Below are positions 1 to 32,000 of a stretch of DNA of 32,000 nt, piece after piece. The notes beneath the pieces are model-generated. The model was not told the origin of the DNA. It ran no database searches and worked only from the letters and a program-made list of their open reading frames with translations. The translations under genes and the position numbers were made by a program. Every line of letters starts with the position of its first letter. The stretch's first letter is position 1. This stretch comes from Puniceicoccales bacterium. Its GTDB lineage: Bacteria; Verrucomicrobiota; Verrucomicrobiia; Opitutales; JAIRLM01. The stretch lies in the NCBI GenBank assembly GCA_031268315.1, contig JAIRXK010000028.1, positions 1-32,000 of the forward strand. The letters are read 5' to 3'.

Positions 1-390
1 CCACGCCATCCCTAGGGGCCGGCCTAAAAATTCCGTTCCATAGGGCCCATTGCTCCGCCGAGCCGCTCTGCGGCAGGGAATTTCATAAAATCTTCGACTG
101 CTTTACCGGGGGATGCCCATGCAGTGCCATCATTCTCCGTTGTCCGGCCGTATCCATGGAATGTGGCCGGCGCCGCGGATGAATTGGCTGGCGCTTCCTC
201 GCTTTCCTCGGGACATGCCGCGGCTCTACCCGTGCGCGGAATGTGCATGGCGCGCCCAAGGCGTGGAAACCCTACGCGGGCATATGGCGAAAATTGGCAT
301 TTGCATGGGAGCACCTCTGCCGGCGCGGGCTGCTGTGGGATGGATTGCATTTTTGGGAAAATCTATCATCAAATGATGAATGATTACCCC
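1..390. other. GC-rich non-coding island; candidate structured RNA (identity unresolved)
   Basis: The region is visibly GC-richer than the rest of the window. The overlapping ORFs (24..350-, 113..376+, 124..429+) translate to Pro/Arg/Ala/Gly/Cys-rich strings with no recognisable domain. Several GC stems are present, e.g. CCGGCCGTAT (144-153) / ATGTGGCCGG (161-170) with a 7-nt loop. Confidence 0.3.
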
Positions 391-467
391 GCGTTTGGGC
401 CTCTGCCAAAGCGGCAATTGCCATTGTAATACTGGCAGTTAATCTTGGATTTTGAACTATGCGATCG
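391..467 (+). repeat. 77-bp repeat element, copy 1 (inverted partner at 13984..14061)
   Basis: The reverse complement of 391-467 aligns without gaps to 13984-14061. By hand count 68 of 77 positions are identical. The shared core is ATTGCCGCTTTGGCAGAGGCC. Confidence 0.85.
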
Positions 468-643
468 GGGTAATTAAAATTTGAAAAAATTCAGAAGAAG
501 ATTTTTTTAATTTCAAATCTGGGATTCGGCTAAGGCAGTGATTTCGATTGAAACATTAGCAATTAACCTTAAATTTTAAATGATGCAACCGATCGAATTT
601 TATGTATTGCGAACCATTGACTGCCGCACGAATATTGGAAAAT

Positions 644-1540
644 CTAGTGGGTAGAGGGAAGTTTAACATAGGCACGACCAGGAACAGTGAGATCAATCTT
701 TTGCAGTGGCAATTGATGTCGCCTACTTGCTTCCGCAAGAATATATTCTAATTTTTCAAATTGCTGCAGATACGCATCGTTTCGAAATAAAATGCTGCAT
801 ACATCATCGCCGTGAACCTCAATGAATGGCAACCGATTCATTAAATTATAAGCATCCTCATCGATGCGAATGCTACTCCATTTCTGAGCAATTAGTGGAA
901 TGCGCTTCCTAGCCAACGTCAAAAATCGTTCTAAATCCTTCACGTATGGAATGTGATCGCCGCAGATAACGCGACGGAGATCGACGGTGCCATCCAATAG
1001 GAGAATGGATTCAAATTCATCCTTCCCAGGGCCGACTCTTTCAAAAACATAGCCGCTTCCATCGACAAAATAGTAACCCTGATTATTCTCACGGCGAACT
1101 TTAAGTATGGGAATGCGCTCTCGCAATTGGATGCGCAGGGTGGACGGATAAATTCGTTCCACTTCAACTTCGCAGATTTGTGATGCCCGCAGGAGCGCAT
1201 TGCGGCAATATTTGACATCGATACTATCTAGGTCCGTTTGCTTTTGGAGGTGCAATATGCGTAGCACCCAATTTCGGTCCAACGTGCCATTTGTGAAAAA
1301 TTCAATGCGCTGCACTTGATGAGGTATCCCCAAATATTTTTTTGACCCTGGCGAGATGTTGGATCCGACGAAAAACCACAGAAAAGATACAGCCAACAGA
1401 GAAAAAAAGAGGATGCCAATACTTCCCTTTTTTGGCGTCTTTTTCACTCCAGTTCGTGACTTGGATACTTTTTTTAATTTTTTCGAACTACGCAATGGCT
1501 TGGATGTCCTTGAATTGCTTTTTCTGCCCTTTGCCGTCAT
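644..1540 (-). CDS. ftsQ: cell division protein FtsQ (POTRA domain)
   Basis: 298-aa ORF. It has a Lys/Ser-rich N-terminal tail, one hydrophobic helix (GILFFSLLAVSFLWFFVG), then a POTRA-like segment (IEFFTNGTLDRNWVLRIL...YPSTLRIQLRERIPILKV). Its ATG overlaps the ddl stop in an ATGA junction at 1537-1540, the classic ddl-ftsQ order. Confidence 0.8.
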   Translation of the reverse strand: MTAKGRKSNSRTSKPLRSSKKLKKVSKSRTGVKKTPKKGSIGILFFSLLAVSFLWFFVGSNISPGSKKYLGIPHQVQRIEFFTNGTLDRNWVLRILHLQKQTDLDSIDVKYCRNALLRASQICEVEVERIYPSTLRIQLRERIPILKVRRENNQGYYFVDGSGYVFERVGPGKDEFESILLLDGTVDLRRVICGDHIPYVKDLERFLTLARKRIPLIAQKWSSIRIDEDAYNLMNRLPFIEVHGDDVCSILFRNDAYLQQFEKLEYILAEASRRHQLPLQKIDLTVPGRAYVKLPSTH

Positions 1541-2523
1541 TGGGATATCAGCCTAGCTAAGGCAGGACTGACGATTTTGCAAACTAAATCTTCCACCTTC
1601 ATGCCGGCCCCAATGGCGCTGTCTGGGTAAAAACTTGTTTTCGTAAATCCAGGAATGGTGTTAATCTCTAAGAAATAAATTTGCTGTGCCGGGCCGAGGA
1701 TGAAGTCAATGCGCGCCCAATCCTTGCAATTGCAGGCGGAAAAAATCGTACGAGATAATTGAAAAATTCGATCTCTCAATCCATCTTCCAGCGGCGCCGG
1801 AAAAATGTGTTGCACGTGGCCAACGCAGTATTTTGCCCGATAATCAAGAAACTCTCCTCGCGGAATTGCGAGTACGATGGAAAGCGGATTCCCATGAAGC
1901 ACTCCGATGGTCAAATCTTTTCCTTCGCCCAATGGTTCAAGCATCCATTGGCCGCTGAAGATGGGTCGGACCCATTTATTCCATTCGGCTTCGCAGCAAA
2001 TTTTATGGCAATGAATGCTACTGCCTTTATTACGCGGCTTTAGAAAGAGTGCATCCGTTGCAAGTTCTGAGCAGACTTTCTTGAAGGAAAACCTTTTGTG
2101 TTCATCTTTCTCAAATAAAACCTCGGGAAAGACTGGGATGGAAAAATTTTGCAGCCACTCCTTCGTTTTGCTCTTATCGACGGTTAGCTGCATCGCCTTG
2201 GGTCCGCTCCCTATGTAGACATAGTCGCCACGGTCCAACATAACTTGCAGCTGACCATCTTCACCAAAATCTCCATGAACCATGGGGAAAATAAGAGATC
2301 TTTTATGATCAATTCCATCGGGTAATTCATTGTGTGCCAATTCAATCAGTCGCACGGAATAATTTTTTGACAGATATTTTTCCATGTTCCGTCCGGAACG
2401 TAGAGATACTTCCCTTTCTCCGCTGATGGCTCCGCTGAGAATTACAATTTCAAAGGGCGAGTGTAAGATTTTGTCCACGCCCACGGCACCACTGCTGCTA
2501 TGCAAATACATCCTTTCAATCAT
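1537..2523 (-). CDS. ddl: D-alanine--D-alanine ligase
   Basis: 328-aa ORF with an ATP-grasp layout and typical Ddl motifs (GEREVSLRSG near the N-terminus, HGDFGEDGQLQ, FLEINTIPGFTKTSFYP near the C-terminus). It is translationally coupled to ftsQ. Confidence 0.9.
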   Translation of the reverse strand: MIERMYLHSSSGAVGVDKILHSPFEIVILSGAISGEREVSLRSGRNMEKYLSKNYSVRLIELAHNELPDGIDHKRSLIFPMVHGDFGEDGQLQVMLDRGDYVYIGSGPKAMQLTVDKSKTKEWLQNFSIPVFPEVLFEKDEHKRFSFKKVCSELATDALFLKPRNKGSSIHCHKICCEAEWNKWVRPIFSGQWMLEPLGEGKDLTIGVLHGNPLSIVLAIPRGEFLDYRAKYCVGHVQHIFPAPLEDGLRDRIFQLSRTIFSACNCKDWARIDFILGPAQQIYFLEINTIPGFTKTSFYPDSAIGAGMKVEDLVCKIVSPALARLISQ

Positions 2524-2887
2524 TTTCTCTCAGACTGTGGCAAGAATGCAATCTAATAGAAAATTTTGTAATTTTTATCAGATTAGGGCGAATGCTTTTG
2601 ATTATTTTTTTATCAATGATTGTCGCCAATTGGACTGTGCAGGCAAGCCCCTCAATGGCAGGATGCTACCATTGAAAATTTCCTATGCGCCTTAAACGCA
2701 ATAGCTTACAAATAGTTACGAATTCACTTACTGGCCGTTGAACCTGAAATATGGTTCTACTTTAAATGGAATGAAATTTCGCAAGTGGCTCGCTGATACG
2801 GAGTTTCCGATCGCAAAAAAAAGATGGTTTCGCTATGACGAGATGACAAAGCATCGAAAGTATATTCGATATTTTTTCAAAAAGCAG

Positions 2888-2916
2888 TTGACAACGGCAC
2901 TTGAAATACATTAAAT
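2888..2916 (+). promoter_or_regulatory. candidate sigma-70 promoter upstream of rsmH
   Basis: TTGACA (2888-2893), a 17-nt spacer, then TTAAAT (2911-2916), in the ddl/rsmH divergent intergenic region. Confidence 0.4.
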
Positions 2917-3080
2917 CATAGCGTTAGCGTTTGATTATGTGCGTAAATTTTCATCCTAAGTCATTCTTGGCCGACTTTCAACCCGTCGTAGGTCTTTGGG
3001 CAAGAGATCTTTCGCGTATAAAAAAGAAGCTGGACATTTTTGGGGAAGTTTATCATTTGCAGTGGAACCATAGTTCGGCC

Positions 3081-4016
3081 ATGCAACAAACAACACATAT
3101 TCCCATATTTCTCGATGAAGTTATTGGCAGTTTTCGCCTCACGGCGGGACGCACTTTTCTCGACGGCACCCTGGGAGGATGCGGCCATGCGGCGGCAATA
3201 CTTCAGGCGTTCCCCATGGCCCGTCTCTGGGCCATGGATGTGGATCCCGCGGCCATTGAAAGAGGGAAAAATCTTTTACCGGCGGATCGTGCAACGATTA
3301 TTCACGGTAATTTTTCTAACCTAGACCAATTGGATCGGAAAAATTTTGACGGAATTTTGTTGGACATAGGAGTTTCTTCGGACCAATTAGATACTCCGGA
3401 ACGGGGATTTTCTTTTCGCAGCGATGGGCCATTAGACATGCGCATGGATCCATCCCAGGGTATAAGTGCGTCTCAATTTCTAAAAACGGCAACGAGAGAA
3501 GAGCTTATCCATGCAATACGCGACTTCGGCGAAGAACCTTGCTGGAGGCGAGTGGTTGATGCCATTGTCGATGCGCGAAAGACGCCGCATACTCTAGAAC
3601 GAACGACATCATTTGCCAATCTGATGTGCCGTGTACTGCCATCAAATTATCGCAGCAAGGTTAGCCCCGTTACTCGAACATTTCAGGGAATTCGCATTGC
3701 AATCAATGGAGAGCTCAGTGCCCTGGAATATGCCCTACCTAAGGCGTTTGCCGCGCTTAATCCGTGTGGAGTCATTGCCATTTTGACCTTTCATTCCTTG
3801 GAAGATCGCATCGTTAAGCAGCATTTTCGCAACTGGGCCGGTATGTCCATCGATCGCCACGACGGACGCAGTCAGCAGGACCGATTTTCCCACGGGCGCA
3901 TTCTGACGCCGAAGCCCATCGTTCCGTCGCGGCACGAATTGAATCTAAATCCGCGCAGTCGCTCGGCCAAGCTTCGTCTATTTCAAAAAAAAGTGGAGGA
4001 TGTGGATAGAAAATGA
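3081..4016 (+). CDS. rsmH: 16S rRNA (cytosine1402-N4)-methyltransferase RsmH/MraW
   Basis: MQQTTHIPIFLDEVI...LDGTLGGCGHAAAIL...DIGVSSDQLD...RGFSFRSDGPLDMRMD matches RsmH from its canonical N-terminus. The track ORF starts at 2931 (TTG), but the extra 50 aa have no RsmH counterpart, so the ATG at 3081 is preferred. Confidence 0.9.
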   Translation: MQQTTHIPIFLDEVIGSFRLTAGRTFLDGTLGGCGHAAAILQAFPMARLWAMDVDPAAIERGKNLLPADRATIIHGNFSNLDQLDRKNFDGILLDIGVSSDQLDTPERGFSFRSDGPLDMRMDPSQGISASQFLKTATREELIHAIRDFGEEPCWRRVVDAIVDARKTPHTLERTTSFANLMCRVLPSNYRSKVSPVTRTFQGIRIAINGELSALEYALPKAFAALNPCGVIAILTFHSLEDRIVKQHFRNWAGMSIDRHDGRSQQDRFSHGRILTPKPIVPSRHELNLNPRSRSAKLRLFQKKVEDVDRK

Positions 4017-4396
4017 AACTCCGCCAATTCAGATTTCCATTTAGCCTCAGCGGTCGCATTTTTTGGCTTGTCACTGCGGTGCTATTTTTGGGAAATTGGA
4101 TTGGCTGTGCATTTACCCACGTGTGGTATCGGCAAAAAATTTTTTCAGTTGGCCGCGAAATTCGCACCATTGAGGCGGAAGCAACTCTTCTAGGCCGAAA
4201 AAATGCCGATTTGAGGGCAAAAATTGCACAAATCCACAGCCCATCAATCCTTAAAAGCTACGCGCTGGAAAATTTTCATGAACCCAGTTTGAACAGTTAT
4301 ATGCGTGTGTCCCAAGAAGATATTCGCGGTTTTCAGCAGCGCATGGCACAGTCAGCCGAAGAAATTCCAGCGCATGGTAAAAAGCACCTGCGCTGA
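4013..4396 (+). CDS. ftsL: FtsL-like small bitopic cell division protein
   Basis: 127 aa with a single N-terminal TM helix (IFWLVTAVLFLGNWIGCAF) followed by a short coiled coil (REIRTIEAEATLLGRKNADLRAKIAQI). The ATGA overlap with the rsmH stop puts it in the conserved ftsL position. The call rests on architecture and synteny, not sequence identity. Confidence 0.6.
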   Translation: MKLRQFRFPFSLSGRIFWLVTAVLFLGNWIGCAFTHVWYRQKIFSVGREIRTIEAEATLLGRKNADLRAKIAQIHSPSILKSYALENFHEPSLNSYMRVSQEDIRGFQQRMAQSAEEIPAHGKKHLR

Positions 4397-4426
4397 CATT
4401 GGAAAATTTAATGTGTCTGGTCCATA

Positions 4427-5479
4427 CTACTGTACGTTGCCGTTATTCGACAGCTCCGCGCATTTTTTTTCCAAGGCATCCACACGGTGAAAAAGCTTTG
4501 GAATGTGCCTACGTAATACATAAAAGCGATTAATTTCGCCAATGGGCATTGCCGGTGTTCCACGGACGGTACAGTGGGGCTCAATATCGCTTGAAATACC
4601 GCTCTGTGCGGCAACTAGAACTCCATCTCCAATGGAAATATGCCCGGCGATGCCTGCCTGCCCAGCAAGTACCACATAATTTCCGATGGTAGAACTGCCG
4701 GCAATGCCTGTCTGCGCCACGATGATGCATCCTTGTCCAATGTGTACATTATGCCCAATTTGAACCAAATTATCAATTTTCGTTCCTTGCCCAATGCGCG
4801 TTTCTGCAAAGCGGGCGCGATCTATGGTAACATTGGCGCCAATTTCTACGTCATCTTCGATGATTACCTGGCCGATGTGGGCGAGTTTTTGATGAACCCC
4901 GCCGACGGTTTCGTAGCCGAAGCCATCTGAACCGATGACGCTACCACTATGAATGATAACCCTTTCACCGATTTCACTGAACGAGTAAAGGGTTACCCTG
5001 GGCTGCAGGAGGCCATGGGCGGCAATTTTGCAGCAATTGCCAATGTAGCAGTGGGCCCCAATGGAGACATTCTCTCCAATGACAACGCCTTCCTCAATGA
5101 CGCAAAATGGTCCAACGGAAGCGGTTCGATGAACCTGCGCTTCGCCGTCGACAATTGCGGTGGGATGAATTCCCGAAGGGCATTTTTTTTCGCGGCAGTG
5201 TTCGATAACTTTGCAAATTTTCGCCAGGGCCAGCGATGGATTTTCGATGAAAAAATAAACCTGATTGTCCCTGGGTTTACCTTCAAAATTGAGTGGAACG
5301 AGAATGAGAGATGCCTGTGACGATGCCACCAGTGACGTATATTTTCCGTTTCCTAAAAATGAAATATTACCTCTTTCAGCGCATTCCAGCGAAGCAATTT
5401 CGCCCAGTTCCCCAGAAAACGATCCCTCAATGCGGATCGGGCTCAGCAGTTCAATTAACTCTTCCGTTAAAAAATGCAT
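4427..5479 (-). CDS. lpxD: UDP-3-O-acylglucosamine N-acyltransferase
   Basis: 350 aa. It has the LpxD-type N-terminal domain ([24 protein letters not shown]), then a long left-handed beta-helix of hexapeptide repeats ([14 protein letters not shown]..., [10 protein letters not shown]..., [22 protein letters not shown]). Confidence 0.88.
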
Positions 5480-5582
5480 AGATGTACACTAGGAAACGGT
5501 GTGGCGCTTACAAAATGATCCCATTGGCACACTTCCAAAATCCAACGTCTAGGTCGAAGCGCCCTGCGAGTCGAAGGGAAGC

Positions 5583-5840
5583 CTAGGCGAAAATGAGAGA
5601 GGAAAGTGCCGATTTAGCGCGGCGGGCCTTATTTGCGTGAATAATACCGCGTTTCACGGCCTTATCCAGAGCAGAAACGTAGGCAATGGCTGCCGATTTT
5701 TCATCGGAACTATTCTCGCCTGTTCCACGCACCCTCACTTTTTTTGCGAGGGTTTTTAGCTGCGACTTAGCCGCCTGATTTCGCATTGTCCGCTTTGCAA
5801 TTCTGCGGATATCTTTCTTTGAAGATTTAAGATTAGCCAT
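5583..5840 (-). CDS. rpsT: 30S ribosomal protein S20
   Basis: 85 aa, very basic. MANLKSSKKDIRRIAKRTMRNQAAKSQLKTLAKKV is the typical S20 N-terminus. Confidence 0.92.
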   Translation of the reverse strand: MANLKSSKKDIRRIAKRTMRNQAAKSQLKTLAKKVRVRGTGENSSDEKSAAIAYVSALDKAVKRGIIHANKARRAKSALSSLIFA

Positions 5841-5951
5841 GGTATTTCACTCCGTGATGGGGCAGTGGAAATTTCTTTTCAGAGCAAGTCAACTTTTTTT
5901 TTAAATTTTATTCGAAAATTTGCCATTGTCGTGAAAATTCCAAAAATTTTT

Positions 5952-5981
5952 CTAAAAAATGGCCGCCGAAAAAACGGCGGC
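5952..5981 (-). terminator. rho-independent terminator after module 1
   Basis: Minus strand reads GCCGCCG-TTTTTT-CGGCGGC followed by CATTTTTTAG. The stem is at 5962-5968 / 5975-5981, downstream of the stop at 6145. Confidence 0.6.
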
Positions 5982-6144
5982 AAAAAAAATCAGCGGCCGC
6001 GCGGGTCAAGTGGCGCCACTGCTTGATAAAAAGTTTTCGATACTGAGAGCATTTGCAGTGCCACCTTTCCATCGCCTTTTTTTTTGATTCAACGGTTGGC
6101 ACGCCAAATTTTAAAAAAGCGAAGAATGCTTGCTGCAAGTATTT

Positions 6145-7158
6145 TTATTTTCCGAATAAGCGTTGAAAAAAATTTCTTTCCGATGCTTGCCTTTTCATTT
6201 CCGCCGCTTCTGCCTCTGCTTGGCGTATTATTTCTTCCGCACGATGTTTTGATTGCCTTTCCATTTCCGCTAAATTGAGTTGTGCCTGTCGGATTCTTTC
6301 AGCGTTCTCCACGCGGCCACGCTCAAGACGAGCTTTGGCTTGCTGACATTCCTCTCTGACGGCAATCAATTCTGGCCGATCGGACGGTGCATACTTTGGC
6401 CAAGTTTTTTCCCATGGCCAACGATTTTTTGCATGGGTTGATTTCCATGGGCTCGGCTCAAATAGAACCAATGACGTCTCTTCCATAAATTTTTCCCATT
6501 CCTCTGCGATGTCGATGTCCTCACTTATGTGAATAATATCATCAAAGCGTGTATTCTCTGGCAATGTTCCCGATCGTATGCCTTCTGCCTCCGTTTTAAT
6601 TTTATCAATTTTGGCAGCAACCTCACCTTCAATCTTAGCAATTTTTGCGGCGGTTTTAGCTTTGCATCTAGCTAGACTCTCCTCCGATCTTTCCCTCGCA
6701 TCGGCACTTTCTTTGTCAATTTGATCGTAGCGGCGAATAAACTCCACTTCATCCTGAGTCATCGGTATGACGCTTCTGCGGGTCGCAGGATCCGCTATTC
6801 TCCTCATTCTTTCCTCCTGTTGTTTGTGAACTTCAGGTAGCGCATAGTGTACGTTACGCCGGACAATATCTTCGGCTTCACTAAAGGAGTGACCTTGCTT
6901 TTCCGCATCCATAAGCCACTTTCTAATTGGCATTTGCAATTCCGGATACCACAGCAACCACCCAATAATACGACACCTTCTCATATCATCGTCGGCCGAG
7001 TTATAGTTGTCATAGGGAGTTCGATTTTGCGAAGATTGCGGATTTTTTCCCGCTGCTGCATTTTCCGCCTGTGGTTCGCGATATTGTACTGGACAATTGA
7101 TGCCCGTTTTTCCTGAAGCATTCATCTGTAATTTCCTTAGTATTTTTTTATTCATCAT
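6145..7158 (-). CDS. hypothetical coiled-coil protein B1 (paralog of 10605..12350); MinD-like amphipathic C-terminal tail
   Basis: 337 aa from the ATGATG at 7158/7155, which overlaps the stop of the upstream gene. The track start at 7263 would overlap that gene by 115 nt. No signal peptide. A conserved YPE...P-x-TR-x-x-(I/V)-P block is shared with B2. The Glu/Arg/Ala-rich coiled coil ends in ...ERNFFQRLFGK. Confidence 0.8.
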   Translation of the reverse strand: MMNKKILRKLQMNASGKTGINCPVQYREPQAENAAAGKNPQSSQNRTPYDNYNSADDDMRRCRIIGWLLWYPELQMPIRKWLMDAEKQGHSFSEAEDIVRRNVHYALPEVHKQQEERMRRIADPATRRSVIPMTQDEVEFIRRYDQIDKESADARERSEESLARCKAKTAAKIAKIEGEVAAKIDKIKTEAEGIRSGTLPENTRFDDIIHISEDIDIAEEWEKFMEETSLVLFEPSPWKSTHAKNRWPWEKTWPKYAPSDRPELIAVREECQQAKARLERGRVENAERIRQAQLNLAEMERQSKHRAEEIIRQAEAEAAEMKRQASERNFFQRLFGK

Positions 7159-7708
7159 CACTGCTAATTCCGACAAAGACCCTTCCGAACCAACTTTGTG
7201 TGTCATATTTCGCTTGTCTCCGCAGCGTTGCAGCCCTAACGTTTGCCAGCATAGCTTCTGCATCTGCTTTAGCCTGTGCTATTGAGTTTCTTGCGTTAAT
7301 TTCAGCATTTGTCAATGCGATTTTTGCGGCGAATTCCGCATTAATCAGCCTTTCGTTTGCCCTTCCACAAGCAAGACTTACCTCATCAAATTTTTCCTCC
7401 TGCTTCATAACCGCTGCTATCGCATCCAACAAAGCGTTCCATATGGTGCATCGGCTTTCCTCATCCTTGGCAGCCAACCATACAGATGCGTACATTCCTA
7501 TGGTGGCTGCAGAGGCTGAGCGGCAATTTCCTACGGATTCGAGGAGAGATACCAGTGGTTGAATTTCTTTCAATTGATTAGACACCGCCATGTATTGCTC
7601 CGAAAAAACATTAGGAACATTCGGCCCCATTGCTTTAATCGCTTCGAATAGATCGGATTTCTCCTTTTGCAGATCAGCTGCATAAGTTTTAAGTGAAAAT
7701 ATAGACAT
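7148..7708 (-). CDS. hypothetical coiled-coil protein A1 (motif-level paralog of 12378..13835)
   Basis: 186 aa from the ATG at 7708, preceded by AAGGAG 6 nt upstream. The N-terminal ~110 aa are followed by an Ala-rich coiled coil. The C-terminus reads ...SWFGRVFVGISSDDE. No signal peptide. Confidence 0.8.
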   Translation of the reverse strand: MSIFSLKTYAADLQKEKSDLFEAIKAMGPNVPNVFSEQYMAVSNQLKEIQPLVSLLESVGNCRSASAATIGMYASVWLAAKDEESRCTIWNALLDAIAAVMKQEEKFDEVSLACGRANERLINAEFAAKIALTNAEINARNSIAQAKADAEAMLANVRAATLRRQAKYDTQSWFGRVFVGISSDDE

Positions 7709-8124
7709 ATAAGCTCCTTTACCTTGCGATTTGATTAATTTCTGCACTGCGCAGGAATTACCATCGTCGCTGTCTCACTCAACAGAAATTCTTTTAAGAA
7801 AGCACGCACTTTCTGTTTTTTTACAAAAAAAGAACAAATTCAAAAATTCTTCATTGGCTATTGCTAGAAAGCTGTTTTTTACTGATTAATTACACAAAAT
7901 AATTTGGTGATTTTTTGTTTGCGATGGATCCGGTCGCGTCGGCTACTTGCCCCAGAAAATTAGCGGATTTTTGCCATTGCCAAACGCCAAGTAATTGGGT
8001 TAGATTGAGCGAACTGTGAAATATTTCATAGCATTTACTGGACAGCAAGGCTCAAGTGACAACGGCAATTTTGACGATGCATTGAATGAGTCGTCTACCA
8101 TGGAGTTAGAGATGTGAAAATTTA

Positions 8125-9501
8125 ATGGAAATCATTGCAGAGAAATCCATCGATGGAAACGGAATTAATCCGCGCCTGATTGAAATTTGTTCGCAGATTC
8201 GGAACGCCGGGGGACGAGCCTATCTCGTTGGAGGATGCGTGCGTGATTTGTTGCTTCAAATTTCTCCAAAGGACTGGGATGTAGAGGTTTTTTCCATGGA
8301 CCCACCTGCATTGGAATCACTATTCGCCGGATGCATCGAGCCCGTTGGAAAAAGCTTCGGCATCCATCGATTTCGCCATTTTCCGATTGACATTGGGTTT
8401 CCACGCAAAGAATCAGCCATCGGGAGTGGCCATCGCGATTTTTCAGTTTCCATTGATCCCTATTTGCCGGTAAAATCGGCCGCCGCACGGAGAGATTTCA
8501 CCATCAATGCCATCTACTACGATCCTCTAGAACAATCCATCGAAGATCCGTTTGGCGGCGTGGAGGATTTGCAAGGAAAGTACCTGCGCCATGTTTCTTC
8601 GCAATTTTCCGAGGATCCGCTCCGCGTTCTGCGAGGAATGCAATTCGTCAGTCGCTTTGCTTTAACCGCTACAGCCGAGACAATTTCTCTTTGCAAGCAA
8701 TTAACACCGAAACATTTGTCCAATGAACGCATCTACTGTGAATTTTGCAAATTAATTTTGCTCGGGGAAAAAATTGGCGACGGCCTTGAGTTCCTGCGCC
8801 ATGCCAATTGGCTGCCATTTTTCCCAGAGTTGGAAGCGATGGAATCCTGCCAGCAGGATAGCGCATATCACCCCGAAGGCAGCGTTTGGAATCACGTCAA
8901 ATTCGCCACCGATGCCTTTTCCCGATTTCGACCCCATGGCGAATGGGATGCTTTGGTGACCGGATTCGCCGTGCTATGCCATGACCTTGGCAAGCCTCTG
9001 TGTACCCGTTGGAATGCGGCGGGACGCATCTGCGCTAGGGGCCATGACCGGGCGGGAATTCTTCCAACCCAGCAATTTCTCAGTCGGGTGAATGCACCCC
9101 AGGCACTCGTCGAAGAAGTTCTACCACTGGTAGAATTCCACATGGTACCGCGCACATTTGCCGATGGGAAAAATGCCACCGCCGCGTCCCTCAATCATCT
9201 GGCAAATTCCGTCAAGCGCATCGATCGGCTACTTGTAGTTGCCCGCTGCGATCGATCGGGACGCAGCGACCACGTGCCTAGTTTGGTTGGCGAAGATCGC
9301 CTAGAGGCCATGGCCAAGGAGGCGAATCTATGGACAAGTTCGCCGGTGCCCCTCATTCACGGCAGAGATCTTCTGGAGCATTTTCGACTGACTCCATCGC
9401 CAAAAATAGGAATCTTGGTAAAGCAAATCTATGAAGCCCAATTGGATGCAAAATTTTCCTGCTACGAAGATGCACTTGCCTATGCGAGAAGCCTAATCTA
9501 G
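8125..9501 (+). CDS. cca: CCA-adding tRNA nucleotidyltransferase with HD domain
   Basis: 458 aa. The Pol-beta type head is GGCVRDLLL...DWDVEV...RRDFTINA. A C-terminal HD domain follows (YHPEGSVWNHV...LCHDLGK). Confidence 0.88.
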   Translation: MEIIAEKSIDGNGINPRLIEICSQIRNAGGRAYLVGGCVRDLLLQISPKDWDVEVFSMDPPALESLFAGCIEPVGKSFGIHRFRHFPIDIGFPRKESAIGSGHRDFSVSIDPYLPVKSAAARRDFTINAIYYDPLEQSIEDPFGGVEDLQGKYLRHVSSQFSEDPLRVLRGMQFVSRFALTATAETISLCKQLTPKHLSNERIYCEFCKLILLGEKIGDGLEFLRHANWLPFFPELEAMESCQQDSAYHPEGSVWNHVKFATDAFSRFRPHGEWDALVTGFAVLCHDLGKPLCTRWNAAGRICARGHDRAGILPTQQFLSRVNAPQALVEEVLPLVEFHMVPRTFADGKNATAASLNHLANSVKRIDRLLVVARCDRSGRSDHVPSLVGEDRLEAMAKEANLWTSSPVPLIHGRDLLEHFRLTPSPKIGILVKQIYEAQLDAKFSCYEDALAYARSLI

Positions 9502-9567
9502 CGGTGACCTGCATACTATCGCGAATTTAATCGTTGGAGTTTAAGCGTATGCAGCGAGTCGTATTTT

Positions 9568-9620
9568 GCGGAATCAAAAAATGCCGATGAAGGCAAAATT
9601 TCAATTCCGCGTTTTTTCAT
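9568..9620 (+). terminator. hairpin/T-tract between convergent cca and 9622..10338
   Basis: GCGGAAT (9568-9574) pairs with ATTCCGC (9604-9610) and is followed by GTTTTTTCATTTT. An inner TGCC..GGCA hairpin has a T-run on the opposite strand, so it may act in both directions. Confidence 0.45.
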
Positions 9621-9621
9621 T

Positions 9622-10338
9622 TTAAGCGGTTACTATTTCCTCGCAATTTACATAATATGCCATCCCTTGCACTTGCACGGGCATTGCCATGGATTGGGGA
9701 TAGCCACCTGCCGTTGCTATGTTTACAGCAGGCGGTTCATAGTGAAATTGCTCTTCGATGGCGGCAAAGTACCTCATTTTCTGATTTCCTCTGCAGCGGG
9801 CGCGTATTTGGCCAACCGCCAGCGCAGCACCTACAGCAATGAGGCCGTATCCAAGAATGGAAAGTATACCTTCATCCGTATCGTAGGCAACCCCCGCAAC
9901 GGCAATTCCCGTTATAATCAGTACCATATTGCAGCACATTGATATGCACGGGCGATATACCCATTTAGCGCCGCAACAATAACTATGGGATGCTTCCACT
10001 TCCTCAAAAAAAAGCCGCTTTTGTTCAACGGCAAGCAAGGGATCATTTTCAACTGCGGTTCGCAGTGCCGTGAGGGACATTTCAGTATTAGCATCTACAA
10101 TGTCCCCATACCTTTTTTTTATCTCCGCAAAGTGAGGCGCTCCATTTTCCCTAAAGATGTCCGGATAGCGCTGACTTGCGTAATTAGCTGGAACGGTGGG
10201 CGTTACCCCGCCCGCGAACCCAACTGGGCCATAGTTGGATGGAACCATTGGCACCATACCCCCAGCAAATCCAACCACACCAAAATTGGAGACGGCCGCG
10301 CCGTCGTCCGAACGAATTACATTTATTCTATCTGCCAT
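9622..10338 (-). CDS. hypothetical membrane protein with central two-helix hydrophobic hairpin
   Basis: 238 aa from the ATG at 10338, with GGAGG 7 nt upstream. It has a tandem 17-aa repeat VGFAGGMVPMVPSNYGP / VGFAGGVTPTVPANYAS. The hydrophobic segment is NMVLIITGIAVAGVAY-DTDEG-ILSILGYGLIAVGAALAVG. There is no N-terminal signal peptide. Confidence 0.8.
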   Translation of the reverse strand: MADRINVIRSDDGAAVSNFGVVGFAGGMVPMVPSNYGPVGFAGGVTPTVPANYASQRYPDIFRENGAPHFAEIKKRYGDIVDANTEMSLTALRTAVENDPLLAVEQKRLFFEEVEASHSYCCGAKWVYRPCISMCCNMVLIITGIAVAGVAYDTDEGILSILGYGLIAVGAALAVGQIRARCRGNQKMRYFAAIEEQFHYEPPAVNIATAGGYPQSMAMPVQVQGMAYYVNCEEIVTA

Positions 10339-10394
10339 TGACTGACCTCCGGCGCGATTTCGCAAAATTTTTTTTCAAAATAAAGCTTATTTTA

Positions 10395-10415
10395 CGCATT
10401 AGCAGTTTTATAGCA
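10395..10415 (-). promoter_or_regulatory. extended -10-like block shared with the 12378..13835 upstream region
   Basis: Gene strand reads TGCTATAAAACTGCTAATGCG, against TGCTATATTTTCGCTAATACG at 13925-13945. In both cases it is preceded by AAAATGTAAAAA and a (T)GCCAA motif. Confidence 0.35.
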
Positions 10416-10479
10416 TTTGTTTCTCAAATTCACATTTTTACATTTTATTAGCATTGGCCATGCAAGCACAGTAATGAGC

Positions 10480-10523
10480 CCAAAAAACTAACACCGCCGC
10501 GCATTGATTCATCGCGCGGCGGG
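10480..10523 (-). terminator. rho-independent terminator after module 2
   Basis: Minus strand reads CCGCCGCGC-GATGAATCAAT-GCGCGGCGG followed by TGTTAGTTTTTTGGG, about 80 nt downstream of the 10605 stop. Confidence 0.7.
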
Positions 10524-10604
10524 ACGACTTATCGCCAATTGGTGGCATTCATATATCTTACTATTTTGCTTTAAAACGATGAAACAGCCACATAAAAAAG
10601 ACCT

Positions 10605-12350
10605 TTATGTAACCGAACAACCCCCTTGATCTTTTTTTTTATGCATTTCATTTGCTTGTCCAAACTCTTTGTCCATTTCTAATTGATCATTTTCCTTCTG
10701 CATCTTTTTTGCAGAATCGGCTTTTGCTTGAATTTGAGCAAGGATATCGATTTTATATTTTTCGAGAACTTCATCGCTATTGCTTCGAACTTCAATAATT
10801 CCACTTTCTTCTATTTCAAACTCTTTGCCCATTTTTAATTGATCATTTTCCTTCTGCATCTTTTTTGCAGAATCGGCTTTTGCTTGAATTTGAGCAAGGA
10901 TATCGGTTTTATATTTTTCGAGAACTTCATCGCTATTGCTTCGAACTTCAATAATTTCACTTTCTTCTATTTCAGCTCTATCCGCGTTCATTTGATCACT
11001 GGCAATTTCATTTGCTAATGGAGCAATCTCACTATTTGCTTCACTGGCAATTATAGTTACGGGCATGTTGCAGCCCATATTATGCCTTCTCCGGCGCCCA
11101 CGGCTTTTCTCTATGAATTTACTCGTCTTCTCATCGGTGGTTAAATCCTGACCCATATCCGCTTGATTCACAATTTCGACCTTAAAGCTCTCCAGGACTA
11201 AGCGCGGTGCGGGTGAACATGGGGATTCACTTTCTTCAAGTTTGCATTCATGGACATTTTTCTTACTTTCAAGTTTAGCACGAAGCTCAACCATTTTACG
11301 TGCATGGGCAGCTTTTTGGGTTTCTTCTACTTTGCTCAAGGCACCTAACTCGGCTGCAAACTCGGCTGCAAACTCGGCCATGCGATTTGCTAAGGCTACC
11401 TCACGGGCTTTGGCCGTTTCCTCAATCGCAAGTCCTCTAGTCTTAATCTCAGCCATACGATTAGCATGAGCGTCTTCATTGGCTTTTCTCTTGATTGCAA
11501 GCTCAGCCAGTTTATTTTCATTGGCTTTGCGCATGCTCGCAATCTTAGCCACTTCGTTTTCATGGGCGACCTCATTGGCTTTGCGCATTTCTTCGACCTT
11601 AAGTTTGCTACTAGCCTCAATCTCAGCCAGTTTATTTTCATTGGCTTTGCGCATTTCTTCGACCTTAAGTTTTCTACTAGCCTCAATCTCAGCCCGTTTA
11701 TTTTCATCGGCTTTGCTCATGATTGCAAGCTCAGCCATACGATTAGCATAAGCGTCTTCATCGGCTTTGCGCATGATTGCAAACTCAGCCTCACGGGCTT
11801 TGGCCGTTTCCTCAATCGCAAGTCTTCTAGTCCTAATCTCAGCCATACAACTAGCATAAGCGTCTTCATTGGCTTTGCGCATGCTTGCAAGCTCAGCCAG
11901 TTCATCTTCATTGGCTTTGCGCGCTTCTTCGGCCTTAAGTTTGCTACTAGCCTCAAACTCAGCGCGTTGTGCATCTGTTTTATTCAGTGTATCTATCAAC
12001 CTGCGTTCATGTTCATTTCGAGGAACAATGTGTGCGCGAGTTTTGGGATTGTGAATCATTTCTTTTCGCTGGTCACGTGCAGCACGTATCTCATCGACAC
12101 AGCTGTCAATTTCCTTTCGAATGATAGCCGATGCCTCGACGATGTGATCATTGTCCCAGCCAAGCTCATCAAGCCGCTGTATTATAAAATCGTAGCACTC
12201 TGGATAGGCTGATCCGTAGCTCACAAGACAATCTCTCGCAGATTTAATTTGTCCCGGCGTATGCGGAATGTGTCTGCCAGCCGAAGAAAAATCTCCTCCG
12301 TGAGGTTCTCTTTTCTGAGTGCTGTTAACTCTAACAATTGGAAAGTTCAT
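10605..12350 (-). CDS. hypothetical repeat-expanded coiled-coil protein B2 (paralog of 6145..7158); ends KKKDQGGCSVT
   Basis: 581 aa, with AGGAG 8 nt upstream of the ATG. The N-terminal Q-x-REP and YPE...P-x-TR-x-x-V-P block aligns without gaps to B1. The centre consists of degenerate RKANE(D/N)xxAE heptad-like repeats. Two nearly identical 52-aa C-terminal repeats follow. No signal peptide. Confidence 0.85.
   Translation of the reverse strand: MNFPIVRVNSTQKREPHGGDFSSAGRHIPHTPGQIKSARDCLVSYGSAYPECYDFIIQRLDELGWDNDHIVEASAIIRKEIDSCVDEIRAARDQRKEMIHNPKTRAHIVPRNEHERRLIDTLNKTDAQRAEFEASSKLKAEEARKANEDELAELASMRKANEDAYASCMAEIRTRRLAIEETAKAREAEFAIMRKADEDAYANRMAELAIMSKADENKRAEIEASRKLKVEEMRKANENKLAEIEASSKLKVEEMRKANEVAHENEVAKIASMRKANENKLAELAIKRKANEDAHANRMAEIKTRGLAIEETAKAREVALANRMAEFAAEFAAELGALSKVEETQKAAHARKMVELRAKLESKKNVHECKLEESESPCSPAPRLVLESFKVEIVNQADMGQDLTTDEKTSKFIEKSRGRRRRHNMGCNMPVTIIASEANSEIAPLANEIASDQMNADRAEIEESEIIEVRSNSDEVLEKYKTDILAQIQAKADSAKKMQKENDQLKMGKEFEIEESGIIEVRSNSDEVLEKYKIDILAQIQAKADSAKKMQKENDQLEMDKEFGQANEMHKKKDQGGCSVT
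10662..10973 (-). repeat. 156-bp tandem duplication (2 copies) inside B2
   Basis: 10662-10817 and 10818-10973 differ at 4 of 156 positions by hand alignment. Each copy encodes (E/A)(F/E)(E/I)IEES(G/E)IIEVRSNSDEVLEKYK(I/T)DILAQIQAKADSAKKMQKENDQL.... Confidence 0.9.
11470..11960 (-). repeat. degenerate in-frame repeats (RKANE motif) inside B2, including a near-perfect 66-bp doublet
   Basis: CATTGGCTTTGCGCAT recurs many times. 11575-11640 and 11641-11706 are 66-bp units differing at 2 positions, each encoding ASSKLKVEEMRKANENKLAEIE. The outer boundaries are approximate. Confidence 0.75.
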
Positions 12351-12377
12351 ACCTATTCTCCTAGTTGAAGCATTCTA

Positions 12378-13835
12378 TTATATGGCATTGCAGAAATTCT
12401 CATCGTCGAGATCTCTATTCTGGAGCCTTGCCCTTCTGGCCTGCTGCTTTCGCAATTCCACATCGGCCTTCACTTCTTCCCGCCGAAGGGCAATTATTTC
12501 CGGATCGCTTTCAAGGGCCGCTCTTGCCGCTTCTCGAGTTGCCCTTGCGTCACTTTCATTTGCATTGGCCTTTGCTTGGCGCAACCTTTCCTTTGCTTCG
12601 CAAAGTTCCACCTCCGTTTTGTTCTTTTCTGCGTTAGCTAAATCCACTTCTGCTTGAAGCAGATTTGTTTTCACATTTATTTTGCTCAATTCTGCCCTAG
12701 CTTTACCTAGCTCCAATTCTGCCCTTGCCTTGGACTGCGCTGCGTCTGCCCTAGTCTTTTCCTCTTCCGCCCTAGCGGCATCTTTGGCTTGCTCTAGTGC
12801 AACTTCGGCTTGAGCGGCATCCATTTCCGCCTTTTTCTTGGCCTCCTGAAGTTCAAGCTCTGCCTTTTCTACCTCTATCTTAGCTTGTTGAAGTTCCACC
12901 TGAGTTTTCTCCGCTTCCACCTTAGCAGCATCTTTGGCTTGCTCTAGTGCAACTTCGGCTTGAGCGGCATCCATTTCCGCCTTTCTTTTTGCCTCTTGAA
13001 GTTCCACCTGAGTTTTCTCCGCTTCCGCTTTAGCAGCATCTTTGGCTTGCTCTAGTGCAACTTCGGCTTGAGCGGCATCTGTTTCCGCCTTTTTCTTGGC
13101 CACCTGAAGTTCTAAGTCACATTGTTCCCTAGCTCGTTGAAGTTCCATTTTAGTTTTCTCCGCTTCCGCCTTAGCAGCATCTTTGACTTGCTCTAGTGCA
13201 ACTTCGGCTTGAGCGGCATCTGTTTCCGCCTTTTTCTTGGCCGCCTGAAGTTCCACCTGAGTTTTCTCCGCTTCCGCCTTAGCAGCATCTTTGGCTTGCT
13301 TTAGTGCAACTTCGGCTTGAGCGGCATCCTTTTCCGCCTTCTTCTTGGCCTCCTGAAGTTCGAGGTCAAATCGTTCCTTGGTTTGCTGTAGTTCCATCTG
13401 GGCTTTCTCCACTTTCGCCTTAGCGGCATCTTCGACTTGCTTGGCCTTCTCCTCGGCTTGTTTTCTCACCGATGCTGACTCTGCCGCCATTTCGTCGGTG
13501 AATTCCTTGATGGCATCGGGAAGTCTTGCAAGAGCATTGGCACGGGTGCCGGCCTGCTCTTTATCATCCTTGTCAATGGACGCGTAGAGATAACACTGCA
13601 TGGCCAGATTTTTGAGTGCCGGCGAACCGGATTCATGCGCAAATGCAACCAGCCACATTTGACTATTTAATTGAAGTGTTTTGGTGTAAACATTTTTCCA
13701 AAACTTCAATAACTCCACATTGTTGCCGCAATTTCGCATTTCTGCTTTTGCATCATTGAGCGCCGTATTCACGGTGGTCTGTATAGCCATCAGTGTCTGC
13801 GAGTCAACATTTTTTATTTCACTATTTCCACTCAT
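12378..13835 (-). CDS. hypothetical repeat-expanded coiled-coil protein A2 (motif-level paralog of 7148..7708); ends DDENFCNAI
   Basis: 485 aa, with GGAAAGGA upstream of the ATG. A ~110-aa N-terminal domain is followed by Ala/Glu/Lys repeats of the unit DAAQAEVALEQAKDAAKAEAEKTQVELQEAKKKAE. No signal peptide. The gene lies 27 nt upstream of B2. Confidence 0.85.
   Translation of the reverse strand: MSGNSEIKNVDSQTLMAIQTTVNTALNDAKAEMRNCGNNVELLKFWKNVYTKTLQLNSQMWLVAFAHESGSPALKNLAMQCYLYASIDKDDKEQAGTRANALARLPDAIKEFTDEMAAESASVRKQAEEKAKQVEDAAKAKVEKAQMELQQTKERFDLELQEAKKKAEKDAAQAEVALKQAKDAAKAEAEKTQVELQAAKKKAETDAAQAEVALEQVKDAAKAEAEKTKMELQRAREQCDLELQVAKKKAETDAAQAEVALEQAKDAAKAEAEKTQVELQEAKRKAEMDAAQAEVALEQAKDAAKVEAEKTQVELQQAKIEVEKAELELQEAKKKAEMDAAQAEVALEQAKDAARAEEEKTRADAAQSKARAELELGKARAELSKINVKTNLLQAEVDLANAEKNKTEVELCEAKERLRQAKANANESDARATREAARAALESDPEIIALRREEVKADVELRKQQARRARLQNRDLDDENFCNAI
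12720..13440 (-). repeat. in-frame tandem array of 108-bp units with 33-42-bp insertion variants inside A2
   Basis: The motif GGCTTGCTCTAGTGCAACTTCGGCTTGAGCGGCATC (with minor variants) recurs at 12786, 12936, 13044, 13185 and 13293. The spacings are 150, 108, 141 and 108 bp. The outer boundaries are approximate. Confidence 0.85.
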
Positions 13836-13924
13836 AAAATTTCCTTTCCTGCTGGAATGAGCGCGCCCGTCCTGGACGCATGGCGACGCTCTTTCGTGGC
13901 CAACATGGCAGCAATAAAAAAAAA

Positions 13925-13945
13925 CGTATTAGCGAAAATATAGCA
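13925..13945 (-). promoter_or_regulatory. extended -10-like block (TGCTATATT) upstream of A2
   Basis: Gene strand reads TGCTATATTTTCGCTAATACG, about 100 nt upstream of the ATG at 13835. TGCTATATT fits the extended -10 consensus TGnTATAAT with one mismatch. A paralogous block lies at 10395-10415. Confidence 0.35.
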
Positions 13946-13983
13946 CTTGTAAAGCGTTTTTACATTTTGGCTATTTTTTTACC

Positions 13984-14061
13984 ACGATCGCATAATTCAA
14001 ACTCCAAGACTAATTGCTAGCATTGCAATGGCTATTGCCGCTTTGGCAGAGGCCTAAACGC
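13984..14061 (-). repeat. 77-bp repeat element, copy 2 (inverted partner of 391..467)
   Basis: See copy 1. This copy sits between the A2 promoter region and the IS5-like transposase remnant. Confidence 0.85.
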
Positions 14062-14099
14062 AGCAACAAAAAAAGTATTTTTCCACTAATTTTTTCAGT

Positions 14100-14632
14100 T
14101 TCTGATTAAAATTTTCGATGCAATGGCGAGTTTTTAATTTTCGTTTTCCTTCTTTCGTGTTCTGTATTTTCATGTTTTTTCCATTTCTTCACTACAAACT
14201 TTAAATTCTTCTGCATTAGGTGATTAGTTTTATGTAGCCGCTGTCTCCAATGGCACTTTCGGCGCAGTTTTCAAGCAACACCTTTAAGAAGCAAGCATCA
14301 CGTGCGGATCCATTTGAAAGGCAAAAATTTATGGCAATCGTATCTTCGGCATTAGTAGCGATATGGACTTTGAATCCGAAAATAGCTCGGCCCTTTCCAT
14401 GGCTTCTCGCATTGATTTAAAGCGTTTAATACGAGCATGTAAACAAAGTTTAATCGGAGTAGAATCGCCAATGGAATCTCCATGTAACGCCTTGAGGCAA
14501 AGAGCGTTTTTTAATTCGATTAAAATTTTTGGAAACCGTTTCATAATCGGAGCATAATGAGGTAACGTTGGGAAAAATCTTCTAAATGTGGATGTATTGG
14601 ACCATGATAAAATGTTTTAAAATCCTTTACAC
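14100..14632 (-). pseudogene. IS4/IS5-family DDE transposase remnant (frameshifted, truncated)
   Basis: Minus-strand fragments lie in different frames. One reads ...SWSNTSTFRRFF... followed by ...ALHGDSIGDSTPIKLC... (IDST-type motif, ORF 14329..14544). In another frame is GFKVHIATNAEDTIAINFCLSNGSARDACFLKVLLENCAESAIGDSGYI, matching the G-x-K-x-H ... aDkGY pattern of DDE_Tnp_1. Stops interrupt the fragments and the N-terminal part is missing. Confidence 0.6.
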
Positions 14633-14677
14633 CGGCTAGTTATGCCCAGAAATAAAGTGCCAAATGACACAATTTTG

Positions 14678-14767
14678 AGTGGTAAAATATCCAGTGAAAA
14701 AATTTCCGACGGCAAAGTTTCTAACGGCCAAATTTCTAATGGAAAAATTTCAGGTGACGAAATTTTG
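14678..14767. repeat. 15-bp imperfect tandem repeat, 6 units
   Basis: The units are AGTGGTAAAATATCC / AGTGAAAAAATTTCC / GACGGCAAAGTTTCT / AACGGCCAAATTTCT / AATGGAAAAATTTCA / GGTGACGAAATTTTG. The repeat lies inside ORF 14642..14950(+) (SGKIS SEKIS DGKVS NGQIS NGKIS) and antisense ORF 14617..14904(-). Whether either ORF is coding is unresolved. Confidence 0.8.
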
Positions 14768-15524
14768 AATGGCGGCGACAGTGATCGCTCCGGCGAAATT
14801 GTTCCAGCGAAAAGAGTTCGCGGGCTTTCGATCGGCATAAAAACGGCAATAAAGAAATACAAGTTCACACTTTTCCCAGGGAACAAGAGAATGGCGAGTA
14901 ACAACGCAAATCATCGCAACATTCTCGCGCAGATGAAATTCGCCGAATAATTGGCATCGACGGCAACTCGCCGCTTTTACTCAATGCACTGGAGCGATTA
15001 TTGGTGCTTACAAACCAGTCGGGACCGATTTTAATTACTGCTGTAAAGGAACTGGAAAGAAAAAATTTGCTGAGTTTTTTCACCATCTGGTCAGTGGCGA
15101 ATGCCAAAACCTCCATATTCTTCGCTGTGAAAAATTTGCTTTTCCGTTGCCCTGGATCTCTGCCGCGAATTTCTTTGTGGAAATTATGGAAAGGTGTTTG
15201 GCGACTTCCATGGCTATGACTTTCAGTGTGATCGACCTGTCGCGGTAAAGCAAAATTCCTCCAGCGGAGAGATTTGCCTAGAGATCCCCATCCACAACTC
15301 TTGGAGAATGATATTCCGCTATCGAGCCTGCGGCCACGGCGCTTTCCATGATCACGCATTGGCATTCAGCGGCGTCCATTGCTTCTAAATTACTTCCCCG
15401 GCGAGTATTAATAAAATTGCATCGGAAGCAGTAATAGCCTTTCCAAAAGACCAACCATCTCCCCAAGGTCCACTTAGCAAAGATTGCAAATGTGGAAAAA
15501 TATTTTTGAAATCAAAATTTCATT

Positions 15525-16244
15525 TCAATTTTTGCAGGAAATGACATCGCCCCACTCATTATCTACTAGGCATTTATGGATGCGATCCAGAGTTGGCAGC
15601 ACTTGATCATTCCAAATTTTTTTGAGTGTGTGGTGTGGTATTTTTTTCAAAAAAACGGAATAAGGCTTCCGTTTGCACAGAACAAAAAACACAAAATCAC
15701 GATTATCTTCATCGCCGCTTCGGTGCAAAACGCCGTCATAGAAGGCCGCCTGAATATGGTACCCAAATTCTAACACCTTACTATTGAATGCATTTTTCAA
15801 ATGGCCGGTGCTCTTTACGTCAATGATCATTCCCTTGTGGAGGGCATCTGGTTTCGCCTTTATAATTAATCCATTGCTCAATTTTACAGCAAGCGGCTTT
15901 TCTTTGATCGCATCTTTCAAATGACTGCCATAAAATATATGAGCCTTCAAGCGTTCGGCAAAGAGTTTGACATTTGACCACTCGTATGGAGTCAAACGCA
16001 CGCGTCCATTGGGGTCCGATTGTTGATAATTTCCCATATAATAGCGTTGCTCAAATTGATCCGGTTCAAGGACTAAACAGTGAAATGCGGACCCTATGAT
16101 CAAGCTGCGATTCTCAGGAATCACCGCGTCTCGAAGAACATAGCGATGGTAGTACAGGGACGGCGATCGAAGAAATTCTCTCAGGGAAGATGAAGTAATG
16201 GTCCAGCCGTCGTGGTCGTGATAATTTTTCGCTTCCATTGTCAT
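15525..16244 (-). CDS. PD-(D/E)XK nuclease, phage RecE/Cas4-like fold (DUF3799-type)
   Basis: 239 aa. The motifs are GSAFHCLVLEPDQF, KAKPDAL......IIDVKST (D...D/E-x-K) and YHIQAAFY, in the order typical of phage-type PD-(D/E)XK recombination exonucleases. Confidence 0.7.
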   Translation of the reverse strand: MTMEAKNYHDHDGWTITSSSLREFLRSPSLYYHRYVLRDAVIPENRSLIIGSAFHCLVLEPDQFEQRYYMGNYQQSDPNGRVRLTPYEWSNVKLFAERLKAHIFYGSHLKDAIKEKPLAVKLSNGLIIKAKPDALHKGMIIDVKSTGHLKNAFNSKVLEFGYHIQAAFYDGVLHRSGDEDNRDFVFFVLCKRKPYSVFLKKIPHHTLKKIWNDQVLPTLDRIHKCLVDNEWGDVISCKN

Positions 16245-16364
16245 GGACAGAGTCCATAAAAAATTTTACACAATTGCCAGTCGTAATTTATTTATCCTTG
16301 AAATTTTTTTTATTAGGCATATGAGTGACGATTCGCGTGTGGAGATTTGGAGGTTGAGTAGATC

Positions 16365-17159
16365 ATGAAATGCCGCATTAGAGCTATTGCTTTTCTATTT
16401 TTTTTTATTTTTATATTGGCAAATGTGTCCTGTGGAAAAGTAGGCGATGGCGGATCCTGTCGGCGGAGGAAAGACGGCGAATTTTTTGCGGGTCGCATGC
16501 ACATGCAACGAGGTCATCCCGCCCAAGCACTGCAATGTTTTAGTCGAGTTTCCCAACGGTCCACAGCCTATGGCGCAAATGCACACTTTGAATGTGGGGA
16601 AATCTATTTAAATCATTATAATGATCCAATTTCTGCCATTTATCACTACCGGAAGTACCTTGAATTGCAGCCAAATGAGCGGGAGTCCGCCCTGGTTCGA
16701 CAGCGCATAGGTACCGCCGAAAAGGCATTTCTTTCGCGCATTCCCGCGCTGCGCCACTACGGTGGAGAATCCCATGGAGAATTGCTTCATTCTCTCAAAT
16801 TGCTGCAGAATGAAAACTTACGGCTACGGCGGCAGATTGCTACTTTGAAGCAAAAATGCAAAATTTTGTCCACCGAAAATCACATCAATATGTCCTCCAT
16901 TGAGGAATACGATGACATTGATGGGCGAAATAGCAAAAAAGTCGATGTAGCTAGTCGTTTTCAGTCATTTTACACAGTTTTGCAGGGTGATACACTTTCT
17001 TCTATTAGTGAAAAGATCTATGGAAATTCGCGGCATTGGAAGGAAATTTTTGATGCAAATGTCAATTCTCTGCCGTCCCCAGCTCGCTTGAAAATTGGGC
17101 AGCAGCTCGGCATTCCATCCATTTCTCGGGACGAAAACATCGATATAGAACCTCCTTAA
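16365..17159 (+). CDS. lipoprotein with TPR-like region, coiled coil and C-terminal LysM domain
   Basis: 264 aa, with GGAGG upstream. It has a signal peptide plus lipobox-like FILANVSC. A TPR-like segment (YHYRKYLELQPNE) is followed by the LysM domain YTVLQGDTLSSISEKIYGNSRHWKEIFDAN...LKIGQQLGIP. Confidence 0.8.
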   Translation: MKCRIRAIAFLFFFIFILANVSCGKVGDGGSCRRRKDGEFFAGRMHMQRGHPAQALQCFSRVSQRSTAYGANAHFECGEIYLNHYNDPISAIYHYRKYLELQPNERESALVRQRIGTAEKAFLSRIPALRHYGGESHGELLHSLKLLQNENLRLRRQIATLKQKCKILSTENHINMSSIEEYDDIDGRNSKKVDVASRFQSFYTVLQGDTLSSISEKIYGNSRHWKEIFDANVNSLPSPARLKIGQQLGIPSISRDENIDIEPP

Positions 17160-17535
17160 ACGTTGTCATCCAAATGACAGACTTCGCTTGCAAAAAAATT
17201 CATCTTTATGATCTGCTGTAAAAAAAAACATCAACAAGAGGTTATTCCAGCGGATTCGTGATTTTTAAAATCAGAAAACACAAATGTTTTCTGCGGCATA
17301 ATTTGTGCCCTCAATCGGCCGATCGCTCTCACACAGCCACGGATTGCATTTATAGGGACCCAATCGCTTCGAAACAACTCCACATTCACTAAATACGCCG
17401 GAAGCCATCGCCATTTTTTTAAGTATCCTCTATTTTGGCGATTATAATTAACTGAATTTTTTTAATTTTTGGTTGAATTTATCAATGCGAATGAATTATT
17501 TATGATCAAAAAAATGATCTACGCGCTTGATCAAA

Positions 17536-18309
17536 TTATGGCATTTCGATGATCGGCCCGCGAATATGAAAATGTCTGCCGTTGTCCTTAAAAACGTGTA
17601 GAGTTCCCCCTGGCATGTGCACGCAGAGCGGAAAAGAGATGCAACGGAGGTGGTGGCCAACAATTGCCGATGCCACTGCTCCCGATCCACAGGATCGAGT
17701 TTCGCCAACGCCACGTTCCAATATGCGAATAGTGATATTTTGAAAATCATTAACTACAACGAATTCCACATTGATTTCCGTTGAAAAATTCCGACGATTT
17801 TCGAAAAAATTGTCAATTCCGCCAATGGGAAAATCAAGTTCTGCAACCCCGATAACAAAGTGAGGATTTCCAATGGAGACGACGTGCCCTGCATAGGTTT
17901 TCCCTTTTATGGTCAATTTCCATTCTTTCGGTTCGTCGATACATTTTCCTAAATTTCCGATAACATCATAGCATTCTTTTTGTGATGATGGAAATACTTT
18001 ACAAATTACTATTCCAGATATAGTGTTTAAAAAAATGGGTGCTTCAGGCCTCTGAAGACCTATCTTCACCAGGTGCGCAGCAAAAATTCGCGTGCCATTT
18101 CCACTCATTTCTGCCTCAGATCCATCGGGATTAAAAATTTGCAGATCAAATTTTCCATGAAAGTTCCTACCGAGAAGCAATCCATCCGTTTCCATGCATT
18201 TGCAACAGCGAATAATTTCATTGCCGTTCATGGCCACATTCAATGGAGCAACAGCATAGCAATTACCCAAAGCCGAATATCTGGCAAACAAAAACGACCC
18301 GCACTCCAA
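17536..18309 (-). CDS. dapF: diaminopimelate epimerase family protein (first catalytic Cys replaced by Ser)
   Basis: 257 aa with a TTG start. The motifs are YSALGNCYAV, NPDGSEAEMSGNGTRIFAAHL and ERGVGETRSCGSGAVASAIV. The first thiol motif is normally E-M-C-G-N-G; here the codon is AGT (Ser) at 18103-18105. Confidence 0.75.
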   Translation of the reverse strand: MECGSFLFARYSALGNCYAVAPLNVAMNGNEIIRCCKCMETDGLLLGRNFHGKFDLQIFNPDGSEAEMSGNGTRIFAAHLVKIGLQRPEAPIFLNTISGIVICKVFPSSQKECYDVIGNLGKCIDEPKEWKLTIKGKTYAGHVVSIGNPHFVIGVAELDFPIGGIDNFFENRRNFSTEINVEFVVVNDFQNITIRILERGVGETRSCGSGAVASAIVGHHLRCISFPLCVHMPGGTLHVFKDNGRHFHIRGPIIEMP

Positions 18310-18358
18310 ATGTACGTAGATTTCTGTGCCGTAGCGAGGCTATGCAAGCATTATTTTT

Positions 18359-18396
18359 GCTAATTGAATATTTGCCGTGGAAGTATTTCAATTAGC
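18359..18396. promoter_or_regulatory. perfect 10-bp inverted repeat with 18-nt spacer in the dapF/lysE divergent region
   Basis: GCTAATTGAA (18359-18368) and TTCAATTAGC (18387-18396). No flanking T-tract, so an operator or RNA stem is more likely than a terminator. Confidence 0.3.
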
Positions 18397-18643
18397 CTAG
18401 CGTCAATTTCGACTGATCCTTGTCCGAAAAGTTTAAGTTTTTTCAATTGCAATCGGCCACCCATGCCCAATCAAAGTGGAGTCACATTTCTTCTCATTTC
18501 ATTAGATACTTTTTGGTGCCGTTGATTTTCCGCAATCGCGCCCGCAGCGTTGGCGAATCATTTTTGATTTTAATTTTCTCGATTGCGAAAAATTAATTTA
18601 TTTGCACCAATGACTGCCGTGTCTAAACTTGAATAGGAGCGCT

Positions 18644-19273
18644 ATGTCTTTTTATTTTTTTATAAAATCGTGGGTTCTTGGATTTATAATCGCCGCCCCC
18701 ATTGGACCTATCGGAATGCTATGCATTCGCAAGAGTTTAGAACATGGCATGGCAGGTGCTTTTTCCGTAGCCATTGGAGCTACTTGCGGCGATGCTACTT
18801 ACGGATTTGTTGCAGCATTTGGCATTGGCATTATTGCGCACTTTTTTACACAGCATGTATGCTTAATTCAGCTATTCAGCGGATTTTTTCTACTGTATTT
18901 TGCCATTAAAGAATTACAGCGCCCGCATCCATCGCCTACACAAAGCGTGCGATTTAGGGGAATTTTGCGATTTTCGGCCATTGTTTTTTTGCTTACACTG
19001 TCGAACCCAATGACAATTCTTCCTTTTATTAGCATATTTGCCAGCATCAGCTCGGAAACACGAAGCATCGGCGAATCACTAATGCTGGTTACAGGAATTG
19101 CAAGTGGCTCACTAACTTGGTGGCTTCTTCTTGGCTGCACCGTTGCCCTTCTGAAGAGTCGCCTTCCAAATTCATACATAAGAAAGATTCGCTATTTGTC
19201 CGCAGCAACAATTGGAGCTTTCGGAGTTTGGGCCCTAATTGGCGGATTGAGATTTTTCTCTAACAGCCATTAG
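18644..19273 (+). CDS. LysE/RhtB-family amino acid exporter
   Basis: About 209 aa from the ATG at 18644, with AGGAG 5 nt upstream (the track start at 18629 is TTG). It is polytopic, and the N-terminus FIKSWVLGFIIAAPIGPIGMLCIRKSL...GDATY is typical of LysE-type translocators. Confidence 0.8.
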   Translation: MSFYFFIKSWVLGFIIAAPIGPIGMLCIRKSLEHGMAGAFSVAIGATCGDATYGFVAAFGIGIIAHFFTQHVCLIQLFSGFFLLYFAIKELQRPHPSPTQSVRFRGILRFSAIVFLLTLSNPMTILPFISIFASISSETRSIGESLMLVTGIASGSLTWWLLLGCTVALLKSRLPNSYIRKIRYLSAATIGAFGVWALIGGLRFFSNSH

Positions 19274-19346
19274 GAATTCCATATTAGCACATATGAATTA
19301 GAGCCCTAAATTTACGGCTCGAAAAAATTTTTCGCCAAAACCTTTT

Positions 19347-20710
19347 CGAGAGTTTTGCAATTCGCATTAATTGAAGATTTGAAGTACGCCTTCCTAAATT
19401 TTTACCGGTTTGCATATGTATCAATTTATTTGAAATTTAATATATATATGCATCGCGTTACCGATTAGCAGCACTGCCGCAGCGAAAAAATGCCGCTGAT
19501 TGGAATAAGTTTGCGCATTTCAACGGGATATCTCCAATAGGCAGACAGCGAATCCCAATTTTCTCGCCAAATTTCGCCTATGTTTTCATAGTGTGGGTTC
19601 CACTTCAAGCAAAACATTTCCAATCTTTCAAGGCCCGCATCCGCATGAGGAGCGGCGAAGACATCTCGTATGTTCCCACAAATTGCATCGACATGTTTTG
19701 CTTCTATGATATCGATGAAACTTCGAATTTGGCTAAAAATACATTTCTGTCGATCGGCAAATGGAAAGCATATGTGAATGGCTTCGTTCAATTTCGGCAA
19801 ATCACTGCTGCAAAAAATCATCAAATCGCTGAGACCGCGAGTTTTGAGACTCTTCATGGCCTCGACCCAGTATTGCTCGTCGTGATCTTCTGGGACCGCA
19901 TACACTCCGAATACTTCCTTATAGCCATTTCTGTCAATGCCGATGCATGCATAGATGTTATTTTCTGAACACGTTTCATCCGATTGAAACTTAAAGGTCC
20001 TGCTATCCATGTAAATAATTGCACAGGTTGGTTGTATTGATTTAGATATTACGCCACTTGATTCGGTGATCATTCGATTGGCAAAGCGGCTAAGGTCCTC
20101 CGCGGAAATTTCGTTTTTGTAAATTTCGCGCAGGTATTCGACGGTATCGCTCAGCGTCAATCCTTGGGCACAAAGAGCGATCAATGCATCTTCAATGTCA
20201 TAAATATTATTCTTATATTTGCCAACAATTTTTGCTTTATAAAGACCTTGTCTATCCCGAGGCACTTTCAACGTAATGGGGCCATTGCAACTCTTAACCA
20301 CCTTCTGAGAAACCCCATTGCGATAATTCTCTCTTCTACCCAATTTTCGCGCAAATTTTTCAAAGCCTAAAAAACTTTCTAATTCTTCAGAATAAAGAAT
20401 CTCAATTGCGCATTTTTTAATTTTGCGAAATGCCATATTGGCAAGGTCGAAATCGCCGTATATTTTCGGTGACTTTCTGCGCCTAGGCTGCCTCTTTATC
20501 CGCGATGACCATTTTTTTTTCTCATTCTCCATAGTAATAGATTCCTTCTATTAAAAAATTTTTTTGGAAAATTCACTCAGTGAACCATTTCTCCCAGTTC
20601 CCTAAGGACACATTTCCGACTTTTTATCAGCTAATCCACAGATAAATCGGCGCACATGCCGTATAAATGTATTCTGCAATGAGTACTTATCCCAATTGCC
20701 AAAGCTTTCG
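19347..20710 (-). mobile_element. IS256-family insertion sequence, probably decayed (boundaries tentative)
   Basis: It encloses the transposase ORF. The candidate imperfect terminal inverted repeats are CGAGAGTTTTGCAATTCGCATTAA (19347-19370) and the reverse complement of TTATCCCAATTGCCAAAGCTTTCG (20687-20710). About 19 of 26 positions match with one gap. No flanking direct repeat was found. Confidence 0.35.
19465..20532 (-). CDS. IS256/Mutator-family transposase, C-terminally short
   Basis: 355 aa. The matches to the IS256 pattern are NYRNGVSQKVVKSCNGPITLKVPRDRQGLY, IIYMDSRTFKF, ACIGIDRNGYKEVFGVY and RGLSDLMIFCSSDLPKLNEAIHICFPFADRQKC. The ORF stops where the T-T-N-x-x-E catalytic segment is expected. 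Confidence 0.7.
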   Translation of the reverse strand: MENEKKKWSSRIKRQPRRRKSPKIYGDFDLANMAFRKIKKCAIEILYSEELESFLGFEKFARKLGRRENYRNGVSQKVVKSCNGPITLKVPRDRQGLYKAKIVGKYKNNIYDIEDALIALCAQGLTLSDTVEYLREIYKNEISAEDLSRFANRMITESSGVISKSIQPTCAIIYMDSRTFKFQSDETCSENNIYACIGIDRNGYKEVFGVYAVPEDHDEQYWVEAMKSLKTRGLSDLMIFCSSDLPKLNEAIHICFPFADRQKCIFSQIRSFIDIIEAKHVDAICGNIRDVFAAPHADAGLERLEMFCLKWNPHYENIGEIWRENWDSLSAYWRYPVEMRKLIPISGIFSLRQCC

Positions 20711-20963
20711 TCTCTAACCACGATAGAATGTTAGCGTTACCTATTTTCGGAAAGCAAGAAATTTTTTTTCAGAAATTCACAAAAAAAACTTTGCGAATTG
20801 TGTATCTCATTAATTTAATTGTGGTACTTGGAAGAAATCACTGGATTGGCCTGCTTTTTTTTAACTTTAAAGGCGTAAATTTTCTTCAATTTTTTTCAAA
20901 AAATTTTAGCTTCGAGATGCAACTATCGACGCTCAATGCCGCCACTTTGGCCACGCGCATCAC

Positions 20964-23741
20964 CTAATCTACAAGGGACAAAATGACCCATTTTCCAGAA
21001 GGTGTCATTTGCACGGTGGCTTCACACATTGCGCTTGCGCAAATTTTTCCATTCATTGCATCTGCGGAATCTCCATAGGTTCGAATAAAAAATGTGTCCG
21101 ATCGCACGGTGAATTGATTTCCAAAAAATTGCAAAAAGTCCGCCTGGCTCAGGTAGGCCGGCGATTGAAAATTAGTCGCACCATTGGCTACATCTTCGTT
21201 GAACCAGGAGGGATCGCGAGTGTCTCTGCTTTTCGGAGATAATTGGTCGAGAGAATCATTGACACCTGCCCGATTGATGGCCCGCTGGATGGGCCCGCAT
21301 TCCATCGCATCCCTGTCCTTTGCAAGCGGATCGCGGTTAATGAATGCACCCAATGTTGCGAACGGCCCACAGCGTTTAATTTCTTCCACGATGCATTCGC
21401 TGAGACGGTTTAAATCCTCTTCCCGCAGAGAGTGATGAATTTGAAAATTTTCTCCGCTGCTCTGCTGGTCGAAAAAGCGTGGAATAAAGTAGCTGTTCCC
21501 TAGCCGGTCACTAGGCATACTCCTCAACATACATTGCCACGCATAGCATGAAGTCGAATTCACATTGAACGCCCCGTGCCTAACCATGTGTCGGCCGCTT
21601 TGCATGCAGTCATCCAGCGGAGCTATTAAATCTGCATCCCCGCCAGTATCATATTGATCAAGAGAACATGTCGTAAAAAAATAGGATATGCCATTGCTCA
21701 CTTCGCGGAAGCCACTGACAAAATAATGGTCATAGAGTGCCGCATTTAGTAAGTAGGAATAGTCAAATAGCATGGATTGGCGAAAAAATGGATGGTTGCG
21801 AAAAGCTTCGATCGATGGCATGGCATGATGACCCACGGCATTGGCCGGAATGAGGGGATTACTAAGGCTATTTCCAACGGCATAGGCTGGATGATAGGAA
21901 AACGGAGTTAGCGGAACGTGCTGCAGCGTTGCAATGCTATAGGCTTCGTCGGGAAGGTCAAAGAGTACGGCAGATGGATTTCCATCTCCCCAAAATGTGA
22001 TTTCCGTCGGCGGAATGCTCACTCCCCCTGGTACCGCATCGACAAAGGCCACGTTCCATGGAATAAAATGACGAAAAAAGTGATCTTTTACGCCAAGAAG
22101 AGGGGCATTTTCGTAGGTACTTCTCCGAATTTGTGGGGCCCGTGGATTGTGATGGGCAATCCATTGAATTGAGCCATCTCCGCCACTGCCCGTTTGCGCT
22201 ACCGCAATGAGACGAAAAATTTCTCTCGCCGTGCCATCGAGGACAATGTCATATTCTTTGCCGCTGTCGCCGTCGATGAAATCACTGATTTCCTGAAGTA
22301 AATTTTCACATCCATCCAGCAATTGCAGCGTGAGATAGGACCAGGAAAAATTTATGGTGTTCATGCGGCTGAGAGTGATCGACGGGGTGCCCTCCGGCAA
22401 ATTCAAAGATATTCGCTTGCTGAGTCCCTCGCCTTCAATCGTAAATGCCTGCACTTCACCACTTTGAAACGACGAAGAAATCGGCCATTGCGCAAAGATA
22501 TTTTCAAATGAAACGCCCTCACTGGGGCCGCCAAGAAAACAGCCAGGCGGAAGCTTTTTTGTGGATGCGGGGACGATTCGAAAAATGTATGAGCCGCCAT
22601 TCAATTCCTTGGCATAGGGATTCCAAAGAAATACCTTTGGTTGCAGCGTAAGTGTAACGTGTCCATGATCTCCCTGGGCGATGAGTGATATGCTCAGCCC
22701 AACGAGGACGGGATGGATGCCAGACTGCACTGGAATATTGAGTCCAAGGTCAGGAACGGGTAACTGGGAAAGTGTTTGCGAATATACATTGGCGGCGAGG
22801 CCATTGCAAACGTAATGAGGCCCACCGGTTACTGGAAAAATTCCCCGCACCGTTGCCCGCCGTGTTGCATCGAAAAAGGATCCAATTAACGCAAAAGTTG
22901 GCGGCGGCTCTGGCCACTCTTGATTGCCAGAGAAAAGATATTCCACCGGCGCATATTGGTGTCCGCGCAATTTTGCAGTCAGATCAATGAGCCATTCGCC
23001 GGATGTGTTGCGAAGAAGCCCACAGCCACACAGGGTAATGCCATGAAAATAGCGATCAACACCACTGCCTAATTCTTCTCGCAGCGCGCGAAATGTGCAT
23101 TGCTTTTCCAAAAATTCCCTACGGCCATCTCCTAGGGATGAATCTCCAATGCCTATTCCGTGGAACTGCTGTGCGATGCGATCCGTCGGCAGAGTTGGCA
23201 TGGGTAAATTGATGCGAATTTTGCTGCACTCATCCTCGATCCAGTAGGCGTAGTGCCCAACAATTTTTCCATCGCACTGAATTGCCATGCGCGGGCAGCG
23301 ATCCTGGAGGCCAAAATCATCGAAAATGGCAATGGTGCTTTCCTTATCGCAGACAGATTCCGGAGCCATGAAATCCCGCTTTGTCGCCGCATCGGCGGAA
23401 ACCAGCCAGCGATTAAATTTCAGCTTTTCGTCCACAACATCCCACACTCCTACCCACTCAGAATGCTCTGCTGACACGGGGTTTAATCGCAAATTCGCCC
23501 GCCCGGTAATGCACCGGCCATCCCTATAAATTTCATCGAGCTCATCCATTGCTACTCTGAGCGCGCTGCGGGCATTCCATTGGGCTATGGACTGGTGCAT
23601 TCTGTGGCGGCCTCGCCGGGCCTGAATTTGAACGTAGCGTTCGGTGGACAGAACTACGACCCCTAAAATTGCCAGCAATCCGAGTATCAGCAGCAGCGCA
23701 AATCCCTGGGAATTTACCGGCGAAGGACGTAAAACGCGCAT
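20964..23741 (-). CDS. very large hypothetical protein with GspK/pseudopilin-like N-terminal anchor
   Basis: About 925 aa from the ATG at 23741 (the track start at 23765 is TTG). The N-terminus MRVLRPSPVNSQGFALLLILGLLAILGVVVLS...SIAQWNARSALRVAMDEL resembles GspK/PilX-type minor pseudopilins. The C-terminal ...FTVRSDTFFIRTYGDS... motif also occurs in that class. The central ~800 aa are unassigned. Confidence 0.6.
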   Translation of the reverse strand: MRVLRPSPVNSQGFALLLILGLLAILGVVVLSTERYVQIQARRGRHRMHQSIAQWNARSALRVAMDELDEIYRDGRCITGRANLRLNPVSAEHSEWVGVWDVVDEKLKFNRWLVSADAATKRDFMAPESVCDKESTIAIFDDFGLQDRCPRMAIQCDGKIVGHYAYWIEDECSKIRINLPMPTLPTDRIAQQFHGIGIGDSSLGDGRREFLEKQCTFRALREELGSGVDRYFHGITLCGCGLLRNTSGEWLIDLTAKLRGHQYAPVEYLFSGNQEWPEPPPTFALIGSFFDATRRATVRGIFPVTGGPHYVCNGLAANVYSQTLSQLPVPDLGLNIPVQSGIHPVLVGLSISLIAQGDHGHVTLTLQPKVFLWNPYAKELNGGSYIFRIVPASTKKLPPGCFLGGPSEGVSFENIFAQWPISSSFQSGEVQAFTIEGEGLSKRISLNLPEGTPSITLSRMNTINFSWSYLTLQLLDGCENLLQEISDFIDGDSGKEYDIVLDGTAREIFRLIAVAQTGSGGDGSIQWIAHHNPRAPQIRRSTYENAPLLGVKDHFFRHFIPWNVAFVDAVPGGVSIPPTEITFWGDGNPSAVLFDLPDEAYSIATLQHVPLTPFSYHPAYAVGNSLSNPLIPANAVGHHAMPSIEAFRNHPFFRQSMLFDYSYLLNAALYDHYFVSGFREVSNGISYFFTTCSLDQYDTGGDADLIAPLDDCMQSGRHMVRHGAFNVNSTSCYAWQCMLRSMPSDRLGNSYFIPRFFDQQSSGENFQIHHSLREEDLNRLSECIVEEIKRCGPFATLGAFINRDPLAKDRDAMECGPIQRAINRAGVNDSLDQLSPKSRDTRDPSWFNEDVANGATNFQSPAYLSQADFLQFFGNQFTVRSDTFFIRTYGDSADAMNGKICASAMCEATVQMTPSGKWVILSLVD

Positions 23742-23873
23742 GGCGAATGGTACAATTGCGCACAAGTGATGTCAAAAATTGTTTTTTCGAAAAATTTTAA
23801 AGGAAATTGCTTGCGTTGTTTGATGGAAAATGTGGTTTTCCCATAAATAAACTTAAAAAATTCTCTCACAACA

Positions 23874-25238
23874 ATGGCTACAAAAAAACAAAGTAAAAAA
23901 TGTTGCATTTCGGAATCTCAGATAGATGCCTGCTACACCTACTGGCGAATTCGCTTGCTCTACACGCTCATTATCGGCTATGCTGCCTTCTATTTAGTAA
24001 GGCAAAATATGCAAATTGCCGCTCCACTTATGCTGAAAGAATTTGGATATTCAAAGACCCAGGTAGGATGGATTTTCAGCGCGTTTCCAATCATTTACGG
24101 CGTAGGAAAGTTTGTTAGTGGAATCTTTTGCGACCGTGTTAACGTGCGCTACTACATGGCTGGAGGCCTTCTACTGGCGGCCATGACGAGCGTCTTTATC
24201 GGATTTTCAGACAATATTTCCGGTTTTTTTTTCCACTTTTTGCACGTCAGTGCTAGCCCAATTTTCTTCATTGCCGTTTTCTACTCTTTGAATGGGCTAT
24301 TTCAATCGGCCGGCTGGCCTCCCATCGCGCGGCTCATGACCAATTGGTTTTCACCGAAGCAGCTGGGAACCTACTGGGGCATCGTCAATGCATCGCACCA
24401 GGTTGGCAGTGTAACCATTCTCATCGGCGGAGCATGGCTCGGCCAACACTACGGCTGGAAAACCATTTTCTTTATTCCGGCAGTCGTCTGCGTCTTTTTT
24501 TCATTTTTTCTCTTCAATCGCCTCTGCGACACCCCAGAATCAGAAGGATTGCCGCCGCTGCATGTCAAGGAGGGCATTGCCCTAGGAAAGGGAGAAAAGG
24601 CGTGCTCCAATGAGGACGGCCATGCGTCATTTTCTGAAATTTTTTTCCAGCACATTCTTCCCAACCGGGCTCTGTGGCTTGTGTGCTGGGCAAATTTTTT
24701 CCTCTACGTTGTCCGCATGGGATTTTTCAATTGGGCACCGACGTTTCTCCAAGAGGCGCGTGGCTCGTCCGCCATCGGATCCAGCTTTCAAACGGCATTC
24801 TTTGAAATTTTTGGACTTTTTTCAGGAATTGTTGCCGGGTACATTTCCGATCGCTGGGCCGGCGGCCGCCGCAATGCGGTTTGCTCCGTATTTATGGCCA
24901 TCCTAATCGTTTGCCTGTTTCTTTTTTGGCAAAGTCCAACCGATCATCCTGCCTGTGATACCATTCTTCTATCCATCATTGGATTTTTCGTCTATGGGCC
25001 ACAGACTTTGGCGGGAGTAGCCGGCGCTGAGTTCGGTTCCACACGCGCCGCGGCAACGGCCAATGGACTAACGGGTCTCTTCGGCTCCCTAGGCGCCATT
25101 TTTTCTGGATTTGGCGTCGGCCTTATCACGGACCACTTCGGCTGGAATTACGCAATTCTGTTCTATATTTTCTGCGCAACGGCAAGTCTTTTCTTCTTTA
25201 TGTTCAATTGGTCCCAAACGTCACAGCGCACCTCCTAG
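23874..25238 (+). CDS. MFS organophosphate:phosphate antiporter (GlpT/UhpT/UhpC family)
   Basis: 454 aa. YWRIRLLYTLIIGYAAFYLVRQNMQIAAP...GWIFSAFPIIYGVGKFVSGIFCDRVN and ...ILPNRALWLVCWANFFLYVVRMGFFNWAPTFL align closely to E. coli GlpT as I remember it. Confidence 0.85.
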   Translation: MATKKQSKKCCISESQIDACYTYWRIRLLYTLIIGYAAFYLVRQNMQIAAPLMLKEFGYSKTQVGWIFSAFPIIYGVGKFVSGIFCDRVNVRYYMAGGLLLAAMTSVFIGFSDNISGFFFHFLHVSASPIFFIAVFYSLNGLFQSAGWPPIARLMTNWFSPKQLGTYWGIVNASHQVGSVTILIGGAWLGQHYGWKTIFFIPAVVCVFFSFFLFNRLCDTPESEGLPPLHVKEGIALGKGEKACSNEDGHASFSEIFFQHILPNRALWLVCWANFFLYVVRMGFFNWAPTFLQEARGSSAIGSSFQTAFFEIFGLFSGIVAGYISDRWAGGRRNAVCSVFMAILIVCLFLFWQSPTDHPACDTILLSIIGFFVYGPQTLAGVAGAEFGSTRAAATANGLTGLFGSLGAIFSGFGVGLITDHFGWNYAILFYIFCATASLFFFMFNWSQTSQRTS

Positions 25239-25328
25239 GCTATGGCACGCTAAAATTTCAAAAAATGGGTGGCCACCCCCACCATTTGGAATCGCTCCAC
25301 GGCAAAAATAGCCTGCAAACCAGCGTTG

Positions 25329-26282
25329 CTAAAATTTGAACTCGATGCCGCTGCTAAGCCAAAGAAGATTTCTGTGCCCACCCACTATGGGAGCATTATT
25401 CCAATTTGTGCGCGACGCACCATTGGCGGCAAAGTGAATGCCCAAGCGAATGCCTGCTTGCGCATTGCACTTGTAAACTATATCTGCAGCGCAATTCGCA
25501 TAAATATAGCCCTTTTTAGTGCTTTTGTGCCCAGACAAATTCACCTCGGTCACACTACTCCCACCTTCTTCGCCTAAATTAAAAATGTTAACATTGAAAA
25601 GTTTCTCTGTGCCAAATGGGCACCTGGCAAGGTCATAGCCAACCTTTACTGACCCTTCAAATGCAAGGCGAGAAATGCCCGCATGGGCAAAATCATGGGC
25701 ATAAATTGCCGATGCATTAATATCCAATTCCTCCCTATCAAAGTCATAGGAAATGTGCAAAATCGGTAAAAAAGCATCTTCAAATGCGGCATCGACATAA
25801 ATTTCGTTACTACTCTTTTTAATTCTATAGCCTCCAGCCGTCGTCGCAGAATTGGAAAATTCCTCTAGATTAGTATATAGGTGGGCAGTGTAGCCGATAT
25901 CCAGAGTCACGCCATTCCGCAATCCGCAGCTTAATCCAATGTTGGGAGCAATTTCATTGGCAGATATGACATACTCCTTCGGCAAGGAACTGGGTCCCTC
26001 CACGGATACCACAGGCACTGCGCCGCAAACCCCCAATGAAACGGCATCATCCATTGGAAAAAGCAACGAACTTATACCCGCATGGGCATGGACATTTCCC
26101 AGGTCTGCCCCAACTTCAACGGACGCCTGAAAATTTTGCCGGCCTTCCCTGCGTCCGTGAATCACGTGCTCCGAATTAAATTTAATGTTTGACATCAAAT
26201 TAATCTGAAGAATATCATATGCATTTGCATCGCAGGTAATTGCAGCAAGTACAGTTGCGAAAGCAGCTATTATTTTTTTCAT
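25329..26282 (-). CDS. outer-membrane beta-barrel protein (porin-like)
   Basis: 317 aa. It has a signal peptide MKKIIAAFATVLAAITCDANA, alternating beta-strand-like segments, and a terminal ...SSGIEFKF with the C-terminal Phe typical of OM barrels. Confidence 0.6.
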   Translation of the reverse strand: MKKIIAAFATVLAAITCDANAYDILQINLMSNIKFNSEHVIHGRREGRQNFQASVEVGADLGNVHAHAGISSLLFPMDDAVSLGVCGAVPVVSVEGPSSLPKEYVISANEIAPNIGLSCGLRNGVTLDIGYTAHLYTNLEEFSNSATTAGGYRIKKSSNEIYVDAAFEDAFLPILHISYDFDREELDINASAIYAHDFAHAGISRLAFEGSVKVGYDLARCPFGTEKLFNVNIFNLGEEGGSSVTEVNLSGHKSTKKGYIYANCAADIVYKCNAQAGIRLGIHFAANGASRTNWNNAPIVGGHRNLLWLSSGIEFKF

Positions 26283-26480
26283 TATATTCTCCTTTTTAGC
26301 GAATTACTACAGTGAAATTCGAGTTAATGCATTTTACGAAATTACAAAATAGTCAAGCATGTTAAAATTTTTTTATTTCCTGAGCACTTGTCGGACTGAA
26401 TCCTACTTTTTCACCGGCGATTTTCCACTGCATTATTATTTTTCTTGGAAATAGAAAAATTTTCCATAGGACAACCTATG

Positions 26481-26569
26481 GGAGAGATGGCAGAGCGGTT
26501 GATCGCGTCGGTCTTGAAAACCGAAGTGCCCACTGGGCACCGAGGGTTCGAATCCCTCTCTCTCCGCCA
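26481..26569 (+). tRNA. tRNA-Ser (anticodon UGA), CCA encoded
   Basis: Hand fold. Acceptor stem GGAGAGA/TCTCTCC. Anticodon stem TCGGT/ACCGA with loop CTTGAAA. Long variable arm GTGCCC-ACT-GGGCAC. T arm GAGGG-TTCGAAT-CCCTC. Discriminator G followed by CCA. Confidence 0.93.
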
Positions 26570-26636
26570 AAAAAAGCATCGCTAAATTTGCGTCTTTCCC
26601 AGTTCAGCGGCGCCAATGGAACAAGCACAGCGGCCT

Positions 26637-28751
26637 TCACTTTTCGCAGTAGCACATGGTCTTTCGCTGCCTAAATTCGCTCTGCTTTCCATCATTCCAC
26701 TGCTGCACGGGCCGCACATAGCCAACCACCCTGGAGTATACTTCGCAATCCTGCCCACAGTGTGGGCAATTTTTTTGCTCGCCGGAAAGGTATCCGTGGG
26801 AATGACAAACGGAGAATGTTGGCGTAAGTGAAAAGTAGGGAAGTTTGTAATTGGATGTAATTTTTCTCACCAGGTTTTTCACCATCTGCGAGTCGGAGAT
26901 ACGCTCGCCGAGAAAAATGTGCACAACGGTCCCGCCGGTAAATTTTGTCTGCAAATCATCCTGATGATCAAGCAGGGCAAAGATGTCCTCCATGGAATCA
27001 ACGGGAATATGGATGGAATTGGTGTAATACGGCACATCCCCTCCGCCAAGGACATCCTCATTGGCAACGCAAATGTCAAGATATTTGGATTTATCCTTTT
27101 TTGCAAGTCGGAACGATGTTCCCTCTGCCGGTGTCGCTTCTAAATTGTAGTGATTTCCAGTTTGTTGCTGGTACTGTAAAATGCGATCCCGCATAAAATT
27201 AAGCGTATCCGTGGTAAAATTTTTTCCAGATTCCGTGCAAATATTCTTCCCAAGTAAATTGATACACGCTTCATTCATCCCGATGAGCCCAATGGTTGAA
27301 AAGTGATTTTTCCAGTAGCATCCAAAGCGCTCGCGGAGTCGATCTAAGTAAAATGATGTGTAGGGATAGAGATTGGAATCGGTAAATTCCTCGAGGCGGT
27401 TCCGCTTAATTTCCAAGCTATCTCTGGCGATATCCATCATTTCGGCCAATTGCACATAAAAGTCCTCTTTATTCTTGGATAAATAGGCGATGCGCGGCAT
27501 ATTGAGTGTCACCACCCCAATGCTGCCGGTAAGTGGATTAGCGCCAAATAGGCCGCCGCCGCGCTTTTCCAATTGCGTATTGTCAATGCGCAGGCGACAG
27601 CACATGGATCGGGAATCTTCCGGCGACATGTCCGAATTCACAAAATTAGAAAAATAGGGTATGCCATATTTTCCAGTTATTTCCCACAGGCATTCCAAAT
27701 TTGGATTGTCCCAATCAAAATTTTTTGTGATATTGATCGTTGGAATTGGAAACGTGAAAATTCGCCCCTTCGCGTCGCCATCAAGCATAATTTGAAAGAG
27801 GGCACGGTTAAACATATCCATCTCCCGCTGGAATTCTCCGTAGGTGCAATCCTGCATCTCTCCACCATAAATCACCGGCTCATTTGCCAGGTGATTCGGA
27901 CAAAATAAATCCAGTGTGATATTGGTAAACGGAGTTTGAAATCCCACCCGCGTCGGCACATTAACATTAAATATGAATTCCTGCAACGCCTGCTTCACAT
28001 CACGGAAACTTAAATTATCGTAGCGTATAAATGGGGCCAGCAGCGTGTCAAAGTTGGAAAATGCCTGCGCGCCAGCAGCTTCTCCCTGAAGGGTGTAGAA
28101 AAAATTCACAATTTGTCCGAGTGCCGTGCGAAAATGTCGTGCCGGATTTGCCTCTAATTTTCCAGGAACACCGCGGAACCCGCGGCGGAGTAAATCCGCC
28201 AAGTCCCATCCCACGCAATAGACGGAAAGCTGCCCAAGGTCATGCAGATGCAGCGCGCCGCTCTGGTGGGCCTCCCTAATGCGCTCATCGTAGACTTCAT
28301 AGAGCCAAAAATTTTGGCTTAAAGTGCTGGCAAGGTAGTGGTTCAGTCCCTGCAGCGAGTAGGTCATATTACTATTTTCCTTGACCTTCCAATCCGACTT
28401 GGAAAGGTACTCTTTGACGCGGCCAATGTCCAATTTGCGAATGGCATCCTCGCCCCGAGATTTTCTATCCCTAGCAATGATGAAGGCCTTCGCCGCCAGG
28501 TGAAATGGCGATTGAAGCAGTGCGCCCTCCATCAAAGCATCTAAGTGGCCATCGGAAACGCTTGCCAACCCTTCTTTGCAATGAAGTTTAGCAATGACAG
28601 TGCGAGTAAGCTCGTGCGCTTCCTTTTCGGCGAACTCTTCAGTTGCTCTGCCATACTGTAAAAATTTCTCAAAAATCTGGTCCTGCCGTTGGGAGTCAGA
28701 GCAGATGAATTTTAAACCTTCACGCAGGTTCTCAAAAAATGCGGTTCTCAT
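26637..28751 (-). CDS. nrdD: anaerobic ribonucleoside-triphosphate reductase (class III)
   Basis: About 704 aa from the ATG at 28751, with AGGA 7 nt upstream (the track start at 28772 is TTG). The C-terminal zinc/glycyl-radical region CPHCGQDCEVYSRVVGYVRPVQQWNDGKQSEF and the core motifs (NLEATPAEG, TGGTVVHIF) are typical of NrdD. Confidence 0.88.
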   Translation of the reverse strand: MRTAFFENLREGLKFICSDSQRQDQIFEKFLQYGRATEEFAEKEAHELTRTVIAKLHCKEGLASVSDGHLDALMEGALLQSPFHLAAKAFIIARDRKSRGEDAIRKLDIGRVKEYLSKSDWKVKENSNMTYSLQGLNHYLASTLSQNFWLYEVYDERIREAHQSGALHLHDLGQLSVYCVGWDLADLLRRGFRGVPGKLEANPARHFRTALGQIVNFFYTLQGEAAGAQAFSNFDTLLAPFIRYDNLSFRDVKQALQEFIFNVNVPTRVGFQTPFTNITLDLFCPNHLANEPVIYGGEMQDCTYGEFQREMDMFNRALFQIMLDGDAKGRIFTFPIPTINITKNFDWDNPNLECLWEITGKYGIPYFSNFVNSDMSPEDSRSMCCRLRIDNTQLEKRGGGLFGANPLTGSIGVVTLNMPRIAYLSKNKEDFYVQLAEMMDIARDSLEIKRNRLEEFTDSNLYPYTSFYLDRLRERFGCYWKNHFSTIGLIGMNEACINLLGKNICTESGKNFTTDTLNFMRDRILQYQQQTGNHYNLEATPAEGTSFRLAKKDKSKYLDICVANEDVLGGGDVPYYTNSIHIPVDSMEDIFALLDHQDDLQTKFTGGTVVHIFLGERISDSQMVKNLVRKITSNYKLPYFSLTPTFSVCHSHGYLSGEQKNCPHCGQDCEVYSRVVGYVRPVQQWNDGKQSEFRQRKTMCYCEK

Positions 28752-28944
28752 ACTAATCCTAGTGGTCGGCAACTACTGCCGATGGCACATATAGTACGTA
28801 GGGAGAGTAGGTAGTCTAGAAGAATTTATTCACAAAATTAAGATTTTTTTGATCTTGCCGCTAAATTTCACCCCATCAAATTTTGAAACGTAACCCGGCA
28901 GCAAGTTTCCGTGAAAACTGCGCCAAAGAATTGAATACCATGGC

Positions 28945-29433
28945 CTAGCGACGACCGGATAATCCTCGTTGCCGAGCCACCAATGCGCGCTGGATCTCCC
29001 TCTTTTCCACACGCTGTTTGAGGGCACGGCGCTTATCGTAGGCGCGCTTACCCTTGCAAATGGCGATGTCTAGCTTCGCAAGCCCCTTTTTGAGATACAT
29101 TCGCAGGGGAATGATTGACATTCCCTCCCTATCCTGGGCACTGCGTAATCTTTCTATCTCTTTGCGATGCAATAATAAATACCTCTGGCGCTTGGGCACA
29201 TGATTGGCATCCGTGCCGTGATGGTATTCGTCAATGTGAGCATTAATCAGAATGGGTCTGTGCCCATCGCCAATGCGAACGAATGCATCGGCAATCTGCG
29301 CATCCCCGCCGCGGAACGATTTTATTTCCGTCCCCTGGAGTACAATGCCAGCTTCGAAGTGCTGCAAAATTTCATAGCGGTGGCGGGCTTCCCTGTTCAG
29401 TACCTCCCGCGAATATGTGCCGCCCGAGGCCAC
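28945..29433 (-). CDS. smpB: SsrA-binding protein
   Basis: 162 aa with a GTG start. NREARHRYEILQHFEAGIVLQGTEIKSFR...LLLHRKEIERL...GMSIIPLRMYLKKGLAKLDIAICKGKRAYDKR matches SmpB throughout. Confidence 0.92.
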   Translation of the reverse strand: MASGGTYSREVLNREARHRYEILQHFEAGIVLQGTEIKSFRGGDAQIADAFVRIGDGHRPILINAHIDEYHHGTDANHVPKRQRYLLLHRKEIERLRSAQDREGMSIIPLRMYLKKGLAKLDIAICKGKRAYDKRRALKQRVEKREIQRALVARQRGLSGRR

Positions 29434-29444
29434 GCTTCCTACTC

Positions 29445-29672
29445 CTAAAAATGCGCCTGTTCGGATTTTGGCTTCGCACTCAGCGCATAGCTGACATGGC
29501 CTTCGATAATTTCTCGGAGAACAATGTCTTCTATTTCAAGGCGTTCCAATGACTGGATCAGCGGTTTATTTTTTTCATTTCGCAGCTGTTTTACCCTCTG
29601 CGATACCAAATTAATGAGTACATTTACATTAGGGATGGTCGCTAGCGCCCGTTTTATATATTTATCTTTCAT
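29445..29672 (-). CDS. rpoZ: DNA-directed RNA polymerase subunit omega
   Basis: 75 aa. NVNVLINLVSQRVKQL...IVLREIIEGHV follows the RpoZ pattern (N-x-x-x-L-x-x-x-x-x-x-R-x-x-Q-L ... A-L-x-E-I-x-x-G). It ends 11 nt upstream of smpB. Confidence 0.6.
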   Translation of the reverse strand: MKDKYIKRALATIPNVNVLINLVSQRVKQLRNEKNKPLIQSLERLEIEDIVLREIIEGHVSYALSAKPKSEQAHF

Positions 29673-29720
29673 CTCGCGAGGGTATGTTCAAAAACTTCAC
29701 GCGCCAGTGCAAGGAAAATT

Positions 29721-30731
29721 TCACTCTCCAAATATTTTTTTTAATGTATCAAAAAATCGTGGCCCGAGACTGATTATTGGGGAGTCATCCGCGGCAAGAA
29801 GCCCACGCCCCATGGCAAAATTCACCTGTCTTTTGTCAACGTAAAGCAACTGCGGTGCAGGGTTTGCGGGTACTTTAGCACGGTGGGGATGCCAAGCCTT
29901 TGGAATTCCATTCCACGTCCAATGAACATCATAGGCATTGGGTTCATTTGCAATTTTTCTACCCTTTCGGACCACCAAAGCCGGATAGCGATGCAAAAAG
30001 TCAGGAACTTTGTCCGCATAGATGCGTGTGATAAACGCCGTCTCTAACCTTTGCACGGCGGATAGCACATTGCATTGCCCGCGATTTTGCAAAATGGGCA
30101 GGGGATCAAAGGAAACCAAGTTTAGCCCATTCCAGTGTCCATGGTCATTGGGGGAATCGAAGTAATGCTCTCGATACCATTTTTGAAAGGCCCGTGGCGA
30201 TCCTAGGCGCAGGCCCATTTCCAAATGCAAATGGGCCAATTCCGGTACAATTTTCGCCGCATTGCTGCTGCGGCCCATCATTCCAATGCACTGCCCGCCA
30301 TGAACTTTTTTGTGAATTTTCACTTCCGAAGCAATTGATGCAAGATGGGCATAGAGTGAAAAAATAGGAAGCGGCAATTCGCCGTGTTCAATGACCACAT
30401 AGCGGCCATAGCTGCTTAAATTTTCGGCGTCATTTACGTAAACTACAGTCCCACTAGCTACGGCAAAAATAGGATCGCTCGGCTCGCCGTTTTCCAGCGG
30501 ATAGGCGGGACGAATGTCAATTCCTCCGTGGTAGCGGGTGCCATTTTCCCTTAGGAGCCCAAATCCACCATTGTCCTTTAGCGGCTCCGTTGGCTGGAGA
30601 TAGGACTGGGGTAGTTGTGGATTTCCATTGGGCGAGGGAAGATGAAAAATCTCCCCGAATAGGCTGAGATTGCCGGCATAAAGCAGCGAAAGCACTAGAC
30701 ATTTGATCTGCCTCACCGTGCCCATATGCAC
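29721..30731 (-). CDS. M23-family (LytM-type) metallopeptidase
   Basis: 336 aa with an N-terminal hydrophobic signal-like segment. The motifs are H-x-x-x-D (YHGGIDIRP), GTVVYV...GRYVVIEHG and H-x-H (LAHLHLEMG). Its start abuts the stop of the upstream phosphorylase gene. Confidence 0.85.
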   Translation of the reverse strand: MHMGTVRQIKCLVLSLLYAGNLSLFGEIFHLPSPNGNPQLPQSYLQPTEPLKDNGGFGLLRENGTRYHGGIDIRPAYPLENGEPSDPIFAVASGTVVYVNDAENLSSYGRYVVIEHGELPLPIFSLYAHLASIASEVKIHKKVHGGQCIGMMGRSSNAAKIVPELAHLHLEMGLRLGSPRAFQKWYREHYFDSPNDHGHWNGLNLVSFDPLPILQNRGQCNVLSAVQRLETAFITRIYADKVPDFLHRYPALVVRKGRKIANEPNAYDVHWTWNGIPKAWHPHRAKVPANPAPQLLYVDKRQVNFAMGRGLLAADDSPIISLGPRFFDTLKKIFGE

Positions 30732-32000
30732 CTAGGCAATTCTCTCAACGATGAGGTCGCCGACATTTGGCCGCTTCGGCGCAAGGCGAAACGAATTGCG
30801 CAAATATTCTAAGCCCGACTCTAAATTGCTTCCATCGTTATAATGAATCATCATAAGTGGTTCACCCTGCTTAATTTGAACACCAACTTTCATAATTTGC
30901 GAAACGCCAACGGAAGGATCAAATGTTCCGTCGGACCGCTCGGAAAGCAATTGGACCCCGCGGGCGATCATTCCCGCGTTGATGGTATGGATATATCCGC
31001 GCTTTGGCGCAGAGAGTTTGCGAATGTATTTTGCCTTGGGAAATTTTTCCGTATTATCTAAGTAGCTCACATCTCCACCTTGGGCTGCAATGATTTGCTT
31101 GAATTTTTCAAAGGCAGCTCCGCTGGAAATGCTCCGCTGCACCATCTGCTTTGCGGATAGGGTCGACCCCGCAACTCCAGCGATGCGTACCACTTCCATT
31201 CCAGTACGCAGTATGAGCTGCCGCAGGTCCTCGTCACCCTCCTCTGTTTTAAGAAAGCGCACTGCTTCTTCGATCTCCAACGCAGTGCCAACGGAACTTC
31301 CAATGGGCTGATTGACATCGGTCACCAGTACAACGCATCTGCGTTTGAACAGATCGCAAGTACGGGCAATGTTCCTTGCAAGTACCTTTGCCTGTTCCAC
31401 ATCTTTAATGAAAGAACCATTGCCCCATTTTACATCGACCACAAATCCATCGGCACCCTCCGCAGACTTACGGGCAAGAATACTTGCAACAATGAGCGAT
31501 GGGCATGGAATGGCAGCAATCTCCCTGCGCATTTTATAAATAACATTATCAATGGGAGAAATGGATTCATGTTGCTCCATAAATGCTGCTCCATTGCTGT
31601 GTAAATACTTTGAAAATTCCTTTAACTCACCTCGCCTGCAAAATCCAGGGATCGCAGAAAGCTTATCCAAAGTACCAATGAGAAAATTTTCATCCTCTCC
31701 AACCATAACGGGCATAACGACACCACAGGCAGCAGCTATGGCGGGAAGAATGAGCGGCACCTTATCGCCAACACCTCCCGTTGTATAGCTTGCCACCTTC
31801 GGAAGACTAATGGATGCTAGATTGAGAACTTCTCCCGACAGCATTAATTCCTCGGCAAGAATAGCCGTCTCATCAATGGTAAGCCCACGAAAATAGATCA
31901 CTGACAGCAGTCCGGCAAGCTGATGTGGCGGCAATTCTTCGTCGATTAAAGCATCTACAATGCCTTTTATTTCATCACGTGTAAACTCTTCACCATCACG
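30732..32000 (-). CDS. pyrimidine-nucleoside/thymidine phosphorylase family protein (5' end beyond window), divergent active-site loops
   Basis: The reading frame stays open to the window edge (...RDGEEFTRDEIKGIVDALIDEELPPHQLAGLL...). It matches DeoA/Pdp along its length (TTGGVGDKV, GTLDKLSAIPGF, SLIVASILARKSAEGADGFVVDVKWGNGSF, TDVNQPIGSSVGTALEIEEAV). The canonical HSTGG and SGRGLGHTGGT motifs are replaced by YTTGG and VGEDENFLIGT. Confidence 0.8.
   Translation of the reverse strand, partial: RDGEEFTRDEIKGIVDALIDEELPPHQLAGLLSVIYFRGLTIDETAILAEELMLSGEVLNLASISLPKVASYTTGGVGDKVPLILPAIAAACGVVMPVMVGEDENFLIGTLDKLSAIPGFCRRGELKEFSKYLHSNGAAFMEQHESISPIDNVIYKMRREIAAIPCPSLIVASILARKSAEGADGFVVDVKWGNGSFIKDVEQAKVLARNIARTCDLFKRRCVVLVTDVNQPIGSSVGTALEIEEAVRFLKTEEGDEDLRQLILRTGMEVVRIAGVAGSTLSAKQMVQRSISSGAAFEKFKQIIAAQGGDVSYLDNTEKFPKAKYIRKLSAPKRGYIHTINAGMIARGVQLLSERSDGTFDPSVGVSQIMKVGVQIKQGEPLMMIHYNDGSNLESGLEYLRNSFRLAPKRPNVGDLIVERIA

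Follow-up and report, generated by a model that had tools for sequence, protein, structure and literature searches.

Host prenylation of bacterial effectors that end in a CaaX box is established for AnkB and PelC/PelE of Legionella and for GtgE of Salmonella, the box being usable solely by eukaryotic farnesyl- or geranylgeranyl-transferases and fixing such proteins to host or vacuolar membranes on their cytosolic side (PMC2916131, PMC13081727, PMC13423502). The tail of Legionella AnkB differs between strains, with a farnesylation motif in one case and a di-lysine ER-retention motif in the other (PMC5506055). Amphipathic helices can also serve as C-terminal membrane-targeting sequences (MTS), that of E. 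coli MinD being KGFLKRLFGG (PMC5471200). Here, we have analysed a stretch of DNA of 32,000 nt (the window) that carries two gene pairs, A1-B1 and A2-B2, whose products compare with these systems in several respects.

The A and B proteins resemble the host-prenylated effectors (L. pneumophila AnkB and Pel proteins, Salmonella SifA and GtgE) in having a terminal C-a-a-X, often past a polybasic patch, and the strain divergence of the AnkB tail parallels the alternation of CaaX, amphipathic and TM tails in the A and B families. However, they share no sequence or fold similarity with those effectors, come from Verrucomicrobiota with a presumed protist host and a probable type III rather than Dot/Icm system, and occur as conserved A-then-B pairs, their prenylation being predicted from the motif. 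The tails of B1 and of an A protein at another locus (L001) match the MinD MTS at 5-6 of 10 positions, and those of A1 (SWFGRVFVG..) and P0004, the closest B1 paralogue from the same MAG, share its basic, aromatic character; the remainder of these proteins is nevertheless unrelated to MinD/ParA ATPases or actin-like FtsA, homologous positions bear CaaX in other members, and membrane binding is putative. Like chlamydial Inc proteins and the helical type III effectors of PVC bacteria, A and B are lineage-specific, paralogue-rich, helical and found near type III genes, they come from a PVC-superphylum bacterium that would be intracellular, they would occupy the host-facing side of a membrane as Inc proteins do, and the two modules have a bilobed-hydrophobic 'hairpin' protein between them. 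A and B themselves, in contrast, have no bilobed hydrophobic domain, their anchors would be tails at the C-terminus of the lipid-box, amphipathic or TM kind, and no homology to Inc families was found.

A sequence-only reading of the window had described four minus-strand genes in two A-then-B modules, and all four open reading frames are present (Table 1). The gap between A and B, put at 27 nt or less, is borne out: the B2 ATG lies 27 nt past the A2 stop, with an AGGAG ribosome-binding site 7 nt upstream of B2, and the frames of A1 and B1 share 11 nt, or have 22 nt between them when the NCBI start of B1 (7125, which is 33 nt later than 7158) is used. Terminator-like hairpins do follow both B genes; that after B2 was read directly from the sequence, the limit of the automatic scan being a loop of 8 nt. 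A2 consists of the A-family domain, 36-aa tandem helical repeats and a CaaX box, and in B2 the B domain is followed by 22-aa and 52-aa tandem repeats and then by a polybasic KKK and CaaX tail. A1 comprises a divergent A-family N-domain, an Ala-rich helix and an aromatic/basic tail, and B1 a disordered N-terminus, the B domain, long helices and an MTS-like tail. The repeats of A2 and B2 had been recognised correctly, but the claim that module 2 is larger purely through them is only roughly true. The label 'coiled coil' is not backed by heptad periodicity, none being detected in the long repeats of either A2 or B2; these parts of module 2 are helices rich in Ala, Glu and Lys, with a 3.6-residue periodicity in A2 (z=9.9). 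As had been stated, none of the four proteins was found to contain a TM helix.

Table 1. Positions of the features of the two modules and of the genes between them.
Feature	Position	Strand	Description	Basis
A2 gene	12378..13835	-	485 aa	ORF
A2 N-terminal A-family domain	13461..13835	-	~aa 1-125	
A2 tandem repeats	12753..13441	-	36-aa repeats	
A2 CaaX box	12381..12392	-	C-N-A-I, then stop	translation; ORF tail scan
B2 gene	10605..12350	-	581 aa	ORF
B2 B domain	11940..12254	-	~aa 33-137	B-domain HMM, E=1.1e-31
B2 CaaX box	10608..10619	-	C-S-V-T, after HKKKDQGG	translation; ORF tail scan
Terminator-like hairpin after B2	10494..10522	-	CCGCCGCGC / 11-nt loop / GCGCGGCGG, then T-run	direct reading
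Hairpin membrane protein	9622..10365	-	247 aa; TM-like helices at aa 141-159 and 166-184	
cca	8125..9501	+	CCA-adding enzyme / poly(A) polymerase family	PF01743 PolyA_pol head domain, E=3e-20
A1 gene	7148..7708	-	186 aa; NCBI LBI69_03515	ORF
A1 A-family N-domain	~7373..7708	-	divergent	
A1 tail	7151..7195	-	SWFGRVFVGISSDDE; resembles MinD-type amphipathic MTS	pattern scan
B1 gene	6145..7158	-	337 aa; NCBI LBI69_03510	ORF
B1 B domain	6682..6963	-	aa 66-159	
B1 tail	6148..6177	-	RNFFQRLFGK; MinD-MTS-like	pattern scan
Terminator-like hairpin after B1	5962..5981	-	GCCGCCG/TTTTTT/CGGCGGC, then T-run	automatic scan

The 78-aa blocks said to be shared by the B proteins (from aa 71 of B1 and aa 49 of B2) match the translation exactly, with 19 of 78 residues identical and 35 positives. 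Their ungapped score (z=7.7) was reached by none of 10,000 shuffles, BLASTP aligned B1 with B2 at E=8e-6, and a Smith-Waterman alignment of the N-terminal regions gave z=9.6 with 0 of 1000 shuffles as high; judged by these alignments, B1 and B2 are true paralogues. The motif-level similarity proposed for A1 and A2 is not significant when the two are compared pairwise (E=0.54; z=1.2, equalled in 124 of 1000 shuffles). A profile built from A-type genes adjoining B homologues elsewhere, with A2 left out, scored 26.6 bits on A2 (0/2000 shuffles) and 11.0 bits on A1 (1/5000 shuffles, collinear over ~95 residues), and by this measure both belong to one A family. In all seven pairs examined from outside the window (L001, L002, L003, L005, L006 and L007 twice; the L003 A gene looks frameshifted), an A gene is the immediate upstream neighbour of B and shares its strand, and this conserved order, with the significant B paralogy and the A profile, upholds the view of two paralogous modules.

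An exhaustive HMM search of 1.84 billion representatives placed the B domain in only 33 clusters, which makes it a small family, and it is conserved over these and at least seven MAGs, with one Arg that never varies and four positions, Ile, Gly, Ile and Arg, that hardly do. All named members come from 'Puniceicoccales bacterium' MAGs, with at least four B paralogues in the window's own MAG and at least five in Cc175_bin8, and the proteins range from 113 to 581 aa. The sole source MAG of the family that could be traced is from the gut of Cc175, Cryptotermes cavifrons, a lower termite, and the bearers are probably verrucomicrobial bacteria of lower-termite guts (Puniceicoccales in NCBI, probably Opitutales in GTDB). 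The paper describing the MAG deposit also describes reduced-genome Opitutales of lower termites as putative flagellate endosymbionts (PMC11257099), and the window's MAG may share this lifestyle, going by that statement, which concerns the GTDB order Opitutales (families LL51 and UBA9783). In line with the earlier failure to assign a named family, no relative of A or B appeared in Pfam, NCBIfam, PADLOC, PHROGs or the PDB sequences, and both appear to be previously undescribed, lineage-specific families. The B domain is modelled by AlphaFold at pLDDT 96.5, and a Foldseek search of this model, as had been suggested, gave no match in the PDB (best E=5.3, TM<=0.37), with no syntaxin, lamin or golgin among the 32 listed. 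Full-length B1, predicted from its single sequence, has low overall confidence (mean pLDDT 62.6), with residues 12-54 below pLDDT 50 and helices modelled at 135-196 and 262-335. Golgin tethers, SNAREs such as prenylated Ykt6, nuclear lamins and Legionella LseA, which mimics such proteins, are likewise built of a helical domain at the N-terminus, a long helical stalk and an anchor at the C-terminus, either TM or CaaX past a basic patch. The likeness to A and B is one of architecture only, and the stalks of A2 and B2 differ from those of the eukaryotic proteins in their lack of heptad periodicity.

The most informative feature of the modules, overlooked until now, is their C-terminal targeting signals. 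A2 and B2 end in CaaX boxes, and Cys stands at position -4 in 11 of the 33 B proteins and in none at -1 to -3 or -5 to -8 (binomial p=2e-14, with an overall Cys frequency of 1.0%), the boxes being CLLF, CFLI, CLLV, CIVV, CLVA, CQVA, CDIA, CSVT, CSPA, CGVG and CGGS; an A homologue at L005 ends in CSVA. A1 and B1 have no CaaX box. MinD-like tails resembling theirs are found in the A protein of L001 (KGFFRRLFTSEEA, with KGFFRRLFTS) and in P0004 (KSFLGRFFRK), an (E/Q)KK(K/S) patch lies ahead of CaaX and MinD-like tails alike, and P0022 and the copies at L007 end in a TM helix. From these comparisons the tail type appears interchangeable among homologues, being a CaaX box, a MinD-like amphipathic helix or a tail-anchor TM helix. 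When the tails of all window ORFs of at least 100 aa were scanned, A1, B1, A2 and B2 were the only hits apart from one antisense ORF inside lpxD. Bacteria are not known to possess CaaX prenyltransferases.

The two genes between the modules are as had been proposed: the PolyA_pol head domain confirms cca, a housekeeping gene outside the A/B system, and the hairpin membrane protein does have two adjacent TM-like helices. The latter has no detected homologues and no match in Pfam or NCBIfam; bilobed-hydrophobic ORFs adjoin the A-B pairs of L003 and L007 and have no sequence similarity to it, and it is possibly a module-associated protein with Inc-like topology. No secretion system genes were found within the window. 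In the MAG that also contains L005, locus L007 has sctX (TIGR02502, 46.8 bits, cut-off 30) between two A-B-C triplets, which lie just upstream of sctY (NF052415, 68.7 bits, just under the cut-off of 70) and sctV (TIGR01399, 897 bits, cut-off 692). We take sctX and sctY to be typical of Ysc-type, not chlamydial, injectisomes.

Whether the proteins are secreted effectors or an internal scaffold had been left undecided. The CaaX boxes, present in A2, in B2 and in one third of the B family, the restriction to Puniceicoccales MAGs, one of them traced to a lower-termite gut, and the paralogous pairs that a related MAG carries within a cluster of type III secretion genes now favour the former, and we consider that the A-B pairs are probably type III-delivered effectors anchored to host membranes. 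Against this stand the lack of a secretion gene in the window, the score of sctY below its curated cut-off, and two of the 11 boxes (CGGS and CGVG), which are poor prenylation substrates. The MinD-like tails of A1 and B1, moreover, would be equally usable on the bacterium's own inner membrane, and A and B could be internal scaffold, cytoskeletal or division proteins tethered there like MinD or FtsA, with their stalks forming a sub-membrane lattice. The L005 pair lies directly after ddl-ftsQ, the usual place of ftsA-ftsZ, and the window pair is within 5 kb of ddl-ftsQ, with no ftsA ORF in the 643 nt present after ftsQ; this proximity fits a division or cytoskeletal role, as would the weak DivIVA match of A1 (E=0.27), were it not far under the cut-off. 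We regard such a role as unlikely, however, since Cys at -4 would have no known use in bacteria, genomes hold several divergent, repeat-expanded paralogues, unlike housekeeping division proteins, the family is confined to one host-associated lineage, and paralogues are embedded among sctX/Y/V.

That embedding could also mean that A and B belong to the secretion machine itself, as structural or accessory components comparable to translocators, tip proteins or gatekeepers that form pairs with a chaperone: the L007 triplets are interspersed with sctX, sctY and sctV or adjoin them, the L007 B copies end in a TM helix, and translocators are typically tandem gene pairs. This seems to us a poor prospect, as the copies in the window have housekeeping genes for neighbours and are distant from any type III gene, at least 4-5 paralogues of widely differing length occur per genome, most members have no TM segment, none resembles the SctE, SctB, SctA or SctW models, and CaaX tails point to host-side action. 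Exported fibrillar attachment proteins of the M-protein or adhesin kind, with C-terminal motifs unrelated to lipidation, would account for the long Ala/Glu/Lys-rich repeats of varying copy number, with the N-terminal domain as an adhesive head, but are very improbable given the absence of a signal peptide, TM segment, cell-wall or outer-membrane anchor and autotransporter or T1SS motif, anchors that are C-terminal and of cytosolic-face type, and a CaaX enrichment left unexplained. That these ORFs lack a coherent function, being orphans that evolve fast or sequences in decay whose similarity is compositional, as low-complexity repeats, the poor full-length B1 model and the seemingly frameshifted L003 A gene might suggest, is scarcely credible when the B domain is so widely conserved and confidently folded, shuffle controls exclude composition, and the genes have kept their order, their ribosome-binding sites and their terminators.

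In our reading A and B are co-transcribed, and each protein begins with a brief disordered segment, continues with a conserved helical N-domain (~95 aa in B and ~110-125 aa in A) and then with a helical stalk, rich in Ala, Glu and Lys, that varies and grows by tandem repeats, and ends in the membrane-targeting signal. If the pairs are indeed effectors, an injectisome-type type III secretion system would most likely carry them into a eukaryotic host, which is probably a flagellate of the gut, and there the CaaX cysteine would be lipidated by a host farnesyl- or geranylgeranyl-transferase, the amphipathic tail offering direct membrane insertion as an alternative. We infer this delivery and prenylation, as we do the membrane targeted, any binding of A to B and what the N-terminal domains do. 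With the tail lipidated or inserted, A and B would be held C-terminally on a host membrane, on its cytosolic side, for which the symbiont-containing vacuole is a candidate, and the stalks would keep the N-domains off the membrane, where they may be free to bind a host or partner factor.

The four minus-strand open reading frames that the sequence-only reading had grouped as A1/B1 and A2/B2 were all found where it placed them, and the two gene pairs it described stand up to inspection. The ATG of B2 lies 27 nt past the A2 stop and is preceded by an AGGAG ribosome-binding site, while the A1 and B1 frames share 11 nt or, with the NCBI start of B1, are separated by a 22-nt gap. Terminator-like hairpins do lie downstream of both B genes, the one after B2 having escaped the automatic terminator scan because of its 11-nt loop. 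The tandem DNA repeats (108, 141 and 249 nt in A2; 42, 66 and 156 nt in B2) were also recovered, as were the genes lying between the pairs, namely cca, recognised by its PolyA_pol head domain, and a gene for a 247-aa protein with two neighbouring TM-like helices. TM prediction returned no such segment in any of the four A/B proteins. A 10-mer common to the A1 and A2 upstream regions is within chance expectation.

The 78-aa block said to be shared by B1 and B2 is exact as quoted, with 19 of 78 positions identical and 35 positive, and its ungapped score (z=7.7) was reached by none of 10,000 shuffles. Full comparison agrees (BLASTP E=8e-6; Smith-Waterman of the N-terminal regions z=9.6, 0/1000 shuffles), and these alignments mark B1 and B2 as paralogues. 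The likeness claimed for A1 and A2 did not rise above shuffled controls in pairwise alignment (E=0.54; z=1.2), but both proteins join a common A family through a profile. The A-type genes upstream of B homologues elsewhere are mutually related (z=5-13), and A2 scores 26.6 bits against a profile of three of these outside genes (0/2000 shuffles); its placement in the A family by profile is therefore solid. A1 scores 11.0 bits against a seven-sequence A profile (1/5000 shuffles) and is collinear with it over ~95 residues. We regard it as a divergent member of the family, with profile score, gene position and tail as support.

Coordinates of the A-B pairs and associated features in the window and at outside loci (L-numbers), with non-CaaX tails; P-numbers are B-family proteins from the HMM search
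Locus	Feature	Coordinates	Strand	Remarks
Window	B1	6145..7158	-	337 aa; NCBI model LBI69_03510 begins 11 codons later; tail RNFFQRLFGK
Window	A1	7148..7708	-	186 aa; LBI69_03515; tail SWFGRVFVGISSDDE (includes SWFGRVFVG)
Window	B2	10605..12350	-	581 aa
Window	A2	12378..13835	-	485 aa
Window	Terminator-like hairpin after B1	5962..5981		automatic scan
Window	Terminator-like hairpin and T-run after B2	10494..10522		read from sequence
Window	Hairpin protein	9622-10365		TM-like aa 141-159 and 166-184, with six residues between
Window	(P)R[VI]E[EDH]xD motif	7050-7100; 12300-12330		also in P0004, P0009, P0019, P0026, P0031 and the L007 copies
L001	A; B	9350..9862; 10001..10378	same	A tail KGFFRRLFTSEEA (includes KGFFRRLFTS)
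L002	A; B	4180..4404; 4489..4932	same	
L003	A; B	9637..9969; 10001..10498	same	
L003	Hairpin-topology protein	11543-11950		
L005	A; B	about 5150..5799; 5818..6504	same	directly after ddl-ftsQ
L006	A; B	2831..3253; 3406..3837	same	
L007	A; B (pair 1)	2038..2757; 2770..3609	same	
L007	A; B (pair 2)	5197..5883; 6001..6675	same	
L007	Hairpin-topology protein	1421-1900		
	P0004 (closest B1 paralogue)			tail KSFLGRFFRK

As had been supposed, the proteins belong to no named family, since matches in Pfam, NCBIfam, PADLOC and PHROGs all fell far under their cut-offs. An identity as defence-system or phage proteins was rejected, with no match near cut-off in PADLOC or PHROGs. An exhaustive HMM search with a profile of the B1 and B2 N-terminal regions yielded 33 proteins among 1.84 billion cluster representatives (best E outside the window 8e-14), and it was this search only that uncovered the B family. 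A word-indexed homology search retrieved B1 alone when queried by B1 and only 4 proteins when given a 32-sequence profile; a scan of metagenome contigs with the B profile gave no relatives, and one of genome contigs with a narrower B alignment gave one locus. The IMG names of two of the proteins, P0010 ('nitrate reductase alpha subunit') and P0024 ('archaellum component FlaC'), are evidently spurious and probably stem from low-complexity matches.

The conserved B domain spans ~95 aa, with the consensus YPE..I..(x)..G....E.E..V..E......I.AeR.ER.R.I.DP.TR..V.P....E..L., in which one Arg is invariant and Ile, Gly, Ile and Arg positions are nearly so. Modelled by AlphaFold with the family alignment, it forms a compact four-helix domain (pLDDT 96.5, pTM 0.77), for which Foldseek found nothing closer in the PDB than E=5.3 and TM 0.37. 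Searching PDB sequences with the domain profile returned designed helical repeats only (E about 0.01, best 0.009), and the 32 domain sequences hit no recurring Pfam family. For full-length B1 a single-sequence model reached only pLDDT 62.6 and, being poor, was left out of the fold search. The A and B domains are thus far without named relatives, and the B domain, although confidently modelled, has no structural match in the PDB. Ahead of the domain, the disordered N-termini (the first 20-50 residues) of at least seven B-family members carry the short motif (P)R[VI]E[EDH]xD, for example PRVEEPD, PRVEHPD and PRIEEPD. The Q-x-R-E-P motif noticed earlier is present as QYREP in B1 and QKREP in B2 and looks like a degenerate form of it. 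The motif could serve in secretion, chaperone binding or host binding.

The description of the repeat regions as coiled coils fared less well. No heptad periodicity was found in A2 or B2, where the 3.5-residue power of a Leu/Ile/Val/Met/Phe indicator was equalled by 877/1000 and 702/1000 shuffles, respectively, and Kyte-Doolittle hydropathy at period 3.5 gave z of -0.8 and -0.5. The A2 repeats (12753-13441) are built of a 36-aa unit with a hydrophobic period of exactly 3.6 residues (z=9.9), a pattern pointing away from a classical coiled coil and towards a straight amphipathic helix or a bundle without heptads; the main B2 repeat is 22 aa (2 x 11). Only the B1 helices show a periodicity at 3.5-3.6 residues, and a weak one (reached in 5/1000 and 37/1000 shuffles; z=3.4 at 3.6). 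To judge from these periodicities, the A/B stalks should not be called simply coiled coils.

The key feature of the A/B proteins, their C-termini, had been missed in the sequence-only reading. The last residues are HKKKDQGG-CSVT in B2 and DDENF-CNAI in A2, both ending in CaaX boxes, which are usable by eukaryotic prenyltransferases alone; A1 and B1 have none. Across the B family, Cys occupies position -4 in 11 of 33 proteins and is never found at -1 to -3 or -5 to -8, an enrichment with a binomial p=2e-14 against an overall Cys frequency of 1.0%. The boxes are CLLF, CFLI, CLLV, CIVV, CLVA, CQVA, CDIA, CSVT, CSPA, CGVG and CGGS, many with a KK(K/S) patch ahead of them, and the A homologue at L005 ends in CSVA. 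Most non-CaaX members instead have basic/aromatic tails that resemble, at the level of motif only, the membrane-targeting sequence (MTS) of MinD, which in E. coli is KGFLKRLFGG (PMC5471200). In B1, A1 and the L001 A protein the last 8-12 residues combine basic with aromatic or hydrophobic side chains; other MTS-like tails are KKKFEVLFGWL, KKKSSWRLFPW and KKKFSLFGSLSFGKK. P0022 and the L007 copies have a C-terminal TM helix. Three predicted membrane-anchor types therefore interchange at one position among homologues. When all stop-to-stop ORFs of at least 100 aa on both strands of the window were scanned, CaaX or MTS-type tails were found only in the four A/B genes and in one antisense ORF inside lpxD.

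The A-then-B order is conserved in all seven pairs found outside the window, and tail types are mixed within pairs: at L001 an MTS-like A accompanies a CaaX B, and at L005 a CaaX A accompanies an MTS-like B. At L003 (9207-9969) the A-family profile matches two overlapping frames, so the A gene there may carry a frameshift, whether because it is a pseudogene or because of misassembly. The L001 pair, on a 268-kb contig of the Puniceicoccales MAG LBI34, lies 2 kb downstream of a giant ORF (1-7390) of more than 3050 aa that runs off the locus and has a DUF3638 domain.

Every named B-family member comes from a 'Puniceicoccales bacterium' MAG (locus-tag prefixes LBI69, LBF24, LBI34, LBH53, LBF26, LBB38 and LBS68), and in the window's own MAG, LBI69, the B paralogues number four or more: besides B1 and B2 they include LBI69_03350 and LBI69_01960, the latter ending in CFLI. 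L005 is on JAIRMB010000016.1 of isolate Cc175_bin8, Cc175 being the lower termite Cryptotermes cavifrons. Its accession falls within the range deposited by PMC11257099. That study describes reduced-genome Opitutales lineages with nucleotide transporters, confined to lower termites, as putative endosymbionts of flagellates. [quoted passage not shown]

On a second contig of Cc175_bin8 (L007, 46 kb; LBF24_03270; JGI 3300042590), a cluster at 1421-10074 contains two tandem A-B-C triplets flanking sctX, followed by sctY and sctV. SctX matches TIGR02502 at 46.8 bits (cut-off 30), SctY falls just below the cut-off of NF052415 (68.7 bits against 70), and SctV matches TIGR01399 at 897 bits (cut-off 692), with FlhA lower at 643 bits. 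Injectisome genes are therefore present in the lineage, with a physical link to the A/B family in one genome. Both SctX and SctY typify injectisomes of the Ysc type, which would be a hint of horizontal acquisition. The two C proteins (165-168 aa, 72% identical to each other) have no family assignment and no homologues in the window, in which no secretion genes were found. The L007 TPR protein matches SctY rather than SycD/LcrH. The L003 ATP-synt_ab protein, considered as a type III secretion ATPase, was rejected, its motifs being read as those of Rho. Type III secretion has already been reported in Verrucomicrobia (PMC3681970).

The main rival explanation is that A and B form an internal division or cytoskeletal scaffold, for which the MinD-like tails of A1 and B1 and the ddl-ftsQ neighbourhood speak. 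At L005 (3217-6504) the pair sits right behind ddl-ftsQ, a position usually occupied by ftsA-ftsZ; in the window, no ftsA or ftsZ ORF follows ftsQ within nucleotides 1-643. A scaffold would, however, leave unexplained the CaaX enrichment, the multiplicity of paralogues and the linkage to type III secretion. It is possible that the L007 copies belong to the secretion apparatus itself, given where they lie, but this would be an unlikely role for four to five or more variable paralogues per genome scattered among housekeeping genes. An identity as SctE/SctB translocators was rejected, with no TM segment in the window proteins, no adjacent TPR gene in the window and no model match. A surface fibril is a weak proposal for proteins with no export or anchor signals, and non-functional ORFs are hard to reconcile with a domain so strongly conserved and confidently modelled.

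A and B constitute a paired, multi-copy, lineage-restricted family with conserved N-terminal domains, repeat-variable helical stalks and interchangeable C-terminal anchors, one of them eukaryote-specific. On our preferred account both proteins would be exported into the cytosol of the host, with type III secretion as the probable route; there host enzymes would prenylate the CaaX members, and the others would insert through amphipathic or TM tails. A and B would then sit on a host membrane, at its cytosolic face, projecting their N-terminal domains on length-adjustable stalks. A bolder and, in our estimation, rather doubtful extension has the A-B pairs as effectors of verrucomicrobial protist endosymbionts, the first family of that kind to be recognised: type III-delivered, of a new helical fold, lipidated by flagellate prenyltransferases and anchored C-terminally. 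On that extension, both partners would form a coat or tether of repeat-tunable length on the host-facing side of the symbiont compartment; were the bacterium a relative of the intranuclear 'Candidatus Nucleococcus', the site could be the nuclear envelope. Neighbouring hairpin proteins would join A and B in an Inc-like interface that would have arisen independently of Chlamydiae.

Small proteins of hairpin topology occur beside A-B pairs at three loci, the window, L003 and L007. That in the window has the bilobed hydrophobic profile, two TM helices and short loop of Inc proteins, a resemblance of topology only. No sequence similarity was detectable among the three or with any family, and those of L003 and L007 have no homologues in the window. 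Elsewhere in the window, an IS256-type transposase (19465-20532; Transposase_mut, E=8e-54) among housekeeping genes indicates mobile elements in this presumably host-associated genome. Two proteins have no Pfam match: one of 933 aa (20964-23765) whose only strongly hydrophobic helix is N-terminal and pseudopilin-like, and one of 317 aa (25329-26282) with a signal-peptide-like start and an EFKF terminus like that of an outer-membrane beta-barrel. The Rfam scan of the window found tRNA-Ser only.

None of the known systems that A and B call to mind is homologous to them. Host-prenylated CaaX effectors of Legionella and Salmonella are closest by mechanism, the MinD/FtsA targeting helices resemble the A1 and B1 tails, and chlamydial Inc biology offers a like setting, with an intracellular bacterium of the PVC group, type III secretion and adjoining hairpin proteins. 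Prenylated bacterial CaaX effectors have precedents (PMC2916131, PMC13081727, PMC13423502, PMC5506055). As modelled, A and B would combine a new protein family and fold, and a new phylum and host type, with a known principle, and may add an uncultured protist symbiont of the PVC group to Legionella and Salmonella as a hijacker of host prenylation. The family also supplies a natural series in which three anchor types replace one another and a confidently modelled domain without structural relative in the PDB.

Termite-gut flagellates carry bacterial symbionts with a central role in the digestion of lignocellulose, but how these persist within their hosts has, to our knowledge, hardly been explained, and for those of verrucomicrobial affiliation we know of no described effector family. 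Among the few sequence marks that show a bacterial protein to act inside a eukaryotic cell is a conserved CaaX box, which here labels a multi-copy family of gene pairs; in a related MAG two copies lie amid genes for type III secretion. A and B offer concrete candidates, open to direct test, for the interface between termite-gut flagellates and their bacterial symbionts.

Follow-up and report, generated by a model that had tools for sequence, protein, structure and literature searches.

A handful of pathogens, e.g. Legionella and Salmonella, are known to have proteins that are prenylated by their hosts. AnkB of Legionella pneumophila, which terminates in CVLC, is farnesylated by the host, and in one AnkB allele the CaaX motif has been exchanged for another anchoring motif via a frameshift. 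The described CaaX effectors (AnkB, PelC and PelE of L. pneumophila; GtgE and SifA of Salmonella) have a Cys at exactly the fourth residue from the C-terminus (position -4), carry residues acceptable to eukaryotic farnesyltransferase (FTase) or geranylgeranyltransferase I (GGTase-I), are made by eukaryote-associated bacteria and use the tail as a membrane anchor. Two adjacent genes, A2 and B2, located in the window (the whole 32,000-nucleotide stretch of DNA analysed here), encode proteins that resemble these effectors in the first two respects; by analogy, a eukaryote-associated source and an anchor role of the tails may be proposed. What is new here is a whole unrecognised two-gene family that seemingly uses host prenylation, in termite-gut Verrucomicrobiota, a lineage in which no effectors had been described before.

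The A2 and B2 genes and their families

The A2 gene (485 aa; 12378..13835, minus strand) lies 27 nt upstream of the B2 gene (581 aa; 10605..12350, minus strand) in the same orientation, and a GGAG ribosome-binding site stands in front of B2. Translation of the two ORFs bears out an earlier note on this DNA, which had claimed that each protein has a Cys four residues from its C-terminus: B2 terminates in HKKKDQGGCSVT (longer end ...EMHKKKDQGGCSVT, followed by a stop) and A2 in ...DLDDENFCNAI and a stop, giving a CaaX box CSVT in B2 (10608..10619, minus strand) and a CxxX box CNAI in A2 (12381..12392, minus strand). Cys is rare in both proteins, as also claimed (8/581 residues in B2 and 5/485 in A2), and among the 22-26 ORFs of the window (at least 150-200 codons, six frames) these two are the only ones that end in CxxX. 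Going by Cys frequency only, both endings would occur together with a probability of about 1.4e-4, which becomes a few times 1e-3 after correction for about 25 adjacent gene pairs.

B2 combines the helical N-terminal domain of the B family with a coiled-coil-like region expanded by repeats, a duplicated C-terminal unit of 52 aa (two tandem 156-bp copies, 97% identical; 10661..10974, minus strand) and the tail HKKKDQGGCSVT. It also contains the Arg run KSRGRRRRH pointed out in the earlier note, which is specific to B2. A2 likewise combines an A-family domain at the N-terminus (about 120 aa) with a long repeat region and the C-terminal tail ...DDENFCNAI; its middle is formed by tandem repeats of 108 and 249 bp (12753..13441, minus strand), is rich in Ala, Glu, Lys and Gln and, by appearance, looks like a coiled coil. 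A paralogue of each protein is encoded in the same window: A1 (P0129, 186 aa as called; 7148..7708, minus strand), with the tail ...QSWFGRVFVGISSDDE, and B1 (P0130, 326 aa as called; 6145..7125, minus strand), with the tail ...SERNFFQRLFGK. Neither the A1 tail nor that of B1 (NFFQRLFGK) has a Cys at -4.

The N-terminal domain of B2 (residues ~32-134; 11949..12257, minus strand), delimited by profile search and alignment, carries the motif YPE...R..I.(D/N)P.TR..V.P. An exhaustive hmmsearch with a profile of the B1 and B2 N-domains matched 35 proteins at E <= 1e-3, nine of them at E <= 1e-10. The AlphaFold2 model of the B2 domain (pLDDT 87) is all helical, and no match to this domain was found in Pfam, in PDB sequences or by Foldseek. 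The B family, with about 34 proteins, is a new family. A2 matches the profile of the A family weakly but colinearly (124 columns, hhalign E = 8e-4). A complete A gene stands immediately upstream of B in three related loci (L025, L027 and L028), with the tails GFFRRLFTSEEA, GWFWKFVHPW and GFFSRLFSSEK, respectively; in a fourth (L026) there is only an A-like fragment of 74 aa.

The A-B module seems to be confined to the Puniceicoccales lineage among these termite-gut MAGs. Every named B-family member comes from a Puniceicoccales (Verrucomicrobiota) MAG, the LpxD protein of the window is 57-61% identical to those of Puniceicoccales MAGs, and the two relative contigs that were traced, JAITCU and JAIRMB, fall within the termite-gut MAG range JAIRJQ-JAITXW. 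The authors of that MAG set called two of its families, in the Opitutales, putative endosymbionts of gut flagellates. The window also encodes an OPA-type sugar-phosphate antiporter. The earlier note had held that a free-living source would count against prenylation: the relatives being Puniceicoccales MAGs, with two contigs from the termite-gut set, we found no evidence for such a source, and the organism itself may live in association with a host.

Cysteine at -4 in the B and A families

Tail statistics were computed on 34 representative B-family sequences. A Cys stands at -4 in 11 of them and in none at -1 to -3 or -5 to -8, an enrichment with a binomial P of 3e-14 against a background Cys frequency of 1.0%; among other genes from related loci, which serve as background, 1/66 ends in CxxX. 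The a2 residue is V, I or L in 9/11 boxes (P = 6e-6). Published screens identify D, E, K or R at a2 and K, P or R at X as restrictive for FTase, and neither the 11 boxes of the B family nor CNAI contains any of these. Four B-family boxes (CLLF, CIVV, CFLI and CLLV) match the GGTase-I pattern Cxa[L/F/I/M/V]. No scores for CSVT or CNAI were located in the supplementary data. In several members the box follows a lysine cluster (KKKDQGGCSVT in B2, KKKDHVCSPA, EKKSVVCLLF and EKKSQTCFLI), and 6/9 members with at most eight residues past the K-run have Cys at -4 (chance ~1e-7, counted from the tail listing).

The earlier note had made conservation of the Cys in orthologues a check on its proposal, and for B2 the outcome supports it. 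The Cys at -4 is shared by P0137 (CDIA), the nearest homologue of B2, and by the other members counted above; in the remaining two thirds of the B family it is missing, and the tails there are mostly basic plus aromatic/hydrophobic, with one hydrophobic, TM-like tail. The CaaX-bearing members are spread over about nine nearest-neighbour groups and their closest relatives are mostly box-free, so that gain or loss of the box has occurred more than once. Two of the 11 boxes, CGGS and CGVG, are poor and resemble slightly altered non-CaaX tails.

CNAI is the sole CaaX ending among the eight readable A-family proteins, the other seven being without the Cys; the usual A-family tail is of the type GFFRRLF. 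With Ala at a2 and Ile at X, CNAI contains nothing FTase-restrictive and fits the GGTase-I pattern loosely. The evidence for the A2 box, which rests mainly on context, is thus weaker than that for the B2 box. The proposal that the two tails are prenylated is supported in part: the B2 box fits the FTase/GGTase-I rules, whereas CNAI stands alone in its family, and neither the window nor the loci that were read revealed a secretion route for either protein.

A run of nine A's ahead of the box

Nine consecutive A's (T9 on the plus strand; 10632..10640, gene on the minus strand) encode the conserved KKK ahead of the B2 box, as the earlier note had stated, and this run is a candidate slippage site. 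The window holds eight A/T runs of exactly nine, and the T9 tract is by itself unremarkable there; what is special is that the same tract is kept in homologues of other assemblies. An exact A9 lies just upstream of the box in 5/6 CaaX-type genes for which DNA was read (five assemblies, 46-56% GC), the equivalents of the B2 run being those of L024, L025, L026 and L027. Given codon usage, the joint probability of this conservation is about 1e-5, and the A9 is kept exactly between genes with less than 50% protein identity. The sixth CaaX-type gene (L028) has an in-phase G_GGA_AAA heptamer instead, and its -1 frame ends in ...KAIFNWFRRLFG and a stop, the final residues being NWFRRLFG. Runs of nine A or T are a classical efficient site for slippage of bacterial RNA polymerase, and Thermus dnaX uses such a run productively.

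That a length slip in this tract would replace the CaaX tail is upheld by translation of the shifted frame, and the earlier note, which went no further, had understated a tract that is conserved and leads into a second, family-typical tail. In B2, insertion of one A (+1) or a -1 frameshift at the A9 would yield the alternative tail RSRGLFGYIKVFFMWLFHRFKAK, followed by a stop (10561..10631, minus strand), and in L025 the alternative frame reads KKKRGLFAFLSSRKSSGA and a stop; both contain KKKR(SR)GLF, a similarity that is short in the case of B2. In L026, the A10 frame reads KKKQSLRRWLDGCGEG and a stop, and matches the true P0158 tail, KKKQSLRRWLDESGKK, at 12/16 positions. In L024, the A10 frame (...FFRWIGWNLGLCER) is identical to the tail of P0151 (...FFCFLGWRLGLCSR) at 15/37 positions, including FF..GW.LGLC.R. 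Judging from these translations, the alternative frame, with one A added, encodes a tail typical of the family; hydrophobic tails in this frame are partly expected from the T-rich 3' regions.

Proposed host-directed anchors, rival readings and known systems

Coincidence would leave the two Cys at -4 without common cause in adjacent genes, which we consider most improbable. It is easier to accept for A2, whose box had a prior chance of about 1% and is absent from other A-family members, and scanning many possible motifs does yield some chance matches; for the B2 box, the family statistics and the box in the nearest homologue led us to reject it, and A2 and B2 are operon partners as well as the sole long CxxX-ending ORFs of the window. 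A hypermutable homopolymer offers a different explanation, in which the CaaX endings are by-products without function. B would then work through its basic/aromatic tail, read with A10, and the A9 alleles would stem from recent frameshift mutation or homopolymer miscalling and cut the protein short. This account, which we regard as quite unlikely, is favoured by the match of the L026 and L024 alternative frames to true tails of P0158 and P0151, by the poor boxes of P0157 (CGVG) and P0143 (CGGS), which sit beside non-CaaX relatives, and by the absence of A/T runs longer than nine from 127 kb of this clade's assemblies, where about seven are expected. That absence may reflect a technical ceiling on the length of homopolymers. 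Against this account, the NCBI and Logan assemblies give the same length for another A9 run (L020, L021). Random out-of-frame tails would moreover have Cys at -4 in about 3% of cases, against the six of nine short tails past the K-run, and would not account for the preference for an aliphatic a2. Boxes also occur away from the tract: the DNA of P0150 (CIVV) has no preceding A9, and none is inferred from the protein sequences before P0142 (CQVA), P0137 (CDIA) and P0160 (CLLV). Finally, the A9 is intact at a degree of protein divergence where synonymous change should break it.

The rival that concerns function rather than origin keeps A2 and B2 inside the bacterium, as peripheral inner-membrane or cytoskeleton-like coiled-coil proteins with MinD-like targeting tails, the Cys serving in a disulfide, in metal binding, in an unidentified bacterial lipidation or in recognition by a CPBP/Rce1-like protease. 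Several observations agree with it: no signal peptide was seen by eye in A2 or B2, neither the window nor the loci read showed secretion-system genes or known effector domains, the N-domains are without eukaryote-like or effector annotation, and the tails of B1 (NFFQRLFGK) and A (GFFRRLF) resemble that of E. coli MinD (KGFLKRLFGG). However, a Cys strictly at -4, an aliphatic a2, a permitted X residue and polybasic residues further upstream together follow the rules of the eukaryotic enzymes, and to our knowledge no bacterial CaaX protein prenyltransferase has been found. The family is furthermore limited to a host-associated lineage, multicopy, located beside IS elements and repeat-expanded, all of which are traits of host-interaction genes. 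We hold the internal role to be unlikely.

The explanation that we prefer, and consider reasonably probable as a whole, is that A2 and B2 form a module with host-prenylated, switchable C-terminal membrane anchors. A2 and B2 are one copy of a two-gene module in which A precedes B, co-oriented and nearly abutting. Both proteins have a novel N-terminal domain of small size (helical in the model for B), a middle region that is rich in repeats and varies in length, and a short tail that probably acts as a membrane anchor. In B the tail is interchangeable between a K-Ras-like polybasic KK(K/S) patch plus CaaX, a basic plus aromatic/hydrophobic form and, rarely, a hydrophobic TM-like form. The CaaX form would make sense only if the protein arrives in eukaryotic cytosol or nucleoplasm, where the Cys would be lipidated by the host farnesyl- or geranylgeranyl-transferase and the lysines would help to fix the protein to a host membrane; CNAI of A2 may act in the same way, in place of the usual GFFRRLF-type tail. 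These termite-gut bacteria would then probably borrow the host lipidation machinery through their CaaX tails, as far as can be read from the sequences. At the A9 run, RNA-polymerase slippage, -1 ribosomal frameshifting or a heritable slipped-strand change may lead into the frame of the other kind of tail, such that one gene would give both isoforms or switch between them. More tentatively, the A9 (or the L028 heptamer) might be a programmed recoding site that sets the ratio of the two isoforms, KKK plus CaaX versus the basic/aromatic or TM-like tail, a possibility to which we give less than even weight; the tract could equally well serve heritable phase variation. We infer export, prenylation, membrane binding and actual slippage at the A9 from the tails, their distribution and the conserved tract.

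CaaX boxes are a sequence-level sign that bacterial proteins are delivered into eukaryotic cytoplasm, and the boxes described here provide a handle on the interaction of protist endosymbionts with their hosts, possibly including intranuclear endosymbionts. If the coupling of the box to an alternative tail by the A9 is used, it would be a new role for transcriptional slippage or frameshifting. We are not aware of any described dual-anchor switch that places bacterial proteins on host membranes.

Like MinD and FtsA, B1, the usual A proteins and many B homologues have short, basic plus aromatic/hydrophobic tails, and the MinD tail, GFLKRLFGG in E. coli, resembles NFFQRLFGK of B1; unlike MinD, the A and B proteins have no ATPase domain and no homology to it. 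The hydrophobic moments of most tails do not clearly exceed those of shuffled sequences in a crude test that the MinD control also failed. The lysine cluster a few residues upstream of the CaaX recalls K-Ras4B, with two to three lysines in the bacterial B proteins versus at least six in K-Ras4B, and lysines and box would presumably function together in a similar way. Recoding systems (dnaX of T. thermophilus, spa13 and mxiE of Shigella, tssM of Citrobacter, IS transposases) produce two C-termini from one gene, and the B family shares with them a conserved run of nine A's in the coding region, an overlapping frame with a recognisable C-terminus and, in L028, a heptamer; we know of no recoding case that switches a prenylation box for another type of tail. 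The CaaX effectors of Legionella and Salmonella remain the closest parallel. A2 and B2 differ from them in their lineage (Puniceicoccales, Verrucomicrobiota) and setting (the termite gut, possibly its flagellates), in belonging to an unrelated family with novel N-domains, in their arrangement as A-B pairs and in being known here from sequence alone. The swap in AnkB was a single mutation, whereas the choice between CaaX and an alternative tail recurs throughout the B family, linked to a slippery run that is conserved.

Organisation of the A2-B2 pair

Translation of the two adjacent minus-strand genes of the expanded module bears out their description in the earlier note: B2 (10605-12350, minus strand) encodes 581 aa ending in ...EMHKKKDQGGCSVT, with the box CSVT, and A2 (12378-13835, minus strand) encodes 485 aa ending in ...DLDDENFCNAI. 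Cysteine is indeed scarce in both proteins (8 of 581 residues in B2, 5 of 485 in A2), and of the 22-26 long ORFs that the six frames of the window contain, only A2 and B2 have a CxxX ending. The A2 stop and the B2 ATG are 27 nt apart and a GGAG precedes this ATG, an operon-like arrangement, and the two genes therefore look like one operon. Recent tandem repeats form the bulk of A2 (units of 108 and 249 bp) and of B2 (units of 42, 66 and 156 bp). The shorter paralogous pair A1-B1 lies at 6145-7747; B1 is 23% identical to B2 in the N-terminal region (E = 1e-5), the relatedness of A1 and A2 is visible solely through alignment, and Cys at -4 is absent from both A1 (...SWFGRVFVGISSDDE) and B1 (...NFFQRLFGK). 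Pfam, NCBIfam, PHROGs and PADLOC scans returned no match for A1, A2, B1, B2 or C (the ORF downstream of B2), and a phage or defence system was rejected as the identity of the module. By tblastn, the loci of LpxD-anchored relatives have no syntenic copies of A or B. The intact 485-aa product of A2 is missing from a collection of 15 billion proteins, and both NCBI and IMG apparently left A2 uncalled as a protein.

Directly downstream of B2, C is a 247-aa ORF without family match (9622-10365, minus strand) in which a Cys cluster (SYCCGAKWVYRPCISMCCN) adjoins two short hydrophobic segments with DTDEG between them, and a GFAGG..P.VP.NY motif is duplicated close to the N-terminus. The hydrophobic pair resembles the bilobed domain seen in Inc proteins of chlamydiae, and C is possibly another membrane protein directed at the host. 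Directly upstream of A2 (~13998-14180, minus strand) stands a frameshifted remnant (MKIQNTKEGKRKLKTRHCIENFNQKLKKLV... / ...ASAKAAIAIAMLAISLGV), the counterpart of which is the same small ORF at positions 568-744 of the related locus L028, a few hundred bp upstream of an A gene; judged by its sequence, the remnant resembles the C-terminal part of a transposase from an IS element travelling with the A-B module. IS630-type and resolvase genes are found in the vicinity in another related locus, L027, and the window has a mutator-type transposase ORF (19465-20532, minus strand). A stretch of ~1.5 kb at 14000-15500, near the transposase ORF, is low in GC and holds no convincing long ORFs; together, this stretch and the transposase are consistent with a genome with IS elements and pseudogenes. 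Within B2 itself, the Arg run KSRGRRRRH (residues ~413-421; 11090-11116, minus strand) is specific to this protein and unconserved in its family. It resembles a nuclear localisation signal and would be of interest if the bacterium were related to the intranuclear 'Candidatus Nucleococcus'.

The B family, its C-termini and its A partner

With full-length B2 as query, a word-indexed homology search recovered B2 alone. A profile of the N-terminal regions of B1 and B2, run by exhaustive hmmsearch against 1.84 billion representatives, returned 35 proteins at E <= 1e-3 (nine of them at E <= 1e-10), one of which, P0162, looks unrelated and was set aside. The 34 that remain have in common a ~90-residue domain with the motif YPE...R..I.(D/N)P.TR..V.P, which an AlphaFold2 model of B2 on the family alignment predicts to be all helical (pLDDT 87); the B2 domain has no significant PDB match, either by sequence profile or by Foldseek with the confident model. 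A Pfam scan of all 34 members gave scattered noise only, including DUF2934 in one member (E = 0.013), in agreement with the DUF2934 name that P0147 bears at NCBI. All members with a source name are hypothetical proteins of Puniceicoccales MAGs, several of which carry two or three B paralogues. Three of these paralogues (P0131, P0155 and P0160, locus tag LBI69) belong to one MAG and, like proteins of the window itself, have no entry in a contig look-up; the window probably derives from this MAG, which, if so, has at least five B genes, three with CaaX boxes (Cys at -4, the eukaryotic prenylation signal) and two with tails of amphipathic type, a label that a hydrophobic-moment test did not confirm for the non-CaaX tails.

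Cys stands at -4 in 11 of the 34 B-family sequences (CSVT, CDIA, CSPA, CQVA, CGGS, CLLF, CIVV, CLVA, CFLI, CGVG and CLLV) and in none of them at -1 to -3 or at -5 to -8, an enrichment at -4 with a binomial P of 3e-14, Cys making up 1.0% of the residues of the family. In nine of the eleven boxes the third residue, a2, is one of V, I and L, against a background of 17.5% (P = 6e-6). In all eleven, D/E/K/R are absent from a2 and K/P/R from X, the last position; these are the main negative determinants in a complete CXXX screen of yeast FTase, in which CTVA, CNLI and CKQT were 95-100% farnesylated. The GGTase-I optimum Cxa[L/F/I/M/V] is matched by CLLF, CIVV, CFLI and CLLV, and loosely by CNAI of A2. 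As a control, a CxxX end occurs in one of 66 other called genes of the related loci, and that one has Lys at X. Conservation of the Cys at -4 in orthologs, to which the earlier note had looked, turns out to be partial: the box is found in the closest relative of B2 (P0137, 36% identity, CDIA) and in the eleven members overall, but the other 23 lack the Cys. For seven of the eleven CaaX members the closest relative has no box. Because CaaX members are scattered in this way among non-CaaX relatives, the box has been gained or lost repeatedly, which argues against a single inherited accident.

In the alignment, most members share a conserved KK(K/S) patch, placed a few residues upstream. Box-less members mostly end in basic and aromatic or hydrophobic residues (SFLGRFFRK, KKKFSLFGSLSFGKK, RWWPFAKK, KKKQSLRRWLDESGKK), one (P0151) has a hydrophobic, TM-like terminal segment, and a few have short tails without obvious anchor. 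The B family thus has a variable C-terminal device, of which the CaaX box is one recurrent and positionally exact solution.

The gene immediately upstream of B in the related loci L025, L027 and L028 is an A1 homologue (tails KGFFRRLFTSEEA, HGWFWKFVHPW and KGFFSRLFSSEK, respectively); in L026 only a 74-aa fragment lies upstream of B, and in L024 a 56-aa ORF, with an A-like gene downstream. A search with the A-family profile returned A1 as its sole protein. A2 occupies the same position relative to B as the A-family homologues and gives a weak, colinear match to their profile (hhalign E = 8e-4, 124 columns). Among eight A proteins, A2 alone has CaaX in place of the aromatic tail, a single observation that fits a putative anchor swap.

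A conserved A9 tract and its alternative frame

The KKK codons of B2 correspond, as previously noted, to T9 on the plus strand (10632-10640). The tract is not an oddity within the window, which has eight A/T runs of exactly nine. Yet among six CaaX-type B genes with readable DNA, five use an exact A9 to encode the KK(K/S) patch, namely B2, P0138 (L024), P0144 (L025), P0157 (L026) and P0152 (L027). These genes were drawn from five assemblies of 46-56% GC, and their proteins are less than 50% identical, close pairs excepted; a shared A9 has a joint probability of ~1e-5 when calculated from the observed usage of AAA/AAG, GAA/GAG and Ser codons. Reading the tract with one additional A (equivalent to a -1 ribosomal shift) produces family-typical tails: KKKQSLRRWLDGCGEG in L026, to be compared with the actual P0158 tail KKKQSLRRWLDESGKK; ...GFFLAIGSGFAAMGRAVRSFFRWIGWNLGLCER... 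in L024, to be compared with ...GFFAKTWGAIVAAAVAVATFFCFLGWRLGLCSR... in P0151; KKKRGLFAFLSSRKSSGA in L025; and KKKRSRGLFGYIKVFFMWLFHRFKAK in B2, so that a length slip would replace the CaaX tail, as had been proposed. The sixth gene (P0150, CIVV; L028:2192-3124) is without A9; a slippery G_GGA_AAA heptamer stands in phase there, six codons ahead of the stop, and the -1 frame of the gene adds 31 residues and ends in ...KAIFNWFRRLFG. Since the alternative-frame tails resemble B-family tails, family information is present in both frames. Nine A or T in a run is a classical efficient slippage site of bacterial RNA polymerase, and slippage at such a run is productive in Thermus dnaX (Atkins et al. 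2016). We infer that the A9 tract may let one gene make both tails, or switch between them.

Over 127 kb (the window and loci L019, L020, L022 and L024-L028) there are 32 A/T runs of eight, 19 of exactly nine and none of ten or more, where geometric decay predicts ~7 of the latter; this lack could be due to selection near the slippage threshold or else to a technical ceiling. Two more A9 runs, downstream of B1, flank rpsT (ribosomal protein S20, minus strand), a gene within the interval 5480-6145, between B1 and lpxD, that was missed in an ORF list with a 120-aa limit, and a decayed B gene was therefore rejected as their origin.

Plausible host association and a proposed mechanism

The proteins of the window occur once each, on a single 51.8-kb contig present in both NCBI and IMG, and a 90% identity threshold yields no relatives. 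Many proteins labelled 'MAG: Puniceicoccales bacterium' match LpxD at 57-61% identity; the CCA enzyme encoded by a neighbouring gene has no close relative among the genome contigs (at most 43% identity, in unrelated phyla), and a scan of metagenome contigs gave no match, the collection apparently being without these samples. Contigs of LpxD relatives and of B-family members carry the prefixes JAITCU01 and JAIRMB01 (JGI samples 33000426xx), both within the accession range JAIRJQ-JAITXW of the termite-gut MAG deposit of Mies et al. (mBio 2024; PMC11257099), who regard two Opitutales families in it as putative endosymbionts of gut flagellates. Also encoded in the window (23874-25238, plus strand) is a PgtP/GlpT/UhpC-like organophosphate:phosphate antiporter of the MFS, listed in that study among the typical traits of flagellate endosymbionts and described as often gained by horizontal transfer (PMC11257099). 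Given the accession range and the antiporter trait, the source organism is plausibly host-associated.

We consider it fairly probable that A and B proteins leave the bacterium for the host cell, where host FTase or GGTase-I would lipidate the CaaX Cys of B2, and probably of A2, and where the lipid and the lysine patch together would hold the protein on the host membrane. No secretion route for A or B was identified in the window and the loci that were read. The CaaX ends might instead be non-functional frameshift by-products, the A9 alleles being broken A10 genes, and the lack of A/T runs longer than nine in the 127 kb, be it technical or biological, would be in line with this. However, broken genes should have random out-of-frame ends, and of the nine members in which no more than eight residues follow the K-run, six have Cys at -4, for which the chance is ~1e-7 at ~3% per tail; moreover, P0137, P0142, P0150 and P0160 have a CaaX box without a K-run directly ahead, and one A/T run of nine has the same length in the NCBI and the Logan assembly. 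We thus find the by-product explanation improbable. It seems to us rather improbable that the role is purely bacterial, with the proteins targeted to the inner membrane in a MinD-like way and the Cys put to some other use, and coincidence of both CxxX ends is very hard to credit; for A2 taken alone, coincidence is doubtful but perhaps possible.

CaaX mimicry by bacterial effectors is already known. Legionella AnkB is like the system proposed here in being a CaaX protein lipidated by host enzymes, including in the amoeba Dictyostelium, and there is a parallel to the B family in AnkB alleles in which a frameshift has exchanged CaaX for a different anchoring motif. What is new is a previously unrecognised paired A-B family, in Verrucomicrobiota of termite guts, and, within it, a box that is interchangeable with several other tails and is tied to a conserved slippery run, the overlapping frame encoding a second tail.
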